Source: a virus. Taken from it: a stretch of DNA of 64,000 nt. A program made the position numbers and the translations under genes. The notes below the pieces were generated by a model. That model made no database searches. It saw only the letters and a program-made list of their open reading frames with translations, and was not told where the DNA came from. The stretch lies in the IMG/VR virus record IMGVR_UViG_3300045988_129382, positions 1 to 64,000 of that record. The stretch is one strand, 5' to 3'. Of the stretch, positions 1-64,000 are shown in pieces (the stretch's first letter is position 1; every line of letters starts with the position of its first letter).

Positions 1-70
1 GAGTTAATTGATTAGAGTTAATTGATTAGAGTTAATTGATTAGAGTTAATTGATTAGAGTTAATTGATTG
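1..70. repeat. Tandem direct repeat with 14-bp unit GAGTTAATTGATTA, five copies; the array is truncated by the window edge
   Basis: Read directly: copies at 1-14, 15-28, 29-42, 43-56 and 57-70. The last copy ends GATTG. Confidence 0.95.
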
Positions 71-188
71 ATATAAAGAATTTTCAATAATATAGGGAAG
101 ATAAACAATAAGTGAGTATCGTAAATGTAATTAGAGTATATGGGTTTAATTACATAAAGGAAAGAACCATATAAGTAAGAATCATATA

Positions 189-219
189 GGTAATAGGTAG
201 GTAATAGGTAGGTAATAGG
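189..219. repeat. GGTAATAGG repeated three times at an 11-bp period
   Basis: Copies at 189-197, 200-208 and 211-219, each separated by TA. Confidence 0.9.
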
Positions 220-241
220 AAAATATAAAGTAGAGACATAC

Positions 242-287
242 TTGTAATATTTTGTAATATAGTGTAAAGTAGAGTTGTAAAGTAGAG
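242..287. repeat. Two short direct-repeat pairs: TTGTAATAT x2 and TGTAAAGTAGAG x2
   Basis: TTGTAATAT at 242-250 and 252-260; TGTAAAGTAGAG at 263-274 and 276-287. Confidence 0.9.
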
Positions 288-299
288 ATAGGTGATAAA

Positions 300-545
300 A
301 TGAAAATAGAGAAAAGGTTAATAGATGAGTTGAGGGAGATAGAGAGTGTGGGGTATGATGAGGTGAGTGTGTCTGTGGTTAGGGATGTGTTGAAACGAAT
401 GGGAGTTCGAGTTAGGACAGATGCAATGGTGCTAGGTGATGATTTAAGGGTTCTATTGAGGAGTATGAGTAAGAGAGTGATGGAGAGGTACGAAAACTCA
501 TTAAGGGGTATAGATAGTCGGAGAGAGAATAAGAAGAGGACATAG
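300..545 (+). CDS. Hypothetical protein, 81 aa, basic C-terminus
   Basis: ORF with AGGTGA Shine-Dalgarno just upstream of the ATG; no motif recognised. Confidence 0.6.
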   Translation: MKIEKRLIDELREIESVGYDEVSVSVVRDVLKRMGVRVRTDAMVLGDDLRVLLRSMSKRVMERYENSLRGIDSRRENKKRT

Positions 546-549
546 AGGG

Positions 550-1662
550 ATGAAATTTGGTATAGAGATATTTAGAGATGGGTATGGGAGTGCTATACGG
601 ATATATCAAAATGGTAAGGATGTGTCTGATTTGTATCGAGATGAGATACAATATGTAAATCAGATGATAGCTACTGTTGTATCTAGATATAGGGAGATGT
701 ATCGATATCAGATAATGATGTCATCAACATATGGTGGTGGTTATATCGTTGAGTTTGATGCTAATCAGATACGAGATATAGGGTTTGATGGAATAGACTT
801 AGTGTATAGTGATTTAGAGAGTTTATCTATACAGTTCAGTGATGGATTAAATGGTGTAATTGATAATGTATTGGATGCATATGTGTATAGTAGGACATGT
901 AATGATGTTTGTGGGGTTTTGTCACAGTATGTGGACGATAGTGATAGGGCATATTGGGTAGAATTGTTAGATAAGGTAGTTAATGATATAGCAGATGTAT
1001 TGGAACGATTCTATGTGTATTATGTGGGGTTGTTAACGAATCGAGATGTGATAGATTATATGCTACAGAGGTATGATAATGGTTACGTGGTTGGTCAATA
1101 TCATAACGAGTTAGCCAATAGTATATTACATCTAACTATTGATATTGAGTTATATCGGATACAGGATGTAGAGGTTGATATAGCACATACTTATTGGATA
1201 GATGTTGGGGATGAATATGTTGGTGGGTATCGTGTAATATGGGATTCTATTATGAAGAACGCATATTATTTACCATTAGTAACAAAAGATAGTGCTAAAG
1301 GTTTATGTGATGTATTAGAGGAGGTAGCGTATGTTAATGATGCTATGTTGGGGTACTATCAAGACAATCAAATAGATTTGGTATGTGGCGATTTGTGTAA
1401 ATCAGATAGGTATCAATTTGTAGCTGAGAGTTTTCTAGATGTGGTGTTAAATCGGCATGATATACCAGATTATTATGAATGTAGTGGTATCGTGTTTAAT
1501 TATGATAATAATACAGATATTATAGAGATGTTTATACCAATAGAAAAGTTAAGTACTAAAATGATGGCATCGAGGGTGTTTAATGTAGGACGATTTGAAG
1601 GTTATTATCGAGATATGCTAGTTGAGTGTGCTGAACGATTTAAGAATACTAGGTATGACTAG
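550..1662 (+). CDS. Left-end paralog family, member 1 (370 aa), unknown function
   Basis: Shares motifs with the next three ORFs: SRYRE near the N-terminus, VLEEVAYVNDAM in the middle, and KMMASRVF near the C-terminus. Confidence 0.75.
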   Translation: MKFGIEIFRDGYGSAIRIYQNGKDVSDLYRDEIQYVNQMIATVVSRYREMYRYQIMMSSTYGGGYIVEFDANQIRDIGFDGIDLVYSDLESLSIQFSDGLNGVIDNVLDAYVYSRTCNDVCGVLSQYVDDSDRAYWVELLDKVVNDIADVLERFYVYYVGLLTNRDVIDYMLQRYDNGYVVGQYHNELANSILHLTIDIELYRIQDVEVDIAHTYWIDVGDEYVGGYRVIWDSIMKNAYYLPLVTKDSAKGLCDVLEEVAYVNDAMLGYYQDNQIDLVCGDLCKSDRYQFVAESFLDVVLNRHDIPDYYECSGIVFNYDNNTDIIEMFIPIEKLSTKMMASRVFNVGRFEGYYRDMLVECAERFKNTRYD

Positions 1663-1682
1663 TTTGTATAAGGAGATAAAAA

Positions 1683-2906
1683 ATGAAAGTTACAAGAGAC
1701 GATATAGATGGTGTATTGGTGTCATTGGATATACCGAATGAGTTGTATCGATGTGGTTTGATATTAGAAGATACTAAGAAATTAGAGGATGGTAGTCTAA
1801 GAGGTTTTGATTATTATTTCTTTAGAGAGACTGAGTATATAGGCGATGCTATTGTATCGGTAGCATCACGCTATCGTGAGTTAGCGTTGTATCATAATAG
1901 ATGTAGTGATTTACATAATGTGGTGAGTGTAGAGATTGATTTCACTGTTATAAAACGATATCGTAAGTATCATAAAGAGGAATGGTTTCAAGAATTGGTA
2001 TCTACTATAGAGAGAATTAGTGTTAATGATAATAATTCTATTAGTATCGAATTTACAGAAGAATTTACAAAACATTATATGGGGTATATCGTTGATGCTA
2101 AGGAGATACATGATAGGTTAGAGGATAGTGTGTTAGATGAGAGTGGTGATATCGTACCATTTAGTATGTGTAAAGAATATTCTGATTGGTGTCAGTTGTT
2201 AGACAATGTAGTAGATGGTGTCAAGAGACTGTTGGGTAATGCCTATCGTATTTATTTAGATTTCATGACAAATTCTGGTGTAGCAGATGCATTGGGACGT
2301 AGATATGATGGGATGGTTAGGTCTAGGTATTATGATTATTTAGGGAATAGTTTATTTGTTAAGACAACTGTGTATGTAGCTAGTGGTAGTGTTGATACGT
2401 TGTTTGTAGACCCTGTAAATGGTTATTATATAGATGATGGTGATGTTAATTATTGTACGATTGATGCGAATCATATGAATATACGTGATATACATTCTGA
2501 TACAGATATTAACAGGTTTCTAGATATTCTAGAGATGGTGGCATATAGTAATGATGCGTTAATTCAATATCTCAAAAGTAGTTATGAGTTGTTGGGACGT
2601 GAAGTTAATGGCTCATTGTATATGCCATATCGTAAGGGTGTTCATGACTTTATCGATAGGTTTAGCGACTTTGTAGAGAGTATTTATCGTCCTAGTTATA
2701 ATGAAGTTACGGATGGTGTGTGTATGTGTTCTATTGATGACTTTTTTAATGATAGTTGGAAGTTTAGGTTTTCGTTACCAGTTGGGTTGTTATCAAGGAA
2801 GTTAATGGCATCTAGGGTGTCTTGTGGTGTTGCATGGTTTGATACATATCTATTTATGTTACAGTTGTATGCTAAAAACATGTTTGGTGTTGTTTTGAGT
2901 AAGTAA
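1683..2906 (+). CDS. Left-end paralog family, member 2 (407 aa)
   Basis: Strong SD (AAGGAGA); motifs SRYRELALY, LDILEMVAYSNDAL and KLMASRV. Confidence 0.8.
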   Translation: MKVTRDDIDGVLVSLDIPNELYRCGLILEDTKKLEDGSLRGFDYYFFRETEYIGDAIVSVASRYRELALYHNRCSDLHNVVSVEIDFTVIKRYRKYHKEEWFQELVSTIERISVNDNNSISIEFTEEFTKHYMGYIVDAKEIHDRLEDSVLDESGDIVPFSMCKEYSDWCQLLDNVVDGVKRLLGNAYRIYLDFMTNSGVADALGRRYDGMVRSRYYDYLGNSLFVKTTVYVASGSVDTLFVDPVNGYYIDDGDVNYCTIDANHMNIRDIHSDTDINRFLDILEMVAYSNDALIQYLKSSYELLGREVNGSLYMPYRKGVHDFIDRFSDFVESIYRPSYNEVTDGVCMCSIDDFFNDSWKFRFSLPVGLLSRKLMASRVSCGVAWFDTYLFMLQLYAKNMFGVVLSK

Positions 2907-2922
2907 CTAAAACATACAAAAC

Positions 2923-2951
2923 TTTACAATATATTACAGTTGTGGTATAAT
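2923..2951 (+). promoter_or_regulatory. Sigma-A-type promoter: TTTACA, 17-nt spacer, TATAAT
   Basis: -35 at 2923-2928 and -10 at 2946-2951, preceded by AAAAC; this motif recurs through the window. Confidence 0.7.
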
Positions 2952-2993
2952 AAGTATGTAAGATATTGACCGTGATAAGGAGAGATAATAAAA

Positions 2994-4028
2994 ATGAAAA
3001 CATTCGTAGGGTATGACTTCTATATTAGTCATACACGAGTTAGTGATGATTTATGTTTACCCACTATTATTAAAGGCATCAGTAATGTTATTGATAAGTT
3101 TAGAGATGCATATCGGTTGTATCGTGTTATGGGATTGAATAATAACGTACAAGATATGAAAAGTTATGCATTAGATATCGGAGTGGTTAAGGCATATATT
3201 AATATTGGTGATGGTAATTCTCATGTGTCTTTTGACTTAACTGATACTATTGTAAGTGATATGCTACAGTCATACGATTTTAAATCTAGGGGATTATCTT
3301 ATACTGGGTTATTTGATAATCTTGATGCATATAATCAGTGTGTTAATAAGATAATTAATACTATTAATAATGCATTATTACAGTTGTATGCATTATTTGT
3401 TGATTACCTATTCACGAGTTGGGGAAAGACTAAATTCAATGGTATGTATGATTCTATTGTTAGTCGTGTTGGTGCTAATAACTTGTTGTGTGGTAAGGTA
3501 CATTTAGATTATTCAAAGCATGTGTCTTTTGATTTTACTTATTCTTTAGTTGCATCTGTTGATTTCATAGATTCTTTTGATGTTCGTCCTGCTAGGATTT
3601 GTTGTAGTGGTATTAAAACTATTGATAGTGTATTGGATATCTTAGAGATGATTTCTTTTACGAGAGATATGATACGTTCAAATTCTATGTATGATTTTAT
3701 CAATCAATATGGCAATACAGATGATTTAGATTACTTTAAAGGTAAGGAATGTGTTAGTAAGATTCTAAGGGTGGCTAATCATAAGAATGATTTAGGGTTA
3801 GAGTATTATAAGAAGATAGAATTAGATTCTAATATATCTGCTATGATGTCTTATGGTACACAGACGTTTAGAGGAAGCTATCTAGATTGTAAGCTAGACT
3901 TCCACGTTTCATCAGATGCGTTTTTACGTAAAGTGATGGGTAGTGCTTTCTTTGATACTAATCGGTTAGAAGAGATATTGTATACTGCGTTGTATTTATT
4001 CGGTCGATACGCTGGGTGTTGGGAGTGA
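2994..4028 (+). CDS. Left-end paralog family, member 3 (344 aa)
   Basis: SD AAGGAGAG; motifs FRDAYRLYRV, LDILEMISFTRDM and KVMGSAFFD. Confidence 0.8.
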   Translation: MKTFVGYDFYISHTRVSDDLCLPTIIKGISNVIDKFRDAYRLYRVMGLNNNVQDMKSYALDIGVVKAYINIGDGNSHVSFDLTDTIVSDMLQSYDFKSRGLSYTGLFDNLDAYNQCVNKIINTINNALLQLYALFVDYLFTSWGKTKFNGMYDSIVSRVGANNLLCGKVHLDYSKHVSFDFTYSLVASVDFIDSFDVRPARICCSGIKTIDSVLDILEMISFTRDMIRSNSMYDFINQYGNTDDLDYFKGKECVSKILRVANHKNDLGLEYYKKIELDSNISAMMSYGTQTFRGSYLDCKLDFHVSSDAFLRKVMGSAFFDTNRLEEILYTALYLFGRYAGCWE

Positions 4029-4032
4029 TAGT

Positions 4033-4989
4033 ATGTTAATCATGTTTGATACAGGTAGTAATGGTTTCATACTATCTAGAGGCAAGAATAATTTATCTGG
4101 TACTGAGTTGAGTGCTTCGTTGGGTAAATTGATTGCACAGTATAGAGATGTGCTAATGGTTGCTCATAAAATACCGTGGTGTATTATCAATGTTGGTATG
4201 ACATTTTCTTCTATATTTGGTAATGTTTCATTTGAGTGTGGTCATACAGGTGCTGACTCATTTTGTAAGATTTCTCTTGTTGATATTACCCATTTAGATA
4301 CATTGTTTAGTGATAAGGATGTGGATTATGAATCAATCTCTCTTATAGTTGGTGGTATATTAGAGGATTCGTATTTTAGTTATATGACTTCTGTGCTTGA
4401 TTCTTGTTTTGATTTTTCTGATATTGAGTTGTGTGGTAGGTTTAGTACACGTGGTAGCATGCTTAAACCTATGCTACATCAAGAGTCAATACAGTTTATT
4501 TCTAATAAGATTTCATACGCACGTGTTAGAGAGCGATTAGAGTTATTTGGGTTTGATTTTGCTATACGCAATATCGATGATACTTTGAGGGGAACATTTA
4601 CCGCTGTTGATGTTTGTAAGATTTTAGAGACGATTCAATATATTAGGGGTAGATTGTTATCAGGTGGTTTTTCTTTTGATGTGGTTATTAGGGGTGTTGG
4701 TAGTGTTTATCCTATCGATTACTTTGAGTGTTGTGAGGGTGAATTAGTATCATTAGTTTATGATAGACGTAACTCTGGTAATATTACTACTGTGTTGTCT
4801 GATGGTACTACAGTTGGTGTATATTCAACATCTATTGCTGATGACTATATTACATTTAAATTTTTGATTCAATCTAGTAACTCTATGTACAAATTAATGG
4901 GGAGTTCTTTTTTTGATGTTAATAAATTCTTTTCTGTTGTAGAGCGTTCTGTGTTTGAATTTGGTGAGTTTGTTGGGTGTCATAGGTAA
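4033..4989 (+). CDS. Left-end paralog family, member 4 (318 aa)
   Basis: Motifs QYRDVLMV, KILETIQYIRGRL and KLMGSSFFD; the C-terminal GCHR matches GCWE in member 3. Confidence 0.8.
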   Translation: MLIMFDTGSNGFILSRGKNNLSGTELSASLGKLIAQYRDVLMVAHKIPWCIINVGMTFSSIFGNVSFECGHTGADSFCKISLVDITHLDTLFSDKDVDYESISLIVGGILEDSYFSYMTSVLDSCFDFSDIELCGRFSTRGSMLKPMLHQESIQFISNKISYARVRERLELFGFDFAIRNIDDTLRGTFTAVDVCKILETIQYIRGRLLSGGFSFDVVIRGVGSVYPIDYFECCEGELVSLVYDRRNSGNITTVLSDGTTVGVYSTSIADDYITFKFLIQSSNSMYKLMGSSFFDVNKFFSVVERSVFEFGEFVGCHR

Positions 4990-5056
4990 ACTATCGTTAA
5001 AACTTTAAAACGAGCATATAGGTGTGATTTCGTGTATTAAATAAGGAGATTAAAAA

Positions 5057-5554
5057 ATGATTAATATGATTGTTTGTATGGATAAAGGTGATGGTATTGG
5101 TGTTGACGGAGGACTATTGTATCATCTTAAAGGTGATTTAAAACATTTTAGACAAAAGACATTGGGTACTACCATTATTATGGGGAGAAAGACCTTTGAA
5201 AGTTTACCTAATCTGTTACCACATCGTGAGCATTGGGTTATTACACGAGATGAAGATTATAAAGCACCTAATGGTGTTAAGGTGTTTCATAGTCGTGAAG
5301 AGGTGTTAGAGGGACTTGGGGATAGAAGAGCATTTGTTATTGGTGGTTCTTCTATTTATGATATGTTTATTGATGATGTAACTTCTATTTACGTAACAAA
5401 AGTTGATAAAAAGAAAAAGGCTGATACATATTTTAAATTTAATCGTAATAAATTTAGTTGGAGTCAGATTGGTATGCAACAAAATGATATTGATGAGTTG
5501 AGTGGTGAGCGATTAAATTATACGTTTGAAGTGTATACACGAAAAATCTGTTAA
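5057..5554 (+). CDS. folA: Dihydrofolate reductase
   Basis: Motifs GIGVDGGLLYHLKGDLKHF, IMGRKTFESLP and VIGGSSIY; 165 aa, typical of type I DHFR; strong SD. Confidence 0.9.
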   Translation: MINMIVCMDKGDGIGVDGGLLYHLKGDLKHFRQKTLGTTIIMGRKTFESLPNLLPHREHWVITRDEDYKAPNGVKVFHSREEVLEGLGDRRAFVIGGSSIYDMFIDDVTSIYVTKVDKKKKADTYFKFNRNKFSWSQIGMQQNDIDELSGERLNYTFEVYTRKIC

Positions 5555-5579
5555 AAGTTAGTAAGTGTGAAGATAACAC

Positions 5580-5609
5580 TTTACAAAACTTAACATAGTA
5601 TGTTATATT
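5580..5609 (+). promoter_or_regulatory. Sigma-A-type promoter: TTTACA, 17-18 nt spacer, TATATT
   Basis: CACTTTACAAAACTTAACATAGTATGTTATATT. Confidence 0.6.
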
Positions 5610-5652
5610 GTAACTATCATAAAATACTTTAATTGTTAAAGGAGATTTAATT

Positions 5653-6153
5653 ATGCATTATACTACGTTTGCCAGCACTGGTGATAATATTGGTGTTGTT
5701 GTACATATTACAGATTTCATTGATAGCGATGACGTGATTGAGCAACTTAATCATTATCGTTGGAGTTATGATGCTGTTAAGATTGATGATGATGAAGTTG
5801 TAGCAGTCATTTATTTAAGGGTTGGCATTGGACGTAACTTCCAATCTATCTCTAAGAATCTAGGTTGTATGGTACAGGTTAATCCTTATACTGTTGTATA
5901 TGGCTTAGGTGCTATTACTACATATAAGAATGGTAATTTAATCAACTACTCTATGGATTTTGATGATAGATATGAATGGTGGTTAGTGTGGGGTGATAAA
6001 TCTACACTATTATCATTTGATTTCATTGACTTTGATGATGGTGATTCACCGTATTGTGTAGAAGATAATGAATTAATTGGTTATGAGTTCTCAGATGAAG
6101 AAATTGAAGAATTCACTGAGCGACTTAATGCTGGATATAATTGTGGTTTTTAG
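5653..6153 (+). CDS. Hypothetical protein, 166 aa, acidic
   Basis: SD AAAGGAGA 7 nt upstream of the ATG. Confidence 0.7.
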   Translation: MHYTTFASTGDNIGVVVHITDFIDSDDVIEQLNHYRWSYDAVKIDDDEVVAVIYLRVGIGRNFQSISKNLGCMVQVNPYTVVYGLGAITTYKNGNLINYSMDFDDRYEWWLVWGDKSTLLSFDFIDFDDGDSPYCVEDNELIGYEFSDEEIEEFTERLNAGYNCGF

Positions 6154-6210
6154 TGCATTAGGTGGGTGTGTGGTTTCATGCCTACCTTTTATGTTACATT
6201 GAGGTATGAT

Positions 6211-6444
6211 ATGAAAAAGTTTGATTTTATAAAAGAGATTATTAGGATTTCAAAAGAATTTGTGTGTGGACATGATTTTGATGCACTATATTGTAGTTTA
6301 AAATTAACCTACAGTGTTAATGGTGAGTTTGCTATAAACGATATGCTACGTTTTGTTGATGAGTATCATCAGGATGGTTTTTTAGATTACTTTGAATGGA
6401 AAGAGTTACGTAGAGTTGTATTAGAACGTGATTTCAGTCGCTAA
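6211..6444 (+). CDS. Hypothetical protein. Start moved from the track start to ATG 6211.
   Basis: GAGGT SD lies 5 nt upstream of ATG 6211; the track start 6166 has no SD. Confidence 0.6.
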   Translation: MKKFDFIKEIIRISKEFVCGHDFDALYCSLKLTYSVNGEFAINDMLRFVDEYHQDGFLDYFEWKELRRVVLERDFSR

Positions 6445-6458
6445 GGTGGTAACTTATT

Positions 6459-6692
6459 ATGAATTTAGTTGATGGTAATAAAGTTGTTGTGATTAAAGAT
6501 AGAGGATTTACATTGAAGGCTATTTCAGATATTTATATCTTTGATGATATGTTATATGTTCACGGTTTTAATGGTGATATAGCTAAAATAAAATTAGATA
6601 AGATTTCTGATTTTAGGCTTTTTAAGGATGTAGTTGATGAAGTATTTGCATATCATCAGGCTTTAAATGGACTTGTAGCATGTGGGATGTAA
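6459..6692 (+). CDS. Hypothetical protein, 77 aa
   Basis: AAGGTGG SD upstream. Confidence 0.65.
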   Translation: MNLVDGNKVVVIKDRGFTLKAISDIYIFDDMLYVHGFNGDIAKIKLDKISDFRLFKDVVDEVFAYHQALNGLVACGM

Positions 6693-6889
6693 GTGTTGTG
6701 TATTACTTTATTTTCTTTAAATTAGCACTTGCAATGTTCCTTATGGGTGTTTTATTTGCTTTTCTTAGTTTGTTCTTTCCTTATTTTAGTAAGGGTGAGC
6801 ATATTATGGATGTTTTAGTTGGGTTTTCTTTGACTATTTCCTTATCACTTATTGTTGTGAGTGGTTGGTTGTGGGTTTTTGATATTTGA
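6680..6889 (+). CDS. Small membrane protein with two hydrophobic segments
   Basis: Hydrophobic stretches FIFFKLALAMFLMGVLFAFLSLFF and GFSLTISLSLIVVSGWLWVF. Confidence 0.5.
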   Translation: MWDVSVVYYFIFFKLALAMFLMGVLFAFLSLFFPYFSKGEHIMDVLVGFSLTISLSLIVVSGWLWVFDI

Positions 6890-6902
6890 TGGTGGTGTTA
6901 TA

Positions 6903-7091
6903 ATGGATTATTTCTTTTTCTTTAAAGTTTTTGTTGCATCCTTTGTTATGACTTTTATTTTGGTATTTAGTACGAGTAGCTGTGAACCTTTTTCTAGGAC
7001 TTATCGTGTTTACGATACTTTGTCATCGATTTTCTCTGGTATTGCAGTTATTTCTTTAATTATTGCTTTGATATTGTGGTTGTTTGATTAA
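6903..7091 (+). CDS. Small membrane protein; similar in architecture to 6680-6889
   Basis: ATG 6903 preceded by GGTGGTG; two hydrophobic segments; C-terminus LWLFD compares with WLWVFDI in the neighbour. Confidence 0.55.
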   Translation: MDYFFFFKVFVASFVMTFILVFSTSSCEPFSRTYRVYDTLSSIFSGIAVISLIIALILWLFD

Positions 7092-7123
7092 TTGAATTAA
7101 TTGTTCATGATAAATATAGTTCA

Positions 7124-7312
7124 TTGTATAATATTTTGAGTACCCTTAAAGATTCATTTCTTTGGAGTGTTTGTTATACAGTTTCAGATGGTATTATCTT
7201 GGTAGAGATTAAAGAAGTGTGCTCTGATGACACTACTATTTACATTCAATGTGTTTTAGAGGTTGTTGATATATCATCTAATCTTAAATCATTGTCAAAT
7301 TCAGATGGTTAG
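7124..7312 (+). CDS. Doubtful ORF, 62 aa
   Basis: Non-ATG start, no SD, and it overlaps a TATAAT box at 7127-7132. Confidence 0.25.
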   Translation: MYNILSTLKDSFLWSVCYTVSDGIILVEIKEVCSDDTTIYIQCVLEVVDISSNLKSLSNSDG

Positions 7313-7440
7313 ATGTCTTTTACGCTTTATAATACTACTTGTGTTCCTTTCTTGGTTAATTTTTTAGAAAAAAATTCTACAATCTGATTTTTGACGGATG
7401 TACTAATATATTACCTATTTTTAATTTCTAATTACAAAAC

Positions 7441-7470
7441 TTTACAACTTAATATGTGTAGTGTTATAAT
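7441..7470 (+). promoter_or_regulatory. Sigma-A-type promoter: TTTACA, 18-nt spacer, TATAAT
   Basis: CAAAACTTTACAACTTAATATGTGTAGTGTTATAAT. It is followed at once by a 10-bp hairpin at 7471-7496. Confidence 0.65.
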
Positions 7471-7517
7471 AAGCATGTAGATATTCCTACATGCTTATTT
7501 CTTTGTGAGGTGATATT

Positions 7518-8015
7518 ATGTTAGACTTGTATAGACATGATTTTTTGAGAATTCCTGTGTATTGTGGTGATGCTGTAAAATCACATCTACCTAAAACAGG
7601 TACATTTAAAGTAGATGGTTTTTATTACACTCATACATATAAAGATTCCTTGTTTGAGGAGTTAGTATTAGCTGATTCTGTTTGTTCTGAGCAGATTACT
7701 GAGTTAGAGTTTTATCAAGAAATACCTAAAATTCTTGATATTCGCACTTTTGGTGGTGGAGGTTCTATTGGTATTCAGTTGGATGGTTATCTAGAAAGGT
7801 TAAATGATTTTGTAGGTAAGACTATTCATGTGTATTGGCATAATTACTCTGTTTACTTTACCTTTGATATTTGTAAAGTTAATATTAAATATCGTAAATT
7901 AGATATTGATATTACTAGAGATACTACTGATACTATCCACATTTCATACATCGATGTGGTCTTAAAAGCTATTCGTCTTTTCAATATTGGTATTTATAAA
8001 GTGGTTGAGGGTTGA
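7518..8015 (+). CDS. Hypothetical protein, 165 aa
   Basis: GAGGTGA SD upstream. Confidence 0.7.
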   Translation: MLDLYRHDFLRIPVYCGDAVKSHLPKTGTFKVDGFYYTHTYKDSLFEELVLADSVCSEQITELEFYQEIPKILDIRTFGGGGSIGIQLDGYLERLNDFVGKTIHVYWHNYSVYFTFDICKVNIKYRKLDIDITRDTTDTIHISYIDVVLKAIRLFNIGIYKVVEG

Positions 8016-8019
8016 TATT

Positions 8020-8673
8020 ATGGCAATGAGATTTTTTGATGTCACAGATGTAGATTCTGAATACCTTAGATTTGCTTTTAGACATTATGGGTTAGATATT
8101 GATAAGTTGTTATATCATAATAAATACTACTCCATGGATGATATTAATGATATAAGTTGTGGTTGTAATGGTGTGAGTGTTAAAACCATTGAACTTGATA
8201 AAAAATACTTGATACTTGATGATACTTTTACTTTCTTTGATTCTTTGTGTAGTACATTTAAGAACTTTAGTGAAGTTTCTAGGGATGACGTAAAGCTTTT
8301 TCCAACAATGTTGTGTAAGTTCAACAAACATTTTGGCGATTATTATACTGTATTTGATTTATATTCTTTATTTAGTTCTAGATACGATATCTTTGAAATG
8401 ATTAATGATTTTAAAGATGATGTTAGGTTACATGACATAGTTAAATTTGATAAGTATGAGAGAACATTTAGAGTTTACATTATTTTAGGTGGTGATGACT
8501 TATCACTATTTAATACTTATACACCTATTTCTACTGAAGATTTTTCTGATGTAAGAAATAAACTCAATACATTTAATTCTGTTTTGAGTGGTTATTATCT
8601 TGAAAAACGGCTTAAAGATATTGAAATGTATTTTAATAGATGCATTATTGAGACTGTAATTATAGGAGATTAA
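8020..8673 (+). CDS. Hypothetical protein. Start moved to ATG 8020.
   Basis: GAGGGT SD 7 nt upstream of ATG 8020. Confidence 0.7.
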   Translation: MAMRFFDVTDVDSEYLRFAFRHYGLDIDKLLYHNKYYSMDDINDISCGCNGVSVKTIELDKKYLILDDTFTFFDSLCSTFKNFSEVSRDDVKLFPTMLCKFNKHFGDYYTVFDLYSLFSSRYDIFEMINDFKDDVRLHDIVKFDKYERTFRVYIILGGDDLSLFNTYTPISTEDFSDVRNKLNTFNSVLSGYYLEKRLKDIEMYFNRCIIETVIIGD

Positions 8674-8679
8674 TTTATT

Positions 8680-10926
8680 ATGAAGTCTTTATTAATAATG
8701 AGAGGTTGTCCTGGAAGTGGGAAGACAACTCTTTTAAAAGATTTAGGATTAGATATTTATTCTTTAAGTAGTGATAGATTACGATTGATGTACAGTTCAC
8801 CTGTTTTAAATGAAGAGGGTAATTATACGATTAGTCAAGATTGCAATAGTGATGTATTTGATACATTGTATAAAATGTTAGAATATCGTATGTCTAATGG
8901 TGAGTTTACTATTATTGATGCAACGCATTGCTCCTCGACTAAAACTGTACATAAACAGATTCAGGAGTATCGTAGATTAGCTAAACGATACAACTATAGA
9001 ATCTATCAGTATGATATGACTACTGATATACTTAGTATAGCTAGACAGAATGAGTATCGTAGGGGTACATATTCTTTTGTGCCACATCATATTGTTGATA
9101 AGATGCGTAGGGTTATGGAAGATACTCCTAAGTTGCATAGAGATATCTCTAAGTTAGACTCTATTGAAGATTTTATTTCTTCTTATAATACAGACTATTT
9201 ATGTGATGCTAATGTGTATAGTAATGTTAAAGTGGTTGGTGACGTTCATTCATGTAATACTGTTCTCAAAAATGCTTTATCTGATTTTGATACTAATACA
9301 TTATATGTGTTTGTTGGGGATTACTTTGACAGGGGTATTGAGCATTACGATACATTAAAGACTATTCAAGATTTATCTAAGCGTAAAAATGTTATATTGT
9401 TAGAGGGTAACCATGAATCACATTGGATTCGTTATTCACATAGTGAGAGTGGTGATGATTTAGGTTACAAGCGTTTCAGAGAAACAACTTTAAAAGATTG
9501 GCTACTACATTATGATAATGAATCAGATTTAAAGAAAGAGTTACGTATATTATATCGTAAACTACATTCTTGTTATTTCTTTAAGTGTGGTAATATTAGG
9601 TATATGGTTACACATGCTGGTTTGACAAAGTTCCCTGAAAATGCGTTATTGTTATCATCTACTCAATGTATTAAGGGTGTAGGTGGTTATGATTTTGAGG
9701 TTTCACTAGAGTATACTAAACAACAGCGTAGTGGTACTGAAGTTCAAGTTTTTGGTCATAGGGGTGTATCTTCTTCTAAAGGTTTCAGTTATTCTTTAGA
9801 GGGTAAAGTTGAATTTGGTGGTCATCTTAAAGTTCTTAATATTGATAAAAGTGGTCATGAAGTTGTTGAATACAAAAACTATGTATACAATAAGAATTAT
9901 CTAGATGAAGAATTTAAATTTCAACAAGAATTTGGTAAGGTTGTACTAAATACTGATTCCATTGAAGTTAATGTTATAGCTAATTCTAAGTTAGTTAGGG
10001 TTCGTAATTGTGGTGATATGGTTAGTCTTAACTTTACTGAGAAGGCTTTTAGACATAATTTGTGGGATAGTGTTACAATTAAGGCACGTGGGTTATTTGT
10101 TGATAAAATTACAGGTGATGTTAAAGCACGTTCTTATGATAAATTCTTTAATTTAGGTCAGAGAAAAGATTCTAATGAAGAGTTAGATAAACTAGTTTAC
10201 CCTGTCAGGGTTGCTAAGAAAGAGAATGGTTCTTTAGGTATCATTTCTTGGGATAGGCAAAAATGTGAATATATTTTCGCTAGCAAGAATTCTACAATGA
10301 CTGAGCATGCTGGTTATGTTAAAGAAAACTTTGAAATGGTTGACTTCAATATTCAGTATGCATTACGTACAATTTTAATGAAGTATAATTGTTCTGCTGT
10401 ATTTGAGATGATTCACCCTAAAGATGTTCATATCATTAATTATAATAAATCTCACAAACTTTTCTTGTTAGACTTTGTACCTAATAAGTTACATTTAGAT
10501 AATGGTATTCATATTGATTATGAATTTTCTGAGATGTGTAGAAAAGAGTTTAGTAAGATTTATGAAGAAAACCCTATGCTTGCATTTGATGATGTATTTA
10601 AGGTTGTGTGGTCAACAACTGTTTCTGATAGAGATGCTTTAAATGTGTATCTTGAAAAAGCTAAAACATGTGATTTTGAGGGTTATGTATTTACAGATTC
10701 TAGAGGTTATATGACTAAGATTAAGTCTGATTCTTATTTAGAGTGGAAATATTGTAGGACATTATTAGGTCATTATGTTAGCAATAGTGATATAAATACT
10801 AATTCATTAAATGATTTTGAAAAGAGTTTCTACAGTTTCTTGCGTACTCATTTTGTTACTGATTTGAGAGATAAGAATATTTTAGAAGTTAGAGATATGT
10901 ATAATCAGTGGGTGGCTAATAAATGA
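8680..10926 (+). CDS. Pnkp-like RNA-repair fusion with three domains: polynucleotide kinase, metallophosphatase and RNA ligase/adenylyltransferase
   Basis: N-terminal P-loop GCPGSGKTT. Central calcineurin-type motifs GDVHSC, GDYFDRG, GNHE and THAG. C-terminal nucleotidyltransferase motif I KENGS. Confidence 0.8.
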   Translation: MKSLLIMRGCPGSGKTTLLKDLGLDIYSLSSDRLRLMYSSPVLNEEGNYTISQDCNSDVFDTLYKMLEYRMSNGEFTIIDATHCSSTKTVHKQIQEYRRLAKRYNYRIYQYDMTTDILSIARQNEYRRGTYSFVPHHIVDKMRRVMEDTPKLHRDISKLDSIEDFISSYNTDYLCDANVYSNVKVVGDVHSCNTVLKNALSDFDTNTLYVFVGDYFDRGIEHYDTLKTIQDLSKRKNVILLEGNHESHWIRYSHSESGDDLGYKRFRETTLKDWLLHYDNESDLKKELRILYRKLHSCYFFKCGNIRYMVTHAGLTKFPENALLLSSTQCIKGVGGYDFEVSLEYTKQQRSGTEVQVFGHRGVSSSKGFSYSLEGKVEFGGHLKVLNIDKSGHEVVEYKNYVYNKNYLDEEFKFQQEFGKVVLNTDSIEVNVIANSKLVRVRNCGDMVSLNFTEKAFRHNLWDSVTIKARGLFVDKITGDVKARSYDKFFNLGQRKDSNEELDKLVYPVRVAKKENGSLGIISWDRQKCEYIFASKNSTMTEHAGYVKENFEMVDFNIQYALRTILMKYNCSAVFEMIHPKDVHIINYNKSHKLFLLDFVPNKLHLDNGIHIDYEFSEMCRKEFSKIYEENPMLAFDDVFKVVWSTTVSDRDALNVYLEKAKTCDFEGYVFTDSRGYMTKIKSDSYLEWKYCRTLLGHYVSNSDINTNSLNDFEKSFYSFLRTHFVTDLRDKNILEVRDMYNQWVANK

Positions 10927-11300
10927 TGGGTAAGTATAATATTAATGACAAAGTTCCTTTAAATTCTGAAGGACAAAATGCTAATATAAAAGCTAATATC
11001 TTGTCGGATGAAGAAATGCGTGAGTTGGGTTTTACGGATTATGCAAAAGATAGATGGTATTTCTGTAGAAGAGTTGGTGGAAAGGATAGTGATATCAGTT
11101 TTAATATCACTATCTTCAAGAAAACTAAGGACATTCGGATAGATGTTCTAGATGAGATGTTTTTACAGCCTTATGACTTTCAAATGTATATCGGTACAGT
11201 TGCTGTAGCTAATCGTGTGTATGATGATGTTCAAAATTACATGAAATTCTTCATGGACAATGGTGTTATTTATGGGTATACTTTAGGTGATTACATTTAG
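10923..11300 (+). CDS. Hypothetical protein, 125 aa
   Basis: ATGA overlap with the upstream stop. Confidence 0.7.
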   Translation: MMGKYNINDKVPLNSEGQNANIKANILSDEEMRELGFTDYAKDRWYFCRRVGGKDSDISFNITIFKKTKDIRIDVLDEMFLQPYDFQMYIGTVAVANRVYDDVQNYMKFFMDNGVIYGYTLGDYI

Positions 11301-11312
11301 ATTGAGGTTTAT

Positions 11313-11744
11313 ATGTATAAAAATTTCTATAAAATATATGACATACTAACTACATTGTCTAATTATTTGGACTATGCTCATCCTTGTATTAAAGAGTTAT
11401 TTACTTTGGGTAATAATTCTGTTAAGTATGATAAGTATAGTGGAAAAACGACTATTGTTATTGGTGATGATACATATTTGATTACTGATATATCATTATT
11501 ACACTATATATCATATGATTATTATGTAGCTAGTTATGATAATATATTTGATGATTCATTAGATTTCTATCATACTTTCTTATCTGTACGTGGTGTTTCA
11601 TTTAAAGATATGGCTTCAAACCTTGATAGTATTGTTAGCTTTAGAAGTTGCTTTGGTTATAAAACAGATGATTCAGATATTGAGTTTCTTAAAGAATATT
11701 TTTTACTCATTCATAATAAATTATGTGAGTTAGATAGTTTGTAG
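11313..11744 (+). CDS. Hypothetical protein, 143 aa
   Basis: GAGGT SD upstream. Confidence 0.7.
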   Translation: MYKNFYKIYDILTTLSNYLDYAHPCIKELFTLGNNSVKYDKYSGKTTIVIGDDTYLITDISLLHYISYDYYVASYDNIFDDSLDFYHTFLSVRGVSFKDMASNLDSIVSFRSCFGYKTDDSDIEFLKEYFLLIHNKLCELDSL

Positions 11745-11750
11745 GGTTAT

Positions 11751-12293
11751 ATGGAAATATATTTTACAAGTGATTTACACTTAGGTCATGGTAATATAAT
11801 ACGTTTTTGTAATAGACCATTTAGTAGTGTTGAAGAGATGAACGATAGAATTATACGGAATTATAATTCTATCGTTCATAAAAATGATTTAGTATATATT
11901 TTAGGCGATTTAACCTATAAGATTTCTGTTAAAGAGTCTAATAATTTAATACAACAATTAAAAGGTCGTAAGGTTCTGATTCGTGGTAATCATGACTTAA
12001 AGTATGATAGTAGTTTGTTTGAAGATATTCTTGATTATAAAGAGTTCAATCAAGATAAGGTTAAGTATGTGTTAATGCATTATCCTTTAATGAGTTGGAA
12101 TGGTAGTTATAGGAATAAAAGTATTCATTTACATGGTCATATTCATGCTCAGTATGTATATAACTTAAAAAATAGACATGATTTTGTTCTTAGGTATGAT
12201 GTTGGTGTGGATGCTAATAATTACTTTCCTGTATCTTTGACTTCCATAAGGGATTTCTTTAAAGTTCAATTAGAATATAGTGAGGGTGATTAG
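11751..12293 (+). CDS. Metallophosphoesterase, calcineurin-like fold
   Basis: Motifs SDLHLGH, ILGDLTY, RGNHD and HGHIH in the canonical order. Confidence 0.8.
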   Translation: MEIYFTSDLHLGHGNIIRFCNRPFSSVEEMNDRIIRNYNSIVHKNDLVYILGDLTYKISVKESNNLIQQLKGRKVLIRGNHDLKYDSSLFEDILDYKEFNQDKVKYVLMHYPLMSWNGSYRNKSIHLHGHIHAQYVYNLKNRHDFVLRYDVGVDANNYFPVSLTSIRDFFKVQLEYSEGD

Positions 12294-12713
12294 ATGTCTT
12301 TTGATGATATTAAATTTAGTAGTGATTATTCTGCTGAGGATATTAATAGAATAACTAAAGACTTTGTAGATATGGTTAAGTATCTTAGGAATAATGAAAC
12401 ATATTATAGCTCTATTGTTAATGAGTGCGATAAGGCTTTGGGTGATTTATATCATTATTGTGAGTTACATTATCCTACAACACGGAGTGGTAAAACTAAA
12501 GTTGTAAGTCTTATTCGTGATATTTCAACTACTAGACGTAAAGCTAAGGATATTTTAGAACTAGTTGAGCCTATTCTAAAACTAGATACGTCATATACTA
12601 GTGAGTTGGGAAGGGTATCTAATTCTATTAATAAGACATATAATAAATTATATATCAACGAGCGTAGATATACACCTAGAGTTTTAGAAGATTTGTTTAA
12701 GGGTGGTGATTAG
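12294..12713 (+). CDS. Hypothetical protein, 139 aa
   Basis: GAGGGTGA SD upstream. Confidence 0.7.
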   Translation: MSFDDIKFSSDYSAEDINRITKDFVDMVKYLRNNETYYSSIVNECDKALGDLYHYCELHYPTTRSGKTKVVSLIRDISTTRRKAKDILELVEPILKLDTSYTSELGRVSNSINKTYNKLYINERRYTPRVLEDLFKGGD

Positions 12714-12899
12714 GTGTCAGATGCATCTAAGCTTAGAGATACGATAGATGGCAGAATAGATAAGTATATCTATTCTTATGTTGGTGCATATTTCAATGAT
12801 GTTGATAATAACACATTACAGGATGATTTGTATAAAGAGTTGGTTTTAGACTTGAAAAGTATTATTGAGGAAGAATGTAATAGGATAGGTTTAAAGTAA
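12714..12899 (+). CDS. Hypothetical protein, 61 aa, GTG start
   Basis: GGTGGTGA SD upstream of the GTG. Confidence 0.55.
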   Translation: MSDASKLRDTIDGRIDKYIYSYVGAYFNDVDNNTLQDDLYKELVLDLKSIIEEECNRIGLK

Positions 12900-12914
12900 A
12901 GTGTTGTTTTTATT

Positions 12915-12932
12915 TATAATCTGTGGTACAAT
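12915..12932 (+). promoter_or_regulatory. Candidate -10 elements: TATAAT at 12915-12920 and an extended -10 TGgTACAAT at 12924-12932
   Basis: Read directly; no good -35 box. Confidence 0.4.
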
Positions 12933-12939
12933 TTATTTA

Positions 12940-13163
12940 CAGGGTTTGATAGTTTAATGAGTCTGAGTGATTATAAAAATTCTCTCTCAATCACTCTCAC
13001 ATAAGAAATAATCTCCGTAATTTCAATGGAAGTTTTTCTTCTATAGTTACTCAGACTCATTAAGCTATCAAATATCTGTAGTTAATGTTAAGCCACGTTG
13101 TTGCATAAATTTCTCCTTAAAAGCGACTCATATATTTCATCATGATTATATGAGTCGCTTTTT
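12940..13163 (+). ncRNA. Candidate structured RNA or attenuator leader of about 225 nt, lying directly upstream of the SNF2 gene
   Basis: A 26-bp stem pairs 12945-12970 with 13047-13072 (24 Watson-Crick pairs plus 2 G-U pairs that work only on the + strand). It encloses a 76-nt loop and ends in a 14-bp intrinsic terminator. Confidence 0.5.
13121..13163 (+). terminator. Intrinsic terminator
   Basis: Stem AAGCGACTCATATA / TATATGAGTCGCTT (14 bp) followed by TTTTT. Confidence 0.8.
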
Positions 13164-13173
13164 ATTTAGTTAA

Positions 13174-15066
13174 GTGGGGTATGGTTTGAGCGATTATAAA
13201 TTAGAGGATAAGTACATTTCTTTTAATGGTATTACATTGGGTAGTGACCAAATAGAATGTGCTGAATATATGTTAGCTAGGAAAGGTTGTATATTAGGTG
13301 GTCAGTGTGGTTTAGGTAAAACATTAATTACATCTGTAGCTAACAAAGTACTATTAGATAAATATAATACAGTTGTGTCCATTATAGTTTGTCCTGTTAA
13401 GGCACTTAAAGCCTTTAGAAGAGAACTATTTGAAAAGCTACAGATTAAAGAGGATGAGGTTGGAATTATATCTGCCGATTACACATGGTATAACTTAGAT
13501 ACTAATCGGTTTTTTGTGTGTACAGATACTCAATTAGAGAAGTTAGATAGGATTACAGCTGAGTTAAAATCAAGAAATGTTCCTATGATTTTAAATGTGG
13601 ACGAGGCACATAAACTGCAAGATAAGAAGAGTAAGTATTCTCAGATTATGTCTAGTATACGTTCTAGGTGTTCTATTGTGTGGCTTATGACTGCTACACC
13701 TATTTTAAACTCTTTGGACTCTTTGTATAACATTGTTAACTTTTCTTCACCTGGTTTTCTTGGTAAGAAAGACTCTTTTGATAATAATTTTACTTTGTGG
13801 AATTTACGAGACCAATATATTAAGCGTGGTGGTAAGGCTACTAAAATTAAAGTCAAGGAAGTGTATGGGTATAAAAACCTAGATATTCTTAGGGAAAAGC
13901 TTAATGATATCATGATTGTACGTGGTAAAGAATACAATCTTAAATTCACGGCTTTAGAGTGCGATTTAACAGACAAAGATTATGAAATATATAAGAGGGT
14001 ATCAAGTGGGATTTTAAATTTTGATGATGATGCTAGGAATTTCTCACGTAGGATGCATGATTTACAACGATTTGTAGATAGAGTATATACTGATGAGACA
14101 ATGGAGGATTTGGTATCTAATTATTGTGATACTGAGTATTCCACTAAAGAGGAGTTACTGCTTAATTCATTAGAGGGTGCATTTAGCAATGGTTATAGCG
14201 TTATCATTTATGCAGAATATAAGGAGACAATTTCTAGACTAGAATCTATTCTAAAGAAAAATAAGAAAAAGCTAAATTTGGGTAAGATACATAAAGTAAC
14301 AGGTTCTATTAATATTAAGGTTAGGGAAGCTGTTGAAGAGAATATTGGTTCTAGAGATGTGGTATTGATTACATCTGCTGGTACTGAGTCAGTAAACCTA
14401 CAGAAATGTAACACAATTATTTTCTATGACATTTCTTTCTCAACTAAGAATATGATTCAAGCAGTTGGTAGGGTTTGTAGGCGAGATTCTAAGTTTGATA
14501 CTCAGTATGCTATTCTTTTGGTAACAAAACGTACTATTGATGAGTACAAATATCGTATGTTCAATAATAACTTAAATATGGTTAAGGGTGCTGTTGGTGC
14601 TGGTAAGGATATTCCGTTGTCTGAGGATATGCTGTTATCAGATGCTAATGATTTACGTGTTCTTAAAGATGAGTTGCTTTGGGCATATAAAGGTTCTAAG
14701 AAGAGGAATAGAAAAGCTAAGACTACTGATTATAAAGTTATTGAAAAGCAACTAGTTCCTTGTACATATGTCGATGCTAGTGGTGAGATTGCTAGTTATC
14801 GTTTTTTAGTTGAGCCTTGTATTTCTGATATTGTTGGTTTTGATTTAGATTCATGTACTAAGTTGTATTCTTATATCTCAGATAAAGAAATTCCTTTTGC
14901 TGTTATTAAGACAAAGTATCATCAGTACTTTACTACAGAAGAGGGAAAGAAGATGCTTTTATCTCTTAAAGATGGGGCATTAAATAAAGGTAGAATTTTA
15001 CTTATAGGGAATAACATAGAGATTTCTAAGATGATACAAAAAGAGGTTTTGAAGCTTTGTAAATAA
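13174..15066 (+). CDS. SNF2/RAD54-family helicase. The start is either GTG 13174 or TTG 13186.
   Basis: Motif I GLGKT, motif II DEAH, motif III TATP, and motifs V/VI SAGTESVNLQ and QAVGRVCR. Confidence 0.85.
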   Translation: MGYGLSDYKLEDKYISFNGITLGSDQIECAEYMLARKGCILGGQCGLGKTLITSVANKVLLDKYNTVVSIIVCPVKALKAFRRELFEKLQIKEDEVGIISADYTWYNLDTNRFFVCTDTQLEKLDRITAELKSRNVPMILNVDEAHKLQDKKSKYSQIMSSIRSRCSIVWLMTATPILNSLDSLYNIVNFSSPGFLGKKDSFDNNFTLWNLRDQYIKRGGKATKIKVKEVYGYKNLDILREKLNDIMIVRGKEYNLKFTALECDLTDKDYEIYKRVSSGILNFDDDARNFSRRMHDLQRFVDRVYTDETMEDLVSNYCDTEYSTKEELLLNSLEGAFSNGYSVIIYAEYKETISRLESILKKNKKKLNLGKIHKVTGSINIKVREAVEENIGSRDVVLITSAGTESVNLQKCNTIIFYDISFSTKNMIQAVGRVCRRDSKFDTQYAILLVTKRTIDEYKYRMFNNNLNMVKGAVGAGKDIPLSEDMLLSDANDLRVLKDELLWAYKGSKKRNRKAKTTDYKVIEKQLVPCTYVDASGEIASYRFLVEPCISDIVGFDLDSCTKLYSYISDKEIPFAVIKTKYHQYFTTEEGKKMLLSLKDGALNKGRILLIGNNIEISKMIQKEVLKLCK

Positions 15067-15111
15067 TCTTTAAACTGTTAATCACCTATTAAATACTTAT
15101 GTTAAATATAT

Positions 15112-15146
15112 AATGTGCATATCATTTGGTATGCACATTTTTTCTT
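15112..15146 (+). terminator. Intrinsic terminator after the SNF2 gene
   Basis: Stem AATGTGCATA / TATGCACATT followed by a T-run. Confidence 0.7.
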
Positions 15147-15171
15147 TATTTTATTCAGTAAAGGGGTATCA

Positions 15172-17316
15172 ATGTCTGAGGTAAAATCTAGTGATGTATT
15201 TGAGTTAATTAAAGGTAGCATTAGTGAAGATAGTAAGATGTCTTTTGATGTTTCCAATATTGATTTAAGTACTTCAAGCACAGGTGTGGTTGTTATTAAT
15301 TCAAAAGATGACGTATATTTTGCTATAGCTAGGAAGTCAGTTCAAGAATTTAAGGTTGTAGTTGAAAATCAAGAAATTACATCTGATAAGGTTTTGAGTA
15401 GCAATATTCAGTTCATTAGAAATTTTACTAAGGATAAAGCTAGTTATCGTCATGGTGATGATGTATTAGTTAATTTTACAGTTAAGAATACATCTAAAGA
15501 AGATTCACCGATGGTGGTGTCTGTTAATTTGTATAAAATTAATGAGAGAGTTGCTACTGTATATTCTGATTCTAAATTATATCTTAGGGTTAATGAGACT
15601 AAAGATTATTCAGTAACAGTTCCAAATGACATTTTAGAAAGTAATAGTGGTTATTTACTTTCTATTGTTGTTACAGATACGAATAATAACATTGATGTTA
15701 TCAATGAGGGTTTTTCTGTAGAGGATGATTGGACTAAATTCCCTAGATATGGTGTCATTGGTGGCTCAGGTGATGATAATAATTCTATTTTATTGAAGAA
15801 TAAAGATAGATATTTTGATGCATTAGGTGTTATGAGTAATATGAATATCAACTCATATTTCTTCTATGATGCATATAAATCACCTCAAAATCCTTTTCCT
15901 ATCGATAAAGAGCAGTTTAGTCAGGATTGGAATACTTGGAGTCATAGTGTTGTTGATGTAGATATGGTTAAGGGTTTAACTGATTACGTGCATGGTAAGA
16001 ATTCCGTTGCTATGTTGTATAATATGTGTTTTGCACGTTCAGTTGATGAGGGAGAAGTTGTACCTGCTTGGGAATATGCGTACAATCATGATACGTATGG
16101 CTTAAATAAAAAAGGTACACCATATATCAATTATATTGATGGTAAGCCTTTTCAATATTATTATCACCCTATGAGTACGCAGTGGAGAGAGCATATCTCT
16201 AATGTTATGATTGAAGCTATGGAAAATGGTGGTTTTGATGGTTGGCAAGGTGATACTATTGGCGACCGTACTATTAATGCTTATTATGATGCTGATAGTG
16301 ATGCTCATTATATGAGTGATTATTATGGCGATTTTATGGCAGATATGAAAAAGCGTATGCCTAATAAATATTTAACAATTAATGATGTTAATGGTGAACA
16401 TTTAGATAAGTTGTTAGATTCCAATCAAGATGTTATCTATAATGAAATATGGCCGTTTGGTCAATCTGCTTTGGTTATTGATGGTCAATATCGTTCACAG
16501 ACTGAGTATGGTGATTTGAAAGCACGTGTAGATGATGTTAGACGTAAATTAGGTAAATCTCTTATTGTTGGTGCATATATGAATGGGCCAGCTACTGAGT
16601 GGGTTGATGGTAAACGTGTTGCTAAGAATGGGTCTGGTCAGGATTCTATTAATGGTGGTACATACAATCTCCCAGCAGTGTTGTTAACAACAGCTACAAT
16701 TTCTGCCGCTGGTGGTTATCACATGAGTTCTGCCGTATTGGCTAATAGTATGAATAAGGGAGGGTTGGATATTGGTATTTTAGAGAAAGATTACTATCCA
16801 ACTCAGAGCCTACGTACTACAGCTGAGATAACACGTAAGGTGTATGATTATAATCAGTTTGTTACTGCGTATGAAAACATACTACGTGGTGATGGTTTAG
16901 AAGATGATACTACAGAATTAGAAGTTATTAATAGTTTTGGTTTCAAACAAAATTGGGATAGGTATGGTACTAGAGGTTATCAAGTATGGACATGGTCTAA
17001 ACAGGGTAATGGATTTAGAACTGTACAGTTAATCAATTTGTCTGATGTTGTATCTAATTGGAAGAACAAAGAGGGTACATCCATTAATAAACAGCCAACG
17101 TATATGAAAGATTTCATTGTTAAGTATGTTGTAGGTAAGGATAAAGACTTAGCTGAAAGATTATCTAATAGTGTATATGTAACCTCCCCTGATGATTGGT
17201 CTAAATCTGCTATGGTTAAATGTCATGTTGATGTTATCAATGAGGATGGTAATTATGTTTTGAATATTCATGTTTCTGATTTAGATATTTGGGATATGGT
17301 TTATATTAAAGAGTAG
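15172..17316 (+). CDS. Glycoside hydrolase, GH66 (dextranase / cycloisomaltooligosaccharide glucanotransferase)-like. Start moved to ATG 15172.
   Basis: AAAGGGG SD lies before ATG 15172. Layout is an N-terminal beta-sandwich-like region, then DDWTKFPRYGVIGG, INSYFFYDAY and GFDGWQGDTIGD, then a C-terminal beta region (VQLINLSD). The family call comes from remembered GH66 motifs only. Confidence 0.55.
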   Translation: MSEVKSSDVFELIKGSISEDSKMSFDVSNIDLSTSSTGVVVINSKDDVYFAIARKSVQEFKVVVENQEITSDKVLSSNIQFIRNFTKDKASYRHGDDVLVNFTVKNTSKEDSPMVVSVNLYKINERVATVYSDSKLYLRVNETKDYSVTVPNDILESNSGYLLSIVVTDTNNNIDVINEGFSVEDDWTKFPRYGVIGGSGDDNNSILLKNKDRYFDALGVMSNMNINSYFFYDAYKSPQNPFPIDKEQFSQDWNTWSHSVVDVDMVKGLTDYVHGKNSVAMLYNMCFARSVDEGEVVPAWEYAYNHDTYGLNKKGTPYINYIDGKPFQYYYHPMSTQWREHISNVMIEAMENGGFDGWQGDTIGDRTINAYYDADSDAHYMSDYYGDFMADMKKRMPNKYLTINDVNGEHLDKLLDSNQDVIYNEIWPFGQSALVIDGQYRSQTEYGDLKARVDDVRRKLGKSLIVGAYMNGPATEWVDGKRVAKNGSGQDSINGGTYNLPAVLLTTATISAAGGYHMSSAVLANSMNKGGLDIGILEKDYYPTQSLRTTAEITRKVYDYNQFVTAYENILRGDGLEDDTTELEVINSFGFKQNWDRYGTRGYQVWTWSKQGNGFRTVQLINLSDVVSNWKNKEGTSINKQPTYMKDFIVKYVVGKDKDLAERLSNSVYVTSPDDWSKSAMVKCHVDVINEDGNYVLNIHVSDLDIWDMVYIKE

Positions 17317-17340
17317 TTATTGAATAGAATATAGTGTATG

Positions 17341-17379
17341 ATAAGGGTATAGATTTTCTCTATACCCTTATTTTATTTT
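17341..17379 (+). terminator. Intrinsic terminator
   Basis: 13-bp stem ATAAGGGTATAGA / TCTATACCCTTAT followed by a T-run. Confidence 0.8.
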
Positions 17380-17391
17380 GGAGATGATTAT

Positions 17392-17514
17392 ATGAATACT
17401 AGAAATATGAATAAATTAAGAGCATTGATGTTGGTTTTATCTAGTCATAGATATGTTGTAGATGTAATAGATTTTGAACATGATACTATAGTTGTTAAGA
17501 TTAAAAAGATTTAA
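17392..17514 (+). CDS. Small ORF, 40 aa, below the track size cutoff
   Basis: GGAGATGA SD upstream of ATG 17392. Confidence 0.4.
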   Translation: MNTRNMNKLRALMLVLSSHRYVVDVIDFEHDTIVVKIKKI

Positions 17515-17538
17515 TATACTATATTTTTAAAAATTCTC

Positions 17539-17567
17539 TTTACAAAACTTTACACATGTGTTAGTAT
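17539..17567 (+). promoter_or_regulatory. Sigma-A-type promoter: TTTACA, 17-nt spacer, TAGTAT
   Basis: CTCTTTACAAAACTTTACACATGTGTTAGTAT. Confidence 0.6.
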
Positions 17568-17607
17568 ATGATTAATCAATAAAGTATGCTGTTTTTAGGT
17601 AGTAAGG

Positions 17608-17784
17608 GTGATTGAATTGTATTTTCGTTTATATCATTTTAATAGTAGATGGGGTAATGTGCGTAAGGCTATCAAGTTGCTAACAAAATATGGTAAGTGT
17701 TCTTATATGGGTGTTGAATTTGATTGTGATAATAAATTTTTTACTGTATGTGTTTGTTTTTTGGGGGATGGTGTTATTGAGTAG
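17608..17784 (+). CDS. Small ORF, 58 aa, GTG start
   Basis: AGGTAGTAAGG lies before the GTG; the ORF fills the gap between the promoter and the next ORF. Confidence 0.4.
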   Translation: MIELYFRLYHFNSRWGNVRKAIKLLTKYGKCSYMGVEFDCDNKFFTVCVCFLGDGVIE

Positions 17785-17984
17785 TGTGTGATTACAGTGA
17801 AGATTTTATACTAAAAGCTTTGAGGTGGTATTATCCACGGACTAAGTTTTTTGTTTCTGAGAATGGTGTTTTAATGGGTAAAGATTTTATGTTTGATGGT
17901 ATCTATAATGTTTTTACTGTTTCAGATGATATGAAGGAGAAAGCAATAGTTTATTATGGAGACAGAGAGAAATGTAAAGATTGA
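17784..17984 (+). CDS. Hypothetical protein, 66 aa
   Basis: ORF track entry; its start overlaps the upstream stop. Confidence 0.5.
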   Translation: MCDYSEDFILKALRWYYPRTKFFVSENGVLMGKDFMFDGIYNVFTVSDDMKEKAIVYYGDREKCKD

Positions 17985-18393
17985 AAGTTCTTATATTTTT
18001 AATGAAAAGTATTATATCAGGTTCTTTGTTACAGTAGAAGATTTTAATTCAATTACTGTTGATGGTTTAGATGATATAGTTCGTAAGGTTTTAGATAATC
18101 ATCATAAAGGTAAATTCCCTTATACTATTACACCTGTTTGTGTTGGTTGTGATGATTTCCTCTTTTCCTTAGATTATTATGTTAAGCTTTCATATAGTAA
18201 CGATTCAACTAATGATACTATTTGTGATGTTAGTTATCGTATTTATGTTAATTATATTAATTGGTTTAAATGGTATGTTACAATTAAGGATATTTTTAAA
18301 CCTAATGATTTAAGTCATTTTTTGGTAGGTTATATTGGTGATGGTTTCTTATTTGGTGGTTTACGTAAGTTAGTTAATTTTATTAAAAGGTAG
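17956..18393 (+). CDS. Hypothetical protein, 145 aa
   Basis: ORF track entry; weak SD. Confidence 0.6.
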   Translation: METERNVKIESSYIFNEKYYIRFFVTVEDFNSITVDGLDDIVRKVLDNHHKGKFPYTITPVCVGCDDFLFSLDYYVKLSYSNDSTNDTICDVSYRIYVNYINWFKWYVTIKDIFKPNDLSHFLVGYIGDGFLFGGLRKLVNFIKR

Positions 18394-18416
18394 ATTAAAA
18401 AGGAGATTTTATTATG
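18383..18416 (+). repeat. Left copy of a 33-34 bp direct repeat flanking gene 18414-18764
   Basis: TTAAAAGGTAGATTAAAAAGGAGATTTTATTATG. The second copy at 18775-18807 differs by one A. Confidence 0.9.
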
Positions 18417-18764
18417 AATAAATTTTGTGATGTAAGAGTAGTTTCTATGGTTAATTATTTTGCTTTGCCAACTTCTTCATTAAACTGTAGTGTTGTAGGT
18501 AATTACCTAAAAGTTGTAATATGTGATGAATGTTTATATGCTGGCATGCCACGACCTAATGGTGGTTTTATCAACAACAATAATTCTTATCGCTATATTG
18601 AAGCTATGCTTGATACTAGTGGTGAGGTTGTTGAGTTTGTGGGGTATATTAACGCTGGGTATGGGTTTGAGTATTTTGAAAAGGATTCTATTTATGCATT
18701 GGGGGCCATCACTAAAGAGCCAAAGGTTAATACAACAACTATAAAGAATTTTATTAAGGAGTAA
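18414..18764 (+). CDS. Hypothetical protein, 116 aa
   Basis: Strong SD AAAGGAGA upstream. Confidence 0.7.
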   Translation: MNKFCDVRVVSMVNYFALPTSSLNCSVVGNYLKVVICDECLYAGMPRPNGGFINNNNSYRYIEAMLDTSGEVVEFVGYINAGYGFEYFEKDSIYALGAITKEPKVNTTTIKNFIKE

Positions 18765-18774
18765 TTGTATATTT

Positions 18775-18807
18775 TTAAAAGGTAGATTAAAAGGAGATTT
18801 TATTATG
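18775..18807 (+). repeat. Right copy of the direct repeat flanking gene 18414-18764
   Basis: TTAAAAGGTAGATTAAAAGGAGATTTTATTATG. Confidence 0.9.
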
Positions 18808-19368
18808 TTAAAGAGTTTATTTTATGATGCAGATGGTTCTATTAAGACTTGGGTTGCGTTTTTATCTATTTTTGTTATTGGTTTTTTGATTATTGGTGGA
18901 TTGTATTGTTTGTTAGCAGATAACCCACCATCTGATAAGATTTTATCTAAACAGTATACAAATGTTTTGGGTAAAAATTTAACATTAGATGAGAGTTTAC
19001 ATTATGCTAGTTATGGTTTTACTAAGGATGCAACTACTAAAGGTGTGTCTAAGTTTAGAGATGTTGATTTAGATTGGAAGAAGATTGATGCTAAAGATTT
19101 GCCTAGAGAAGTTAAATCTCAATTATCTCAGTCTGATGTAGATTTAAAAGTATATGTTGCAGATGTAGATGAATCTTTAACTAAGGGTGTCACTGATGTT
19201 AAACATTATGTCATCATTAGACATTTTAATGAAAATAATTCTGATAGATTAAGTGGTGTATATACTGTTATTAAGATGAAAGGTAGTAATGGTAGTGAGA
19301 CTAAGGTTCAGACTTTAGAGGATGCTGTTAATTTTACAACAGCATATTTAGTTACAAGAGGTAAATAG
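18805..19368 (+). CDS. N-terminally membrane-anchored protein, 187 aa
   Basis: Hydrophobic segment WVAFLSIFVIGFLIIGGLYCLL near the N-terminus. Confidence 0.7.
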   Translation: MLKSLFYDADGSIKTWVAFLSIFVIGFLIIGGLYCLLADNPPSDKILSKQYTNVLGKNLTLDESLHYASYGFTKDATTKGVSKFRDVDLDWKKIDAKDLPREVKSQLSQSDVDLKVYVADVDESLTKGVTDVKHYVIIRHFNENNSDRLSGVYTVIKMKGSNGSETKVQTLEDAVNFTTAYLVTRGK

Positions 19369-19374
19369 TATATA

Positions 19375-20070
19375 ATGAGAAAGTATATTAAAAAACCTGT
19401 GACTGTTGAGGCTTTTCAGTTTTTCTACAATGATGATGCATCTACTGAAATACTAAAGACAGAGGTTGGTATTGATAACTGTTTCTATGATTGTGATGGT
19501 AAACTCTTTCTACGTACCTTAGAGGGTGCTATGGTTGTTAGAGATGGTGATTATATCATTAAAGGTGTTAAAGGTGAGTTCTACTCTTGTAGAAAAGATA
19601 TTTTTTATAAGACATATTATGCTGATGATATTGTTACTAAGTATGTTGTACATTTAGAAAAGCATGATGTATTCTCTCCGATGTTCTTTGATACATTTGA
19701 AGATGCTGTTTCGTGGGGAAGAGCAATTTTTGAAAAATATAAGGACATTAATGATTGTGAAATTTTCCTATATCAAAGTTTTAATCATTTAGTAGATGAT
19801 ACAATGACAACTTTCTATGTTTCTAGATGTAAAGAATACATTCCTTATGTGTGGGATGAGGATATCTTAAATCATTTACAGGTTGATGTGGATGATAGTA
19901 GAGAGTGTTGTTGTATTGCTGATTATACAACAGCTGAGGAAGAAAAAGATTTGGGATTAATTGTTAACGAAGCTATTAGAGGTTGGGTATTCAAGCATAA
20001 TCTTATTGATAGAGTGTGGGGTTATGATATTGAGTATGATACTACAGTTTCTGTTCCAATTAAAGATTAA
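19375..20070 (+). CDS. Hypothetical protein, 231 aa
   Basis: N-terminal KKPVTVEAFQF...GDYIIKGVKGEFYSC resembles a common small phage domain; function unknown. Confidence 0.7.
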   Translation: MRKYIKKPVTVEAFQFFYNDDASTEILKTEVGIDNCFYDCDGKLFLRTLEGAMVVRDGDYIIKGVKGEFYSCRKDIFYKTYYADDIVTKYVVHLEKHDVFSPMFFDTFEDAVSWGRAIFEKYKDINDCEIFLYQSFNHLVDDTMTTFYVSRCKEYIPYVWDEDILNHLQVDVDDSRECCCIADYTTAEEEKDLGLIVNEAIRGWVFKHNLIDRVWGYDIEYDTTVSVPIKD

Positions 20071-20077
20071 GTAGCTT

Positions 20078-20108
20078 AAAGGGGTAGTATTAGTACTATC
20101 CCTTTTTA
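20078..20108 (+). terminator. Intrinsic terminator
   Basis: Stem AAAGGGGTAGTA / TACTATCCCTTT with one G-U pair, followed by a T-run. Confidence 0.7.
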
Positions 20109-20114
20109 TTTTAC

Positions 20115-20143
20115 TTTACACTTCTTTACATATATGGTACTAT
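20115..20143 (+). promoter_or_regulatory. Sigma-A-type promoter: TTTACA, 17-nt spacer, TACTAT
   Basis: Read directly. Confidence 0.6.
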
Positions 20144-20185
20144 TTAATTAAAGATATTCTATGTATTTATATGAGGTAGATTATT

Positions 20186-20527
20186 ATGAAATTAATAAAC
20201 TATAAGGTTTTAGACGATTATCTTGTTATTAATGACACTTTTTGCTATGAGTTAAGTTCTTTGAGTCGCATCCGTTTAGATGAAAACTACTTAAAGTTAG
20301 ATAAAGAGTCTTGGGTTGGTGAGTGGTTTAACTTGGTTGATTTTGGTGGGGATATGTCAGAATTAATTAAGTTTGTTGAAAGTACTAATAAGCTTGTCAA
20401 GGACGCTAAGTCTAGAGAGTATTTAGTAATTGAGTGGGGTATTTTCTTCTTTATTATGTTGATGGTGGCTGTTGTTTCTTGCTTTGTTGGTATGGTTATT
20501 GGTGTTAGTTGTGGTATACATGTATGA
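20186..20527 (+). CDS. Tail-anchored membrane protein, 113 aa, with a C-terminal TM segment
   Basis: C-terminal WGIFFFIMLMVAVVSCFVGMVIGV. Confidence 0.7.
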   Translation: MKLINYKVLDDYLVINDTFCYELSSLSRIRLDENYLKLDKESWVGEWFNLVDFGGDMSELIKFVESTNKLVKDAKSREYLVIEWGIFFFIMLMVAVVSCFVGMVIGVSCGIHV

Positions 20528-20712
20528 GTGTTTTAACTGATATGTTTTGCAGAGATTCATATAATTTGTACAGTGGTGATAGGTATATAAGCTATTCAGT
20601 AGATTACATAAATTCATGTATTCATATGTACTTGTTACAGTTGTACTATGATATGAGTGATGATGAAATAGCTAAGTATATGTATTATTATGGTGATAGG
20701 GATGGATATTAA
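20524..20712 (+). CDS. Hypothetical protein. Start moved to ATG 20524.
   Basis: ATGA overlap with the upstream stop. Confidence 0.5.
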   Translation: MSVLTDMFCRDSYNLYSGDRYISYSVDYINSCIHMYLLQLYYDMSDDEIAKYMYYYGDRDGY

Positions 20713-20800
20713 AAGTATTTTATTTACATTGTTGTTTGTGTTGCTGTTTCTTATTTTTTGTTTAATTGATTTGTATGTAATTTATTTGTATGGGTATTAG
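20702..20800 (+). CDS. Possible 32-aa hydrophobic peptide, below the track size cutoff
   Basis: MDIKSILFTLLFVLLFLIFCLIDLYVIYLYGY; fills an otherwise non-coding gap. Confidence 0.35.
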   Translation: MDIKSILFTLLFVLLFLIFCLIDLYVIYLYGY

Positions 20801-20811
20801 GGAGATGTATT

Positions 20812-21150
20812 ATGTATAAACGTGATGATTTTTATGTTGATAGTGAGTATGGTTATTTTATTATTTTTGGTAATAAAGTTTTCAATGTAGAGGATGTCAA
20901 AGACATATATCTAAGAGATGAAGCTATGTATGTTGAAATGGCTGATGGTAGTAGGGAGTATTTTGATATTGTTGTTAATATGTGTAATATTCCTTTGTTA
21001 CTAGATTTCATTAGGGAGTTTAAGATAGCTAAGAAAGTTAATTCTTCTAAAGATGTTTGTGCATATGAGCGTTCTTTCCGCTCATTCGCTATTTATATGT
21101 TATTAGTTATGTCTATTATGCTTAATTTAGTTTTTATATTGGTTAAGTAG
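20812..21150 (+). CDS. Tail-anchored membrane protein, 112 aa
   Basis: GGGAGA SD; C-terminal FAIYMLLVMSIMLNLVFILV. Confidence 0.7.
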   Translation: MYKRDDFYVDSEYGYFIIFGNKVFNVEDVKDIYLRDEAMYVEMADGSREYFDIVVNMCNIPLLLDFIREFKIAKKVNSSKDVCAYERSFRSFAIYMLLVMSIMLNLVFILVK

Positions 21151-21160
21151 GTGTTGTTTT

Positions 21161-21565
21161 ATGCATGTTGGTAGATATGACTTTGGTTTTGAAGATGATT
21201 ATTTTTATTATTACATTAGTTATATAGGTGGTAGTTTTGTTTCACTAGAACCACGTTCTTTGAGAGGGGTATATCATGTGAGAGATATATCTTGTGTACA
21301 ATTATGTACACAAGATTATGGGACTATGTTGTGTGTTAATGTGTATGATAGATACAGAGGTGATATTAGCGTTAAGACTTTCTATCTAGATGACTTTAAA
21401 GAGAATAGAGCATATTATAATACATTAGTACATAATGTTAATAATTGTATTAAGAACTATAATAAAGTTGGAGAGGCTGTATCTAATTCTTTTGTAGGTA
21501 AATTTTTTGCTATTAGTTTGATTTTATTTATATTATTTATGGTTTATCTGTGTGGTATATCTTAA
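21161..21565 (+). CDS. Tail-anchored membrane protein, 134 aa
   Basis: C-terminal FFAISLILFILFMVYLCG. Confidence 0.7.
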   Translation: MHVGRYDFGFEDDYFYYYISYIGGSFVSLEPRSLRGVYHVRDISCVQLCTQDYGTMLCVNVYDRYRGDISVKTFYLDDFKENRAYYNTLVHNVNNCIKNYNKVGEAVSNSFVGKFFAISLILFILFMVYLCGIS

Positions 21566-21590
21566 ATAATATTACATAACAATATTAAAC

Positions 21591-21619
21591 TTTACAATTC
21601 AATACATATATGGTATTAT
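21591..21619 (+). promoter_or_regulatory. Sigma-A-type promoter: TTTACA, 17-nt spacer, TATTAT
   Basis: -35 at 21591-21596 and -10 at 21614-21619. The predicted start near 21626 coincides with the base of the long stem. Confidence 0.6.
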
Positions 21620-21627
21620 TTAAGTAA

Positions 21628-21883
21628 GATATAGTGAGTGTATCTAAACACTGTATGAATGTATTATAGTGTACAACTTTATAGTGGGAATTGGTTTTGT
21701 TATATTAAGCGAGCAATACATTATACTTTTTACAAACTTTGTTTTTTATAACTTATTTTGATGGTGATTAACCATATTCTAGTGTAAGGTTGTGTAATGT
21801 TTTACATCATACTTATTTATGTCTTTTTATTTTATATAAAGCTAACACTATTAGAATACATCAACTGATACATTCACTATATC
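21628..21883 (+). ncRNA. Rod-like structured leader or RNA element of about 256 nt
   Basis: Four nested helices. 21628-21644 pairs with 21867-21883 (17 bp, one G-U). 21659-21665 pairs with 21855-21861. 21666-21672 pairs with 21845-21851. 21677-21683 pairs with 21835-21841. Confidence 0.5.
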
Positions 21884-21984
21884 GAATATTATTAATTTAG
21901 TTTTCAAATATTACTTTACATAGTATTACTAAACAATACAAAGTGATACAGTATAGAGTAGTTTTTATAGAGGGGTATATACAT

Positions 21985-22656
21985 ATGGATTACTATATTA
22001 AAGAGTTTTTAAAGACTAATAAATTAGAGACAGGTGTACCATTTAAGGTTAAGGAACTTAGACGTTTAGTGGTAGTTGACGAGGATGGTTCTTTTAAGTA
22101 TGAAGATAGTGGTGAGGTATTAGTATTAGGGGATGTATTTAGTATTCTAAGTGGTGCTTATCATGTAGAGTTAGCTAACACTAAGTATAATTGTGGTGAT
22201 ACTTATTATTTTGTATCTGATGCATACAATGTTAAGTCAGCTACATGGGGAGATAACATTTATGACTATGCTTTATTGAGTATGGGTAATGTATTCAATG
22301 CACGATTTGAGGCTGAGAATCATAAAGAGGAAATCCTTAATAAGTGTAGAGAGATTAATACTAAAGATACTAAAGATACTAAGGTAGTAACTAAGAAAGA
22401 TATTTCTGAAGTGTTAAATGATAATGTCAATACCTTATCTAATAAAGTCAAAGACATTGGGGACACTGCTACATTGTTAAATAAAAAGCTTAAAGATGGT
22501 GTAAGTGGCATGGCATTGTCTATCGATAAAGATAGCATTGATAGTGGAAAGTATAAAGGCTATACATTACATAATGGGGTTAAAAAAGACTTTGATATTA
22601 ATGCAACTAGTTTAGGTGAGGCTATTCGTGAAGCATTAAAGAAAAGCTTTAAATAG
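21985..22656 (+). CDS. Hypothetical protein. Start moved to ATG 21985.
   Basis: AGAGGGG SD before ATG 21985. Confidence 0.7.
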   Translation: MDYYIKEFLKTNKLETGVPFKVKELRRLVVVDEDGSFKYEDSGEVLVLGDVFSILSGAYHVELANTKYNCGDTYYFVSDAYNVKSATWGDNIYDYALLSMGNVFNARFEAENHKEEILNKCREINTKDTKDTKVVTKKDISEVLNDNVNTLSNKVKDIGDTATLLNKKLKDGVSGMALSIDKDSIDSGKYKGYTLHNGVKKDFDINATSLGEAIREALKKSFK

Positions 22657-22696
22657 TATAGGTAATATTAGTTAATATAGGTAGGTGAGTGTAGGT

Positions 22697-23029
22697 ATGT
22701 TAGAGAATACAATTAAGATGCTAGTTAATATGTTAGATTATTACTATAAAGATAATCTAATTGATGGGGTAAGCACTGATACAAGTGGTAGCAATTATGT
22801 TATGTCAGTTGATTATTCATTAGAGAGTGCTAAGTGTACACTAACTGATGGTAACGTAACAATGGATGCTACTCTATATTATAATGATAGGGTATGCAAC
22901 TTGTATATTAGGAATTATGTTGATGGTTGTAATACTTCTACATTAGATACTATTATTAAAGGTATTTGTCATTATGAAGAAGTGTTACAACGTGAGAGTG
23001 ATATTGAGGTTAATGTAACACTTATTTAA
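22697..23029 (+). CDS. Hypothetical protein, 110 aa
   Basis: AGGTGAG SD 7 nt upstream of ATG 22697. Confidence 0.65.
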   Translation: MLENTIKMLVNMLDYYYKDNLIDGVSTDTSGSNYVMSVDYSLESAKCTLTDGNVTMDATLYYNDRVCNLYIRNYVDGCNTSTLDTIIKGICHYEEVLQRESDIEVNVTLI

Positions 23030-23091
23030 TATCATTGTGATAATATAGGTGGTATTATACTAAAGATAGTGTGAGATAAGGTGATTTATTT

Positions 23092-23337
23092 ATGGGTTTG
23101 ATTCAATTCAAGTTGCGGAGTGGTGCTTTACAGAAAATCATACAAAAACGTATGATTTCTATTAGTGAGTTATCTAGATTAAGTGGTGTAAGTCGTCCAG
23201 CTTTGTATAGCTTGATTAATGAAAATGTAAATTATGTTCGTATTAGTACATGTAGAAAAGTAGCAGAAGCACTTAAAGTTGATGTTGATACATTATTTGA
23301 GGTAGCTAGTGATACAGCTACAGAAGTTGATAAATAG
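23092..23337 (+). CDS. XRE-family helix-turn-helix transcriptional regulator
   Basis: ISISELSRLSGVSRPALYSLINE...CRKVAEALKVDVDTLF is a classic HTH_3 pattern. Confidence 0.8.
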   Translation: MGLIQFKLRSGALQKIIQKRMISISELSRLSGVSRPALYSLINENVNYVRISTCRKVAEALKVDVDTLFEVASDTATEVDK

Positions 23338-24414
23338 ATGGAAAGATTTTATAGTTTAGATATCAAGACACAATATGTGTTACAGGATAGTGTTAGGAAG
23401 GATACATTTAAGAGTATAACAACTATTGAGGGTGTTCAGTGGTTGATGTGGACTTTCTATCATTGGGGTATTAAGTATTTAACATATGATACTGTTATGG
23501 GGTTACAATTATTTCATGGTAGACCTGTGTATGATGTAAATACTAAGAGATGGTATGGTGCTAAAGTAGTTAAAACAGAGACTGTAGAAGATACAGATAG
23601 TAATACTACTAATAGTACAAATGGTGAAGTGAGTACAGGTGAGGGTGATATTCATGGAGATGGCACTAACAATAGTAGTCATAATCATGGGGATAGTCAT
23701 GCTGAAGTCGGAAACGTCAATGGTGAGGTTCTTCCTAATACTGTTTCTTTGGTTGATAGCACTAGGGAAGATGTAGAGAGAGGTAATACAAATGACAATG
23801 GACATGGTAGTAACAATCATTCTGATGGGGTTGGGGTTAACACTCATAGTAATGACAGAGAAGTGGTTAATGCGGATACTCATAGCATTTCTAGTGATGG
23901 TGGTATACAATCTACTGTTCTAGGTGCAACATCTACACGTGAGATAGTAGAATATACAGATAATGGAAATGAACCTAAAGGTTTGTCTTTTTATTTACAC
24001 TCATTGATTTCTAGTGTATTTGAGTTATCTGAAGGTACTGCCATAGAGTTAACTACACAAGCGATTGAGGATGATGTAGCCAATAAGACGTTAACAGATG
24101 GTACAATAGTAGAAGTATCTAATAATGGTATTACGTGGTTTAAGCGTTATTTTAAATCGATTGAGCCTAATCTATCTACTAAGTATTGCGTATATGGAGG
24201 TGGACGTACAAAAGATACAGTACGAGATATGGCTGATGTAGAATATTATCAGTATATGCGTTATAATGATAATACACATACTGATATGAGTACGACTAGT
24301 GTATGTACTAATGGGTGTGGTAATTGTAACAATACTACAGTTAAATTTGAGAGTGTAAGGAATACAGTAGATGGGAGAGTTGTTTTTGCTGATAGGGGTA
24401 GTTTAAATAAATAG
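23338..24414 (+). CDS. Hypothetical protein with a central low-complexity region rich in Asn, His, Gly, Asp and Thr, and a Cys-rich C-terminus
   Basis: NSSHNHGDSHAEVGNVNGE...NDNGHGSNNHSDGVGVNTHSND; C-terminal CTNGCGNCNN. Confidence 0.7.
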   Translation: MERFYSLDIKTQYVLQDSVRKDTFKSITTIEGVQWLMWTFYHWGIKYLTYDTVMGLQLFHGRPVYDVNTKRWYGAKVVKTETVEDTDSNTTNSTNGEVSTGEGDIHGDGTNNSSHNHGDSHAEVGNVNGEVLPNTVSLVDSTREDVERGNTNDNGHGSNNHSDGVGVNTHSNDREVVNADTHSISSDGGIQSTVLGATSTREIVEYTDNGNEPKGLSFYLHSLISSVFELSEGTAIELTTQAIEDDVANKTLTDGTIVEVSNNGITWFKRYFKSIEPNLSTKYCVYGGGRTKDTVRDMADVEYYQYMRYNDNTHTDMSTTSVCTNGCGNCNNTTVKFESVRNTVDGRVVFADRGSLNK

Positions 24415-24444
24415 GATATCTATAGTAGGTATAATATAAAGGTT

Positions 24445-24963
24445 ATGTGTAGTAAGAGTTGTAGTAATAAAAATACTAAAGATGAGATTAGGTATCTTCC
24501 AGAAAACATTGTTAAGGTATCGATTGATATGGATGAATATCTAAGGCTTAAAGAAGTAGAGAAAGAGTGTGTTGGTCTTAGAAGAGATGTATTAGCATAT
24601 AAGAGGGATTCTATATTTGTAGAAGAGCATGAAGTGTGTTATGAGCGATTACATGAAAACTTATACAATGAGTTAGAAGTGTTGTATACTAAGTATCGTG
24701 GTTCTGCTATATGGAATTTGGATATTACGTTATGTGGTGTGATAGCTTTCTTTGTTAGAAAATACTTAGAGGGTAGCCCAGAATCATTTGATTATGATGA
24801 GAATTCTAGATTGCGTTATAATACATTAGTACATGCAGTAACATCATTAGAGTATTATTTTGACAAATCTAATGATAATGGTGAATTAAATCAAGAAGAT
24901 AGGGAATTGGTGTTAGAGGCTTTATCTGAGTTGAGAGAGTATTGGTTTTCTATGTGGACATAA
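24445..24963 (+). CDS. Hypothetical protein, 172 aa
   Basis: ORF track entry; AAAGG SD upstream. Confidence 0.7.
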   Translation: MCSKSCSNKNTKDEIRYLPENIVKVSIDMDEYLRLKEVEKECVGLRRDVLAYKRDSIFVEEHEVCYERLHENLYNELEVLYTKYRGSAIWNLDITLCGVIAFFVRKYLEGSPESFDYDENSRLRYNTLVHAVTSLEYYFDKSNDNGELNQEDRELVLEALSELREYWFSMWT

Positions 24964-24992
24964 ATACTTGATATGTGAGAGGATTGAGATAT

Positions 24993-25388
24993 ATGCGTTA
25001 CGTATTAATTGGGATTATTTTATTAACTTCTCTTTTTATAGGTGGTTGTGGTGATTGCTTTGTTGGGTGTGGTGATACGTCAGTTAAAAATCAACCGTCA
25101 TTAACTGCTAGTAGGGAAGAGAAGTTAAACTATCTTATTACTAGTCAAAGTGATGCTTTAATTGAACACAATAAAGATTCAGATGTGTTTAGTCATAGAT
25201 ATACTGCTAATGAACTTAGCATAGGTGACTATCTAACTAAGACTTTTGAATACATGGATAGTAAGGGTTATAAGGTAGATTCCATTAGGAACGATGATAA
25301 TAATACAGCATTATATTTTGTTTCTAAGACAATGTATTTTTATAGTAATATTCATAAGGGTGTTACTGTGACATATAGGAAGAAATGA
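24993..25388 (+). CDS. Lipoprotein. Start moved to ATG 24993.
   Basis: Signal peptide MRYVLIGIILLTSLFIGG|C with a lipobox-like IGGC. Confidence 0.7.
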   Translation: MRYVLIGIILLTSLFIGGCGDCFVGCGDTSVKNQPSLTASREEKLNYLITSQSDALIEHNKDSDVFSHRYTANELSIGDYLTKTFEYMDSKGYKVDSIRNDDNNTALYFVSKTMYFYSNIHKGVTVTYRKK

Positions 25389-25750
25389 TAAAACGTATAC
25401 TAAAGAAGATATGTAAATGGGTATTTTATTTAATTGTTTTTATTTTTGTTATAGTAGCATTGGTATCTATTAAAGAAGATAATCAGAGAAAGCATGATGC
25501 TTTAAAATCTGACCCTATACATACTATGAATAATGAGGTCTTAAAAAATCATACAGGCGATACATTATATGTTTCATATGATAGTAGAGAGTATGATGAT
25601 TATAAGATAGATAAAATTATTAAAGATATGAATAGTAGGGGTTATAAAGTAGTTAATAAGTATACTGAGTATTTACAATATCAAGAATTAATTGGGGATA
25701 TTATGTATATACGTGAATATACAGTAACACATGTTATTTATAGGAAGTAA
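25385..25750 (+). CDS. N-terminally anchored membrane protein; its C-terminal domain is paralogous to the upstream lipoprotein
   Basis: TM segment WVFYLIVFIFVIVALVSI. DMNSRGYKVVNKY...HVIYRK compares with YMDSKGYKVDSIR...VTYRKK. Confidence 0.7.
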   Translation: MIKRILKKICKWVFYLIVFIFVIVALVSIKEDNQRKHDALKSDPIHTMNNEVLKNHTGDTLYVSYDSREYDDYKIDKIIKDMNSRGYKVVNKYTEYLQYQELIGDIMYIREYTVTHVIYRK

Positions 25751-25859
25751 ATATATGGATAAAAAAGTTATTATTAAGTCTGTAGCGTTTATATTATTTT
25801 TTGCTGTTTACTACTTTGTAGAGAGTAGACGATAATCATTTAAAAAGGGGATTAAAATT

Positions 25860-26021
25860 ATGGTAGTAGGTTCTGTAAAAGACTTAATAAGTGAATTACT
25901 AGAGACTTCATGTTATGTAGATGACACAGTAGAAGTAGTCAATGCTGTTGGTACTCCTTATCAGATTGCTAAGGTAGTTAATAAAGATGGTATGGTAGTA
26001 TTGGTGTTGGACGATGAGTAG
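25860..26021 (+). CDS. Small ORF, 53 aa, below the track size cutoff
   Basis: AAAGGGGA SD 8 nt upstream of ATG 25860. Confidence 0.5.
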   Translation: MVVGSVKDLISELLETSCYVDDTVEVVNAVGTPYQIAKVVNKDGMVVLVLDDE

Positions 26022-26496
26022 ATTTCTTAGCGAATATAATTTTCAACAGATATTAGGTAAACATTTATTTAAGAAGTATGTATGTGTTCCTAATGTATCT
26101 ATGTATGAATACAGAAAGGGTGAATATGAAGCCGACTTTTTGTATTTTAATTTAAAGGCACTACATCTAACAGAAGTTGAGATTAAGTTATCTGTACGTG
26201 ATTTTTTAAATGATTTCAAAAAGAAACGATATCATGATAGTAAAGAAGTTATGTATTTATATTATTGTATGCCTAGTGATATGTATTATGATAATCAAGA
26301 ATTAATTGATTCTAAGTTAGGTGACGCAGGTCTAATATTGATTAATGGTGTAGATACTGATACAGAAGATGGTGCGTTCTACGAGTTTGACTGCTACAAG
26401 AAACGTGCTAAGAAGCGTAAAGGTGTTTCTAAGTTATCAATCGATAGAGCAATGTATTATATGCGTATAGGGTGTATGAAGTGGATAATTAAATAG
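26014..26496 (+). CDS. PD-(D/E)XK-fold nuclease, MmcB-like
   Basis: GEYEADFLYF ... LTEVEIKLS fits the D...(D/E)xK arrangement. Confidence 0.5.
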   Translation: MSRFLSEYNFQQILGKHLFKKYVCVPNVSMYEYRKGEYEADFLYFNLKALHLTEVEIKLSVRDFLNDFKKKRYHDSKEVMYLYYCMPSDMYYDNQELIDSKLGDAGLILINGVDTDTEDGAFYEFDCYKKRAKKRKGVSKLSIDRAMYYMRIGCMKWIIK

Positions 26497-26509
26497 AGGA
26501 GATTAGATT

Positions 26510-27148
26510 ATGGCAACTATGGAAAACAAACGATTCACTAAGTTTAGATTACAGTTAGAGTTATTAGCATCTCATACAAGTTATAGTCCAGAAGAGTTAG
26601 TGTTTAAGTATAACTATAACAATGTAGTTATTCCTACAAGGAACTTTGGTGATATTCAATTACATGAGGTACGATATCGTCTATGTGATTATTTCATCAT
26701 TGAATACTTTGTAGGGAATGTACGTCTCCTAGAAACATATGATTTAAAAGTTAATGGGTGTTTAGATGATTGTAGTGATGTTATCAATGAGATTGTAAGT
26801 CTGATAACTGATGTCATTGATTGCGTTACAGTATCTTTTACAGATAATGATACTGCTAAAACTTTCATGAGTAATTATTTAGATAGGGGTTCTAGATTAG
26901 ACAGCATTATTAGTGGAGAGTTTGATAGTAAAGATACTATTGTATATTACTATGGTGGTAGTGATTTCATAGTAATATATACTAAAGACTTTAAAAACAT
27001 AAATGCATATCGCATGAATAAATATTTTGTAGAGCATTTAGTAGCAACTAATTTATTAAATGATATTAATGTTAAGAATTTTAAGCTTATCAGTCATTAT
27101 ACTGATGTGGTGTATAGTGATAAAGATACAGAGGTTGCGTATTATTAA
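26510..27148 (+). CDS. Hypothetical protein, 212 aa
   Basis: GAGGAGA SD upstream. Confidence 0.7.
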   Translation: MATMENKRFTKFRLQLELLASHTSYSPEELVFKYNYNNVVIPTRNFGDIQLHEVRYRLCDYFIIEYFVGNVRLLETYDLKVNGCLDDCSDVINEIVSLITDVIDCVTVSFTDNDTAKTFMSNYLDRGSRLDSIISGEFDSKDTIVYYYGGSDFIVIYTKDFKNINAYRMNKYFVEHLVATNLLNDINVKNFKLISHYTDVVYSDKDTEVAYY

Positions 27149-27175
27149 TTTATAGTAGAAGGGGTTTATAATATA

Positions 27176-27424
27176 GTGTGTATTCATAGGGATGTAGAGC
27201 ATAGGACACGTTCGTATACAGATAATAATGAAGTAATTAGTACACATAAAGAAGTGATAAAAGATTTAGAGTATATATGGGGTTGTTACCCAGAGTTACG
27301 TTTAGGGCAATTACTATGTTATATTGCATCTGAGGTGTTGGGTACATCTGACCCTTTTTATTTAGAAGATAGTAAGTATCAAACATTTAGAGATACTGTA
27401 AAAGATAGGTATAGTGATATATGA
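27176..27424 (+). CDS. Hypothetical protein, 82 aa, GTG start
   Basis: ORF track entry; the start is uncertain. Confidence 0.5.
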   Translation: MCIHRDVEHRTRSYTDNNEVISTHKEVIKDLEYIWGCYPELRLGQLLCYIASEVLGTSDPFYLEDSKYQTFRDTVKDRYSDI

Positions 27425-27789
27425 AAGATAGTAGTTGGTCAGATATATTTAAATACATGTACTTTGTACTACAGTTAAAGGTAGAGGTATTCCTACTAAA
27501 TCGTTTAATTGGTAGTTCCACTGGTTTATATCAACAATGTATTAATAAAGGTGTACTAAAATTTCTAGATGCATATGAGCGAGCGAATGAGGGTAATTAT
27601 GAGAAGTTTTTAAAGTCTGTGGAAAATTCAGTTGAGAACTCAGATGATGAAAGCTTTAAAGATTATTCAGATGTGTACTTAAATGGGTTTAAAGCACATT
27701 ATAATGTAGAAAGAAATATGCGTGTCATAGCTACTAATGAATTAAAGAAACAAACAGAGGAGTTAAAGTGTAATGAGTATATTGTTTAA
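27421..27789 (+). CDS. Hypothetical protein, 122 aa
   Basis: ATGA overlap with the upstream stop. Confidence 0.65.
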   Translation: MKDSSWSDIFKYMYFVLQLKVEVFLLNRLIGSSTGLYQQCINKGVLKFLDAYERANEGNYEKFLKSVENSVENSDDESFKDYSDVYLNGFKAHYNVERNMRVIATNELKKQTEELKCNEYIV

Positions 27790-28231
27790 ACGTAGTGTAG
27801 TTGCGTTATCTGTGTTAACTTTATTTGGTACTACATATGTAGGTGCTATTAGTACTGCTAGACCTGTAGTCATTAGTAGACCGCCTGTGGTTAAGTCTAC
27901 ACCTGTTGCAAAACCAGTAACTAGGAGTACAACTAAATCTAGTACAACTAAGAGTAATGATAGTACAGAAAGTAAAACAACTAATGTAACAAATAACTAT
28001 TATACTACAAATAAGAGTGGTGGCTTCTTTGATAGTTTCACTGGTGCTTTTGCTGGTACATGGTTCTATCATACATTATTTGGTAATAATGACAACAGTG
28101 GTTCTAATGTTAGTAATGATGCTACACAAGAAAATACTGAAAGTGGAGATACAGAAGAGGTCTTTAGTATCAGTTATTGGATTACAAACAATTTAGAATA
28201 TCTTAAAAATTTATTGTTTGGTGTTAAGTAG
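27773..28231 (+). CDS. Secreted or anchored Ser/Thr-rich protein
   Basis: N-terminal signal-like VVALSVLTLFGTTYVGA followed by a low-complexity P/V/T/S-rich region. Confidence 0.65.
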   Translation: MSILFKRSVVALSVLTLFGTTYVGAISTARPVVISRPPVVKSTPVAKPVTRSTTKSSTTKSNDSTESKTTNVTNNYYTTNKSGGFFDSFTGAFAGTWFYHTLFGNNDNSGSNVSNDATQENTESGDTEEVFSISYWITNNLEYLKNLLFGVK

Positions 28232-28240
28232 GTAGATACT

Positions 28241-28537
28241 ATGTTACAAAATCTAAAGAATAGGGAATATATACAAAAACTATTAAACGCTGAAACTTCT
28301 AATGAAGTATGGAATTTGTGGTTTGATACTCCAGATAGTTTATTTATTAAATGTGTAGATACTATATTTGAAGATGCAGTTTGTGATTCTACTAATAAAC
28401 ATAAGAGATATATCTATGAGTGTGTAGATGGTAAGTATTATGAATATTCCTATTGGGAAGATTATTTTGGTGAACAGAGTTGTCATAGTTTTAGAGAGGT
28501 TACAAGACAGCCTGTTTTAACGTATGAGTGGGAGTAG
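28241..28537 (+). CDS. Hypothetical protein, 98 aa
   Basis: ORF track entry. Confidence 0.65.
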   Translation: MLQNLKNREYIQKLLNAETSNEVWNLWFDTPDSLFIKCVDTIFEDAVCDSTNKHKRYIYECVDGKYYEYSYWEDYFGEQSCHSFREVTRQPVLTYEWE

Positions 28538-28543
28538 TTAATA

Positions 28544-28804
28544 ATGGTTAATGTACAAAAAGAGGCATTAGATATCACAAGGAAAGTATTACAGGATAGT
28601 TGTGGTTATACGAGTGATGTTGTTGCTGAGGATAAGATGTTTGTAGTGTGGTCATGCAAAACATTACAAAATTGGAAAGCTATTGTAGGTGGTACCGATA
28701 TTAAAGAACTAATTGAGGTAACATATAATGGTGATACAAAAGAAGCATATGTAGACGTGTATGATAAGAAATTAAATGTAGCTATTAAGTTAAATGGTGA
28801 GTAA
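28544..28804 (+). CDS. Hypothetical protein, 86 aa
   Basis: ORF track entry. Confidence 0.65.
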   Translation: MVNVQKEALDITRKVLQDSCGYTSDVVAEDKMFVVWSCKTLQNWKAIVGGTDIKELIEVTYNGDTKEAYVDVYDKKLNVAIKLNGE

Positions 28805-28808
28805 CATT

Positions 28809-28997
28809 ATGGAAGAGTTGAAACAAAATTTACTAGAAGAGTTCAACACATTAGAAGAGCGTATTCATAGTCTAATTGCGTTTTTAGATGAAAATAAAGA
28901 GCATGAGGATTATTATGTGTTGTGTAAACAGTTGACTGCTATGGTCGACTATCGTGAGTGTTTACATACACGTATTGTAAAATATAATATTGCGTAG
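28809..28997 (+). CDS. Hypothetical protein. Start moved to ATG 28809.
   Basis: GGTGAG SD 7 nt upstream of ATG 28809. Confidence 0.6.
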   Translation: MEELKQNLLEEFNTLEERIHSLIAFLDENKEHEDYYVLCKQLTAMVDYRECLHTRIVKYNIA

Positions 28998-29017
28998 GTG
29001 TATAAAAGTTTTTTATG

Positions 29018-29061
29018 GGGATAATGCAAATAACTAAGAAAGTTTGTATTATCTCTTTTTT
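29018..29061 (+). terminator. Intrinsic terminator
   Basis: 13-bp stem GGGATAATGCAAA / TTTGTATTATCTC with two G-U pairs, followed by TTTTTT. Confidence 0.7.
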
Positions 29062-29114
29062 ATTATATTTAGTATACTATATGTGTAATAGTGGTTCTTG
29101 TAAAGGAGATAAAA

Positions 29115-29147
29115 ATGAGTTCTAGGTATACTTTTGTATATTTATAA
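29115..29147 (+). CDS. Upstream mini-ORF encoding MSSRYTFVYL
   Basis: Strong SD AAAGGAGATAAAA. An identical peptide is encoded at 42376-42408, and the only difference between the two is a synonymous AGG/AGA change. Confidence 0.5.
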   Translation: MSSRYTFVYL

Positions 29148-29228
29148 CAGAATTTGAAGTATTTCCTTTGGGATATACACATAAGTATTCATTAAGTTGT
29201 TTGTTTTATTCATAAAGGAGATAAAAAA
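29115..29228 (+). promoter_or_regulatory. Copy 1 of a duplicated leader of about 113 nt, consisting of an upstream ORF, a hairpin and the SD of the downstream gene
   Basis: About 90 percent identical to 42376-42487. Hairpin arms are at 29128-29141 and 29173-29188. Confidence 0.6.
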
Positions 29229-29582
29229 ATGATTCCTAGCTATGATTTAATGTATGCAATAAACAAAGAGTGTATATCGTGCCTACAAAGTGTTTGGGGT
29301 AATGACGAGTGTGAATCTTGTACATATGAGGAAATATACTCCAACTTAATGGGAGAGGTATGTGATGGTGCATTAGATATTCCATTGTATACTAAAGAGT
29401 CAAAAGAATATTACAAGACAAATAGGGACGTAAATTTTAATAAGTATATGTTAGATATCTTATTAAAGATGTATGAAAAGAATAAAATGAAGTATACGTA
29501 TAAGGTTGATAATGTAACATATACTTCGGATGAGTTCTACGTACTAGAGAAAGAGTTAGAAAAACTAATAAAGGGGAATTAA
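29229..29582 (+). CDS. Hypothetical Cys-rich protein, 117 aa
   Basis: SD AAAGGAGA; CISC...CESC pattern. Confidence 0.7.
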   Translation: MIPSYDLMYAINKECISCLQSVWGNDECESCTYEEIYSNLMGEVCDGALDIPLYTKESKEYYKTNRDVNFNKYMLDILLKMYEKNKMKYTYKVDNVTYTSDEFYVLEKELEKLIKGN

Positions 29583-29583
29583 G

Positions 29584-30588
29584 ATGAAGAACAATAAGAC
29601 ATATAAAAGATTTGACTCTACTACATATCGTATGGTTATGAGTATGTTAATTTATCTTGAAAGCATTGAGGTTAAGGATATTGTACGACATGTAAATGGT
29701 GATAAGGTACATTATATGGTTAGAGTTGATGGTTATTTTACATCACTAGATAAGGTTAGTAATATCATGAAGAATTTACCTAAGAGATATGTAACAGCAT
29801 TTGATGTATTTATGGGTAAAGTGTATAAACGTGTTATTCAGAGAGTACCTTATTTTGAACGAGATGAGTATTATTCTATTAATTTCTTATTGCAGTATCT
29901 ACAAGATACTAGTTATATCGTACCTATTGGATTAGATGATATTGATTGTATTCGTATGTATGTTGAGAATAAGTATGATAAGGTAGATGCTTTGGAGTTG
30001 GTTAGCAATATGTTAGATAAGAAGTCAGAGGTTGAAGATATTTTAGGTGATACTATGGTTAATAGTAAAAACGATACAATGCTAGATACAGAAGATTTGT
30101 ATAAGAATTTTGCTTATTTATATGAAACACTTATTAGGTTATATGCTAAGGGTTATCGTACAATCGAGGTAGATAGTTCCAATGCATTAGTGTTAGCTGT
30201 TGTTCAGAAGTATACACAGGAAGATTTAGATAGGGGTAGGGTTAGCCGTAAAACATATCTAAATATTACATCTATCTTTAAGTTATTAGGTATTATGGAT
30301 ACTATTAATAGTGGTGTATATGCTATTAGAGATATTCTAGGGTTACCTAGTGAGGGTGATATTGTTTATATGGGTGATAAACCGTATTATTTACATAGTA
30401 TTTCTTTTAATAGTGTTGGTACACAATATTTCTTATATCCTAATCATTTGAATAAAGAAATGTATGAGTTACTTGGTGATACGAAGTTAGAGATGACATA
30501 TAAAGTACGTATGGCTAAGAAGGATACTACATGCAATATGTTTGAAGATAGCTATCAAGATAAGTGGAATGCATTTATAGGAGGTTAA
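29584..30588 (+). CDS. Hypothetical protein, 334 aa
   Basis: ORF track entry; tightly coupled to its neighbours. Confidence 0.75.
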   Translation: MKNNKTYKRFDSTTYRMVMSMLIYLESIEVKDIVRHVNGDKVHYMVRVDGYFTSLDKVSNIMKNLPKRYVTAFDVFMGKVYKRVIQRVPYFERDEYYSINFLLQYLQDTSYIVPIGLDDIDCIRMYVENKYDKVDALELVSNMLDKKSEVEDILGDTMVNSKNDTMLDTEDLYKNFAYLYETLIRLYAKGYRTIEVDSSNALVLAVVQKYTQEDLDRGRVSRKTYLNITSIFKLLGIMDTINSGVYAIRDILGLPSEGDIVYMGDKPYYLHSISFNSVGTQYFLYPNHLNKEMYELLGDTKLEMTYKVRMAKKDTTCNMFEDSYQDKWNAFIGG

Positions 30589-32942
30589 TGATGGTAACAC
30601 AATATTTTACAACTGATGTTATTACAGCAGAAGAGTATATTGGTTATGTACGTATGGTTTTTCAACTACAATCTGCGATTAATATGGTGGGTTTAGATGG
30701 TGGTATTCAAGTAGTTAATAATAAATTACGTTTCTATGATGCTGAAGACGAAGATATTACATCTGAGCATAAAGACTTGAAAAAGCTGGGTGTAGATACT
30801 AATCTTCTTGTTAAATTTAGTAGAGCTATTTCTGAGTGTATTGTGCGTTTAGATACAACTGTACAGGAGTTGTATAATACAGTATGTCATTCTGTTGTTA
30901 ATGATTATGGTAGTATAGCTAGATATTATCGTGCCAATGAAGATAAAAACTTAGCACCTAGCTTTGTGTATTTACGTGAGTTCGATAATCAGGATGAATC
31001 TGATAAAGTTAAATTATTGTACGAATATCAGTATTTGTATGATTATATTAATAATCTTTGTAATATGAATACTAATAGAGGTATGGATGATACTATTATG
31101 ACACAGTATGATGTTGATAGGGATTGTGTTAATTTTGTCATAGAACATACTAGTATAGATGCAGTTACTCCTAATACTATTGTTAGGGACAATATAGCTA
31201 TTAGATTATTACCTACAGTTGTGTTTAGTGGTTCTCATAATGTAAAAGTTAGGGATGTGTTGAATAACATTAATACAGTTATTCGATATTTAATTAGGTT
31301 ACATGCCGAACCATTTAAAGTTGCTTATGATGGTTTAAGTCCTAAGTCTTTTGATAAGGTAGGGTTAAAACAGATTAATTATGTTACAGAGGGTAATGGT
31401 TTTGTAGCATTTGGTGATAATGTATTTTCTGTGTATATTGATAGTGATAGAGTTAAACATTTAGTCAATCAATTAAATTTTGTGCATAAAGTCGACTGTT
31501 TTAATAAGGCTATTGAAGGTCATAAGTATCTATTAAATTTTCCTATCATTGATAATTATGTGACAGTGGCTAGTGCAATACAGTCTTATTTACGTTATCA
31601 GTATGAAAGCGTTATGGGTTCTAGTGGTTATAGTAAGTACACGCCATATGTTTGTTTGTTGTTATCTGTGACTAGTGTGAGTTCTGTTGGGTATGCACAT
31701 ATTCATCAGAGTGTTAATATGCATTTAATTCATTATCATAGTTTTATGGTTGATACAGGTAACAGTGATAGATTAGATATGATGTTGTCTTATATCGATT
31801 TTTGTAAAGATAACTATAATTCTGATTTTACGTGGGACAATGGTAGACATGTTATGGTAGTTCATCATAAGCATAAAGAAGATGAAGTTCTTTCATTGCA
31901 TAAATATATTGATGACAACTCTATTGGTTTTAATTTAGATGTAGATGATGTATTAGATTTACTAAAACTATCTAGGGGTTTAGTTAATGGTTTCTATAAT
32001 ACTTTAAATGCAGATAAACATGTTGTATTTATTGATGCTTTGAATGGGTTTAGAATGATTTCAGATATTGCTAAATCTAAAGACGGTACATACATTACAT
32101 TAGATTATGAGATTGATAAGTATCTTAATTGCAATACTAATTATATGGGTACTATTAATAGTGACTCTTTATTAACATGTTCTGATATGGTGTTTCCTTT
32201 AGATAGTAAATATTGGTATGTTAAAGATGTAAACAACTATAAGCCTTTAGTGTCTATAGTTGAGAAACGATATAAAGGTATGGAAGTGGTATTACGACTT
32301 GTCACTAATATGTTATTTACTATCTTTTACGAGATTAATGCTAAGGATATTAAAACAGTATCTATTGGTGTAGAGGATTTCAAAGATTATAGTAAGTTAT
32401 CGTTCATTGTTAAGACATATGATGGTAGGGTTGAGACATATCCTTTACTTATTAATGATACATTTAGTTACGCCGTGTATAGTCTATTTCATGAAGATAG
32501 TGGGTATCAGATTTATGATGCTACATTAAAGGAAGTATATGATATCCTATCTGAAGTCATGGATATGATGGTTTCTAGTTTTAATTTCATTGATTTTGAC
32601 GAGGATATTTTTAATGTGGTTGATAATTTACGGAAGTTATCTGTAATAGTTAATTCTTGTGATAAGAAAGAGGGAGAAAAAATGAAAGTAGTACATACTA
32701 AGGAAACAAAATTAGTACGTTCTAGTGAATCTAGAAATCTTATGTTAGCTAAAGATTTAGCATTAGAGTTTATTGATAGTGGTTATGATGTGATTATGCG
32801 TGATGGTGATGATTTAGTAGTATATTCTAATACTGATACATCAATGCAAGAATATGTACCTAAGTCTTTACATAAGGTATTTTATGATGTAGATAAGTTA
32901 GATTTGTTGCCATTATCTTATTACGTGTATATGTGTAAATAA
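30588..32942 (+). CDS. Giant paralog A, about 784 aa, unknown function
   Basis: AGGAGG SD upstream. The C-terminal module SGYDVIMRDGDDLVVYS...LHKVFYDVDKLDLLPLSYYVY matches paralog B. Confidence 0.8.
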   Translation: MMVTQYFTTDVITAEEYIGYVRMVFQLQSAINMVGLDGGIQVVNNKLRFYDAEDEDITSEHKDLKKLGVDTNLLVKFSRAISECIVRLDTTVQELYNTVCHSVVNDYGSIARYYRANEDKNLAPSFVYLREFDNQDESDKVKLLYEYQYLYDYINNLCNMNTNRGMDDTIMTQYDVDRDCVNFVIEHTSIDAVTPNTIVRDNIAIRLLPTVVFSGSHNVKVRDVLNNINTVIRYLIRLHAEPFKVAYDGLSPKSFDKVGLKQINYVTEGNGFVAFGDNVFSVYIDSDRVKHLVNQLNFVHKVDCFNKAIEGHKYLLNFPIIDNYVTVASAIQSYLRYQYESVMGSSGYSKYTPYVCLLLSVTSVSSVGYAHIHQSVNMHLIHYHSFMVDTGNSDRLDMMLSYIDFCKDNYNSDFTWDNGRHVMVVHHKHKEDEVLSLHKYIDDNSIGFNLDVDDVLDLLKLSRGLVNGFYNTLNADKHVVFIDALNGFRMISDIAKSKDGTYITLDYEIDKYLNCNTNYMGTINSDSLLTCSDMVFPLDSKYWYVKDVNNYKPLVSIVEKRYKGMEVVLRLVTNMLFTIFYEINAKDIKTVSIGVEDFKDYSKLSFIVKTYDGRVETYPLLINDTFSYAVYSLFHEDSGYQIYDATLKEVYDILSEVMDMMVSSFNFIDFDEDIFNVVDNLRKLSVIVNSCDKKEGEKMKVVHTKETKLVRSSESRNLMLAKDLALEFIDSGYDVIMRDGDDLVVYSNTDTSMQEYVPKSLHKVFYDVDKLDLLPLSYYVYMCK

Positions 32943-32961
32943 TTGAAAGGTGGATTAGGTT

Positions 32962-35274
32962 ATGATATACAATACAGAAGAGATACGCTTAACACCAGAG
33001 GATTATGTAAGATGCATTGAGTTGTTTTATACGTTAAAAGCCCGTGGTAATCGTCATGGTTATGATTCTAAAATCACTTCTATTGAGGAGATGGGAATAG
33101 ACTTTAATGGTGCTTTCTTTAATTTTGATTTAAGTAGTGATATAGTTGAGCAGTTTGATATGTTATCTAATATGACAATTAAGACTGTGTTAGATAAATT
33201 ACGCTTTATCATGACTCATGCTATCTATAGCTTGTATGAAGTACAGGAGTTATTGAAGCAGAATAAAACAGCATATCGATTGTGTCCTAATTTCACTCTT
33301 AATGCATATTTAGAAGGAAATGTATTTAAGAATGTTCTTAACTATCTATTAGAGTGTAATAGATTGTATAATTACTTTGTAGATGGTGATTATACTAATT
33401 GTTGTATTCGATATGTACATGATGATTTTAAAAACCCATTTCATATGTACAATAATAAGGGTGAGGATGTTCCAATGACATCTCCTATTATTCAACACGT
33501 AGCATTTACATCTAGAAAAGAAATAGCTGTACATGAGGTTATTGAGAATATTCATGCTGTTATGTTTATGTTGTCTAAACTACATCTTGATAAACTTAAA
33601 ACACTACGTAATATATATCAAGATGAATTAGAGGGTGTTAGCAATGGGTATCAGACTCATGTACGTTACAATGATACGAGAGATGTAGGATTGATTAATA
33701 CATTGTATATCAATTTACCTAAAGAGATTAAGAGTACAGATGTGGAGCATATCAATACTGTTAGATTGATTAGGGATGTGGTTGATGCAATTACTATTGG
33801 TGTAACTTGTAATTATTCTTGTGAGAAAGATAAGATAACTGTGTTTGATATCGTAAGTGCTATGGTATGTCATTCAGATACATTGTTACGTGATACATAT
33901 GGTAATGGGTATACAAATTATAGTGCAACTACTAAAGTATTTTTAGATAAAATGGGTTGCAATGGACTTAGTAAGCATATCTCACAGGCTATGATGTTGT
34001 ATATTATTTATTACTTTAGATACAAAATTAAGAATGATACATATCTTAGGTTAGAGCGGTTGAAACGTGCATTAGAGTTTAAAAATGGTACATTTGATAC
34101 TGATGTAACATGTAAAGATGGTCATATTTTAATTCTTAATCGTAGATATCGTGAGAGAGAAGAATTGATAGGGACTATTATTAATTTTAATACGTTACCA
34201 GTTAAAGAGTCCGACTATACTACTATTATTCCTAGTGTATTATGCATGATGGTCGATGTGCTTAGGGTAGTAGGTGCTATATGGTATCATCATGCTAGAT
34301 TTACTACTCCTATGCATATGGTTCAGCTTATGTGTGAATTAAAGTACGAGAATTATGATAATCTATTTTGCGAGTATTATACAAGTAGTGATACGTTTAA
34401 ATTAAAGCCAGATACATATTGTACTAATAGTGATGACGATATACATATTAATTGGTATCATTATGGGAATACAGTATTACCTACATATGGTACATATGAT
34501 ATAAATACTATCTTAAAAGACACAGTATTTGTTAATAGTGGATATCTCACTGAGGCTAGAATGGGTTTAATCACTTTGTTGAAAGTGGTTGACGATACAC
34601 TAAAAGATGATACTAAAGAGGTTGATAGTTTAGAGTTACGATATAATATGTCTGACTATAATTACAATATGGAGTTTCATATTACATTTACAGATGGTGA
34701 GACAGTAGTTAGACATACAGAGTTTAACCTAGCTGATTTCTATTATCTATATGGGTTATTATTATATTGTGAGAGTGTTGGTTGGAAATCTTCTTTATTT
34801 AATTATAAGATGGATATCTACTCTTTTAAGACAACAATTAAAGACATGGCTTATAGAATTAATGCTGTTGCTAAAGAATTCTATACATTTAATGGTGATT
34901 TAATCGACAATGATGAGTATAGTATGTTGGAGTCTGTTATGAGTCATGCTAAGGGGTATAAAAAGTCTTTGGGTTCTAGTCAAGTTGTAAGGGAAGATAA
35001 AGAGGTTAAAGAAGTGGATACAGAAGTAGTTGACCCTGTTGTTGAGGTATTAACTAAGTATAGTGATGAAGTTGATGTCAAATATATAGCTAGGGTATTA
35101 TCTAATGAGTTCATGTTGAGTGGATATGATTATATCGTTGTAAAAGACGATAAGATGAAAGTATACTCTACAGATGGTAGTAAGTGTCAGGTCATTGCCA
35201 AACCTTTACATAGATTCTTCTATAATGCTGATACGATAGATAAATTACCATTGTTGTATTATTTAATTGATTAG
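32962..35274 (+). CDS. Giant paralog B, 770 aa, unknown function
   Basis: C-terminal SGYDYIVVKDDKMKVYS...LHRFFYNADTIDKLPLLYYLI; AAAGGTGGA SD upstream. Confidence 0.8.
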   Translation: MIYNTEEIRLTPEDYVRCIELFYTLKARGNRHGYDSKITSIEEMGIDFNGAFFNFDLSSDIVEQFDMLSNMTIKTVLDKLRFIMTHAIYSLYEVQELLKQNKTAYRLCPNFTLNAYLEGNVFKNVLNYLLECNRLYNYFVDGDYTNCCIRYVHDDFKNPFHMYNNKGEDVPMTSPIIQHVAFTSRKEIAVHEVIENIHAVMFMLSKLHLDKLKTLRNIYQDELEGVSNGYQTHVRYNDTRDVGLINTLYINLPKEIKSTDVEHINTVRLIRDVVDAITIGVTCNYSCEKDKITVFDIVSAMVCHSDTLLRDTYGNGYTNYSATTKVFLDKMGCNGLSKHISQAMMLYIIYYFRYKIKNDTYLRLERLKRALEFKNGTFDTDVTCKDGHILILNRRYREREELIGTIINFNTLPVKESDYTTIIPSVLCMMVDVLRVVGAIWYHHARFTTPMHMVQLMCELKYENYDNLFCEYYTSSDTFKLKPDTYCTNSDDDIHINWYHYGNTVLPTYGTYDINTILKDTVFVNSGYLTEARMGLITLLKVVDDTLKDDTKEVDSLELRYNMSDYNYNMEFHITFTDGETVVRHTEFNLADFYYLYGLLLYCESVGWKSSLFNYKMDIYSFKTTIKDMAYRINAVAKEFYTFNGDLIDNDEYSMLESVMSHAKGYKKSLGSSQVVREDKEVKEVDTEVVDPVVEVLTKYSDEVDVKYIARVLSNEFMLSGYDYIVVKDDKMKVYSTDGSKCQVIAKPLHRFFYNADTIDKLPLLYYLID

Positions 35275-35281
35275 GTGTGCT

Positions 35282-35509
35282 ATGGATGGTGTTAATGCTA
35301 TATTAAATTATGCATATGGTGTGTATTCTATACTAGGGATTTCATTATATGTATTCATTGTATTGTTGATAAGTGTTGTGAGTGGTATTAGTAAGTCATA
35401 TCAGTTAGATGAGTTTTGTAAAGTATATGCTAGGGTGTCTATACTGTTATCATTAGCATTTGTTGTTATCGTGTCTATTATTAATACCGTATCATTTATA
35501 TTAGAGTAG
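35282..35509 (+). CDS. Small membrane protein with two TM segments. Start moved to ATG 35282.
   Basis: AGGTG SD 5 nt upstream; hydrophobic segments. Confidence 0.6.
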   Translation: MDGVNAILNYAYGVYSILGISLYVFIVLLISVVSGISKSYQLDEFCKVYARVSILLSLAFVVIVSIINTVSFILE

Positions 35510-35526
35510 CATTATGGGGGGAGTGT

Positions 35527-35718
35527 ATGGACAGTATTTCTACAAGTGTATTAGATGTATTACAGCGTTTAGGGATTGAATATATCAGACGAGATGAAAG
35601 TAATAATTACTATATGGTAACAGATGGTGGTGAAAAGATTTCATGTGATGAATTCTTTAGGGTTGTTTGTATGCATGTGTTACAGGGTAGTGAAGAGATG
35701 TATGTAGATAAGAAATAG
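35527..35718 (+). CDS. Hypothetical protein, 63 aa
   Basis: GGGGGGAG SD upstream. Confidence 0.6.
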   Translation: MDSISTSVLDVLQRLGIEYIRRDESNNYYMVTDGGEKISCDEFFRVVCMHVLQGSEEMYVDKK

Positions 35719-35723
35719 TTTAA

Positions 35724-35762
35724 AGAGGTAGTTAAAAGAGGTAGTTAAAAGAGGTAGTTAAA
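35724..35762 (+). repeat. 13-bp unit AGAGGTAGTTAAA repeated three times in tandem; the last copy forms the left arm of the terminator
   Basis: Copies at 35724-35736, 35737-35749 and 35750-35762. Confidence 0.95.
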
Positions 35763-35777
35763 ACCTACCTCTTTTTT
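35750..35777 (+). terminator. Intrinsic terminator
   Basis: Stem AGAGGTAG / CTACCTCT followed by TTTTTT. Confidence 0.75.
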
Positions 35778-35786
35778 ATTTAATAC

Positions 35787-35815
35787 TTTACAATACTTTA
35801 CACCTATGTTATACT
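35787..35815 (+). promoter_or_regulatory. Sigma-A-type promoter: TTTACA, 17-nt spacer, TATACT
   Basis: Read directly. Confidence 0.65.
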
Positions 35816-35869
35816 ATATATGTACCAGTTAGGTAGTAAATATATTGTCTTTCAAAAGGAGAAACAAAA

Positions 35870-36049
35870 ATGGAAATGTTAAGTGGTTTACCTTGTATCT
35901 TAGTTATTGTATGGGGTTTAGCTTATGTGTGGTTTATTTCAAAAGGTTATAGACCTACTAAGTGGTATAAATTAATTGGTATCATTCTAGTAGTATTATC
36001 TCTATTAGATGTATTTGTTATCAATGCAGATTTATACCCTAAGTATTGA
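35870..36049 (+). CDS. Small membrane protein, 59 aa, below the track size cutoff
   Basis: AAAGGAGA SD; two hydrophobic segments. Confidence 0.5.
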   Translation: MEMLSGLPCILVIVWGLAYVWFISKGYRPTKWYKLIGIILVVLSLLDVFVINADLYPKY

Positions 36050-36081
36050 GTTACTTAGGGTATATCAGAAGGGGATATAAA

Positions 36082-36234
36082 ATGATTGTAGTAGCTTTCG
36101 TGGTAATTGTAGTTATGGTGTATGTAACTATGGTTGGTAGTAAAATTCATGAAGAGTGTGATAGATATGATTCTATTAAGACATATAACACTCTTAAAAA
36201 TGATAGAGAGTTTCTTAGAAAGATTGGGGGTTAA
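36082..36234 (+). CDS. Small membrane protein. Start moved to ATG 36082.
   Basis: AGAAGGGGA SD upstream; N-terminal TM segment. Confidence 0.5.
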   Translation: MIVVAFVVIVVMVYVTMVGSKIHEECDRYDSIKTYNTLKNDREFLRKIGG

Positions 36235-36236
36235 TT

Positions 36237-36659
36237 ATGTTTTTACCTGTAATTGGTTTATGCATACTGTTATTGCTTGTATATGTAGCAGTAACATTGT
36301 TTAAGATTAGAAAGAATTATCACTTTAAAGATGCTAGTCATTTTGAAGTGGTAACTGTAGAGAGGGATACTAATTTAATTCCTTTCATTGTTGATTTTAT
36401 TGGTAAGTTGGTTCTACCTATGGCTGTTTTAACTGTGGAAAGTTATACATGGTGTGCTATTTTGTTATTTGTATTTGTTATCTTCGGTTTTTATTCTATT
36501 CGTGTAGATATGAATTTCTTATATGCGTTAATTTTTAATGTGTATAAAGTTAAGACAGAAGATGGTATTGTATATACAGTATTCTCTTTTGAAGACATTA
36601 CCACTATTACTAGTGGTAAATACTTGGAGGTTGGTAATGGTGTCCTCTTATACAGATGA
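36237..36659 (+). CDS. Multi-pass membrane protein, 140 aa
   Basis: Three hydrophobic segments. Confidence 0.65.
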   Translation: MFLPVIGLCILLLLVYVAVTLFKIRKNYHFKDASHFEVVTVERDTNLIPFIVDFIGKLVLPMAVLTVESYTWCAILLFVFVIFGFYSIRVDMNFLYALIFNVYKVKTEDGIVYTVFSFEDITTITSGKYLEVGNGVLLYR

Positions 36660-37107
36660 AGTAAATACTAAGCATCATATCATTAATAGTGAGATAACAA
36701 GACCACATCTTGTTAAGGCATTAGATAAAGATGATGCTACAAAAGAGTATATTGGTTTTTATTATGGGTATGTTATTAAGCATAGTCATTTTACAGATGA
36801 GCGTAAGGATTATCTGTTACTCATTGATGAAGCTACATTACAAAAAGATGCAAGTGTGTCTAGGGTAGAGATTGATTATAATACGATTAGGAAGTCTACT
36901 GGTGTGTTAGATAATAATGGTAGGTTGTTATTTGTAGGGGATATCATTTCTTTTGTTAATAGGGATGATGTTAAATATATTATTGTTAAGGGTTACAATG
37001 GTTTTTGTTATATGGGTATAGATAACAAAGACACAACAAAGATTCCTTTAATGTGTAATAAGTATAAAGATAATGTTAATACAGATATTGTATATGTGGA
37101 GGGTTAA
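36637..37107 (+). CDS. YopX-like protein. Start moved to ATG 36637.
   Basis: GGAGG SD upstream; STGVLDNNGRLLFVGDII fits the YopX core pattern. Confidence 0.5.
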   Translation: MVSSYTDEVNTKHHIINSEITRPHLVKALDKDDATKEYIGFYYGYVIKHSHFTDERKDYLLLIDEATLQKDASVSRVEIDYNTIRKSTGVLDNNGRLLFVGDIISFVNRDDVKYIIVKGYNGFCYMGIDNKDTTKIPLMCNKYKDNVNTDIVYVEG

Positions 37108-37110
37108 GAT

Positions 37111-37395
37111 ATGTCAGTTGAATTGATTACATCACAAATCAGTACATTAGAAGAGAGAATTAAGGTTTCAAAACAATTATTATCTAAAATTGATAATTTA
37201 AGTGATACAGATACAAATACAATGAAGAAACAAATTAATGATTGCATTGTAAGTTTTGAGGTTCTTAATTTCTTGTTAATGGAACGTCAAGTCATTGAAA
37301 CAAAGGAAGAAGAACTTAATTCTGTACTAAATACAGCAGAAGATGTAGAAGTTCCTACACAGACTGTAGGTTTAGATGGTGATATCATTGAGTAG
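37111..37395 (+). CDS. Hypothetical coiled-coil-like protein, 94 aa
   Basis: ORF track entry. Confidence 0.6.
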   Translation: MSVELITSQISTLEERIKVSKQLLSKIDNLSDTDTNTMKKQINDCIVSFEVLNFLLMERQVIETKEEELNSVLNTAEDVEVPTQTVGLDGDIIE

Positions 37396-37594
37396 TTTAG
37401 CGTTAAGTATTATAGGTGGGTTTGTTTTAATCGTACCTACAGTGTTGTTTCTATACGTTATGATTCAATTATTGTTTAGAGTATTAAGAAATGATATAAT
37501 ATTTTCTAGTGGATTTATACATTTATTAGTTGTATATGCTATCGTATTTAGTATTTGTTTTATTGGTGCATATGTTGTATACATATGTAATTAA
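37376..37594 (+). CDS. Small membrane protein with two TM segments
   Basis: Hydrophobic segments; the start is uncertain. Confidence 0.55.
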   Translation: MVISLSSLALSIIGGFVLIVPTVLFLYVMIQLLFRVLRNDIIFSSGFIHLLVVYAIVFSICFIGAYVVYICN

Positions 37595-37605
37595 GAGGTG
37601 ATGCA

Positions 37606-38178
37606 ATGGCAAGTAAGGATTATATTTTTAAAATGTTAGCCGCAAGTTCTCACAGTAAGGATGCTAGGGAAGAACATGATTTTTATTCAACAGAGCCTAA
37701 GGCTGTTGAGGATTTGTTGCGTTATGTAGATTTACAGCATAAAGTTACTGAGCCTAGTTGTGGGAATGGTAATATTGCTAATGTGTTACTTTCTCATGGG
37801 CATGAGGTAGATGCTTATGATTTAATTGATAGGGGTTTTGGTTATACAAAAGACTTCTTATCTGATAATACTCAGATTGATGGTGATATCGTAATGAACC
37901 CACCATACAAATATGCTATGGAACATGTATCACATGGTATGAGTATTTTAAAAGATGGAGGGAAGTTATGTGCTTTTCTTAAAGTACAGTTTCTTGAAAG
38001 TCAAAAACGTAAACCTTTGTTTGATGCATATCCATTAAAGTATATGTATGTGTTCAGAAAACGTACTAATTCTTATCGCAATGATGATAGGAGTTTAGGT
38101 GGTAGTGCTGTGTGCTATTGTTGGTATGTGTGGGAAAAAGGCTATAAAGGTGAGCCTACTATTCGCTGGATTGACTAA
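37606..38178 (+). CDS. N6-adenine DNA methyltransferase, orphan
   Basis: Motif I EPSCGNGNI and motif IV NPPY; no restriction endonuclease partner is seen. Confidence 0.75.
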   Translation: MASKDYIFKMLAASSHSKDAREEHDFYSTEPKAVEDLLRYVDLQHKVTEPSCGNGNIANVLLSHGHEVDAYDLIDRGFGYTKDFLSDNTQIDGDIVMNPPYKYAMEHVSHGMSILKDGGKLCAFLKVQFLESQKRKPLFDAYPLKYMYVFRKRTNSYRNDDRSLGGSAVCYCWYVWEKGYKGEPTIRWID

Positions 38179-38185
38179 TTAATAG

Positions 38186-38243
38186 AGTATTTGTATGTAA
38201 GTATGCTTAAATCTGTTGTATACTATTATATACAAATACTTTT
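38186..38243 (+). terminator. Long hairpin with a T-run; possible terminator
   Basis: 11-bp stem AGTATTTGTAT / ATACAAATACT with a 33-nt loop, followed by TTTT. Confidence 0.4.
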
Positions 38244-38263
38244 ATATTATAGGGGGGATTAAA

Positions 38264-38962
38264 ATGGATAAGTATGGTAGAGTTATTTATGATAAAAATT
38301 TTCATACTAAAAACTTCATACTACACTATAAGAATCTGATTGATGTAAATAAGTTTAAAGCAGATAGGGTTTCTTATGGTAAGCGTATTGATATGTTATC
38401 TAAGCTGTTGTCTAACATAGATATTAATAAGAATATCCTATTTATTGGTGGGCAGGACATACATCGTGAGTTATTCTTGGCTATGTTGAGTAAGTTTGAA
38501 ACATTACAATCGTATTACTATTGTAGTATGATGCAATTACATGATATCTTTTGGGGTAATAGGGGTAGTGAAAATACTCATTTAATGGATGAGGATAAGA
38601 TGTATTCTCTACAGGATATTACTGAACGTGTATTGTGTTTGTACATCAATAGGGAAATGATTCCTACACGTAATGCTAGTGTAGTTGGTACTGTTATCAC
38701 TAATCGATGTATGTTACCTAATAAAGTAAATTGGTTATATTTTCATGGTTTTACATCTGATATGCTAGATAGAGATGGTTTTAAGTCTATTTATGATTTA
38801 TTTAAGTCAGGTGATACATTTACTATTATAGATTTAAATAAAGATATTCCTACTATCTTTAATGAAGATGTTAAGGTTAGCAAAAAGCGTAAAAGTACTA
38901 CAAATAAAGTTGTTAAAGAAGAGATAGTAGAGACTTCTAACAATGTTTCTGATTTATATTGA
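38264..38962 (+). CDS. Hypothetical protein placed where a helicase loader would sit. Start moved to ATG 38264.
   Basis: GGGGGGA SD upstream; no Walker A motif, so the loader role rests on position only. Confidence 0.6.
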   Translation: MDKYGRVIYDKNFHTKNFILHYKNLIDVNKFKADRVSYGKRIDMLSKLLSNIDINKNILFIGGQDIHRELFLAMLSKFETLQSYYYCSMMQLHDIFWGNRGSENTHLMDEDKMYSLQDITERVLCLYINREMIPTRNASVVGTVITNRCMLPNKVNWLYFHGFTSDMLDRDGFKSIYDLFKSGDTFTIIDLNKDIPTIFNEDVKVSKKRKSTTNKVVKEEIVETSNNVSDLY

Positions 38963-38977
38963 TAAGGGAGTGAGTTA

Positions 38978-41296
38978 ATGAGAAATGTAATATATTCGTG
39001 TTTATCTAAGTCAGACCCTTATTATGTGGATTATCTTAGAATCTTTGAAGAGGAAGCTGATAATTATAAGAAACAATTTAAGATTGATGGTGTACTTAGT
39101 GATGTAGAACGTAAATTCATGGACTTTATTATAAAGTCGTATGAGGTAAGTGGTGAGACTCCTAGCTTAGATTTGTTTGTTAAAATGTTTAGTGAGTATC
39201 CTGTAGAGGATGATTTACGTGTAGCAGAAGAGATTGGTATAAACGATTTTAGGGTGTATATTTTTAACTTAATTGATAAGAGGGTTAATAAGTATATTGC
39301 TAATCGGTTAGATGAGTTAAATGCTAAGGTAAAGAGTGATGGTATTACAGATGATATTGCACAAGAGTTTACTAAGTTAACATCATTGTCTAATCGTAAT
39401 AAAGCTAAGGATATCAATATTGAAATAGATTCTAAGCAAGAGTATGATAATAAGAAGTTACGACCTGTTGGTTTAGTTACAGGTATACCTGAGATTGATG
39501 ATAAGATAGGTGGTATGAGTCCTGGCACTGTTACTACGATTGCTGGTTTTACTTCTCAATACAAGTGTGTATCAGAAAATGAACGTGTGTATACTAATAG
39601 AGGTCTTTTAACAATGAAAGAGATTTACAATATTGGTGTACATAGTGATTTGATGATACAGTCAGAATTTGGTATGCGTAAACTTGTAGCAGTACATGAT
39701 GAGGGTGTTAAGAATTCATATATCATTTATATAGGTGGTATTCCTATTGAAACATCTCCTATACATAGATTTAGGGTTTTAACTGATAATGGTTTAGAGT
39801 GGGTTGAAGCACAAAATCTTAAATGTGGTGATAGAGTTGTACAGTCATTGAAGAAATGTACACATGATGGTTATCGTGGTAATGAGTCTTATTGGGTAGG
39901 AAAGGCTAAGTTAATTGCTAAGACACGAGAATGTTTTGATGATACTTTATTTACTGAAAGTTTAAATTGTTGGAAGGCTTTTATCAGTGAGTTATTTAGA
40001 CATATAGGTTATGTAATTAAGGGTGGAAAAACCTTTATGTATTTTCTTAATGATAAGAAAGCATATTCTGTAAGTCGTTTATTATCAGCAATAGGGATTT
40101 CTACTGTTTTTGTAAATAGTAAGTTATTTATTAAAGGTTCAGTGTCATTACATCATTTTATTAATGTAGTTGGTGCTGATACATATAGTGAAGTTGCTAA
40201 CAATTTATCTTTATCTGAAATGCATGATGAAGATTTGGGTAACAGTGAATTTATTCCTATCTCTAAAGATGATATCTATGAGTTCTTTGGTTCTGAGTTA
40301 ACATGGAATACTGTTACAGATATTGAACAGTCTGAGTGCTATATGTATGATTTGACAGTTGATGGTTCTCCTACATATTGTTTAAATGGGTATGTAACAC
40401 ATAATACAACCATGTCGTTGAATATTGCACATCTTAACGCTTATGAGCTAGGGTATAATATTTGTTATTTATCACTAGAGACTCCAAAGGAAGATATTAA
40501 TTGGAACTTGTTATCATGTCATAGTTATAGTACTAAATTCCAACGATATAACTTTGTATCACATGCTAAGATGCGATGGGGTACGATGACAGATGATGAG
40601 GAAGATTTTATTTTTAATGAAGTAGAACCTGATTTAAAGAATGATTATATTGATGATGAGGGTAATACAAGAAAACGTGGTAAGGTTATTATTTTAGATG
40701 AGTCTGATTTCAAGACTTTCTCTTTTGGTGAGATTTCTAGTGTTATAGAGAAAGTAGACGATAAGTTAGGTGGTAAGCTTGATTGTGTTATCGTAGATTA
40801 TATTCAGTTATGTAAGTTTAGTGGTCAGGGTGTTACGTATGATGCTAACTCACAGATTAATAGTTATGTGACATTCTTTAGACGTTTAGCACAAAATTTC
40901 AAGAAAGAGATTAAGGAAGATGGTACTGAGGAAGTACGTCAGTTAACAATGATATTGTTAGCACAGATTAATCGTAGTTCTTGGCAAAAAGCAAGTAGGA
41001 ATGATGGTAGATATGATATTACATGTTTAGCAGATGCGAATGAGTTAGAACGTGGTAGTGCTAGGGTATTTACTACTTATACATCAGAGGATTTGAAAGC
41101 TAGAAAATCTGCACAAGTACAAATACTTAAAAATCGTGCTGGTCAGACAATGTATGACCCAGTAACTGTGTATGCTGATGGTGAGGCATATGTGTTTATG
41201 TCTGAGGATGGTATGAATAGTAGTTTTGGTGGTGATGGTCTAGCTAGTGTTGAAAGTGCATTCGCTAGTATGGACGATTCATTTGATTTCTTATAA
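38978..41296 (+). CDS. dnaB: DnaB-family replicative helicase precursor containing an intein
   Basis: Extein motifs are AGFTSQYK/TTMSLNIA (Walker A region), IVDYIQL, LAQINRS and ILKNRAGQT. A 280-aa insertion is bounded by Cys and His-Asn. Confidence 0.85.
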   Translation: MRNVIYSCLSKSDPYYVDYLRIFEEEADNYKKQFKIDGVLSDVERKFMDFIIKSYEVSGETPSLDLFVKMFSEYPVEDDLRVAEEIGINDFRVYIFNLIDKRVNKYIANRLDELNAKVKSDGITDDIAQEFTKLTSLSNRNKAKDINIEIDSKQEYDNKKLRPVGLVTGIPEIDDKIGGMSPGTVTTIAGFTSQYKCVSENERVYTNRGLLTMKEIYNIGVHSDLMIQSEFGMRKLVAVHDEGVKNSYIIYIGGIPIETSPIHRFRVLTDNGLEWVEAQNLKCGDRVVQSLKKCTHDGYRGNESYWVGKAKLIAKTRECFDDTLFTESLNCWKAFISELFRHIGYVIKGGKTFMYFLNDKKAYSVSRLLSAIGISTVFVNSKLFIKGSVSLHHFINVVGADTYSEVANNLSLSEMHDEDLGNSEFIPISKDDIYEFFGSELTWNTVTDIEQSECYMYDLTVDGSPTYCLNGYVTHNTTMSLNIAHLNAYELGYNICYLSLETPKEDINWNLLSCHSYSTKFQRYNFVSHAKMRWGTMTDDEEDFIFNEVEPDLKNDYIDDEGNTRKRGKVIILDESDFKTFSFGEISSVIEKVDDKLGGKLDCVIVDYIQLCKFSGQGVTYDANSQINSYVTFFRRLAQNFKKEIKEDGTEEVRQLTMILLAQINRSSWQKASRNDGRYDITCLADANELERGSARVFTTYTSEDLKARKSAQVQILKNRAGQTMYDPVTVYADGEAYVFMSEDGMNSSFGGDGLASVESAFASMDDSFDFL
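39566..40405 (+). mobile_element. Intein, 280 aa, inserted in the helicase P-loop; contains a degenerate LAGLIDADG-like endonuclease region
   Basis: Starts at Cys197 (CVSENERVYT). Block B is ETSPIH. Blocks F/G are YMYDLTVDG...GYVTHN, followed by Thr at the +1 position. The middle region includes WKAFISELFRHIGYV and SRLLSAIGIS. Confidence 0.8.
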
Positions 41297-41308
41297 TGAG
41301 GTGATAAT

Positions 41309-41470
41309 ATGAGTTCATTTACGTATAAAGGCAAAACATATAATTTTGCTCAGGATGTAGATATTCATTCTAATGGTAAGTGTGTAGCTACATTGACAGA
41401 TGAAAATAATAAAACATGTGAGTTAACTTTTGTTGATGGTGAGTTAGTATCTATTACAGAAATTAATTAG
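41309..41470 (+). CDS. Small ORF, 53 aa, below the track size cutoff
   Basis: TGAGGTGA SD before ATG 41309. Confidence 0.5.
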   Translation: MSSFTYKGKTYNFAQDVDIHSNGKCVATLTDENNKTCELTFVDGELVSITEIN

Positions 41471-41475
41471 TTATA

Positions 41476-41503
41476 TTGTTTTATATCATAATTGTGCTAT
41501 AAT
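41476..41503 (+). promoter_or_regulatory. Promoter: TTGTTT, 16-nt spacer, extended -10 TGcTATAAT
   Basis: Read directly. Confidence 0.55.
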
Positions 41504-41514
41504 TTATGTATATA

Positions 41515-41555
41515 ATAGTAGTGTTGTTAGATAAACTAGTAACACTACTATTTTT
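41515..41555 (+). terminator. Intrinsic terminator or attenuator hairpin, placed immediately downstream of the promoter
   Basis: 11-bp stem ATAGTAGTGTT / AACACTACTAT followed by TTTTT. Confidence 0.65.
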
Positions 41556-41585
41556 AGGATAAGATAATTAAAAGGATATTCATAG

Positions 41586-42386
41586 ATGGGACAATTAGAT
41601 AAATTAACTAAAAGCTACGAGCAACATATTATTAAATGTAGAGTAGAGGGTGATAGGGCAATTCTTGCCGTATTATCAGATGTGCATCAAGGTTTAAATG
41701 ATAGAAAGTATTTACAAGATACTGTTAAATTTCTATTATCATTAGGTGATAGGTGTAAAGTGATTCTTGGTGGTGATTGTACCAATACAACAACTAAGAA
41801 CTCAAAAGGTAATGTACTTGAAGAGTGGTGTAGTGGTAGTGAGCAGATTTACACTTTAGTAGATGATATTAGACCTTTATATGAAAGTGGACAGCTTATT
41901 GGTATTGTAGAGGGTAATCACCCTAAACGTGCATATAATGATGCGTATATTACTATTGAAGAGATGATAGCTAGTCTGTTGGGGGATAAATCATTGTATA
42001 AGGGTTGTATGGGTATTGTTTACTTTAATGTAAACGATAATCTATATGTACATCAAATTTTGCATAAACATCGTTCTACTGAAGGTGCATATGATTTCTT
42101 TAATGCTGATGTAAATTGGTTTGAGCATAAACATAAGCCTATGACTAGAGCAAGGGTTAAGATTGAACACAATAAGTTTGTTAAAAAACCAGTAGCACGT
42201 CAAGTGTGGGATATTTATCAATCTAGTTTTCAAGTATTCCCTGATTATGCTAAGAGTGCTGGTTATAAACCTAGTGTGAGTGGATATTACTTGTGTGAAA
42301 TGAGTGGTAATAAGCATAATCGAATTGCTACACCGTATTTTGATAGTGATTTTAGGAATTTAATTAAGAATGGATATGAGTTCTAG
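41586..42386 (+). CDS. Metallophosphoesterase, second copy in the window
   Basis: Motifs LSDVHQG, GGDCTN and EGNHP. Confidence 0.65.
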   Translation: MGQLDKLTKSYEQHIIKCRVEGDRAILAVLSDVHQGLNDRKYLQDTVKFLLSLGDRCKVILGGDCTNTTTKNSKGNVLEEWCSGSEQIYTLVDDIRPLYESGQLIGIVEGNHPKRAYNDAYITIEEMIASLLGDKSLYKGCMGIVYFNVNDNLYVHQILHKHRSTEGAYDFFNADVNWFEHKHKPMTRARVKIEHNKFVKKPVARQVWDIYQSSFQVFPDYAKSAGYKPSVSGYYLCEMSGNKHNRIATPYFDSDFRNLIKNGYEF

Positions 42387-42487
42387 ATATACTTTTGTAT
42401 ATTTATAACAGAATTTAATGTATTTTCCCTGGGATATACAAATAAGTATTCGTTAAGGAGTTTGTTTTATTCATAAAAGGAGATATT
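42376..42487 (+). promoter_or_regulatory. Copy 2 of the duplicated leader; includes the same mini-ORF MSSRYTFVYL at 42376-42408
   Basis: About 90 percent identical to 29115-29228. The mini-ORF start overlaps the end of gene 41586-42386. Confidence 0.6.
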
Positions 42488-42880
42488 GTGTTTAGAGAAA
42501 AATCTAAGTTAGATGGTTGGATTGATACGATTGATGGTTTCATTGAGTTAGATGATGGACATGCAGTAGCATCTAATGTTATTTCAAATGCTAAAGAGTT
42601 CATTAAATCAGTATATGGTTTAGATAGTACTAATCCATGGTATCGTAGATGTGGTGTTACAATTACTTCTTCAACGATTGGTAGTATTCTTATCTCTATT
42701 GAAGCTGTGAATGGTACACATTTAGATGTTGAGTTTTTACCTACAGATATTATTAGTATGTATCATTACGATACATTAAGTGATGAGCATAATGTTGTAG
42801 ATTTAATGTACATTGATTCTATGACAGTTGATGATGCTATTAAAGAGTTTACTGATGTATTAGATAATAGTGGCATTTAA
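42488..42880 (+). CDS. Hypothetical protein, 130 aa, GTG start
   Basis: AAAGGAGA SD upstream. Confidence 0.6.
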   Translation: MFREKSKLDGWIDTIDGFIELDDGHAVASNVISNAKEFIKSVYGLDSTNPWYRRCGVTITSSTIGSILISIEAVNGTHLDVEFLPTDIISMYHYDTLSDEHNVVDLMYIDSMTVDDAIKEFTDVLDNSGI

Positions 42881-42906
42881 TTAATATTTTAAAGGGGGAT
42901 TATATT

Positions 42907-43236
42907 ATGGTAGTACATTCAGAAGAGGATATTATTGAGTTAATTAAGTTCTTTAGGAAAGAATATAATACACTAGATTTAAATAATCAATGTAAGAATG
43001 TAATTGATTTTGTAAAAGGAACAAAATTAGAAAGACCTATGTCTTGTACTGATGTTGATGTGTCTGTACATGAAGATAGCACAATTACAATTAGTTATAC
43101 AGTTAAAGAGTGGGAAATTAATTTTATATTCTTCGCTGATAATCAAGTACATGTTCAAGAGTGTACTAATCATGTAACTAAGTTTGAGAATGTAAAACGT
43201 GCAATTATGTACGCTAATAGATTTTTGTGTATATAG
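42907..43236 (+). CDS. Hypothetical protein, 109 aa
   Basis: AAGGGGGA SD upstream. Confidence 0.65.
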   Translation: MVVHSEEDIIELIKFFRKEYNTLDLNNQCKNVIDFVKGTKLERPMSCTDVDVSVHEDSTITISYTVKEWEINFIFFADNQVHVQECTNHVTKFENVKRAIMYANRFLCI

Positions 43237-43243
43237 GTGATAT

Positions 43244-43414
43244 ATGGGATTAGTTTCTTTTATTATAGTGTTGACGATTTTTGTATTAGTACTATCTATG
43301 ATACAGGATTATTTTGCTGACAAGAGCATGTGGTATTATCTATTAACTGTTTCAACTATGCTCCTGTTATTCGTTTTGTCTATGATTGGGATAGAGCTAT
43401 TATTTAGGGGTTAG
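43244..43414 (+). CDS. Small membrane protein, 56 aa, two TM segments, below the track size cutoff
   Basis: AGGTGA SD upstream; hydrophobic segments. Confidence 0.5.
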   Translation: MGLVSFIIVLTIFVLVLSMIQDYFADKSMWYYLLTVSTMLLLFVLSMIGIELLFRG

Positions 43415-43417
43415 ATT

Positions 43418-43588
43418 ATGATTTTTATTATTGTGTTTATGTTTCTTATTGTGTCATTTTTGTATACATTTTTTACGTTTTGTGATACTGAAAAATTTAA
43501 TAGTAATAGGGAATGTATAGTTTACATGTTAGTATCTTATACTGTTATAACTCTTTTATCGTGTTTAGTTTGGTATGTTACTAAATAA
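43418..43588 (+). CDS. Small membrane protein, 56 aa, two TM segments, below the track size cutoff
   Basis: Same size and topology as the neighbouring small membrane protein. Confidence 0.5.
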   Translation: MIFIIVFMFLIVSFLYTFFTFCDTEKFNSNRECIVYMLVSYTVITLLSCLVWYVTK

Positions 43589-43600
43589 AGTTAATTAGTT

Positions 43601-43632
43601 GAGTGTATGATTCGTTCATACACTCTTTTTTG
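43601..43632 (+). terminator. Intrinsic terminator
   Basis: Stem GAGTGTATGA / TCATACACTC followed by TTTTTT. Confidence 0.8.
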
Positions 43633-43661
43633 TTTACAAAACTTTACACTTATGGTAAGAT
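43633..43661 (+). promoter_or_regulatory. Sigma-A-type promoter: TTTACA, 17-nt spacer, TAAGAT
   Basis: Read directly. Confidence 0.55.
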
Positions 43662-43707
43662 TACTTTGTAGATATATTACTTATAATATTTAAAAGGAGA
43701 TTAAGTT

Positions 43708-44109
43708 GTGGGTAAGGTTCTTAGTAGAATTAAAAGACGTGGTAATACACATTTAATTACTGATTTCATTCGTAGTTTACATGAGTATGGTATGCGGACA
43801 AAAGATGTATTATTTATCATGACTAGCTGTGGTTACATGACATGGGAAGATTTCTGTGATGTAGCAAGACATGATTATTATAATAGAGGTTATGGTTCTC
43901 CTGAGGTAGCGATTGATTTGAGGATATTCACTACTAAAGGCTATTTCTATCGTCATGAGATTTGCGATGGTATGGAAGAGTGGAGATTTCATTATACTGA
44001 ACATGAAATGTCTAATCGTAAATTAGATACAAAAGATGTAAAGTCATTTGTAGGTGGTCATTGGTCTACCTTGTCTGAAATTATTAAGAGGGGTAATGAG
44101 GATGTATAG
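43708..44109 (+). CDS. Hypothetical protein, 133 aa, GTG start
   Basis: AAAGGAGA SD upstream. Confidence 0.65.
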   Translation: MGKVLSRIKRRGNTHLITDFIRSLHEYGMRTKDVLFIMTSCGYMTWEDFCDVARHDYYNRGYGSPEVAIDLRIFTTKGYFYRHEICDGMEEWRFHYTEHEMSNRKLDTKDVKSFVGGHWSTLSEIIKRGNEDV

Positions 44110-44605
44110 CTATAAGGAGATTAATGCTAATAGATTTAATGAATTACATAAAGAGAGTAATGAATTATTAGCCAGAATTGCATCGTCTATTATGTTATAT
44201 GAGATTGATAGATGCGATAATATTTTAGATTATGTGAGTGGTAATGGTAACTTTCAGTATAGTAGAGAATTCAACTATATAGGTGGAAAGGGTGTTATTA
44301 AGATTGGTACGTATCTTTCACCTATTAGACAGAGTGATAAATTTTTATTTACTAGTGGTACATTAGATATTTCTTTAGGTGAGCATACTTTCGTTAAGAT
44401 TCGAGTTCATAAAGGTCTTAATAGTTGTACAACAAGTGTATCAAAATGTTATTTTAGGTATATAACAGAAGAAAGAAATATTATTAAGGGTATATTATCT
44501 TTTTATATGGATTCTAGTGGGATAGCTAGAGATTCCGACTTATATAAAGCTTATTTAGATTATATTTCTATGTTAGAAGAGATGAGTGTTATTTTAGGTT
44601 TTTAA
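44102..44605 (+). CDS. Hypothetical protein. Start moved to ATG 44102.
   Basis: AGAGGGG SD 8 nt upstream; overlaps the upstream stop. Confidence 0.65.
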   Translation: MYSYKEINANRFNELHKESNELLARIASSIMLYEIDRCDNILDYVSGNGNFQYSREFNYIGGKGVIKIGTYLSPIRQSDKFLFTSGTLDISLGEHTFVKIRVHKGLNSCTTSVSKCYFRYITEERNIIKGILSFYMDSSGIARDSDLYKAYLDYISMLEEMSVILGF

Positions 44606-44607
44606 TA

Positions 44608-44655
44608 TTAGTTGTTATTTAGTTGTTAATATGGTTATATAAATAATAGTTGTAC
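44608..44655 (+). promoter_or_regulatory. Three copies of TAGTTGT(T/A)(A/C), a candidate operator; the third copy overlaps the -35 box
   Basis: TTAGTTGTTA at 44608-44617 and 44619-44628, 11 bp apart; TAGTTGTA at 44647-44654. Confidence 0.45.
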
Positions 44656-44679
44656 ATTCTTTCTAGAAAGTTGTATAAT
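44650..44679 (+). promoter_or_regulatory. Promoter: TTGTAC, 18-nt spacer, TATAAT
   Basis: Read directly. It would give a 5-prime leader of about 150 nt before ATG 44840. Confidence 0.55.
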
Positions 44680-44839
44680 AAAAGTGTATTATTCTTATGA
44701 AGTGTGAGAATAACGACTGCACAAGTAGAAGTAGTGAAGCGTATGTTTATTATCTTAGTTGTAGGGAGCAAGTTTTAGCCGATTACAATGATGATGGATA
44801 ACAAAAGCATAACGAAACGAAAGGAGGCCGTTCTAATCT

Positions 44840-45169
44840 ATGTCTAATAAGATTAAGGCTTTATTATCAATTCTAACATTTTGTGGTGTTCTTTTTGGGT
44901 TTGTTGGAATTGCAGATGCTCGTCAGGTAATGACTACTGCATATACTCCTCATGAGCAAGCTGGGTACATGGCGAATGGCTTATGGATTCAAGAAGGATA
45001 TGTTGCACTTGATTTTTTACCTTTGGGTACACAAGTGTGGTTAGATGGTGTTCCATACATCGTAGGTGATAGGATTGGTAGTGGTGACTATAATCATGTT
45101 GATATCGTAATGAATAGTTATGAAGATGCTATTCAACATGGTAGACGTTACATGGACTTGCAATACTAA
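44840..45169 (+). CDS. Secreted 3D-domain protein, a lytic transglycosylase-like cell-wall enzyme fold
   Basis: Signal peptide KALLSILTFCGVLFGFVGIADA; the 3D pattern is GDRIGSGDYNHVDIVM. Confidence 0.7.
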   Translation: MSNKIKALLSILTFCGVLFGFVGIADARQVMTTAYTPHEQAGYMANGLWIQEGYVALDFLPLGTQVWLDGVPYIVGDRIGSGDYNHVDIVMNSYEDAIQHGRRYMDLQY

Positions 45170-45213
45170 TATTGTAATGACAACTGAATAAGAGTATATA
45201 CTTTAGATAGTTT

Positions 45214-45251
45214 AGAGGTATGATGCGTTGACATCATACCTCTTATTTTTT
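45214..45251 (+). terminator. Intrinsic terminator
   Basis: 12-bp stem AGAGGTATGATG / CATCATACCTCT followed by a T-run. Confidence 0.8.
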
Positions 45252-45273
45252 CAAAAAAATAACTTAACAAAAC

Positions 45274-45302
45274 TTTACAACTTAGTATAGGTATGGTATA
45301 CT
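45274..45302 (+). promoter_or_regulatory. Sigma-A-type promoter: TTTACA, 17-nt spacer, TATACT
   Basis: Read directly. Confidence 0.65.
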
Positions 45303-45341
45303 ATAGGTGTGGTAAGGGTGATAATTAGAAGGAGTAATAAA

Positions 45342-45572
45342 ATGAAAAACTTTAAAATTTATGCAGTTAGTGGTGAGGATAATTCTAAATATGAAATTAC
45401 CCTAAACGAGTTAGTTGCTAAGGGTAATTATACTGAAGATGAAGTTTGTAAGTTACTTGATTATATCGAGTCAACTAAGTACAAAACTTTCAGATGGAAG
45501 TTAGTACATAAAAATTCAATTCATGCTATGGATGGTGATGGGATTCAACATTACTTAGTAGATTTAAAATAG
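45342..45572 (+). CDS. Hypothetical protein. Start moved to ATG 45342.
   Basis: AGAAGGAG SD upstream. Confidence 0.6.
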   Translation: MKNFKIYAVSGEDNSKYEITLNELVAKGNYTEDEVCKLLDYIESTKYKTFRWKLVHKNSIHAMDGDGIQHYLVDLK

Positions 45573-45598
45573 TGTGTTATAATATAGGGAGAAATAAA

Positions 45599-45985
45599 AT
45601 GAGAAAGTTCATGTATGGTGGTAAATTATTTGATAGTATTTCTGAAATTGAAGATTACATTGAATTAAATTTCAATGGGTGTTGGGATTGTGAGCCTGTG
45701 TCTGTTGAGGTAGCTGAATATGGGCTAATTAGTGATAGACATAATTTACCTGTAGATAAATTCATCTATACAAATATAGATGATGTAAATGATTTCTCTA
45801 AGTTAGAGGAAGTTGCTATTAAGAGTATCACTAGAGACGCTGATGTTTTAGTGATTTACGTTACAGGTTTAACATCTGCAACTATTTCCGCTATTAATGT
45901 CGCTAAGATAGTAGGTTATAAATCTATCATTTTAAAACATTATGATAATGTTAGTGGTAATTATCTTTCTCAGTGGGTATATTAG
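45599..45985 (+). CDS. Hypothetical protein. Start moved to ATG 45599.
   Basis: AGGGAG SD upstream. Confidence 0.65.
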   Translation: MRKFMYGGKLFDSISEIEDYIELNFNGCWDCEPVSVEVAEYGLISDRHNLPVDKFIYTNIDDVNDFSKLEEVAIKSITRDADVLVIYVTGLTSATISAINVAKIVGYKSIILKHYDNVSGNYLSQWVY

Positions 45986-46000
45986 TTGGAGGCACTAAAT

Positions 46001-46285
46001 ATGGAAGCAGTTAAGACCGTATATGGAATCTATCAAGATGGTCAATCAGTAGGTTTTCTATCTCATGATAGTTTTTCACAGTTCTTTAAGGACGTATGTA
46101 TTGATTTAGTATGTCCTGTAGAAGATAGAGAGTATATCACAGATAAAGTAGATACAGATGTATTATACTTTGAGTTCGGTAAGTTTTTCTCAGACGAAGA
46201 TGGTACTACATTATATAGAGTTGTAGGTAAATTTCCTAAAAAAGATATGGAAGTATTAGGAAAAGAATTTTATTTTAAAAAGTAA
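46001..46285 (+). CDS. Hypothetical protein. Start moved to ATG 46001.
   Basis: GGAGG SD upstream. Confidence 0.65.
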   Translation: MEAVKTVYGIYQDGQSVGFLSHDSFSQFFKDVCIDLVCPVEDREYITDKVDTDVLYFEFGKFFSDEDGTTLYRVVGKFPKKDMEVLGKEFYFKK

Positions 46286-46297
46286 AAGTATTAACCT

Positions 46298-46327
46298 AAA
46301 GAGATACTAACTATAGTATCTCTTTTT
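46298..46327 (+). terminator. Intrinsic terminator separating the early/middle block from the tail-module block
   Basis: 12-bp stem AAAGAGATACTA / TAGTATCTCTTT followed by a T-run. Confidence 0.8.
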
Positions 46328-46399
46328 CTTATGTCATAGTTAGTTATATATAATGTATGAATTGTTTGAGATTTTGTGCATTTTTAGTGGTGGTAATAT

Positions 46400-46990
46400 A
46401 TGGTAATTTTAACAAAGAAAACAAAATATGACTCAATCTTAGAGGGTGTTAAAGCTACTATTGTAAATGAGTCTGTAATGGGTGATTTACGTAAAATAGG
46501 CAATAGTAAGGCTTTCACTCCTTTGAAAGGTGCATTGAGTAGTAAATTTAATAAGGTTGAAGTTGGGTTTAGGGTTCATAAGATTAAAGCTGATACTTTT
46601 ACATTAGATATTGAATATTTTGTTACTAATACTGATGTAGATGCTAGAATTAATGTTATTGTTAGGTGTGATGGTTCATACACATCTGAGGATACATCAA
46701 GTGGTAAAACAACTATTGTAGCTAAACAGATTATAGTACAAGAGTTAGATGCTCCTGTAACAACTTTAAATACATTTAAACCGTTTAAAGTTAAATGTAA
46801 TATTGATTGTGTTAAGGATTATATATTTGTATCTACTGAGTTTAGCAAGGTAGCTGTTGATGTTTCAAACACAGTATTTAATTATCTTTTAACTAAAGGT
46901 AAAGACTTGGATAAGAATATCTCTAAAAAGACCGGAAATGCGGTAGGGTTTAGTTCTTTCAAAGATTTTATGACATTAAATTCAAAGTAG
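46400..46990 (+). CDS. Hypothetical protein; first gene of the late block and possibly structural
   Basis: Position only. Confidence 0.6.
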   Translation: MVILTKKTKYDSILEGVKATIVNESVMGDLRKIGNSKAFTPLKGALSSKFNKVEVGFRVHKIKADTFTLDIEYFVTNTDVDARINVIVRCDGSYTSEDTSSGKTTIVAKQIIVQELDAPVTTLNTFKPFKVKCNIDCVKDYIFVSTEFSKVAVDVSNTVFNYLLTKGKDLDKNISKKTGNAVGFSSFKDFMTLNSK

Positions 46991-46999
46991 GGTGTAGAT

Positions 47000-47878
47000 A
47001 TGGCTGATGAGTATGGTAAAGATTGGCGATATCAGTTAGAGAGACAGCATAGTGTAAATAATCCTATTATTGTCAATGAAGATATTGAGTTACAGAGGAG
47101 AATGTTTTGGGAATCAGCGTTACATACAGGTATTACAGTAGATTTCTATAATTGTAAATATGAGAAACAGGATTTCAATCAAGATTTAAATTTAATGTGG
47201 GATGACGCCATTCGTTTACCTGTTATATTTGATGATGCTCCTAAAGTTAAAGTACTTAAAAATTTGGGTTGGTATACTGAAGATGATGAGCGACCTGAAT
47301 TAGTATATTTACCAATGTATAAGGATTGGATGACAAAAGAGTTACTTGATGTCAAAGAGAACTCTATTATACGATTATATTATTTTGGTGGTATATCTAC
47401 TGCTGATTTTAGGGTTACAGATAAGAAGATGGATAGTGTGTATGGTGTGTATTGGGTGTGTAAGTTAGCACCTGAGCGTATGAATGATTTTACTATGATA
47501 GAATTAAATGGTGAGCATTTCTTAAAACGTAGTGAGGTTAGACCTAGACATACTGAATATATGAGTAAACAGTTAGAGGATGGTTATAGTTCTGACTATA
47601 ATACATCTGCTGATTATAGAACCTATGAACATGATTCCTATGTAAATCAAATAGTAGATAATGATGATAGCAATGGTTCATCAGATAATTTAAACTTCTC
47701 AGATACAGAAAGTAATAATGTGGGATATACAGAGTCTGAAGATAATATGTCTACAACTTTTGAGTCTGTGGATGGGAAAAAGTATATAGATAACTTTGAT
47801 GTTATCGAAGATTATAAAATACCAAAGAAAGATAAAAAAGATAAAGATATTCGTGGTGGTAGATTTAATATAAATTGA
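47000..47878 (+). CDS. Hypothetical neck or head-tail connector candidate with an acidic, low-complexity C-terminus
   Basis: Position upstream of the gp10-like gene; no motif recognised. Confidence 0.5.
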   Translation: MADEYGKDWRYQLERQHSVNNPIIVNEDIELQRRMFWESALHTGITVDFYNCKYEKQDFNQDLNLMWDDAIRLPVIFDDAPKVKVLKNLGWYTEDDERPELVYLPMYKDWMTKELLDVKENSIIRLYYFGGISTADFRVTDKKMDSVYGVYWVCKLAPERMNDFTMIELNGEHFLKRSEVRPRHTEYMSKQLEDGYSSDYNTSADYRTYEHDSYVNQIVDNDDSNGSSDNLNFSDTESNNVGYTESEDNMSTTFESVDGKKYIDNFDVIEDYKIPKKDKKDKDIRGGRFNIN

Positions 47879-47893
47879 GGTTTATAGTGTAGA

Positions 47894-48808
47894 ATGAGAT
47901 ATAGTAGTGATTTGATTGTAGAATCTTTACGTGGTCAGTTAATTGATAGCAATATCAATGAAGCAAAAGTTGTTACATTCGATGGTAAAGTCAATCCTAA
48001 CTTTGGTCATGCAGTTATTATGGCTGGCGGAGCAGGTTCAGGGAAGGGTTTTGCTTTAAAAAACATAATTATGTTGCAAGGAAAGACATTTGATGTTGAT
48101 GAATTAAAACAGTTGTATGTTAAGGGTGCTAAAAGTGGTGTCTTTGACGATGAACGTAATGGTGATTACAACTTTAAAAACCCTGAAGATGTTTCTTTAC
48201 TACATCAAAAAGTTAAAGATTTAAAACTTAAAGATAAAAGAGAGGAAGCTTTCTTTAAATCTATTATGGCTGATAAGTTACCTAATATCATTTTTGATAT
48301 TACAGGTGATGAGGAGTCTAAGATTACTAATATTGCTAAAATGTGTAAGACTATTGGTTATAAAGTTTCATTAGTGTGGGTAGTAGCTAATAGGGAAGAG
48401 GCTTTCATTAGGAATATGAAACGTGATAGGACTGTTCCTGATGAAGTATTCCATTCAACACATAATAATGTTAAAGCATCTGTATTTGGTTTCTTAGAAG
48501 GTCAAGGTGCTAAATTCTGTGATTCCGCATGGATTGTATTTAGTTCTGGTGCAGATGCTAAAGAATTATCTGCTGAAGAAAAGAAAGCATTAGAACAGAA
48601 TAGGGTAATTGCATTAGAGAAAAAAGGTTCTACATTTGTTGTACCAGATAAAGTATATCGTAAAGTTATGGTTGTTACTGGTAGGAATGAAGTTGACCCT
48701 AAAGCACCTAAGAACTATTTAAGTCAGGGTGATTTTAGGAAAGACTTTGATAAAAAAGTAGATGCTGTTCGTGGTGGTTCTATGACAGTAAGGAAACGTA
48801 AATTCTAA
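47894..48808 (+). CDS. P-loop NTPase/kinase-like protein of the zeta-toxin or dNMP-kinase type
   Basis: Walker A motif MAGGAGSGKGF; hydrophobic strand plus Asp (IIFDITGDE). Confidence 0.6.
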   Translation: MRYSSDLIVESLRGQLIDSNINEAKVVTFDGKVNPNFGHAVIMAGGAGSGKGFALKNIIMLQGKTFDVDELKQLYVKGAKSGVFDDERNGDYNFKNPEDVSLLHQKVKDLKLKDKREEAFFKSIMADKLPNIIFDITGDEESKITNIAKMCKTIGYKVSLVWVVANREEAFIRNMKRDRTVPDEVFHSTHNNVKASVFGFLEGQGAKFCDSAWIVFSSGADAKELSAEEKKALEQNRVIALEKKGSTFVVPDKVYRKVMVVTGRNEVDPKAPKNYLSQGDFRKDFDKKVDAVRGGSMTVRKRKF

Positions 48809-48820
48809 TAGGAGTATCAT

Positions 48821-49441
48821 ATGAAGATACTACGTAGTGTTGTTGAGATGGAACATATAGATGGGATTTATATCACTGTTTCACAGCATATGTTTAAGTT
48901 AGGTTCTAAGCGTATACAAAAGGAGTTAGGAAGTCTTTATTACAAAGACTTCCTAATCTTTATGGCTGTAACATTAGCTAAAGAGTTTGAACGTGCTATT
49001 GATACACAAAGGTATAAAGGTACTAAGTGGGCGCCGTTATCTGTATCATACTTAACATATAAAAAGCGTATGGGTTTCTCTTTGAATACATGGGAAGCCA
49101 CTGGGTATCTTAAAAATAATATTACTATATTCAAGAAGTTCAATAACTTTATTGCTGTAGGATTTCAACAGAAACAAGTATATCCTAATAGTGGGGTTCA
49201 AGTTAATATTATTGCAAGATATGTAGAATATGGTACAAATAGAAATACTATTAATGGTAAGAAGACAATGCCAGCACGTCCGTTGTTTAGACCTATAGCA
49301 AGTTATATTTCAAAACATATATCTAGGTATTATAAGATGTATTTAAAAGAGTTAGATAAGATTAAAAATAGTAGAGTTCCTTATTTGTACCTTAGAAATA
49401 AGTCTGTTATTAAATCTTCTAAAGGTAGGAATAGGAGGTAG
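48821..49441 (+). CDS. HK97 gp10-like head-tail joining / tail completion protein
   Basis: ARYVEYGT...MPARPLFRP is the family signature. Confidence 0.65.
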   Translation: MKILRSVVEMEHIDGIYITVSQHMFKLGSKRIQKELGSLYYKDFLIFMAVTLAKEFERAIDTQRYKGTKWAPLSVSYLTYKKRMGFSLNTWEATGYLKNNITIFKKFNNFIAVGFQQKQVYPNSGVQVNIIARYVEYGTNRNTINGKKTMPARPLFRPIASYISKHISRYYKMYLKELDKIKNSRVPYLYLRNKSVIKSSKGRNRR

Positions 49442-49453
49442 TGGGTGTAGTGT

Positions 49454-50218
49454 ATGCATAGTCCTTTATATCAATATGATTTAGCTATGTACGATAGGGT
49501 ACATAGTCTATATGATGAGGTATTTTTTGCTGATGTAGATGAGCAATTCATTACTAATGCAAGAGAGCATCAAGGGAAGGTAGTCATGCCATTTATTGGT
49601 ATTAGTCGGTTACCTGATTTCTCTGTTAATTATGAATTCTATAATGATAGTCAAGTTAGAAGAGGTTGGACTAATCAGAAAGCTAGAAATGAAGATGGTG
49701 TAGAATTTAGAGATAAGCGTGTTATGGTACATTCACTTCCAGTTATGTTGCAGTATCAGATAGATGTATATGCTACTAAACGTGATGTGTGTGATGGTAT
49801 CATTTCTGAGTTATTGATGGAGTTTTCTGAAAGACCATATCTTAGGGTTCAGTTTATGGACATTGGCGACCATGTACAGGAGTTTCAATTAGCACTAGAA
49901 GATGGTGTTAGTGATAATACTGATGTGAGTGGTTTTGCTGAGACAAATCGGTTTTATAGAAAGTCTATAACAATTAACATTGACCATGCATATATCTATC
50001 GTGTAGATAAAGCATTAGAAGTTGATAAAATCATTATAGACATTCATGATTTACCTTTAGATGATAGTGATTTAAATAAAATTAAACCTAAAAATGGTAA
50101 AAACAACTCAGATGGGTTTGATTTTAATACTGATGGTATAAGTCCTGGTGTTAGAACTAGAGATGAGTTAAATCTTGCTAATGACGAGTCATCAGATGGG
50201 TATCATAAAATTAAATAG
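49454..50218 (+). CDS. Putative neck or tail-terminator protein
   Basis: Sits immediately upstream of the sheath gene; no firm motif. Confidence 0.45.
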   Translation: MHSPLYQYDLAMYDRVHSLYDEVFFADVDEQFITNAREHQGKVVMPFIGISRLPDFSVNYEFYNDSQVRRGWTNQKARNEDGVEFRDKRVMVHSLPVMLQYQIDVYATKRDVCDGIISELLMEFSERPYLRVQFMDIGDHVQEFQLALEDGVSDNTDVSGFAETNRFYRKSITINIDHAYIYRVDKALEVDKIIIDIHDLPLDDSDLNKIKPKNGKNNSDGFDFNTDGISPGVRTRDELNLANDESSDGYHKIK

Positions 50219-50226
50219 ATATAGTT

Positions 50227-50260
50227 AGAACGTATTCATATATTTGGATACGTTCTTTTA
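50227..50260 (+). terminator. Intrinsic terminator
   Basis: Stem AGAACGTATTC / GGATACGTTCT with one G-U pair, followed by TTTT. Confidence 0.65.
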
Positions 50261-50392
50261 TATATAGGTTTTGAAAACATTAAAAACAATAAATATCTGT
50301 GTATACTAAGGAAAAGATTTATATGTACAAAAGATGGGTAAAGTGAATAACTTATATTATAATATAAATTATCCGTTTTTGAGGGGGATATA

Positions 50393-52177
50393 ATGGCTAC
50401 ACTAACAATGTTAAGTCCTGGTGTATACATGAATGAGGTTGACAAAAGTCAATATACTACAGACTCCTCTACTTGTATTATTGGTATGGTGGGTGGTGCT
50501 AGGTTCGGTCCAGTTGGTGTTCCTACACTTATCTCTTCACAACAAGAGTTGATTAAAACTTTTGGTGAGCCTGTTGAGGGTGAGTATGGTTTGTATAGTG
50601 CATTAATGGCACTAACACATGCCAGTCAAGTTATCTATACACGTGTTGTACGTGGTGGTACTAAAGCTACATCAGGTAAAATCGGTACTGATAAAGTTCT
50701 TTATCGTTCTGCTGTAATTGGTGAGGCTAGTAATGGTCTTAAAATCATTCAGTCTGCTTTGACTGGTGGTAAATTCAGTGTGACTATTAAAGATGCACAG
50801 GATGTAGAGAAAGAAAAGTTTGAAGATTTAACTTTGACTTCCTCAGAAGAAAACTTTGTAGAAGCTGTAATTAATGCTAAATCAAAATTGATTCGTGTTG
50901 AGTTACAATCTACAGGTGATGTATCTGCAAAAGAGTTTGTGTTGGGAGATGCTGTAAAAGGCGGAAACACTGGTTCTAATGCACATGCCGGTAAAAAGGG
51001 TACAAATAAAGTACTCTTAGAGTCAAAATACTTTGATTCTAAATTAAATGGGTGTTCTGCTATTTTCAGTGCTATTGATGAGTTTACTCAAACATTTAAT
51101 GTAAGCATTGTTGATGAAAATGGTAATGTTGTTGAGCAATTCAGTACATTATCTTTAGACCCTAAATCTCCACGATTTGTTGAGACTATTATTAATAATG
51201 GCTCTATTCGTGTTAATGCTAAAGTAGATACAGATACATCTGTTAACTATACTGAAGATACATTAATCTTTAGTGGTGGTGATGATGGTATCTTAGGCAT
51301 TACTGCTAGTGACATCATTGGTGATGTTTCTGGTGGTGGTTTACAAAGTTTCTCTAACCCAGAAACAGTTACTATCGATGTATTAACTGCTAGTGGTTGG
51401 AGTGATGCTAGTGTTATTAAGGCTGGTTTACATATTGTTGAAAACCGTGCTGATTCTATCTTTATCGTAGACCCACCATTCGGTATGGGTGTACAGGAGA
51501 TGGTTAATTGGTCAAATGGTAAGGGTTCATATACTAATCAAAATGGTCTTGATACTTCTTATGGTGCATTGTATTGGCCGTGGTTACAAATTAGCGATAG
51601 TTTCACTAATAAAAACATTTGGCTACCACCTAGTGGTTTCGTAGCTGGTCAGTATGCATATAATGATAAGGTAGGTTTCCCTTGGTTAGCACCTGCTGGC
51701 TTGAATCGTGGTAGGATTACTAAAGCTATTAATACAGAGTATTCACCTACACAAGGTGAACGTGATGCTTTGTATGGTCATAGGAATGTTGTAAACTGTA
51801 TCACAAACTTTATCGGTCAAGGTATTGTTATCTGGGGTAACAAAACACTTCAACGTCAACCAACTGCATTGGACAGGGTTAATGTTCGTAGGTTAATGAG
51901 TTTCTTAGAACGCAGCATTGCTATGAAGTCTAGGTACTTTGTATTCGAGCAAAACTATGATGCTACTTGGGAGCGTTGGAAAACTCTTATCGAGCCAGTT
52001 TTGATTAATGCTAAAAATAATGGTGGTTTATATGATTATAAAATTGTGTTGGAAGCTACAGCACAAGATTATGAAAACAACCGTATGCCTATCAGTATTT
52101 ACGTTAAACCAATTAAAGCCGCTGAGTTCATTAGTTTGACTTTCAACATAATGAATTATAGTGCTAGTTTTAACTAA
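50393..52177 (+). CDS. Contractile tail sheath protein
   Basis: N-terminal LSPGVYMNEVD and C-terminal WGNKTLQ...ALDRVNVRRL are typical of the sheath family; 594 aa. Confidence 0.9.
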   Translation: MATLTMLSPGVYMNEVDKSQYTTDSSTCIIGMVGGARFGPVGVPTLISSQQELIKTFGEPVEGEYGLYSALMALTHASQVIYTRVVRGGTKATSGKIGTDKVLYRSAVIGEASNGLKIIQSALTGGKFSVTIKDAQDVEKEKFEDLTLTSSEENFVEAVINAKSKLIRVELQSTGDVSAKEFVLGDAVKGGNTGSNAHAGKKGTNKVLLESKYFDSKLNGCSAIFSAIDEFTQTFNVSIVDENGNVVEQFSTLSLDPKSPRFVETIINNGSIRVNAKVDTDTSVNYTEDTLIFSGGDDGILGITASDIIGDVSGGGLQSFSNPETVTIDVLTASGWSDASVIKAGLHIVENRADSIFIVDPPFGMGVQEMVNWSNGKGSYTNQNGLDTSYGALYWPWLQISDSFTNKNIWLPPSGFVAGQYAYNDKVGFPWLAPAGLNRGRITKAINTEYSPTQGERDALYGHRNVVNCITNFIGQGIVIWGNKTLQRQPTALDRVNVRRLMSFLERSIAMKSRYFVFEQNYDATWERWKTLIEPVLINAKNNGGLYDYKIVLEATAQDYENNRMPISIYVKPIKAAEFISLTFNIMNYSASFN

Positions 52178-52192
52178 TAAGGGGGATATGAT

Positions 52193-52753
52193 ATGAGTCA
52201 ATTAAATGCCGCTTTCATGTCCATGGACTCAACATATGAGGTTCAACGTACCAATAACTTTAGGTTTATTGTAGATTTAAGTGAGTTCTCTAATAATACA
52301 TCATCTTCAAGTGGTGATATTATTGAGTTGGCTTGTGATAGCACAGGTCTACCTACTGTATCTAATGACCCTATTGAGTTGGATTATGGTAACTCACAAA
52401 TCAAGGTAGCTGGTAAAGCAACTACTGATGATATTACAGTTGCTGTAAAAGACTTTATCGAACCTGACGTAGAGAATATTCTATGGCAATGGAGGATGAA
52501 AGTTTATAATCCTAAGACTGGTAAAGTTGGTTGGGCGAATAACTATAAACGTACATGTATGATTGTTCAATATGGTCCGAATGGTGAAGTATTGAGGAAA
52601 TGGCAATGTGATGGTTGTTGGCCGACTAGTTTAGACTTAGGTGAATTAGACTACTCTAGTGGTGATAAGAAACAAATTAGTATGAACTTGTCTGTAGATA
52701 CTGCATATCTTGTACGTGATGGACAAAATACGCATATTTATGGTACAGACTAA
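52193..52753 (+). CDS. Tail tube protein, T4 gp19 / PBSX XkdM-like
   Basis: NNFRFIVDL...GLPTVSNDPIELDYGNSQIKVAGK; sits directly after the sheath gene. Confidence 0.8.
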   Translation: MSQLNAAFMSMDSTYEVQRTNNFRFIVDLSEFSNNTSSSSGDIIELACDSTGLPTVSNDPIELDYGNSQIKVAGKATTDDITVAVKDFIEPDVENILWQWRMKVYNPKTGKVGWANNYKRTCMIVQYGPNGEVLRKWQCDGCWPTSLDLGELDYSSGDKKQISMNLSVDTAYLVRDGQNTHIYGTD

Positions 52754-52767
52754 TTTAGTTAGTTTTA

Positions 52768-52798
52768 TAGGACGTAGTGTATGCTACGTCCTATTTTT
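52768..52798 (+). terminator. Intrinsic terminator after the tube gene
   Basis: Stem TAGGACGTAG / CTACGTCCTA followed by TTTTT. Confidence 0.8.
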
Positions 52799-52887
52799 GT
52801 GTTATAATGTTTGTGTGTGGTTTCATACTTATCTTTATGTGTTCTCATATTAAGGAGTTTATGAGGTTAAGGTGGATTCATTGGTTA

Positions 52888-52916
52888 TTGACATAATTAA
52901 TTACATGTACTATAAT
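52888..52916 (+). promoter_or_regulatory. Perfect consensus promoter: TTGACA, 17-nt spacer, TATAAT
   Basis: Read directly; the only exact consensus promoter noticed in the window. Confidence 0.7.
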
Positions 52917-52922
52917 TAATTA

Positions 52923-52985
52923 TGTTGATTAACAGCCATGGTCAATTAAAAAAGCTGACATCAGAATATGGTGTTAGCTTTTTTA
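52923..52985 (+). ncRNA. Candidate short RNA of about 60 nt, running from the consensus promoter to a bidirectional-looking terminator
   Basis: Terminator stem AGCTGACA / TGTTAGCT at 52953-52979, flanked by an A-run and a T-run. Confidence 0.4.
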
Positions 52986-53023
52986 ATTTATATACAATTT
53001 GGGGATGGTTTTTCTATCTGGGG

Positions 53024-53052
53024 TTTACATATTGTTTTTCTTGTGGTATATT
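53024..53052 (+). promoter_or_regulatory. Sigma-A-type promoter: TTTACA, 17-nt spacer, TATATT
   Basis: Read directly. Confidence 0.6.
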
Positions 53053-53058
53053 GTATGT

Positions 53059-53305
53059 AGTAGATGAGAGTGGTTACTCATCTATTATATGTAGGTGATT
53101 GCGTTACATCTACATATACCTCCCTTTTTACTGTTACGTTTGTTTATTTCCTTTCGTAGCGTAACAGTAAATTTACATATTGTCTTTCTTATTGGAAAAA
53201 TTAGGTTTTTCATGATAAGTATGCTTTGTTGCATATATTTTTCTCCGTTAGAGTGTTACATTGATTACTTCGGCTCTTATCAATGTAACACTCTTTTTCT
53301 TTTTG
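53059..53305 (+). ncRNA. Candidate multi-hairpin RNA of about 247 nt
   Basis: Hairpins pair 53061-53068 with 53077-53084, 53087-53097 with 53107-53117, and 53129-53138 with 53160-53169. A 16-bp terminator pairs 53250-53265 with 53279-53294, has a CTTCGG loop, and is followed by a T-run. A single-stranded ACCTCCC sits at 53118-53124. Confidence 0.5.
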
Positions 53306-53584
53306 TATAGCAGTTTAATAAAAATTTAATTGTTTATATTAAGTTGTAGTGTTTTTGGTGATAGAGTTTTATATATAAGTTTCATGTGGTTGAGGTATTA
53401 TTCTTGTTGTTTATATCTTAACTTCATCTTATATACATAATCAGAGGGGTTTAGAGTAGATAGAATAGCATCACAATCTACTTTTACATTAGATGGTTAT
53501 ATGTAAATTTCACAGTACTTTTCGATAGAAATACTAAAGCTAGTTGCAGATAATCATGTTTTCATGTAGTAGAGGTGGTGTTTT

Positions 53585-54058
53585 ATGAATTTAATTGAGA
53601 TGTTATCTGTGTTGGGTATGAACATAAGTATAGGTGATGTTTCAATAGCAACATTACTTTTACTGACAATCATACAAATATCTCCTATTGAGTTCAATCC
53701 TTTATCTATTATATTGTCTATTATAGGTAGAGAATTGAATAAAGAAGTAATTGATAGGGTTGAGAAATTGGAAAAGTTAGGGGAGTCTAACAGTAGGGGA
53801 ATAGACAAACTATCTTATGAGGTTTCTGAAACTAGGGCAATTAACGCAAGGTCTAGATTATTGGAATTTAATGATGATTTACTGCATAATGTAGCTAAAT
53901 CTAAGGAAAGTTTTGACCATATAATGACAGACATTACGTATTATGAGCATTTCTGTAGAAAGCATGCAGATTTTCATAATCATGTTTCAGATATGGCTAT
54001 TAAAAATATAGAGGACATATATCGTAAGCGATTGTCAAGGAATGATTTCTTAAAATAG
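53585..54058 (+). CDS. Membrane-associated protein, 157 aa, unknown function
   Basis: GAGGTGG SD upstream; hydrophobic N-terminal third and charged C-terminal two thirds. Confidence 0.6.
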   Translation: MNLIEMLSVLGMNISIGDVSIATLLLLTIIQISPIEFNPLSIILSIIGRELNKEVIDRVEKLEKLGESNSRGIDKLSYEVSETRAINARSRLLEFNDDLLHNVAKSKESFDHIMTDITYYEHFCRKHADFHNHVSDMAIKNIEDIYRKRLSRNDFLK

Positions 54059-54081
54059 ATTAATGGTTATATTGAATATAG

Positions 54082-54117
54082 TAGAGATAGTAATACTTTT
54101 TACTATCTCTATTTTTG
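54082..54117 (+). terminator. Intrinsic terminator
   Basis: 12-bp stem TAGAGATAGTAA / TTACTATCTCTA followed by TTTTT. Confidence 0.75.
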
Positions 54118-54212
54118 TGTTAATTATTAAATTGTTATATAGTATATATACAGTTAGGTAGTTTCATTACAATTTAGATAGTTTTTTATTATACAAAAGA
54201 CGAGGTTTTAAA

Positions 54213-55160
54213 GTGGAAGATAATAAATTTAATTTAGGTGCAGATGTTTTTGGTGATACTACATCTGACGTTACATCTACTGTTGTAGAAAAAGATATTA
54301 CTTCATATTCTGTTGAAAGTATTCCTACAAAAGAAGAGGTCAAAGTGGAAGATACAAAGAAAGAAGATTTGATTGCTAAAGAATTAGATAGGGAAAATAC
54401 AGAGGCTGGCTCTAAGAAAACTAAGTTAGCTTATGAATCTACTGTATTGTTGCCATCTAAAGGCATTTTATATAAAGAGGATAATATCCCTGCTAATATT
54501 ACATTACGTGGTATGACTACAAAAGATGAGAAAATCATGTATGCTAGTCAGGGTGCTGATGTGTTTAAGAAGATTTTGAGGAACTGTATTGTTTCTCCTG
54601 AGAACATTGATATTAATCGTTTGATTAGTGCAGATGAGATGTTCTTAATCTTGCAATTACGTATGGTTACATTCGGTGATAAATATAAAGTGCGTTCTAC
54701 TTGTCCTCATTGTGGTTCTGTAGATGAGCATGAGATTAGCTTATCTGATTTTGATATTATGTATTTAGATGATAATTTCACAGAACCGATTAATGTTGAG
54801 TTGCCTGCTAGTGGTGATACTTTGTCATTACGTTTACTTAGAAATTCAGATACAGAATATGTAGAGAAATATGCACGTAGGTTCGCAAAACAGTTTAATC
54901 AAAACTATAAAGAAGTAATGTATATTTGTAGGATGGCAAAATACATTACAGCTATTAATGGCAAACCTGTTGATTTTGTAGATGCACGTAGTTATGTAGA
55001 GAATATGGTATCTTTGGATAGTGCTAAAATGCAGACAGTTATTAATAGTATTATTGTTGGTGTAGATACAATCGTAGACCATGAGTGTACTTCTTGTGGT
55101 GAGTTATATGATTTTGCTATGCCGATTACTAGCGAGTTCTTTCGTCCCACAATTAAGTGA
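54213..55160 (+). CDS. Tail assembly chaperone candidate with a zinc ribbon, GTG start
   Basis: Lies between the tube and tape measure genes; CPHCG...CTSCG; GAGGT SD upstream. Confidence 0.5.
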   Translation: MEDNKFNLGADVFGDTTSDVTSTVVEKDITSYSVESIPTKEEVKVEDTKKEDLIAKELDRENTEAGSKKTKLAYESTVLLPSKGILYKEDNIPANITLRGMTTKDEKIMYASQGADVFKKILRNCIVSPENIDINRLISADEMFLILQLRMVTFGDKYKVRSTCPHCGSVDEHEISLSDFDIMYLDDNFTEPINVELPASGDTLSLRLLRNSDTEYVEKYARRFAKQFNQNYKEVMYICRMAKYITAINGKPVDFVDARSYVENMVSLDSAKMQTVINSIIVGVDTIVDHECTSCGELYDFAMPITSEFFRPTIK

Positions 55161-55413
55161 GTTTAATTCAGACGAATATAATAAAAAGGCTAGAGATATA
55201 AGATTTACTGCTTTTCGTTCTTTGATGAAAGAGGAGTTTCAACTAGCATATTTTGGTAAGATATCATATGAATCTGTTGAAAATATGAGTTCTTTGGAGA
55301 GAAGGACAATGTATCAGATTCTAGTTGAACAGAAAAAAGAAGAGAAAAAAGCACAAGATGAGGCTATCAAATCCGCCAAAGAGAAAAAAGCTTCTAGGGG
55401 TAGGAGAAGATAG
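55078..55413 (+). CDS. Open +1-frame extension overlapping the chaperone 3-prime end; a putative frameshift product
   Basis: No SD for any internal ATG. The frame opens at 55078 and overlaps 54213-55160 by 83 nt. The product has a Lys/Glu-rich basic tail. Confidence 0.4.
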   Translation, partial: TMSVLLVVSYMILLCRLLASSFVPQLSEFNSDEYNKKARDIRFTAFRSLMKEEFQLAYFGKISYESVENMSSLERRTMYQILVEQKKEEKKAQDEAIKSAKEKKASRGRRR

Positions 55414-55449
55414 CCTCTTCTCTTTATATTTTAGTAAAAGGTTGTATAT

Positions 55450-58400
55450 ATGGGTGAGTTACAGGATAGAAAACAACTGAATAAGCGTATACAACAGATA
55501 GAAGAAAAAGAAGCTAAACGTGTTGAGAAGAACATAGCTAAACGTGAAAAGCGTTTTGCTAAGATGTTAGATTCTCAGATGACGATGTTAGAGTCATTCT
55601 ATAGTACTTCAAGTAAAACAGCAAAAGGTATGCTTAAAGATAGCATGGATGGTCAACAGGCTATCTTAGAGGATAGTTTGGCAGATATGAAGCGTGAGTT
55701 TAATCTGTATGCTAAGTATATGGATAATACAACACGTAAGTATTATAAAGGTATGATTTCAGTTGCAGATGAAAGTCTGACAACTATGAAAGAGACTGTT
55801 GCTAAGCGTTTTGGTGAGATATCAGATGAATTTGATGAAGAGATGGTTGGTATGACAGCATCTTTCACAGATAGGATTAAGCGTTTCTCTAAAGGCATTA
55901 GGGACGCCGCTGTGGCATTGGAATTAACTGATATGGCTGATAGTGTTAAAAGCAGTTTGACTGATATCACTGACTCATTTATTGATAATTTCCGTGAGAG
56001 AAGTGCTAAGTTAAATGGCAATATCACTAAAGGTGATTATCAAAAGATGATTGGTAGTGTGGTAGATTCATCATATTCTATGGGTAGGAATGAGGCATCT
56101 GAGTTAGTTAATGGTATTATGGATGAGATGGGTATGAAGACTGCTAAACAGTTAGACCCTTATCTTAAAGAGGTTGCAAGTTTACATACTGCAATAGACG
56201 CCAATATTAGTGATTTATCGAGCATTATTAAAATGGATATTAATAATGGTGGTAAGGGTGAGTTACTCAAAGAGATGTCAAATATAGCTACAGGGTTAGG
56301 TTCTGATAAGGATTTAACTGTAGATAGTAATGCTATGTTATCTTCAATGAATGAGCATATTGAGGACTTATATGGTCTTTCTAAGAAGGATTCTGTTAAG
56401 TTTAAGGGCATGACTAAATCTCTTGCAATAATGGAAGGTATTCAACAACAGCAATATAACAAGGGTGTTGAAGAAGCCGGTGGTAAGATTGTAGAGTGGT
56501 CTAAGATGTCTGTACCTGAACTTCTTAAAGATGACGACTTCATGAATTTCATGGCTAGGTCTGGTATGAGTGCCGAGGAGTTCAGAGGTGCTATTGATAG
56601 TGGTCAGTCAGATATTGTTATGAAACAAATGCAAGATTTATTCATAGCTAATAAGGATGACCAATATGCTTTAAATCAGTTAAGGGAGTCTATGGGGTTC
56701 AGTTCTGATGCTGTGGCACAGATGTTCGCTGATGCTGATTCTTTGACAGGTGATTTGAAAAAAGTTACAGATAACATCAATAAGAACTCTAATTTAAATG
56801 GTTCTAATGCTGAAAACATGGCTGGGTATGCTAGTGGGCCGATAGAGAAGATAGGGAATTGGCTTTCTGATTCATTTCCTGTTAGAATGGTATCAGATTT
56901 CTTTGGTGAGTTAGATATTAAAGCCGCCAATATGGCTAATTACGCCATCATAGCCTATACAATTTCTGATAGGTGGAGTGATGTAAAAGACATGTTGAAG
57001 ATGGTTTCAACTCCATTCAAGAGTTTTGGTAAGTTCTTGTCTGGTGGTGGATTTAAAACATTATTCAGTTCTAAGGGTGCATTAAGTCAAGGTATTGAGA
57101 ATGGATTAAGGACTTTATTTACAGGTAAGGGTTCTTTCATATCTACTATTATTGATAAGTTCAAGAGTGTATTCTCATGGGTTGGTAAGGTCTTTTATGC
57201 TAATGCTCCTGATAAGATGATAAAGGCATTTTCTAAGGTAGGTTCTAAGTTAGGTGGAGTATTCTCTAGTTTCTTTGGAAAGATATTTGATAAGATTGGT
57301 AGCACAGGGATTGGAAAGTTAGCATCTAAGTTATTCAGTGGTGGTATATTTAAGGTTCTTGGTAAAGTTATACCTATTGTTGGTGGTTTCTTTGATGTAA
57401 TATTAGATTTCTTTAGTGGGATTGGTAAAGCAGATGAGTGGTTTGGTAAAGACCATAATTTACTACAAACTGTTATGAGTGGTCTAATTGGTGCTATATT
57501 CGGTACTGGTAGTGGTATAAAGTGTGAAAACTTTATGGACGATTTATTTACTGTAATGGGTGGTGCATTAAAAGGTGGTGCCGCTGGTTTTGTAGTTGGT
57601 GGGCCGTTAGGTGCTTTAGTTGGTGCTATTTTAGGTGCTATAGCTAATGCTATTGGTGGTGATAGGATAGCTAGTGCATTTAACTCTTTAACAGAATATA
57701 TTTCTGCTATACCTGATAAGATTATTGGTGTATTCACATCAGCATTTGACGCCGTACATGATTTGATTGCAGATTCATGGATAGGTAGTTTGTTAGGTAT
57801 GACTAAAAATAATCCTGATGCAAGTACAGGTGATAACACTAACACATTGATGAAGACTATGGCTTTAGCAACTCCTTTTGGAATGGTTTCTAGTCTTATA
57901 GGTTCTTTTGGTTCTCATGCTGATGGTTTATCGGAAGTTCCATATGATAATTATCCTGCTTTCTTGCACAAAGGTGAAGCAGTTTTAACTTCTCAACAAG
58001 CTGGTGCTGTTAGGTCTGATGGTGGTATACCTATCACAGGTGGTAATAGTTTAATTGATGCTTTGGGCATTGATGGTGAAGTTGGTCAAGGTAGGTCTGT
58101 TCTAGAGAGAGTGTTTAGAGGTGTATTTGGTATTACAGGTCAAGATACTTATGGTGAGGGTGGCTTATTTGGTAATATATTTAAGCATCTACTCAACTTG
58201 GGTAGTGGTGGTATCTTAGGTAACTTGATGGGTGATAGTGGTTCTATCTTCGATAAATTGAAAGAATTCTTAAAAGGTGGGGGTTCTTCATCTAGTGGTG
58301 GTTCTTCTGGTGGTGGAAAGCCAGCTAACATGTCTACAGGTAATGGTGATGGCAAAAAGATTTGGGATTTCTTAGCTAATGCTGGTTATTCTGCTGAGGG

Positions 58401-59124
58401 TATTGCTGGTATTCTAGGTAACTTGCATGAAGAGAGTGGCTTTAGAAGTGGTGCTATTGAAAATGATGGTGGTACTACTAATGAGGACTTAGTAAAACAG
58501 ATTACAGCTAGTAAGGATGCTTTTCTTGCCGATTCACGTGGTTTTGGTTTAGCACAGTGGACTGATAGTGGTCGTAAGAGTGCTTTGTGGGATTATGCAC
58601 AGTCTAAGGGTACTAGTGTTGCTGACTTCCAAACTCAGTTAGAATTCTTGTTAAAAGAGTTACAAGAAAGTTATTCTGATACATCAAATGCATTAAAGGG
58701 AAATATTACTGTTGACCAAGCATCTGAAATATTTGGTACAAACTATGAGGGTTTTGGTGCTAATTCTGCCGCTAGTCGATTAGAAAAATCTAAAAAATTC
58801 TATGAAGAAAACACTAAAGGGACACCTCAGTATGCACAAGGTACACCGTGGGTGCCAGATACACAAGTAGCGTTAATTCATGAGGGTGAGATGGTAGTAC
58901 CAGCTGATAAGAATCCTTTAAGTTCAGATAGCACTTCTAATGCTGTTGGATTACCTACAGATAATGGTGGTTCTGATGATATTGTTGATGCTATTAAATG
59001 GCAAGTATCTAGGTTAGAAAGCAAGTTAGATGCATTAATTAATGTTGTAGCTAGTAGTAATTCTAATTATAGGGGAAATGGTTTTGGTTCTGATTCTTCC
59101 GTTAATAATTTGTTGAAAGTATAG
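55450..59124 (+). CDS. Tail tape measure protein with a C-terminal lysozyme-like domain
   Basis: 1224 aa. It has a coiled-coil N-terminus and Gly-rich hydrophobic central repeats. GILGNLHEESGF...GFGLAQWT matches the phage tail lysozyme pattern. Confidence 0.85.
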   Translation: MGELQDRKQLNKRIQQIEEKEAKRVEKNIAKREKRFAKMLDSQMTMLESFYSTSSKTAKGMLKDSMDGQQAILEDSLADMKREFNLYAKYMDNTTRKYYKGMISVADESLTTMKETVAKRFGEISDEFDEEMVGMTASFTDRIKRFSKGIRDAAVALELTDMADSVKSSLTDITDSFIDNFRERSAKLNGNITKGDYQKMIGSVVDSSYSMGRNEASELVNGIMDEMGMKTAKQLDPYLKEVASLHTAIDANISDLSSIIKMDINNGGKGELLKEMSNIATGLGSDKDLTVDSNAMLSSMNEHIEDLYGLSKKDSVKFKGMTKSLAIMEGIQQQQYNKGVEEAGGKIVEWSKMSVPELLKDDDFMNFMARSGMSAEEFRGAIDSGQSDIVMKQMQDLFIANKDDQYALNQLRESMGFSSDAVAQMFADADSLTGDLKKVTDNINKNSNLNGSNAENMAGYASGPIEKIGNWLSDSFPVRMVSDFFGELDIKAANMANYAIIAYTISDRWSDVKDMLKMVSTPFKSFGKFLSGGGFKTLFSSKGALSQGIENGLRTLFTGKGSFISTIIDKFKSVFSWVGKVFYANAPDKMIKAFSKVGSKLGGVFSSFFGKIFDKIGSTGIGKLASKLFSGGIFKVLGKVIPIVGGFFDVILDFFSGIGKADEWFGKDHNLLQTVMSGLIGAIFGTGSGIKCENFMDDLFTVMGGALKGGAAGFVVGGPLGALVGAILGAIANAIGGDRIASAFNSLTEYISAIPDKIIGVFTSAFDAVHDLIADSWIGSLLGMTKNNPDASTGDNTNTLMKTMALATPFGMVSSLIGSFGSHADGLSEVPYDNYPAFLHKGEAVLTSQQAGAVRSDGGIPITGGNSLIDALGIDGEVGQGRSVLERVFRGVFGITGQDTYGEGGLFGNIFKHLLNLGSGGILGNLMGDSGSIFDKLKEFLKGGGSSSSGGSSGGGKPANMSTGNGDGKKIWDFLANAGYSAEGIAGILGNLHEESGFRSGAIENDGGTTNEDLVKQITASKDAFLADSRGFGLAQWTDSGRKSALWDYAQSKGTSVADFQTQLEFLLKELQESYSDTSNALKGNITVDQASEIFGTNYEGFGANSAASRLEKSKKFYEENTKGTPQYAQGTPWVPDTQVALIHEGEMVVPADKNPLSSDSTSNAVGLPTDNGGSDDIVDAIKWQVSRLESKLDALINVVASSNSNYRGNGFGSDSSVNNLLKV

Positions 59125-59140
59125 GTGGTGATTGTAGTAT

Positions 59141-59737
59141 ATGGCTAATGATTTCAGTTCTGATAATTATTCAATGTCAGTAGGTAAGAGTGGTGTAACA
59201 ACTATGCAATGGAATCCTACTACAATTATTCCATGCTATATTGTTAATTTAGTTACAGGCACTAAGATTAATTTTGCTACACTACCTACAGATGTATCTG
59301 AGGATTATGGTGCTAGTTTTGGTCAACAACAGCCGATGGGTAGGTCATCTCCTTATTTTAACTATGAGGGTAGTGAAGCAAGAACTGTTTCTTATAGCGT
59401 TACACTTCATAAGGATATTGTACCTGATATGGAGAATGTTGTATTAGAGTGTAAAAAACTAGTATATCCTAAGTATACAGGTAGCTTAGTTACACCACCT
59501 TATTGTTACGTTAGGTTTGGTGCTATGATTAATATTACAGCTATTGTAAACTCAGTGAGTATTGAGTGGGGTGGTGCGGCTGGCACTATCTTAGGTGATA
59601 CTCTTGATAGTGAATCTTTAGGTGGGAATAGTTCACCTACATATTCTGATGTTCAAATAAGTTTTAGTTTTACAGAGATTAGGGCAAGGTCATTAATGCA
59701 AGCTGATAATGTGTTTGATGAAGGGCCTGTTAGGTAG
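59141..59737 (+). CDS. Tail protein, possibly a tube-fold initiator or distal tail protein
   Basis: Position directly after the tape measure gene; no firm motif. Confidence 0.5.
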   Translation: MANDFSSDNYSMSVGKSGVTTMQWNPTTIIPCYIVNLVTGTKINFATLPTDVSEDYGASFGQQQPMGRSSPYFNYEGSEARTVSYSVTLHKDIVPDMENVVLECKKLVYPKYTGSLVTPPYCYVRFGAMINITAIVNSVSIEWGGAAGTILGDTLDSESLGGNSSPTYSDVQISFSFTEIRARSLMQADNVFDEGPVR

Positions 59738-59745
59738 GTGTGTTA

Positions 59746-60102
59746 ATGAATAAGCCGTCATTGATTAAAACTGAGATAACACAATCATTTAAAAGTAGAC
59801 AAGATAAAATATCTAGATATTCTAATTTAAAGAGGTTAGTAAATTTAGATGGGAATACATACATTGAGACACCTAATAAGATAGAGATTAGGGAAAGTAA
59901 TAGGGACATATATTATTCAGTAGAAAAGGGTTATGAGAATAGGTTAGATTTGATATCTAATAAATTCTATGGTACACCTTTAATGTATTGGGCGATTGCT
60001 GTTATGAACAGGATTGATAATCCTTTAGATATACCGGCTGGTGTTGTTCTTAGAATACCAGCTATTGAATCAATATATGAAACAGGTGCTATTCAGATAT
60101 GA
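59746..60102 (+). CDS. LysM-like tail protein, P2 gpX / PBSX XkdP-like. Start moved to ATG 59746.
   Basis: YSVEKGYENRLDLISNKFYGTPLMYWAIAVMN...AGVVLRIP. Confidence 0.6.
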   Translation: MNKPSLIKTEITQSFKSRQDKISRYSNLKRLVNLDGNTYIETPNKIEIRESNRDIYYSVEKGYENRLDLISNKFYGTPLMYWAIAVMNRIDNPLDIPAGVVLRIPAIESIYETGAIQI

Positions 60103-63100
60103 GTGAATTTAAAGAGAGTCAAATAACAAGAGATTTGAGTGGTCATCAACCTCTTTATGCTTTCATTGATTTAACTATAGATGGTCATAATATATCATAC
60201 TTTGGTAATAAAGATTACAATGAGTCTGTAATGAGTTTAAATGTAGAACGTAAAGGTAAGTCTAATCAAGACTTATCTGGTTCTACTTTTGATATTGAGT
60301 TGTATGATGATACAGCTTTACGTATCGAGGAGTTGTTGGCTAACGCTATACCTGTGGGTAAGAATTGGAAAACAGCTAAACAGCTAAAAGATATAGGCAA
60401 CGATGTTACTAAGGGTAATATAGAGTGGAAACAGTCTGAGGAAAAGAAAAAAGACGAAGAGGCTGAAAAGTCAAATACATATACAAAAGATGATGAAAAG
60501 AAAGATAAAGACCATAAAGAGGGTACTAAGAAGAATGTAAAGGCTAAACAAGAGGGTAATGTTAGATGTAGGTATGGTTGGTGTAATAGGAAAGGTCAAG
60601 TAATTGAAGATATTTCTTTAATTGGTAAGGCTTTGAAATACACATTAAACTTTGAGGGGCCAGCATTAACTTTGACATTAAATTGTGTAGCTGAGTCTGA
60701 TGTTACCTCTACACAAAAGTTGAATATGACATTTGATGTTGCTACGTATGGTGGTAAACCATCAGAGATTGTACGTGCGATGTGTCAAAAAGCTGGTATT
60801 GAGATTGGACGTATTGTAGAAACAAAACCTATTTTAGGTGAAGATGGCAAACCTAAAGAGTTTAAGACTGAAACTAAGAATATGAGGGAGTTTATCTCAG
60901 ATGAGTTGTTAGAGAAGTCTGAGCCTTTAGATTCAGATAAGCCTGGGTATAGGTATTTTACACAAGTTGTTGATGGTGTAGAAAAAGCATACTTTGTTCC
61001 TAATGAGATGTATGGTGATATGACTGTTGTTACATACAAGAAAATGGAAGAAAATACAACTTCAACGTCTACAACTATGGCTAATGCACAGGGAAATACA
61101 AGTGGTGATGCATATTTAAAAGTTATGGGTGTATCAACACCTGTACTTGGTGCTAATAATCATGGTGATATTAGTGTTACTGGTAGTGGTAAGGTTATCT
61201 TTGTTGGTGATGCTAGGGTTAAGGATTTAAGTGAATCAGTACCTAATAATAAAGATATAGTCTATGTGTATGATGATAAAGCTAACTATAGGTGGTTAAA
61301 AGACAACATAGATAAGATTAAATCATTGGCTACGTTGGGTAGTAGGGTTTACATGATGTTGGGTCTTAATGATTTAGATAATATTATCAACTATGTAGAG
61401 TACTACAATCAGTTAGCAAAAGAGTTTGAGAGCATTGGTGTTCAATTTTTTGTGGTATCTGTACTACCTGTGTTCATGGCTAAATCTAATATTAAGAATA
61501 GCAAGATTTTTGCATTTAATCGTGCCATAAAGCAGAATAAGTGTAGGGAGTTGCATTATGTTGATATCTATAACTCAATACTATTATCTTTGAAAAGTAA
61601 TAACACTAAGTCTGATGGCATTTCTTATAATAAACGATTAGTGCAAGATGTGTATAGTCGGATTGTATATTATAAAGATATACAAGTTGAGACAGTTTCT
61701 ACTAGAGATGTTGCTAATAAGGGTAGAGTTATTAATGGTGTAGAGTTTACTACGCATAGCGTTCCAGATATGTTAAGTCGCTCTGCTTATCAAGGTAATA
61801 TTTCAGATGATGAAATGCTTGGTAATGATTTTTTAGAAGATACAATCACAAAATACTTAGCTGTTGCTATTGCTGAGGCTGATAATAGCGATATTGCTGA
61901 GTTAATTTCTGAGTTAAAACAGTATGAGTCTTATCTCATTTCTGATAGAGATAACACATTACATCATGATGTTTTGGGGTTAGATTTAAATAAAACAGTT
62001 TCTACTGCATTAGCTTTAAAAGAAAAGCCAGACATTAATAACATTACTAAGGCTTTTCTTAAAGTTATTGGTAAAGATAAGATATCAGATGACGTTACTA
62101 AATATGTGGATTTAGTGAATAATTTCACTGGTAGTGTTAAGGGCGATAAAAGGTCAATAGACACTTATGTTGGTGCTGTTAGTAGTTTATTTGGTAACAA
62201 TAAAGATGTTGCTAAAATATCTTCAACTGTTACAGATGCTATTAAATTAATATCAGAAAATAGAGATAAGGTATTAAATAACAAGAATACTAATAAAGTG
62301 GAGTTGTATGGTGGTATAGCTGATAGTATTGTTGGTAAATTATTACCTAGTCAAAGTGCTAATATAGGTAAAATTAAAGATAAAATAACATCTGTTATGT
62401 CTTTAGATAAAGATAAGATTAAGAGTGGTGACTACACAGAGATAGAATCTTTATTATCTAAAGAGTTGGGTATTGATAATACTAAGTTAGATAAGTATGT
62501 TTCTACTGCTAAGGCTTTAGTTGAAATTTATAAAAATAAAGAGTATTTTGATATCAAAGATACTAAGTTTATGGCTAAAGATTTATTATCCAGTGTTGTT
62601 GGTAAAGAAAAAGTAGAAAAAGTGCAGAAGTATGTAGATACAGCACAGAGTATTTATAGTGCTTTAAATGGTAATAAAGATGTTACTAGCATAAGTGGTG
62701 CTATTCGTAACTTGTCTGATGTATTAGGTAAGAAGTCTAAAATATCTAAATATATTGACAGTGCTAGTTCTATGTTAGATATCGTCAATAAAGGACAGAT
62801 AGGAACTAAGATTTTTGATACTAATAATGGCATAGGTGGTATCATTAAGGAACGATTACCTCAACTAACTAAAGAGGGTTCTTTGGGTGGTATTATTGCA
62901 TCAACTACAGGTATATCTAATACTTCTACTAGTGAGGTTCTTAAAGCTAATTTACCTAAAGATGTTGCTAGTGGTGTTACAGGTTTAAATGGTGCTTTAA
63001 ACAATGCTACAAATGGTGCTAAGGTAGATATTGGTAAAGATGGTATCACTGATGAAGAGATGAAAAAGGGTATACGTTCTATTACCTTTGGTGGGAAAAA

Positions 63101-64000
63101 GCAAAAGATGGAGATTTGTGGTGAATTTGAGATTTATACAGGTAGGAGAGATAGTCAGGTTATTAGTTTCTCTCCTGAGTTTGAGTCTGATAAGATTGCT
63201 ACAGATAAAGTACCTACAAATGCTTTGAGCATTGATTCAGTTAGGAATGAGATGCTAGAATGTACTATTGAGGGTATTGGTGGTAGTTTAGCCAGCGATG
63301 CTTATAAAGATAGGGCAGATAGTTCTACTGGTATTGGTGTTGTCTTAGGTATGAGTGGTTCTTCATTTAAAAATTTAGAATCATCTGCCGCTAGTATGTG
63401 GTCTAGATACTTTAGTTCTGTATATGGTGCTAGTTTAGAAATAATGGGCAACACTAAAGTTAAATTTAATGGTCATATAAAAATTGCTGTATATACTAAA
63501 TTTGGTTTTTTACATCATACAAGTGGTATCTATCATATTCAAGGTATTACAGATACTATTTCAGATGGTATGTTTACTACGAGTTTAGATTTACAGAAAA
63601 ATAGTGACCAAGCTAAGAAGAAATTGAAAGGTGAAGGTGCTAAGAAATTGGACGAAAATAAGATTAGTGATACAGATGGTAAGTATTGGGTTAAACAGGG
63701 TTCTTGGGTTACATTAGATGGGTGTATAGCTGGTGTGCCAAACGCTTTAGAAGATTTAGGTAAGTGGTTCTTTGATAGGACTGGTAAGAAGCTAGTATGT
63801 ACAGCAGGTACTAATGGTGACCACGCAGCTGGTGAGCATAGTCATGCTACTGGGTGGAAAATGGACGTTAACGACTGGGGAGGTCCCGAGGGGTTGACAG
63901 GTGGTTGGATTGTTACTCCTGATGAAAGTTCTTGGGGTTCTTTGTGTGTTGAATTTATTGAGTATGGTAGGTCTTTAGGTTTAGGGATGAACTATGAGAC
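60099..64000 (+). CDS. Giant tail hub / gpD (XkdQ)-like protein, partial (over 1300 aa, runs off the window). It carries a degenerate SGNH-like region and a LAS-type zinc peptidase motif.
   Basis: ATGA overlap with the upstream stop. I translated the frame and found no stop in 60099 to about 62000 or in the last 220 nt. The frame is also absent from the track because it has no stop before the window end. The SGNH-like region is at 61191-61635. The H-x6-D motif (HATGWKMD) is at 63843-63866. Confidence 0.7.
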   Translation, partial: MSEFKESQITRDLSGHQPLYAFIDLTIDGHNISYFGNKDYNESVMSLNVERKGKSNQDLSGSTFDIELYDDTALRIEELLANAIPVGKNWKTAKQLKDIGNDVTKGNIEWKQSEEKKKDEEAEKSNTYTKDDEKKDKDHKEGTKKNVKAKQEGNVRCRYGWCNRKGQVIEDISLIGKALKYTLNFEGPALTLTLNCVAESDVTSTQKLNMTFDVATYGGKPSEIVRAMCQKAGIEIGRIVETKPILGEDGKPKEFKTETKNMREFISDELLEKSEPLDSDKPGYRYFTQVVDGVEKAYFVPNEMYGDMTVVTYKKMEENTTSTSTTMANAQGNTSGDAYLKVMGVSTPVLGANNHGDISVTGSGKVIFVGDARVKDLSESVPNNKDIVYVYDDKANYRWLKDNIDKIKSLATLGSRVYMMLGLNDLDNIINYVEYYNQLAKEFESIGVQFFVVSVLPVFMAKSNIKNSKIFAFNRAIKQNKCRELHYVDIYNSILLSLKSNNTKSDGISYNKRLVQDVYSRIVYYKDIQVETVSTRDVANKGRVINGVEFTTHSVPDMLSRSAYQGNISDDEMLGNDFLEDTITKYLAVAIAEADNSDIAELISELKQYESYLISDRDNTLHHDVLGLDLNKTVSTALALKEKPDINNITKAFLKVIGKDKISDDVTKYVDLVNNFTGSVKGDKRSIDTYVGAVSSLFGNNKDVAKISSTVTDAIKLISENRDKVLNNKNTNKVELYGGIADSIVGKLLPSQSANIGKIKDKITSVMSLDKDKIKSGDYTEIESLLSKELGIDNTKLDKYVSTAKALVEIYKNKEYFDIKDTKFMAKDLLSSVVGKEKVEKVQKYVDTAQSIYSALNGNKDVTSISGAIRNLSDVLGKKSKISKYIDSASSMLDIVNKGQIGTKIFDTNNGIGGIIKERLPQLTKEGSLGGIIASTTGISNTSTSEVLKANLPKDVASGVTGLNGALNNATNGAKVDIGKDGITDEEMKKGIRSITFGGKKQKMEICGEFEIYTGRRDSQVISFSPEFESDKIATDKVPTNALSIDSVRNEMLECTIEGIGGSLASDAYKDRADSSTGIGVVLGMSGSSFKNLESSAASMWSRYFSSVYGASLEIMGNTKVKFNGHIKIAVYTKFGFLHHTSGIYHIQGITDTISDGMFTTSLDLQKNSDQAKKKLKGEGAKKLDENKISDTDGKYWVKQGSWVTLDGCIAGVPNALEDLGKWFFDRTGKKLVCTAGTNGDHAAGEHSHATGWKMDVNDWGGPEGLTGGWIVTPDESSWGSLCVEFIEYGRSLGLGMNYE

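Follow-up and report, generated by a model that had tools for sequence, protein, structure and literature searches.

The SNF2 locus and the gap upstream of it

In the window (the whole 64,000 nt stretch of viral DNA that was analyzed) a gene encoding a SNF2-type helicase lies downstream of a putative RNA-repair operon on the + strand, and the gap between them is occupied by a compact element. Its parts and immediate neighbors are as follows, with the basis of each assignment in parentheses.

12900-13173 (to GTG) or 12900-13185 (to the true start), + strand: gap before SNF2 (sequence)
12904-12932, + strand: predicted sigma-70-type promoter (sequence and conservation)
12939-12975, + strand: 5' arm of stem P1, which holds the non-conserved mini-ORF start at 12957 (minimum-free-energy folds and covariation)
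12957-13004, + strand: mini-ORF MSLSDYKNSLSITLT, present in the window, not a gene
12971-13008, + strand: protospacer, a 38/38 match to the L107 spacer in a Veillonella-type CRISPR array
12980-13000, + strand: tract 1, unpaired CU-rich 21-mer UUCUCUCUCAAUCACUCUCAC (conservation and fold)
13003-13040, + strand: P2, inner hairpin within the P1 loop, which carries AAUCUCCG (fold)
13042-13079, + strand: 3' arm of stem P1 (minimum-free-energy folds and covariation)
13080-13103, + strand: variable linker (alignment), which clades 2 and 3 fold into a small hairpin, P3 (folds)
13104-13122, + strand: tract 2, unpaired CAUAAAUUUCUCCUUAAAA (conservation and fold)
13119-13167, + strand: intrinsic terminator with a 16-bp stem, a 12-nt loop region and a UUUUUAUUU tail (fold)
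13176-13188, + strand: SNF2 Shine-Dalgarno sequence (GGGGU) and start codon TTG 13186 (alignment of relatives and homologue lengths)
13186-15066, + strand: SNF2 coding sequence (Pfam SNF2-rel_dom and Helicase_C)

Sixty related copies of this region, representing 25 distinct sequences in two clades, were compared with it, together with a third, more distant clade; the SNF2 proteins of the three clades are 83-98% identical to that of the window. All three clades share one layout, in the order extended -10 promoter, P1, tract 1, inner hairpin, tract 2, terminator and SNF2 Shine-Dalgarno sequence. The element was not found upstream of SNF2 in more distant SNF2 relatives (50-64% identity), so the family is, as far as seen, confined to one lineage. 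A DNA search of GenBank phages gave no match, and a protein search of the same phages returned only distant SNF2 relatives (~25% identity). Indels of 1, 2, 5 and 7 nt, which are not multiples of three, occur in the relatives, and no ORF is conserved across the clades on either strand (the - strand ORFs by hand reading); judged from these sequences, the element is non-coding. A tRNA/tmRNA scan found none, the whole window has no Rfam match at the gathering score, and the element from the three clades has none at threshold at E <= 10 or <= 1; weak matches to the SAM and purine families (E 0.3-8) lie on the wrong strand. We consider it very probable that the gap holds a real, conserved, + strand structured non-coding RNA.

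The protospacer spans tract 1, which the spacer matches exactly, and by inference the crRNA would base-pair with the + strand RNA. The repeat of this array was found only in Veillonella/Veillonellaceae genomes and in one metagenome-assembled genome of Dialister, a member of the same family; cas1 and cas2 adjoin the array, and a Csx20-like match there is below threshold. The exact spacer match identifies the host as Veillonella, a common bacterium of mouth and gut, and so ties a metagenomic jumbo phage family of about 200-213 kb to this host. We know of little work on small RNAs of virulent and jumbo phages, and of none described for Veillonella phages.

Alignment of the relatives places the SNF2 start at TTG 13186 rather than GTG 13174; clade 2 uses GTG as start codon and clade 3 ATG, each preceded by GGAGG/GAGGT at a distance of 6-8 nt, and database homologues are mostly 626 aa long. 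The terminator lies ~20 nt before this start with no promoter between the two, so SNF2 depends on read-through, as the initial annotation had argued. That annotation had also described a mini-ORF in the left arm of the stem and, within it, an LSDYK-encoding echo of SNF2 "codons 5-9", which with the true start are codons 1-5. Both are present in the window, the echo matching at 13/15 nt, but neither is conserved across the relatives. The mini-ORF ATG is ATA in clade 2, and a one-base deletion reduces the frame to "MS*" in three clade 1 genomes (L001, L004 and L020). The ATG itself lies inside P1 and has no Shine-Dalgarno sequence. The conserved short ORF with a ribosome-binding site expected of a leader peptide is lacking, and the relatives rule the mini-ORF out as a real gene. 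The echo is confined to one clade. It is absent in clade 2, an outcome that had been named beforehand as counting against it, and clade 3 offers only a loose likeness (14/19 positions, hand count) between the left arm of P1 and the start of SNF2. A second 15-mer with <= 2 mismatches appears in 12% of shuffles, and in clades 2 and 3 the right arm of P1 is no more complementary to the SNF2 start region than background. The proposal that the unit was built from a duplicated SNF2 5' end receives no support, the echo being near chance level. The annotation is corrected accordingly, with the true SNF2 start entered and the mini-ORF dropped.

Structure and conservation of the element

The + strand folds to -91.1 kcal/mol, against -48.7 +/- 4.2 for shuffled sequences (z = -10.1; 0/200 shuffles as good), and the - strand fold is weaker by 18 kcal/mol. 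The dominant feature is P1. The 26-bp stem reported earlier (12945-12970 with 13047-13072) is present with exactly two non-Watson-Crick positions, U12953-G13064 and G12969-U13048, which are wobble pairs on the + strand only; it proves to be part of a longer helix of 37 pairs in the window, 31 of them conserved. In clades 1 and 2 the stem is 31-37 bp long; clade 3 has one of 19 bp. The compensatory changes in relatives that the initial annotation had proposed to look for are found: 12 P1 pairs are altered on both sides (0-1 with slid partner columns), and L001, L004 and L020 have lost one base pair through a matched one-base deletion on each arm. Of the P1 cells 98.8% are paired, compared with 32-45% with slid partners; over the 25 distinct sequences there are 775 Watson-Crick, 59 G-U and 12 A-C cells, the last all at one apical position. 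Since all other single-sided changes are G-U/U-G on the + strand, the earlier argument for an RNA structure rather than a DNA palindrome is borne out.

Within the P1 loop a hairpin is predicted at the P2 position in 3/3 clades, though its sequences are unrelated, and the linker that follows P1 varies by indels of 1-7 nt within clade 1. The terminator recognized previously at the end of the unit is present in the sequence: its stem (13119-13162, with 12 G/C-containing pairs and 4 A-U) is followed by a U-tract to 13167, the hairpin (-21 kcal/mol) is the strongest terminator-like hairpin of the window, and in clades 2 and 3 a terminator stem of different sequence lies at the same place. The initial annotation had further suggested an attenuation or antitermination switch. 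In its classical form this receives no support, because no upstream partner for the terminator 5' arm, available before the 3' arm is made, is conserved in the three clades. An alternative pairing that it had listed is real as far as the segments go, AATCACTC lying at 12989-12996 and its partner GAGTGATT at 12965-12972, one base from the position first given, but in clade 3 the pairing GAGUGAUU/AAUCACUC involves another part of the motif. Conserved mutually exclusive helices, and an Rfam aptamer or leader at the gathering score, as would mark a riboswitch, T-box or attenuator, are absent from the element.

The -10 elements noted before at 12915-12932 are a TATAAT (12915-12920) and an extended -10, TGgTACAAT (12924-12932), the latter with a 17-nt spacer to a weak -35, TTGTTT (12904-12909). 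A T(G/A)TGGTA(C/T)A(A/T/G)T motif is kept in 3/3 clades, with a consensus -35 (TTTACA) at 17 nt in clade 3; its TGGTAYAWT portion sits 7 nt before P1, and promoters of the TGGTATAAT type recur elsewhere in the window (families D5-D8). Transcription is predicted to start at ~12939. With this promoter and the terminator, both of them consensus matches, conserved in three clades, the discrete species of ~225 nt that had been proposed remains the best reading, and the element is best read as an RNA gene of ~228 nt with its own predicted promoter and terminator in an uncultivated Veillonella jumbo phage.

The most conserved parts of the element are the two tracts, which in the predicted folds are unpaired (P >= 0.9) in all clades, tract 2 in the terminated RNA. 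Tract 1 is the same in clades 1 and 2 except for an A-to-G change at 12990 in L001 and L138, and its CACUCUCAC is retained in clade 3; the gap around the tracts is only ~69% identical. Near-invariance over 21 nt exceeds the need of a typical seed. Tract 2 shows one U/A difference between clades 1 and 2, a C-to-U change in L011 and a 2-nt insertion in clade 3, where it is otherwise retained. The tract 1 region ties as the most C-rich, G-poor 25-mer of the window. Tract 1 is present in a single copy per genome, neither tract has a second copy in the window, and a scan of the genome collection for the tract 1 21-mer returned nothing.

All three of the CU-rich, anti-Shine-Dalgarno-like tracts listed in the initial annotation occur in the sequence. 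Within tract 1, AAUCACUCUC resembles the 16S rRNA 3' end, AUCACCUCC. The computed reverse complement of tract 2, UUUUAAGGAGAAAUUUAUG, reads as a Shine-Dalgarno sequence, a 6-nt spacer and AUG. AAGGAGAAAUUUAUG, a textbook ribosome-binding site, is exactly complementary to tract 2. On sequence grounds both tracts are anti-ribosome-binding-site sequences, and the element has the unpaired C/U-rich motifs complementary to Shine-Dalgarno sequences that define this class of small RNA, their unpaired state being a prediction. The candidate is thus well defined, with clear boundaries, a covariation-backed structure and two near-invariant single-stranded tracts whose sequences make pairing with ribosome-binding sites a directly testable prediction.

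Candidate targets and resemblance to known RNAs

Across the window, tract 1 finds its best predicted partner in gene 24993, at the ribosome-binding site (-27.2 kcal/mol; 6/300 shuffles as good, p ~ 0.02). This site is retained with variants in clade 1; clade 2 either pairs weakly (-20.5 kcal/mol) or lacks the gene, though tract 1 is identical. In clades 1 and 2 tract 1 is also predicted to pair with gene 12294, again at the ribosome-binding site, and in clade 3 neither of these two pairings holds. No full-length complementary target was found in the window. These target predictions are weak, since any ribosome-binding site rich in purines can pair with CU-rich sequence. TTTTAAGGAGAAATTTATG, the reverse complement of tract 2, occurs verbatim as a ribosome-binding site in many phages among the matches listed, and is so common in that role that a scan of viral contigs pointed to no specific partner among those matches.

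A further predicted partner of tract 2 is nearby. In read-through RNA it pairs with the SNF2 Shine-Dalgarno sequence and start codon in most of the clade 1 and clade 2 sequences tested (P ~0.35-0.98), in registers that differ between these clades; clade 3 shows only weak pairing (P 0.35), and in L004 this site is not a stable partner of tract 2.

Several known small RNAs have a comparable design. Unpaired C/U-rich sites of Listeria LhrC1-5 are reported to pair with Shine-Dalgarno regions (PMC4132741, PMC5880928). Together with Staphylococcus aureus RsaD, RsaE and RNAIII, LhrC1-5 belong to the C/U-rich ("UCCC-motif") small RNAs of Firmicutes, each of which has a promoter of its own, an intrinsic terminator and two or three unpaired C/U-rich sites, placed within a loop and in the single-stranded stretch that precedes the terminator. 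The element shares this layout, and the host Veillonella is likewise a Firmicute (Negativicutes). The 3' module (hairpin, single-stranded C/U tract and terminator) matches the Rfam RsaD model at 28.7 bits (E 0.002), below the gathering threshold of 50, and this alignment spans only the 3' third of the element; the LhrC and RsaE models gave nothing at E <= 10. The element differs from RsaD/LhrC-type RNAs in having CUCC/CUCUC rather than UCCC motifs, in being phage-encoded and in its 31-37 bp 5' stem, which they lack, and it is about twice the length of LhrC.

The Cia-dependent csRNAs of Streptococcus consist of two stem-loops flanking an unpaired stretch complementary to a Shine-Dalgarno sequence and AUG. 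Tract 2 (CAU-N6-CUCC) matches this design exactly, and the clade 3 element scores 23.9 bits against the csRNA model (RF02379; gathering score 57); however, the element has no CiaR-type promoter and the csRNAs have no P1/tract 1 domain. The terminated products of lambda PR'-6S RNA-tR' and of the Listeria SreA/SreB riboswitches can act in trans. These units share with the element a promoter, a short non-coding transcript, a strong terminator and genes that depend on read-through, but the element has no aptamer, qut-like element, Rfam match or conserved terminator/antiterminator alternative. The phage immunity RNAs c4 of P1/P7 and CI of P4 mask a ribosome-binding site farther along their own transcript. 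There, too, an RNA encoded upstream can pair with a start site that follows within one transcription unit, as is predicted for tract 2 and the SNF2 ribosome-binding site; the element has no Rfam match to c4, lies in a different genome context (an apparently lytic jumbo phage), and its complementarity is short and generic. Bacterial 6S RNA gave no Rfam match either, and P1 is continuous with its open region in a terminal multiloop, whereas 6S RNA has a central bubble in a long helix.

Proposed action and alternative explanations

Our best reading takes the element for a new phage small RNA, one of the C/U-rich anti-Shine-Dalgarno class, which upon terminator read-through would also serve as the SNF2 leader. 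Host RNA polymerase would begin at ~12939 from the extended -10 promoter, and most transcripts would stop at the strong terminator, at about 13163-13167, to give an RNA of ~228 nt. In this RNA, P1 would enclose a loop in which the 21-nt CU-rich tract is held single-stranded beside a small hairpin, the second single-stranded tract sitting just before the terminator. Like the C/U-rich small RNAs of Firmicutes, it may block translation initiation on phage or Veillonella mRNAs by pairing with their purine-rich ribosome-binding sites. Transcripts that escape the terminator would be the only visible source of SNF2 mRNA, and in them tract 2 is predicted to fold over the terminator foot onto the SNF2 start region, so that the same element would also hold SNF2 translation low. 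That the RNA regulates translation in this way we rate at about even chances; if it does so broadly, it would give a large phage an RNA route to shut-off or to the timing of expression. A bolder version, to which we attach only a small probability, has the RNA mimic the mRNA-recognition surface of the ribosome, combining a 16S-3'-end-like site (AAUCACUCUC) with the complement of a consensus Shine-Dalgarno sequence, spacer and AUG. Were this true, an abundant RNA would occlude strong ribosome-binding sites genome-wide, an RNA-based translation shut-off of host or early genes, and SNF2 expression would depend on escape from this very element.

That the element acts purely in cis, as a leader gating transcription of SNF2 and of the GH66 gene downstream with the short RNA as a by-product, is rather doubtful, although it deserves weight. 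Here the terminator would stop polymerase unless a phage or host factor made it terminator-resistant; the structured RNA (nut/put-like) or the promoter-proximal region (lambda Q / 6S-RNA-like) would recruit that factor. In lambda PR'-tR' a promoter and leader are followed by a strong terminator and then by a gene without its own promoter, and the order here (promoter, ~190-nt leader, strong terminator, promoter-less gene) is the same; SNF2 and GH66 are the only genes of the window that lie directly behind a terminator with no promoter. The CUCCUUA core of tract 2 (UUUCUCCUUAAAA) is loosely boxA-like, 7/9 positions agreeing with boxA (UGCUCUUUA). A relative with a 64% identical SNF2 likewise has a terminator directly before SNF2, but there the terminator is read through with no such RNA present; read-through in this lineage therefore does not require it. 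Nor is there a conserved antiterminator pairing, and a cis-acting leader leaves unexplained why exact anti-ribosome-binding-site sequences are the most conserved parts. P1 could instead be mainly an RNase III processing or stability site that severs the upstream RNA-repair operon transcript from SNF2 mRNA, with the tracts secondary; intergenic hairpins of T7 serve such transcript processing. Trans-acting small RNAs do not usually carry a perfect duplex as long as 31-37 bp, and such a duplex is an RNase III substrate. The enzyme requires at least about 20 bp, and the near-perfect P1 is long enough, at 31-37 bp or, for clade 3, 19 bp. No terminator lies between the upstream operon (8680-12899) and the element, so upstream transcripts run into it. 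We nevertheless judge this quite unlikely as the main role, since it accounts neither for a dedicated promoter conserved in three clades nor for the near-invariance of the unpaired tracts rather than of the stem sequence. Cleavage is also compatible with the small-RNA reading as a maturation step, and because P1 is the kind of duplex that RNase III cuts, the functional form may fall short of 228 nt.

The tracts might alternatively titrate a pyrimidine-recognizing RNA-binding protein (KH-domain or cold-shock, for example) or another RNA such as a host small RNA, with no mRNA pairing involved. The near-invariant 21-nt tract, longer than a usual seed, would suit such a decoy, as would several CU-rich sites on one stable scaffold and the lack of a convincing conserved mRNA target in the parts of the phage genome examined. 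We give this little credence; no candidate partner was identified, and the exact anti-Shine-Dalgarno and anti-AUG sequence of tract 2 points to mRNA start sites. A leader-peptide attenuator in which translation of MSLSDYKNSLSITLT controls stem and terminator, or what is left of a SNF2 5' end duplication, had in its favor the ORF and the echo in the window; the lost start codon or broken frame, the burial of the ATG in P1 and the failure of the echo outside clade 1 leave it a negligible chance, and the comparative data refute it. A DNA-level element (replication origin, cruciform or protein-binding palindrome) would fit an inverted repeat that adjoins a replication-type gene, and G-T wobble would also be tolerated in a hairpin of + strand single-stranded DNA. 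This is nonetheless very unlikely: the element contains no iterons and no AT-rich unwinding block, the wobble pairs are on one strand only, the conserved parts are the unpaired tracts, and promoter and terminator bracket the element exactly.

A structured RNA upstream of the SNF2 helicase gene

The DNA upstream of the SNF2 helicase gene carries a real, conserved, structured RNA gene on the + strand, new to Rfam and belonging to a lineage of Veillonella jumbo phages. Inspection of the sequence bore out the gap itself and most of the features that the initial annotation had placed in it. The regions discussed are as follows.

Gap before SNF2: between the 61-aa ORF that ends at 12899 and SNF2, as read from the sequence
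12980-13000, + strand: tract 1, UUCUCUCUCAAUCACUCUCAC, unpaired and conserved
13104-13122, + strand: tract 2, the reverse complement of TTTTAAGGAGAAATTTATG

Exactly two positions of the 26-bp stem described earlier (12945-12970 with 13047-13072) are not Watson-Crick, and each of them is a wobble pair on the + strand alone; RNAfold lengthens the stem to 37 pairs (P1; 12939-12975 with 13042-13079). The gap as a whole reaches a folding energy of -91.1 kcal/mol, compared with -48.7 ± 4.2 in dinucleotide shuffles (z = -10.1) and only -73.0 kcal/mol for its reverse strand; per nucleotide this is -0.32 kcal/mol, against about -0.2 in the other intergenic gaps of the window. Elsewhere in the window the usual order within a gap is terminator, promoter and Shine-Dalgarno sequence, whereas this gap alone among them has the order promoter, structure and terminator.

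The comparison set comprised 60 copies of the element (25 distinct sequences) in two clades, with gap identities of ∼92% within clade 1 and ∼69% between clades 1 and 2, and SNF2 proteins 92-98% identical. In a third clade (L043-L045) SNF2 is 83-85% identical and the gap cannot be aligned, yet its layout is the same: a promoter (TTTACA-17 nt-TGTGGTATATT) is followed by a long stem, a loop beginning ...GCACUCUCAC..., an inner hairpin bearing UUCCUCCCUU, a small hairpin, AUUUCUCUCCUAUAAAA, the terminator, and then GAGGU and an ATG start codon for SNF2. The inner hairpin and terminator keep their position and shape across clades but not their sequence. Relatives whose SNF2 is 50-64% identical have no such element upstream of that gene; one of them has a terminator alone. 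In one distant relative (L049 6412-7665; SNF2 51% identical) a TnpB/Cas12f-like OrfB_IS605 gene lies directly 3′ of SNF2.

RNAalifold recovered P1 from 17 distinct sequences, with 98.8% of cells paired and both-sided changes at 12 pairs; sliding the 3′ partners by 1-3 columns left 32-45% of cells paired and 0-1 pairs with both-sided changes. In three genomes one base is missing from each arm at corresponding positions. Over the 25 sequences P1 has 775 Watson-Crick, 59 G-U and 12 A-C cells, the last all at a single apical position, where clade 2 has a G-C pair. Under neutrality, transitions that make G-U and those that make A-C should occur at similar rates, and the asymmetry argues for selection on + strand pairing of P1.

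The mini-ORF proposed in the left arm of P1 (12957-13004) does not survive this comparison as a gene: clade 2 has ATA in place of its ATG, three clade 1 genomes read MS*, no Shine-Dalgarno sequence precedes it and its start is buried in P1. The alignment of relatives, together with the 626-aa homologs, places the SNF2 start at TTG 13186. The LSDYK “echo” between the mini-ORF and the SNF2 N-terminus is a match at 13/15 nt, such as 12% of shuffles would be expected to give; clade 2 lacks it, and clade 3 has only a loose similarity (14/19, counted by hand). In clades 2 and 3 the right arm of P1 is no more complementary to the region of the SNF2 start than background.

Unpaired tracts and possible modes of action

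The most conserved blocks of the element are not its stems but the two unpaired tracts. Tract 1 varies only by an A-to-G change at 12990 (L001 and L138), and shares the rank of most C-rich, G-poor 25-mer, in a genome where C is otherwise avoided; the AAUCACUCUC within it is similar to the 16S 3′ end, AUCACCUCC. The only changes in tract 2 are a single U/A difference that separates the clades and, in L011, a C-to-U substitution. Its reverse complement, TTTTAAGGAGAAATTTATG, is a textbook Shine-Dalgarno sequence, spacer and start codon, present verbatim in many unrelated phages among the matches listed. RsaD, LhrC and csRNA share with the element a design of hairpin, single-stranded C/U-rich anti-Shine-Dalgarno sequence and terminator, and its 3′ module gives sub-threshold Infernal alignments to RsaD and csRNA; we infer that it may work in their manner, but it falls outside their families.

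The best duplex of tract 1 in the whole window is with the ribosome-binding site of gene 24993, which encodes a 131-aa putative lipoprotein (-27.2 kcal/mol, matched by 6 of 300 shuffles). Clade 1 keeps this site with varied bulges; in clade 2 either the site is weak or the gene is missing. A 12-bp pairing with the ribosome-binding site of gene 12294 is shared by clades 1 and 2 and is absent from clade 3. Such trans targets are plausible but unproven.

SNF2, as previously proposed, has no promoter of its own by inspection, and the element's terminator, stronger than any other hairpin of this type in the window, ends ∼20 nt before the start codon. In read-through RNA, the predicted partner of tract 2 is the SNF2 Shine-Dalgarno sequence and start codon (P roughly 0.35-0.98 in most of the clade 1 and clade 2 sequences tested; 0.35 in clade 3), although L004 lacks a stable partner and the register differs between clades. 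Because of the candidate trans targets, the promoter-less SNF2 and this pairing, we favor a dual role, in which an abundant terminated small RNA would act through its anti-ribosome-binding-site tracts, and the same sequence would be a repressive 5′ leader in the small minority of transcripts that run on into SNF2. The chief rival is an antitermination leader dependent on a factor; comparison of the clades found no conserved antiterminator. RNase III processing of P1 is a likely maturation step and is compatible with both the dual role and antitermination.

Phage lineage and host

The window has a G+C content of 30% and shows a strong skew of G over C, with virtually all of its genes on the + strand. 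No GenBank phage matches it at the DNA level. The relatives, which are metagenomic contigs, reach 213 kb, and the source virus is therefore a jumbo phage. A metagenome scan with tract 1 found further phage copies and one CRISPR array (L107, ODXW01000256.1), in which one spacer of 38 nt, at 4483-4520, is identical at 38/38 positions to 12971-13008 of the window, in the loop of the RNA. The array repeat, GTTTCAATACCGTAAACGGTAAGTACTGTTGCAAC, was found only in Veillonella/Veillonellaceae genomes (including one metagenome-assembled genome of Dialister, in the same family), and cas1 and cas2 adjoin the array, so the host is very probably Veillonella. The array has degenerate repeats at one end, and the reverse complement of its repeat ends in ATTGAAAC; these features point to a crRNA that would pair with the + strand RNA, in keeping with + strand transcription, although one spacer makes this weak evidence. 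In a relative whose SNF2 is 64% identical, the gene preceding SNF2 (L047 145-903) codes for a protein with a YadA-anchor (trimeric autotransporter) domain, which agrees with a host that has an outer membrane, as Veillonella does.

Neighboring genes and other features of the window

The operon upstream of the RNA gene (8680-12293), with no terminator between the two, begins with a 748-aa polynucleotide kinase/phosphatase/RNA ligase fusion, a Pnkp-like RNA repair enzyme, and also holds a second metallophosphoesterase. After SNF2 comes a gene for a 714-aa dextranase-like protein of glycoside hydrolase family 66 (15067-17372; Pfam 361 bits), with terminators on either side (15112-15139 and 17340-17372) and no promoter to itself; clade 3 (L043) lacks it at the corresponding place, and so it looks like an acquired accessory gene.

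A promoter-like motif, AAAACTTTACA-N17-TGGTATAAT, occurs at 2918, 7404, 17531, 20107, 21583, 35782, 43628 and 45269, downstream of terminators in many intergenic regions and often with CTTTACA duplicated; it is probably a phage promoter set read by the host polymerase. At 7469-7517 a terminator-like hairpin (AAGCATGTAG...CTACATGCTT and a U-rich stretch) comes directly after a promoter and ahead of the Shine-Dalgarno sequence of gene 7518, a second and far shorter instance of a hairpin between promoter and gene start. Two intergenic regions share a direct repeat of 102 nt with 90% identity (29115-29216 and 42376-42477); each copy terminates in a strong Shine-Dalgarno sequence before a gene start (29229 and 42488), and the repeat may serve as a common 5′ leader or regulatory region. 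The 14-mer GAGTTAATTGATTA is present in five tandem copies at the very start of the window (1-70), and could be a genome end or origin-type repeat.

Follow-up and report, generated by a model that had tools for sequence, protein, structure and literature searches.

Within the window, that is, the whole 64,000-nucleotide stretch of viral DNA that was analysed, six tightly packed open reading frames occupy positions 29229-35718 of the + strand and are flanked by two intrinsic terminators. In order, they encode an acidic soluble protein of 117 aa (29229-29582), a soluble protein of 334 aa (29584-30588), two giant proteins, here called A (30588-32942, 784 aa) and B (32962-35274, 770 aa), a two-TM protein of 75 aa (35282-35509), and an acidic soluble protein of 63 aa (35527-35718). 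Neighbouring genes are separated by -1 to 19 nt, the start ATG of A overlaps the stop codon of the 334-aa gene as TAATG, and the ribosome-binding site of A (AGGAGG) lies in the last codons of that gene. The original prediction of a co-directional six-gene operon between terminators was thus borne out, since all six reading frames and both hairpins were recovered where it had placed them. Given the bounding terminators and the gene overlaps or gaps of at most 19 nt, the six genes are co-transcribed and translationally coupled.

The upstream terminator (29017-29061, + strand) consists of a hairpin at 29017-29056, whose 15 bp include two G-U pairs, and of a T run after it; its RNA fold has a dG of -15.3 kcal/mol and a z of -5.4, its sequence is kept in alignments with close relatives and with the distant lineages L013 and L016, and it closes the preceding transcription unit. 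Directly 3' of it lies a -10-like element, TATACTATA (29073-29081, + strand), which is kept in the alignment of relatives and whose nonamer is also found at the promoter-like sites 35810 and 45297, and at 17515. The element comes without the TTTACA -35 box found in the strong early-type promoters of the window, and it is a candidate promoter of the operon, a function that we infer. The 5' leader further contains a strain-specific insertion of 102 nt (29115-29216, + strand), detected by repeat search and alignment, which repeats 42376-42477 at 90% identity, brings in a second ribosome-binding site and a second start-like ATG (a remnant ORF of 10 codons), has a predicted fold with z -4.3, and is missing at the operon leader in L001, L002, L006-L008, L010, L011, and L013. 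At the other end, the predicted "triple-repeat terminator" proved to be a genuine terminator accompanied by a tandem repeat. The terminator (35747-35781, + strand) comprises an 11-bp hairpin at 35747-35775 and a T run and is kept in all relatives aligned, while the repeat is a 13-nt tandem array of 3.7 copies (35716-35763, + strand; TRF score 89) that repeats the terminator's 5' arm and varies in copy number between strains, with one copy in most relatives and two in L002. A strong TTTACA-N17-TGnTATACT promoter at 35787-35815, after this terminator, serves the next transcription unit.

The four smaller proteins differ in how fast they evolve. The 117-aa protein is slow-evolving (82% identity to a distant lineage, dN/dS 0.06); it had been described as Cys-rich, and it does contain five Cys in this strain, but this is not a family trait, as only C15 is conserved in relatives. 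The 334-aa protein is fast-evolving, with 32% identity to its L013 version, which carries an extra N-terminal extension of 180 aa. The two-TM protein, with hydropathy windows at residues 10-42 and 45-75, is again slow-evolving (83-84% identity to L013 over the first ~50 residues), and the 63-aa protein, whose homologs are confined to the same phage clade, has the conserved core LGIEYI...YYMVTDxGExIS..EFF. The suggestion that all six proteins belong to one expanded family was not upheld, given that hhalign probability is at most 2.4% for every pair except A and B; nor was a link to the ORFs at the left end of the window (550-4989), which group into two paralog pairs of their own, related to neither A nor B.

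The paralogy of A and B is stronger than had been claimed: profile-profile alignment by hhalign gives a probability of 99.9% (E 7.6e-32) over 707 columns, making them full-length paralogs, and BLASTP aligns the C-terminal 61 aa at 46% identity (E 9e-11) and finds a colinear central match (E 3e-6). The common N-terminal pattern noted earlier does align and includes an invariant Tyr. Both proteins are large and acidic, A being of 90.5 kDa with a net charge of about -33 and B of 90.1 kDa with a net charge of about -25. The AlphaFold2 model of A (pLDDT 78.6, pTM 0.78) is mixed alpha/beta and multi-domain, with 49% helix and 14% strand, a disordered loop at 504-541 and a flexible linker at 693-717; the model of B has a pLDDT of 64 and a pTM of 0.43, and its secondary-structure elements come in the same order as those of A (helix accounts for 43-49% and strand for 14-16% across the two models).

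The C-terminal module, residues 715-784 of A and 706-769 of B, follows a linker whose pLDDT stays below 50 in either model and is predicted by AlphaFold2 in A as alpha-beta-beta-beta-alpha. Its homology between the paralogs had been foreseen correctly, but its length is about 60-70 aa, not 90; over ~65 aa it is 46-55% identical between A and B, compared with about 18% overall. A bulb-type (monocot mannose-binding) lectin was considered for this module and rejected: the 24-residue PDB match of the module's profile is marginal (E 0.018), the lectin QxDxNxVxY motif reads R-D-G-D-D-L-V-V-Y in the module, with the key Asp replaced by Gly, and the predicted topology differs from the beta-prism II fold of these lectins. 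While A is always full length, B carries large internal deletions in relatives, where it repeatedly appears without its middle and retains the N-terminal part and the C-terminal module of ~65 aa; the "mini-B" of L017 joins B residues 16-126 to 710-770, and P0251 has a similar build. Across the family, 22 of the 23 invariant columns hold hydrophobic or aromatic residues or Gly/Ala, with Q374 alone differing, and no conserved nucleotide-binding or catalytic motif was found in the A/B alignments. Polar positions conserved in at least 90% are D179, N227, S329, H371, Q374, E433, and D526, and the string HIHQ (H371-I-H373-Q374) is kept in all A lineages and reads HISQ in B.

Searches of Pfam, PHROGs, NCBIfam, PADLOC, and PDB sequences with all six proteins returned no family match, and tblastn against 50,697 GenBank phages gave no match for any of them. 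The PADLOC models did not match A, B or the 334-aa protein, and the lone PADLOC match, to Cas1b (E 0.0037, 18 residues), is noise and falls on an 80-aa reading of the 75-aa protein's ORF that starts at a TTG at 35267. HMMER against 1.84 billion representatives gave 17 matches, every one from the A/B family itself, and 23 divergent members matched nothing in Pfam, NCBIfam or the PDB. Foldseek found no PDB fold match for A (best E 0.87) or B (best E 0.23), and no enzyme fold at E below 0.2. In BFVD, A matches only its own family, from the metagenomic "Myoviridae sp. ctdNl2". Chimallin, the shell protein of the jumbo-phage nucleus, for which the PDB has solved structures, did not appear among the Foldseek PDB matches listed, none of which reached E below 0.2. 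The earlier statement that no domain is recognisable therefore holds for roughly 2,140 aa by profile, PDB sequence, and structure searches; the proposed searches for a known family, such as split RNA polymerases or virion proteins, led to no assignment. In public metagenomes, on contigs of ~200 kb, A is represented by 280 clusters at 90% identity and B by 151, and this number of homologs, together with a dN/dS of 0.18-0.29 for A, B, and the 334-aa protein, indicates that the genes are real and not chance ORFs. A and B thus appear to be of a new kind, encoded by real genes and belonging to no known family or solved structure.

Complete contigs carrying the family are common and measure 195-216 kb. 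The identifiers of some contigs resemble those of Human Microbiome Project samples, as judged by the identifier alone. The six-gene module is restricted to one clade of ~200-kb myoviruses from metagenomes; it is present in every lineage examined, and its genome position is kept in four lineages of that clade. Gene order differs in the L013 and L014 contigs, where a B-like gene is followed by a 152-aa insert and an A-like gene (P0246, of the lineage of cluster P0266). With dN/dS values of 0.06-0.18 for the small proteins in addition to those given above, the module is under purifying selection (about 0.2). Divergence of A, B, and the 334-aa protein greatly outpaces that of core or replication genes, their identity to L013 being 29-32% compared with 83% for DnaB and 89% for the exonuclease; this is not so for the 117-aa and two-TM proteins. 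The module had also been called an unusually large investment, which overstates the case: about 6.5 kb of a ~200-kb genome amounts to about 3%, notable but not extreme.

The operon sits in the non-structural arm of the genome, surrounded by genes for replication and accessory functions; the first genes recognisable as part of the tail module lie 11 kb downstream, and tail genes begin at about 50.4 kb of the window. The gene directly upstream (28794-28997) encodes a homolog of the Sequestin family (PF21825, E 9.7e-11), a family shown by experiment to sponge the Thoeris signal 3'cADPR (bioRxiv 10.1101/2025.07.12.664507). The base composition of the genome is very unusual (C 10%, GC skew +0.3 to +0.6), and the window contains many sigma-70-like promoter matches.

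A tentative reading of these data, to which we give a probability of roughly 0.3, is that A and B form a heteromeric scaffold that is tethered by the two-TM protein and works intracellularly at the phage-host interface. A and B would assemble as a hetero-oligomeric scaffold or adaptor and not as a conventional enzyme, given that invariant columns are nearly all hydrophobic, aromatic or Gly/Ala and that no catalytic motif is conserved, which makes an enzyme improbable. The shared C-terminal module would mediate docking of A and B to one another or to a small partner common to both, as suggested by its conservation between the paralogs, the low-pLDDT linker that precedes it, and its retention in deleted forms of B. 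The 75-aa protein would anchor the assembly to the cytoplasmic membrane, a link suggested by the presence of a conserved two-TM protein in the same operon; we infer both A-B heteromerisation and tethering from gene adjacency only. The complex may act in the infected cell in host takeover, counter-defence or exclusion, in a role of the T4 rIIA/rIIB kind without homology, and the fast divergence, the upstream Sequestin homolog, and the location in the non-structural arm point to this host-interface role. Against such a scaffold or counter-defence reading, known counter-defence proteins are mostly small, the presence of the module in every lineage examined is more in keeping with a core function than with the dispensability typical of anti-defence genes, and the highly conserved polar positions may form an unrecognised active site. 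A bolder and rather unlikely version is that A and B represent a new structural class of intracellular phage machinery, a heteromeric scaffold (for instance a shield, a compartment wall or a decoy platform) that would assemble by itself, be tethered to the membrane, and protect or organise the infection in the face of host immunity. The tethered C-terminal module of one protomer would here dock onto an N-terminal subdomain, which would explain why mini-B keeps exactly those two parts.

Alternatively, A and B could be virion-associated, as internal head ("inner body") or ejected proteins that would be packaged in high number and carried into the cell along with the DNA, the C-terminal module being a capsid-targeting or docking signal, a role that a tethered and conserved end module could serve. 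Paralogous inner-body families are known in phiKZ-like jumbo phages and internal proteins in T4, and A and B are suitably large, acidic, paralogous, and fast-evolving, yet always present. Moreover, the operon follows a terminator and has a -10-type element only, an arrangement shared with the regions ahead of the tail genes at 46286, 50219, and 54059, and a -10-type element without an early-type -35 box is compatible with middle or late expression and hence with a virion role. We nevertheless hold this to be unlikely, because the operon lies among replication and accessory genes, well before the tail module, and includes a membrane protein, which would be unusual for head contents, and because no structural-category PHROG match and no significant virion match or fold likeness in the PDB or BFVD was found (the T7 gp15 and P1 head rows in Foldseek have a probability of at most 0.05). 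Location also speaks against A and B being receptor-binding or tail-fibre proteins with the small downstream genes as their chaperones. Cassettes of tail fibre and chaperone genes are known in phages, and large, fast-evolving paralogs followed by small conserved proteins resemble them, but a long distance separates the operon from the tail and baseplate genes, the models are globular and 43-49% helical (with a monomer pTM of 0.78 for A) instead of beta-rich trimeric fibres, and no fibre likeness exists in the PDB or BFVD, which makes this very improbable.

Enzymatic readings were weighed as well. A could be an unrecognised class of enzyme acting on DNA, nucleotides or the cell envelope, with B as a degenerate pseudo-enzyme partner and the small proteins as accessory subunits. 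The reduction of HIHQ, kept in every A lineage, to HISQ in B fits this reading, as do the conservation of D179, N227, E433, and D526 and the fact that B tolerates internal deletions and A never does, as expected if the activity resides in A alone; the unusual base composition makes an unusual DNA chemistry conceivable, a link that is purely speculative. This is quite unlikely, however, since no P-loop, Rossmann, metal-binding triad or other catalytic signature was seen, the 23 divergent members have no Pfam, NCBIfam or PDB match, Foldseek detects no enzyme fold below the threshold given above, and the invariant residues are overwhelmingly hydrophobic. The least probable of these readings, that A and B together make up a split and highly divergent RNA polymerase of the multisubunit (two-barrel) kind, like the phiKZ/AR9 non-virion enzymes, draws on the adjacency of two large paralogs in a large phage, on residues 669-673 of A, which read DFDED (DxDxD), and on a faint Pfam RNA_pol_Rpb1_4 match (E 0.18) on the 63-aa protein. 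DxDxD strings occur in A only at 175 and 669 and never in B, and the one at 669 is non-acidic in the orthologs P0242, P0244, and P0246 (FGYAEG and TNISS in P0242 and P0244). A single row, with a probability of 0.05, is an RNA polymerase among the Foldseek PDB matches, Pfam and PHROGs give no polymerase match, and the sigma-70-like promoter matches would be compatible with use of the host polymerase. The split-polymerase reading fails for want of a conserved DxDxD loop and of a polymerase fold match.

The ~200-kb phage clade carrying the module recurs across public metagenomes, and the module is well-defined viral dark matter and not an annotation gap, combining a confident predicted structure with the lack of any counterpart in the PDB or among other viral models. 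Should the complex turn out to organise infection or resist bacterial immunity in a new way, it would contribute a protein architecture not seen before and perhaps also a new mechanism; even as virion components, A and B would establish a structural family of their own. Whichever reading holds, the analysis narrows the candidate functions and provides handles for experiments in the HIxQ motif, the C-terminal module, and the naturally occurring mini-B variants.

Some known systems resemble A and B in part. The T4 rIIA and rIIB proteins are membrane-associated and needed to escape Rex-type exclusion. Like A and B, they are adjacent large or mid-sized non-structural proteins without recognisable catalytic function and conserved across a myovirus clade (the T4 side being general knowledge), and the neighbouring counter-defence gene may be counted among the likenesses; the likeness is of role only, and membrane association of A and B is presumed from the two-TM protein. 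A, B, and the 334-aa protein have no rII match in PHROGs or Pfam at E up to 1 beyond noise, the BFVD matches of A include no rII fold, and the paralogy of A and B has no equivalent between rIIA and rIIB. The phiKZ-like inner-body families likewise devote several kb of a large myovirus genome to large, acidic, paralogous, fast-evolving orphans, but A and B, known here from their genes alone, have no BFVD or PDB likeness to them and lie in the replication/accessory arm with a membrane protein. The split beta and beta' subunits of phiKZ and AR9 are also encoded by two large adjacent genes of large phages and escape simple sequence searches; unlike them, A and B are colinear paralogs of equal length, without the conserved DxDxD loop and without a double-psi beta-barrel match by Foldseek. 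True members of the A/B family are the uncharacterised proteins A0A8S5QFX2 and A0A8S5QGH9 of the metagenome-assembled "Myoviridae sp. ctdNl2", which belong to sequence cluster P0266: structural alignment with A by Foldseek gives only 27% identity for the A-like ortholog (E 4.9e-43, TM 0.77-0.81) and 20% for the B-like one (E 1.5e-19).

The operon is a real, clade-conserved and co-translated module of six plus-strand ORFs, all of which were found where the original prediction had put them, within 29229-35777. They encode, in order, a 117-aa protein (29229-29582), a 334-aa protein (29584-30588), the giant paralogs A (784 aa, 30588-32942) and B (770 aa, 32962-35274), a 75-aa protein with two transmembrane spans (the two-TM protein, 35282-35509), and a 63-aa protein (35527-35718). 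The start of A overlaps the stop of the 334-aa gene (TAATG), its ribosome-binding site, AGGAGG, is formed by the final codons of that same gene, and the remaining intergenic gaps are of 1, 19, 7 and 17 nt, each with a purine-rich ribosome-binding site, a spacing that, as read from the DNA, is packing for translational coupling. The unit is bounded by intrinsic terminators at both ends, as had been proposed, with a 15-bp hairpin and T run upstream (29017-29056; dG -15.3 kcal/mol, z -5.4) and an 11-bp hairpin and T run downstream (35747-35775), and both are kept in relatives, distant lineages among them. The downstream terminator had been described as a triple repeat; the repeat is real, consisting of 3.7 tandem copies of a 13-nt unit at 35716-35763, but it is a strain polymorphism, the unit being present once in most relatives and twice in one.

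A promoter-like consensus recurs in the window, composed of AAAAC-TTTACA, 17 nt, and then (TG)TATACT or TATAAT. The AAAAC-TTTACA -35 box is present at about nine strong early-type promoters (2923, 5590, 7441, 17540, 20110, 21590, 35787, 43635, and 45274), which are often located directly 3' of a terminator, and the one at 35787 starts the transcription unit that follows the operon. A conserved TATACTATA element is found at 29073, immediately 3' of the operon's upstream terminator, but it lacks the -35 box, TATACTATA being the sole part of the consensus upstream of the operon. Between this element and the first operon start codon lies a 102-nt insert (29115-29216) that is 90% identical to 42376-42477, occurs in this strain only, and duplicates a ribosome-binding site. 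The second copy runs from the end of the exonuclease gene into the leader of the gene at 42488, and a stable fold is predicted for the repeat (z -4.3); this direct repeat could have arisen as a mobile leader cassette or as a scar left by recombination.

The core of the operon is a paralogous 90-kDa pair of new architecture that has in common a tethered, highly conserved C-terminal module of about 65 aa (C-module), and the remaining operon products are the two-TM protein and three soluble ones of small or medium size. The proposed paralogy of A and B extends over their full length. In BLASTP comparisons, their C-terminal 61 residues are 46% identical (E 9e-11) and a colinear central stretch is also aligned (E 3e-6), while profile-profile comparison of the ortholog alignments gives a probability of 99.9% and an E-value of 7.6e-32 over 707 columns, improved to 6.6e-36 with richer alignments. 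Conserved blocks are colinear in the multiple alignment from the N-terminal helix, with its invariant Y17, through to the C-terminus. An exhaustive HMMER search of 1.84 billion 50%-identity representatives returned 17 proteins, all of them A/B family members or fragments, including the A-like lineages P0242, P0244, and P0246 (40%, 37%, and 31% identity, respectively) and the B-like lineage P0254. No relatives of the A/B family were found in a scan of GTDB species-representative genomes, 50,697 GenBank phage records contained no detectable homologs of A or B, nor of the 334-aa and 117-aa proteins, and an IMG/VR scan with the small operon proteins yielded relatives in the same clade and none more widely. 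The A/B family appears, from its own searches, to be restricted to one phage clade.

The absence of recognisable domains noted in the original prediction was borne out, with nothing above noise in family, PDB sequence or fold searches. The six proteins gave no match above noise in Pfam, PHROGs, PADLOC or NCBIfam, 23 divergent A/B members had no match in Pfam, and PDB sequence and profile searches were empty. The AlphaFold2 model of A, built from a 23-sequence alignment covering both paralogs, reached a mean pLDDT of 78.6 and a pTM of 0.78, with 614 of its 784 residues at pLDDT 70 or above. It describes a mixed alpha/beta multi-domain protein (49% helix, 14% strand) with several units of a three-stranded beta-meander plus helix, disordered stretches at 504-541 (a loop) and 693-717 (a linker), and the C-module as a compact alpha-beta-beta-beta-alpha fold at 715-784. 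Foldseek found no match for this model in the PDB (best E 0.87), and in BFVD it was significantly similar only to the A-like (E 4.9e-43) and B-like (E 1.5e-19) orthologs of the metagenomic 'Myoviridae sp. ctdNl2'. The model of B is of lower confidence (pLDDT 64, pTM 0.43), keeps the same order of secondary-structure elements as A, and likewise had no match in the PDB. Recurrent Foldseek hits to SPO1 Acb4, tandem dsRBD proteins, tandem GAF and an RNase H domain were dismissed as noise (probability at most 0.3; TM at most 0.39 on a small target). A lectin-like C-module was also set aside, the bulb-type lectin match being marginal (E 0.018 over 24 residues) and at motif level only, as were internal repeats in A, where the model displays five beta-beta-beta-alpha units, yet segment-versus-segment hhalign detected no repeat.

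The idea that the six proteins and the four left-end ORFs at 550-4989 form one expanded family failed, as every pair other than A/B had an hhalign probability of 2.4% or less. Alignments of families gave no significant result for the 63-aa, 117-aa, 75-aa and 334-aa proteins against the C-module, for the 334-aa protein against A or B, or for the left-end ORFs paired with any of A, B and the 334-aa and 117-aa proteins. The left-end ORFs, which have no match in Pfam or PHROGs, are instead two separate paralog pairs unrelated to A or B, namely those starting at 550 and 1683 (27% identity, E 1.6e-14) and at 2994 and 4033 (27% identity, E 7e-8). By eye, LGIEYI..YYMVTD of the 63-aa protein resembles GYDVI..LVVYS of the C-module, but with the richer alignment P was only 0.08, and a free C-module copy was rejected. 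A domain common to the 334-aa protein and A, hinted at by the BFVD listing of a 477-aa ortholog of the former (E 0.04, probability 0.77), had no support from profiles. The 117-aa protein had been called Cys-rich, but its CxxC...CxxC pattern is strain-specific and C15 alone is invariant, and zinc binding was accordingly discarded.

Four lineages carry the module at the same place in their genomes. Gene order is identical at 12 IMG/VR loci of the window's own clade and in the P0242 lineage (112/345/813/787/75/62 aa), and the module is also found on a 201-kb contig of NCBI assembly GCA_003555725.1. The P0246 lineage (contig L013) is rearranged, with a 117-like protein and its 106-aa paralog, the 334-aa protein in a 480-aa form, a B-like protein, a 152-aa insert, an A-like protein, the two-TM protein, and a 63-like protein. 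The P0244 lineage has, in place of B, a 175-aa 'mini-B' (L017:3618-4145), in which B residues 16-126 are joined directly to C-module residues 710-770, and P0251 (440 aa) is an internal deletion of B-like P0254 that retains the N-terminal half and the C-module. Internal deletion is recurrent in B, while none of the lineages has a shortened A. When the window is compared with the P0246 lineage, identity is 83% for DnaB, 89% for the exonuclease, 82% for the 117-aa protein, and 83% for the two-TM protein, against 29% for A, 32% for the 334-aa protein, and at most 32%, over parts only, for B. The dN/dS ratios within the close relatives are 0.22 (A), 0.18 (B), and 0.29 (334-aa protein), compared with 0.06 (117-aa protein) and 0.10 (DnaB). 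From these values, the large proteins are constrained yet fast-evolving and their small partners slow. Just 5' of the upstream terminator, a 67-aa gene (28794-28997) matches Pfam PF21825 (crAss001_48 / 'Sequestin'; E 9.7e-11), a family experimentally shown to sequester the Thoeris signal 3'cADPR (bioRxiv 10.1101/2025.07.12.664507). It is preceded by a DUF6275 gene (28544-28804, E 7.8e-23), and both genes are missing in the P0246 lineage, where the operon is kept.

Since none of the kinds tested has the A/B family as a member or variant, it is rated, by exclusion, as categorically new. The reading that we tentatively prefer, at a probability of about 0.3, is that A and B form a heteromeric, non-enzymatic scaffold or adaptor, which would dock through the C-module, would be anchored in the membrane by the two-TM protein, and would work at the phage-host interface, whether in takeover, counter-defence or exclusion, a role like that of rII, although without homology to it. 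It is suggested by the mostly hydrophobic nature of the conserved A/B positions, the docking-module architecture kept by the mini-B forms, the membrane protein encoded in the operon, the fast divergence of the large subunits, and the location of the operon in the non-structural arm, adjoining an anti-defence gene. That location and the membrane protein also count against A and B being virion-internal or ejected proteins, an explanation we hold to be rather unlikely despite the size, acidity and paralogy of the pair and the -10-only candidate promoter of the operon, all of which are consistent with it.

An unrecognised enzyme with B as its degenerate partner, to which the HIHQ motif and a small number of other conserved polar positions could point, seems more doubtful still. 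A tail fibre is highly improbable, and an RNA polymerase slightly more so: DFDED (669-673), the only candidate acidic loop of A, is unconserved in A orthologs and absent in B, and fold searches of the A and B models retrieved no polymerase above a probability of 0.05, so that the pair is not assignable to the split RNA polymerases that the original prediction had named as a possible outcome. Big phages commonly encode large orphan proteins and the interest of A and B is to that extent moderate, but the case stands out for a conserved family under selection with a confident model of unmatched architecture, in a recurrent phage clade with no GenBank isolate.

The window is part of a large myovirus genome, encoding a tail sheath (50393-52177), a baseplate hub (54213-55160), a tape-measure protein with a lysozyme domain (55450-59124), an SNF2 helicase, and a DnaB-type replicative helicase (38978-41296) that an intein interrupts, with its Intein_splicing domain between residues about 249 and 476. 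All credible genes are plus-strand. Base composition is 31% G+C (C 10.2%, G 21.2%), GC skew is +0.3 to +0.6 in all 2-kb bins, and C makes up 5-11% of third codon positions; candidate causes of this extreme strand composition are mutational bias, modified bases, or replication/transcription asymmetry. By sheath protein, the nearest cultured phages, Streptococcus phage vB_SagM-GXN1, Bacillus phages SP-15 and vB_BceM-HSE3, and Listeria phage LIS04, are only 34-43% identical. From the sheath and dextranase hits, oral Firmicutes, Streptococcus above all, may be guessed as hosts. Close homologs are found on contigs of 195-216 kb from metagenomes in ENA, Logan and JGI, as well as in IMG/VR, and two such contigs are labelled 'MAG TPA: Bacteriophage sp.' in NCBI nr. 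Some of the IMG/VR contigs carry identifiers resembling what we take to be Human Microbiome Project samples.

Other features of the window were also observed. Five tandem copies of the 14-nt unit GAGTTAATTGATTA at 1-70 and shorter GGTAGGTAATA repeats at about 195-230 may mark an end of the genome, an origin or an array with a regulatory function. The 190-aa ORF at 37606-38178, which has no Pfam match, aligns with a DNA methyltransferase PHROG (E 1.7e-56) only over profile positions 192-380 of 458, and it is possibly a methyltransferase that has been split or truncated. At 8680-10926, polynucleotide kinase, phosphoesterase and T4-type RNA ligase are fused in a single 748-aa protein (phrog_8238, E 1e-158), a complete RNA repair enzyme of the type that counters host anticodon nucleases. 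Finally, a 733-aa protein (15115-17316) with no PHROG match contains a full-length GH66 dextranase domain (E 1.5e-107), and a phage able to hydrolyse dextran would be suited to biofilms rich in this polymer, for example dental plaque.

What the first reader, a model, noticed from the sequence alone, without database searches (positions are those of the whole stretch)
52754..53584. 830-bp coding gap inside the tail module, packed with promoter/terminator units and a multi-hairpin RNA of about 247 nt
In PBSX- and T4-like tail modules the tube gene is normally followed directly by the chaperone genes. Here it is followed by 830 bp that contain no credible ORF. The region holds, in order: (a) the tube terminator at 52768-52798; (b) an extended -10 element at 52800-52808 and an 11-codon mini-ORF at about 52860-52895 with an AAGGAG SD; (c) the only perfect TTGACA-N17-TATAAT promoter noticed in the window (52888-52916), which drives about 60 nt into a bidirectional-looking terminator; (d) a second promoter (53024-53052) driving a transcript of about 247 nt. 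That transcript has three well-formed hairpins, an exposed ACCTCCC anti-SD-like tract at 53118-53124, and a 16-bp terminator with a CTTCGG loop and a long T-run. Part of the promoter sequence (TTTACATATTGT) is duplicated at about 53172. This looks like an inserted regulatory-RNA island or moron in a structural operon. The next gene, 53585-54058, encodes a membrane-associated protein and could be its cargo or its target.
Basis: partly seen in the sequence, partly recalled or inferred. Interest (0 to 1): 0.75.

Follow-up and report, generated by a model that had tools for sequence, protein, structure and literature searches.

The report
Structured small-RNA genes in phage tail module
The ORF-free 830 bp after the tail-tube gene of this ~200-kb human-associated phage is a swappable accessory island: it carries a new ~245-nt folded RNA gene with its own promoter and terminator, next to a slot that holds an anti-immunity (Sequestin) gene in about half of the related contigs.

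Summary

Comparison with 51 related contigs divides the gap into modules:
- The tube terminator.
- A variable slot behind a conserved extended -10. It holds the anti-Thoeris sponge Sequestin in 25 loci, the window's 11-codon filler in 19, and deletions in 8.
- A conserved TTGACW promoter, a ~65-nt RNA and a terminator.
- A conserved promoter (GGGGTTTACA-N17-TGGTATATT) driving a ~245-nt RNA.
- A probable T4-like late promoter (TATATATA, 53370) and a ~205-nt leader for the 157-aa gene.

The 245-nt RNA has five conserved hairpins. Its folding z-score is -8.1, 99% of pair cells are paired, and 27 of 56 pairs show changes on both sides. Its loops are invariant, and 77 G-U cells against 1 A-C cell put it on the + strand. 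It matches no Rfam family and was found only in this phage lineage.

Its function is inferred. I think it is most likely a trans-acting regulator that uses CU-rich, anti-Shine-Dalgarno-like single strands. A protein decoy or anti-defence RNA is the main rival. The idea that the 157-aa gene is its cargo or target is not supported. I class it as a new member of a known kind (phage sRNA/moron), of moderate interest.

The parts
52767..52799 (+). Intrinsic terminator of the sheath-tube late transcript
   Evidence: 12-bp stem plus T-run. The stem covaries in relatives.
52800..52808 (+). P1, extended -10 TGTTATAAT: promoter of the variable cassette slot (drives Sequestin in relatives)
   Evidence: Read. 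Kept as TGTTATAAT/TGCTATAAT in the Sequestin-type and window-type loci; altered in the L043 type (TGTTATAC) and absent in L035.
52809..52887 (+). Window-type filler that replaces the Sequestin ORF. It contains SD AAGGAG (52852-52857) and an 11-codon ORF, MRLRWIHWLLT (52861-52896).
   Evidence: 19 of 52 loci have this type, 25 have Sequestin and 8 have deletions. No similarity to Sequestin (tblastn, E <= 10).
52888..52916 (+). P2, perfect TTGACA-N17-TATAAT. It overlaps an 11-bp inverted repeat, CATAATTAATT/AATTAATTATG.
   Evidence: A homologous TTGAC[AT] element is present in every cassette type aligned (L053 excepted).
52922..52992 (+). Short (~65-nt) RNA unit: conserved 5' part (GUUGAU..CAGCCAUGGU) plus terminator hairpin 52944-52988
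   Evidence: Terminator stems differ between cassette types with compensation (GCTGACA/TGTTAGC, GAGCGACA/TGTCGCTC, GGGGATTGA/TCAATCCCC). Rfam gives only Thr_leader at 40 bits, below the gathering score of 55.
53020..53052 (+). P3, GGGGTTTACA-N17-TGGTATATT: promoter of the structured RNA
   Evidence: Conserved in all haplotypes, including the ~70% group and L053. It belongs to the same TTTACA-N16-18 class (most with TG before the -10) seen at 2923, 5580, 7441, 28961, 35787 and 45274. The same motif precedes ordinary genes in unrelated IMG/VR phages.
53058..53305 (+). ~245-nt structured noncoding RNA. H1 53060-53085 (loop GAGUGGUU, 53068-53075). H2 53086-53118 (loop UGCGUUA, 53100-53106). CCUCCC 53119-53124. 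H3 53127-53171 (loop UUUCCUUUCG, 53147-53156). Invariant UCUUAUUGGA 53187-53196. H5 53220-53235. UCUCC 53241-53245. Terminator H6 53250-53294 (loop AUUACUUCGGCUCUUAU, 53264-53280) plus T-run 53295-53305.
   Evidence: z = -8.1. 99.8% of cells paired with 10 double-change pairs on the MAFFT alignment. 99.0% paired with 27 of 56 double-change pairs on 25 sequences. 77 G-U against 1 A-C cell. No Rfam match. One copy per phage.
53367..53377 (+). Probable late promoter TTTTATATATA (T4 TATAAATA-like) for the 157-aa gene
   Evidence: TATATATA occurs 4 times against 18.3 +/- 4.4 expected. All four copies are intergenic and upstream of structural-module genes (46345, 50259, 53370, 54143), three of them shortly after a terminator. 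It is invariant in all haplotypes aligned.
53378..53584 (+). ~205-nt leader of the 157-aa gene, not significantly structured
   Evidence: z = -1.0. Conserved blocks are visible.
52988..52996 (.). TTATATACA motif, after which a TnpB insertion sequence sits in L004
53429..53438 (.). TTATATACAT motif, after which a TnpB insertion sequence sits in L014 and L023
53585..54058 (+). 157-aa gene (hydrophobic N-terminus, helical C-terminal part), function unknown. A neighbour of the RNA, not shown to be linked to it.
   Evidence: phrog_37604, unknown function. No Pfam family. AF2 pLDDT 69.8, all-helical, with no Foldseek PDB hit better than E = 2.3.
54080..54113 (+). Terminator of the 157-aa unit, followed by the next TATATATA (54143) and the baseplate-hub gene

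Best explanation
The gap is an accessory island wedged between the tube terminator and the late promoter of the next tail gene. It is built from autonomous promoter-to-terminator units of the host sigma-70 type.

The largest unit (P3 53020-53052, RNA 53058-53305) is a stand-alone gene for a ~245-nt noncoding RNA read from the + strand. The RNA has five hairpins whose stems drift and covary while the loops and several single-stranded CU-rich tracts stay fixed. Those tracts are CCUCCC, UUUCCUUUCG, UCUUUCUUAUUGG and UUUCUCC.

I think it most likely acts in trans as a base-pairing regulator. The CU-rich tracts resemble the 3' end of 16S rRNA and would pair with G-rich Shine-Dalgarno regions of phage or host mRNAs, blocking or tuning translation. 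The best candidate site inside the window is the start region of the neighbouring tube gene.

Shown here: the anatomy, the conservation, the structure, the strand, the absence of coding potential and the restriction to one phage lineage. Inferred: that the promoters fire, that a discrete RNA accumulates, and the mode of action.
For: - Structure: z = -8.1. On the unfitted alignment A2, 99.8% of pair cells are paired, 10 pairs change on both sides, and 0 of 500 shuffles reach this. With the ~70%-identity group added (A4), 99.0% are paired, 27 of 56 pairs change on both sides, and slid controls reach only 18-54% pairing.
- Strand: 77 G-U cells against 1 A-C cell, giving 99.0% pairing on + and 93.0% on -.
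- Conserved parts: the loops and UCUUAUUGGA are invariant. Promoter and terminator are conserved.
- Evolution: the RNA diverges faster than its flanks (84% against 97-99% in L005; 70% against 85-94% in L043) yet keeps its fold.
- Non-coding: no conserved ORF, and indels of 2, 3, 7 and 8 nt.
- Phage SDs are G-rich, for example AAGGAGAT, AGGGGGAT and GAGGTGGTG.
- Candidate target: RNA 53176-53204 against the tube start region 52164-52195 (SD plus AUG) gives -24.4 kcal/mol, versus a background of -9.7 +/- 2.9. It stays at -17 to -26 in the 16 haplotype combinations tested. Two of the three TIR substitutions in L035 lie in the duplex, and both are A-to-G opposite U.
- L053 carries a different ~150-nt RNA behind the same promoter, and it also displays UUCCUUUC and CUCCUUUCU.
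- From my own knowledge, not tested here: C/U-rich loop motifs that target SDs are the usual design of Firmicutes sRNAs such as S. aureus RNAIII and RsaE.
Against: - There are no transcript data. The promoters and terminators are consensus predictions.
- All sequences come from one phage lineage with about 4-5 RNA alleles, so the covariation rests on few independent events. A4 was also fitted to the model.
- The tube-TIR duplex is only the third best of ~6400 + strand windows (13730: -25.5; 620: -24.8). It shows no clean compensatory change and is weak in the L053 type (-11 kcal/mol).
- CU-rich tracts will match almost any SD, and the region is T-rich overall (AT skew -0.31).
- CCUCCC is not kept in the ~70% group.
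- The invariant non-CU loops (GAGUGGUU, UGCGUUA, the UUCG-capped terminator loop) are not explained by SD pairing and point rather to a protein partner.
- L091 and L053 lack this RNA, so it is dispensable.
Confidence: 0.4

Rival explanations
1. The RNA is a protein-binding decoy or anti-defence RNA. Expressed early from a host-type promoter, it presents invariant loops on drifting stems and so titrates a host or phage protein, such as an immune sensor, nuclease or RNA-binding regulator.
For: - It sits directly beside the slot that holds Sequestin, an experimentally shown anti-Thoeris 3'cADPR sponge.
- H1 and H2 look like tandem copies of one ~30-nt hairpin with loop A[G/U]UG(C)GUUA, and the loops are invariant while the stems covary.
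- Several RNA alleles circulate on near-identical backbones, and the RNA evolves faster than its flanks, as expected in an arms race.
- In L053 the slot between Sequestin and P3 holds another structured, ORF-free segment (z = -4.8).
Against: The case rests on guilt by association only. No partner protein is known. There is no resemblance to CRISPR repeats, no tandem ToxI-like repeats, and no Rfam family. The host is unknown.
Confidence: 0.25
2. The element acts in cis. H1-H2 would work right after the promoter as a put-like processive antitermination signal, or the whole array would serve as a transcriptional insulator or attenuator that sets how much transcription passes from the abundant sheath-tube unit into the low-copy tail genes.
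For: - Two hairpins start 2 nt after the predicted start site.
- Three terminators lie in series between the tube gene and the next late promoter.
- The orientation is the same as the tail genes.
- A large drop in expression after the tube gene is biologically expected.
Against: - The downstream genes have their own probable late promoters at 53370 and 54143.
- No alternative antiterminator pairing is conserved between alleles. The H3/terminator similarity exists only in the window type (my reading of the alignment).
- Simple insulation does not need invariant loops or the ~190 nt of structure that precede the terminator.
- Relatives without the element (L091, LIS04) have the same gene order.
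Confidence: 0.15
3. The element works at the DNA level. The hairpins would be single-strand DNA signals of an IS200/IS605-type element (a non-autonomous remnant) or a recombination hot spot, not an RNA.
For: TnpB insertion sequences land in this very gap, right after TTATATACA motifs that flank the RNA gene. Such elements are common in these phages.
Against: - BLAST and model R1 find no similarity between the RNA and the insertion sequences in L004, L014 and L023, and there is no RAGATH-18 hit in the gap.
- A conserved promoter and a T-run terminator frame the element.
- There is a strong G-U against A-C asymmetry. G-T pairs are also tolerated in ssDNA, so this last point is weaker.
Confidence: 0.05
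4. The interval is a missed or decayed protein-coding gene.
For: Relatives do encode a protein (Sequestin) in the first ~230 bp. The window has a 71-aa ORF at 53095-53310.
Against: - The 71-aa ORF is absent or frame-broken in other alleles, and L003 and L043 have no ORF of 40 aa or more.
- The indels are not multiples of 3.
- The substitution pattern follows base pairs, not codons.
- The window's filler has no similarity to Sequestin.
Confidence: 0.03

Closest known systems
Morons of tailed phages (autonomous promoter-gene-terminator units inserted between structural genes, as described for lambdoid phages and HK97; from my own knowledge)
   Same: The units are inserted between two late structural genes. 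Each has its own sigma-70-type promoter and intrinsic terminator. They are present or absent among close relatives, and one neighbouring cargo (Sequestin) benefits the phage against host immunity.
   Different: Two of the units encode RNAs rather than proteins. The host phage is a ~200-kb virulent-looking myovirus, not a temperate lambdoid: the RNA-specific three-loop pattern found no phage copy among 185,579 species genomes.
C/U-rich anti-Shine-Dalgarno sRNAs of Firmicutes (S. aureus RNAIII, RsaE/RoxS; from my own knowledge)
   Same: A multi-hairpin RNA of 100-500 nt with several unpaired C/U-rich motifs complementary to SD sequences, ending in an intrinsic terminator.
   Different: No sequence or Rfam relationship. 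The RNA is phage-encoded, its targets are unknown, and it has additional invariant loops that are not CU-rich.
HK022 put RNA (two stem-loops that make RNA polymerase terminator-resistant; from my own knowledge)
   Same: Tandem hairpins lie directly downstream of a promoter and upstream of strong terminators, in a phage.
   Different: No sequence similarity was tested or is known. The downstream genes have their own promoters, and the RNA ends in a conserved terminator of its own.
Threonine operon leader, Rfam RF00506
   Same: A hairpin followed by an A-run/T-run terminator, preceded by a tiny ORF. cmscan gives 40 bits at 52876-52987.
   Different: The score is below the gathering score of 55. 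The peptide MRLRWIHWLLT has a single Thr and a single Ile and no run of them. There is no thr operon downstream, and the hit concerns the short unit, not the 245-nt RNA.
TnpB guide RNAs (omega/reRNA; RAGATH-18-derived RNAs of IS607 TnpB, PMC11061315)
   Same: Structured RNAs of similar size occur in the same phages, and TnpB elements insert in this gap.
   Different: No TnpB gene adjoins the RNA in the window. There is no RAGATH-18 hit in the gap. Model R1 does not match the insertion sequences. The RNA ends in a terminator, not a guide.

Membership tests
Any Rfam 15 family | Covariance-model score at or above the family's gathering score | tested here: not met
   Window scan at gathering threshold: 0 hits. 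At E <= 10 on 52000-55000 nothing overlaps H1-H6 (53058-53294); only a chance-level miRNA-model hit (mir-7360, 20.4 bits, E = 2.1) touches the T-run at 53299-53345. Relatives L005, L043, L053, L004 and L014 have none in the gap.
Thr operon leader (RF00506) | Score of at least 55 bits | tested here: not met
   40.0 bits at 52876-52987; 35-41 bits in relatives.
Thr operon leader (RF00506) | Leader peptide rich in Thr/Ile codons, upstream of thrABC | tested here: not met
   The peptide is MRLRWIHWLLT. Downstream lie a promoter and an RNA gene, not thr genes.
Phage moron | Own promoter and own terminator | tested here: met
   P2 and P3 match the consensus, each unit ends in a hairpin plus T-run, and all are conserved. 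Their activity was not measured.
Phage moron | Inserted between genes that are adjacent in relatives; variable presence | tested here: met
   LIS04 has tube then hub after 70 nt. L091 has a 415-nt gap without the RNA. The cassette slot has three states.
Phage moron | Expressed independently of the late operon (for example from the prophage, or early) | not testable with these tools
   Needs transcriptomics.
Trans-acting base-pairing sRNA | Discrete noncoding transcript with conserved structure | tested here: inconclusive
   Structure, strand and lack of coding potential are shown. The transcript itself was not observed.
Trans-acting base-pairing sRNA | Conserved unpaired seed with conserved complementarity to a target | tested here: inconclusive
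   Invariant UCUUAUUGGA and CU-rich tracts exist. The tube-TIR duplex is -24.4 kcal/mol but only the third best in the window, and it is weak in L053.
TnpB omega/reRNA or IS200/IS605 end | Adjacent to or overlapping a tnpB 3' end; similarity to element ends | tested here: not met
   There is no tnpB in the window's gap. No similarity to the insertion sequences in L004, L014 or L023.
Riboswitch / T-box / attenuator leader | Regulated ORF shortly downstream and a conserved alternative antiterminator pairing | tested here: not met
   The next ORF is 280 nt away, behind its own promoter. No conserved alternative pairing is visible between alleles. No Rfam riboswitch or T-box hit.
tRNA / tmRNA | ARAGORN detection | tested here: not met
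   0 genes in the window.
Sequestin (PF21825) gene | Encodes a PF21825 protein | tested here: not met
   The window's gap has no tblastn hit to Sequestin at E <= 10. Relatives do: L005 6669-6902 scores 67.8 bits.

The most novel reading that the evidence does not exclude
The 245-nt RNA would be an RNA-based counter-defence factor: a decoy whose invariant loops capture a host immune sensor or effector. It would share an exchangeable anti-defence island with the Sequestin sponge, in an abundant human-associated phage. In the L053 type, other structured, ORF-free segments (230 nt and 150 nt) occupy the same region. This would make the tube-hub junction a hot spot for RNA as well as protein anti-immunity cargo.
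Probability: 0.15. Interest if true: 0.85.

Novelty: new member of a known kind. Interest (0 to 1): 0.5.

Why it matters
Phage-encoded small RNAs are poorly catalogued, and few have comparative support. Here a ~200-kb phage lineage is very common in human metagenomes: the exact tube protein is indexed in 2109 blocks of the collection. It carries a covariation-supported RNA gene that is absent from Rfam, in several alleles, beside a proven anti-Thoeris gene slot. That gives a concrete and cheap target for Northern blots, dRNA-seq and deletion. It also gives a test of whether anti-defence islands carry RNA cargo, and a usable map of this phage's promoter classes (TTTACA-N17-TGnTATAAT host-type; TATATATA late-type).

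Tried and rejected
- GenBank phage DNA search, near and distant modes: no match.
- Rfam: only a sub-threshold Thr_leader hit.
- tRNA/tmRNA search: none.
- Three-loop pattern scans. Genome collection: 1 hit, in a Rhodobacterales MAG, which I take to be a chance match. Metagenomes: 15 hits, all the same phage and the same alleles.
- The 17-nt terminator-loop pattern found one extra hit, inside an ORF of a 1.15-Mb viral contig. I take it as chance.
- The promoter pattern GGGGTTTACA-N14-TGKTATATT picked up many unrelated phages in which it precedes ordinary genes. None of them carries the RNA.
- RNAalifold on the raw MAFFT alignment proposed a long-range H1/UCUUUCUUAUU pairing. I rejected it as an artefact of misaligning the ~70% group, because single-sequence folds of L043, L005 and L035 all give the same local hairpins.
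- The tube-TIR target is suggestive but not unique and not kept in L053.
- 157-aa protein: no Pfam family, an unknown PHROG, no PDB sequence hit and no fold match.
- Group I intron search around the TnpB insertions in structural genes: nothing found.
- Decayed-Sequestin idea for the window's filler: no similarity.
Full report
SETTING. In the 50-60 kb part of the window every credible gene is on the + strand, and all ORFs of 90 aa or more that are not nested inside a longer + strand ORF are on +. The layout is sheath 50393-52177, tube 52193-52753 (PF06841), the gap, a 157-aa ORF 53585-54058, a baseplate-hub gene 54213-55160 (PF12322, phrog_150), and the tape measure 55450-59124. The exact tube protein is indexed in 2109 blocks of public assemblies, mostly on 100-213 kb contigs from human metagenome studies. 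The nearest isolates are distant: Streptococcus phage vB_SagM-GXN1 (sheath 41% identical), Bacillus SP-15 and Listeria LIS04. No GenBank phage matches at the DNA level.

There is no ORF longer than 71 aa in 52754-53584. No ORF other than Sequestin is shared between alleles, and two alleles have none of 40 aa or more. The 12-mer repeat is weak on its own, with 4 exact copies in the window.

COMPARATIVE ANATOMY. I collected 51 related loci whose tube protein is 99-100% identical and whose 157-aa protein is 79-100% identical. The gap varies in length: 757-778, 831-841, 919, 994-1038 and 2112-2432 bp. Alignment resolves it into five modules.
(1) The tube terminator, which carries compensatory changes.
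(2) P1 (TGTTATAAT) and a variable slot. 25 loci carry a 78-86 aa PF21825 gene. This is Sequestin, shown experimentally to sponge 3'cADPR and defeat type I Thoeris (bioRxiv 10.1101/2025.07.12.664507). 19 loci, including the window, carry an unrelated ~79-nt filler with the 11-codon ORF. 8 loci carry deletions.
(3) P2, a ~65-nt RNA and a terminator, homologous in every cassette type aligned, with terminator stems that differ but stay paired.
(4) P3 and the ~245-nt RNA.
(5) TTTTATATATA plus a ~205-nt leader and the 157-aa gene.
TnpB insertion sequences sit in the gap in L004, L014 and L023, each right after a TTATATACA motif.

THE 245-NT RNA IS A REAL STRUCTURED ELEMENT ON THE + STRAND.
- The window copy folds at -71.8 kcal/mol, z = -8.1. 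Alleles L005, L035 and L043 fold into the same series of local hairpins, with z between -5.2 and -7.6.
- On an unfitted MAFFT alignment of 20 sequences, 99.8% of 1061 pair cells are standard pairs and 10 pairs change on both sides. Slid controls pair at 18-54%.
- I built covariance model R1 and used it to add the ~70%-identity alleles, which score 92-113 bits over the full length. On that alignment 99.0% of cells are paired, 27 of 56 pairs change on both sides, and 0 of 500 shuffles reach this. This alignment is fitted to the model, and the sequences represent only about 4-5 alleles, so the number of independent events is small.
- 77 G-U cells against 1 A-C cell give 99.0% pairing on the + strand and 93.0% on the - strand.
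- The invariant parts are loops and single strands: GAGUGGU, UGCGUUA, UUUCG within UUUCCUUUCG, UCUUAUUGGA, and the terminator loop AUUACUU(C/U)GGCUCUUAU, with C replaced by U in L012 only.
- The RNA diverges faster than its flanks: 84% against 97-99% in L005, and 70% against 85-94% in L043. Distinct alleles therefore sit on near-identical backbones.

DISTRIBUTION. There is one copy per phage and no paralogue in the window. L091 lacks it; there the 157-aa protein is 60% identical and the gap is 415 nt. GXN1, LIS04 and the DnaB-linked 157-aa homologues also lack it. The L053 type has the same P3 promoter, but this is followed by a different ~150-nt RNA whose 3' part resembles the window RNA's 3' half (AUAUAUUUUUUGCUCCUUUCUUGCAG against AUAUAUUUUUCUCCGUUAG). 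It has a further structured 230-nt segment upstream, z = -4.8. The three-loop pattern gave 1 hit, which I take to be chance, in 185,579 species genomes. It gave 15 metagenome hits, all the same lineage.

PROMOTER CLASSES.
- P3 belongs to a recurrent TTTACA-N16-18 class, most members with TG before the -10 (2923, 5580, 7441, 28961, 35787, 45274, 53024). The GGGGTTTACA...TGKTATATT form precedes ordinary genes in many unrelated phages. This fits a host-RNA-polymerase promoter.
- TATATATA is 4.5-fold depleted: 4 copies against 18.3 +/- 4.4 expected. All four copies are intergenic and upstream of genes of the structural module, namely the 46400 gene, the sheath gene, the 157-aa gene and the hub gene. 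Three of the four follow a terminator within about 30 nt. I read this as a T4-like late promoter; that is an inference.
- On this reading, the late transcripts are sheath-tube, then the 157-aa gene, then hub onward. The RNA units lie between two late units and use the other promoter class.

MECHANISM. Shown: a promoter-to-terminator, noncoding, structured unit on the + strand. Inferred: it acts in trans. The single strands are CU-rich and resemble the anti-Shine-Dalgarno end of 16S rRNA, and the phage's SDs are G-rich. Within the window, 53176-53204 can pair with the tube SD and AUG (52164-52195) at -24.4 kcal/mol. That is z of about -5 against background, but only the third best site in 64 kb. 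The duplex persists at -17 to -26 kcal/mol across alleles, with wobble-compatible changes, but it is weak in the L053 type. I therefore rate the tube gene as a candidate target only.

The non-CU invariant loops, the tandem look of H1 and H2, the allelic diversity and the Sequestin neighbour keep a protein-decoy or anti-defence role as the main rival. Cis antitermination or insulation, a DNA-level or IS-related role, and a decayed gene are less likely, for the reasons given under rivals.

THE 157-AA GENE. It has no Pfam family and belongs to a PHROG of unknown function. It is predicted all-helical (pLDDT 69.8) with a hydrophobic N-terminus and has no structural match. It has its own probable late promoter and occurs without the RNA elsewhere.

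VERDICT. The finding is real, and the 'RNA island / moron' reading is largely right. Three corrections apply. Part of the interval is an emptied anti-defence gene slot. The RNA has five conserved hairpins rather than three. The next gene is an independent late unit. The RNA is a new family with no Rfam match, but of a known kind. Interest is moderate: 0.5.

Noticed in passing
L043:56-1392; L010:984-2216; L009:2215-3318: TnpB genes interrupt structural genes in relatives. In L043 a TnpB sits inside the sheath gene and is followed by a RAGATH-18 RNA (69 bits); such RNAs are the known guides of IS607 TnpB (PMC11061315). In L010 a TnpB splits the 206-aa gene into 97 + 122 aa. In L009 a TnpB splits the 253-aa gene. 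Rfam found no group I intron in L009, L010, L021 or L023, so how these phages tolerate the insertions is unexplained.
   Followed up: partly
window 46345, 50259, 53370, 54143: TATATATA is strongly depleted in the window (4 copies against 18.3 expected). It occurs only in intergenic DNA upstream of genes of the structural module, three of the four copies shortly after a terminator. It is probably the phage's late promoter, analogous to T4 TATAAATA.
   Followed up: partly
window 52988-52996 and 53429-53438; L004, L014, L023: The TnpB insertion sequences in the gap all sit immediately after TTATATACA(T/A). Only three TTATATAC sites exist in the window, so this may be the elements' target-adjacent motif.
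   Followed up: partly
L053:2322-2560 and 2601-2760 (identical copies of the second segment in L100, L120, L124 and L129): In the most divergent relative, the region between Sequestin and the next late unit holds two other ORF-free structured segments. The first is 230 nt with z = -4.8 and its own terminator. The second is a ~150-nt RNA behind the same P3 promoter. Neither matches Rfam.
   Followed up: partly
window gaps 6445-7517, 28538-29228, 35275-36236, 45170-45571: Other ORF-poor gaps carry the same TTTACA-N17-TGnTATAAT promoter class (at 7441, 28961, 35787 and 45274), two of them right after terminators. They may hold further small-RNA or moron units.
   Followed up: no
window 13071-13161: Weak match of model R1 (21.7 bits, model positions 147-243) in the 12714-13173 gap. 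It is probably only a similar hairpin-plus-terminator.
   Followed up: no
window 52899-52931: An 11-bp perfect inverted repeat, CATAATTAATT-N11-AATTAATTATG, brackets the -10 of the perfect promoter P2. It is present only in the window-type cassette. It could be an operator, or an RNA hairpin of the P1 transcript.
   Followed up: no
L093:5001-5528; L094-L097: Homologues of the 157-aa protein at ~40% identity sit directly after a DnaB-like helicase gene in other large phages, not in the tail module. The gene has therefore moved between modules.
   Followed up: partly
L001 (Streptococcus phage GXN1) 9822-10560 and 11177-11827: In the nearest isolate, small ORFs (124, 137, 108 and 88 aa) flank the tube gene on both sides. 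The sheath-tube-hub junctions therefore act as accessory-gene hot spots in this wider group as well.
   Followed up: no
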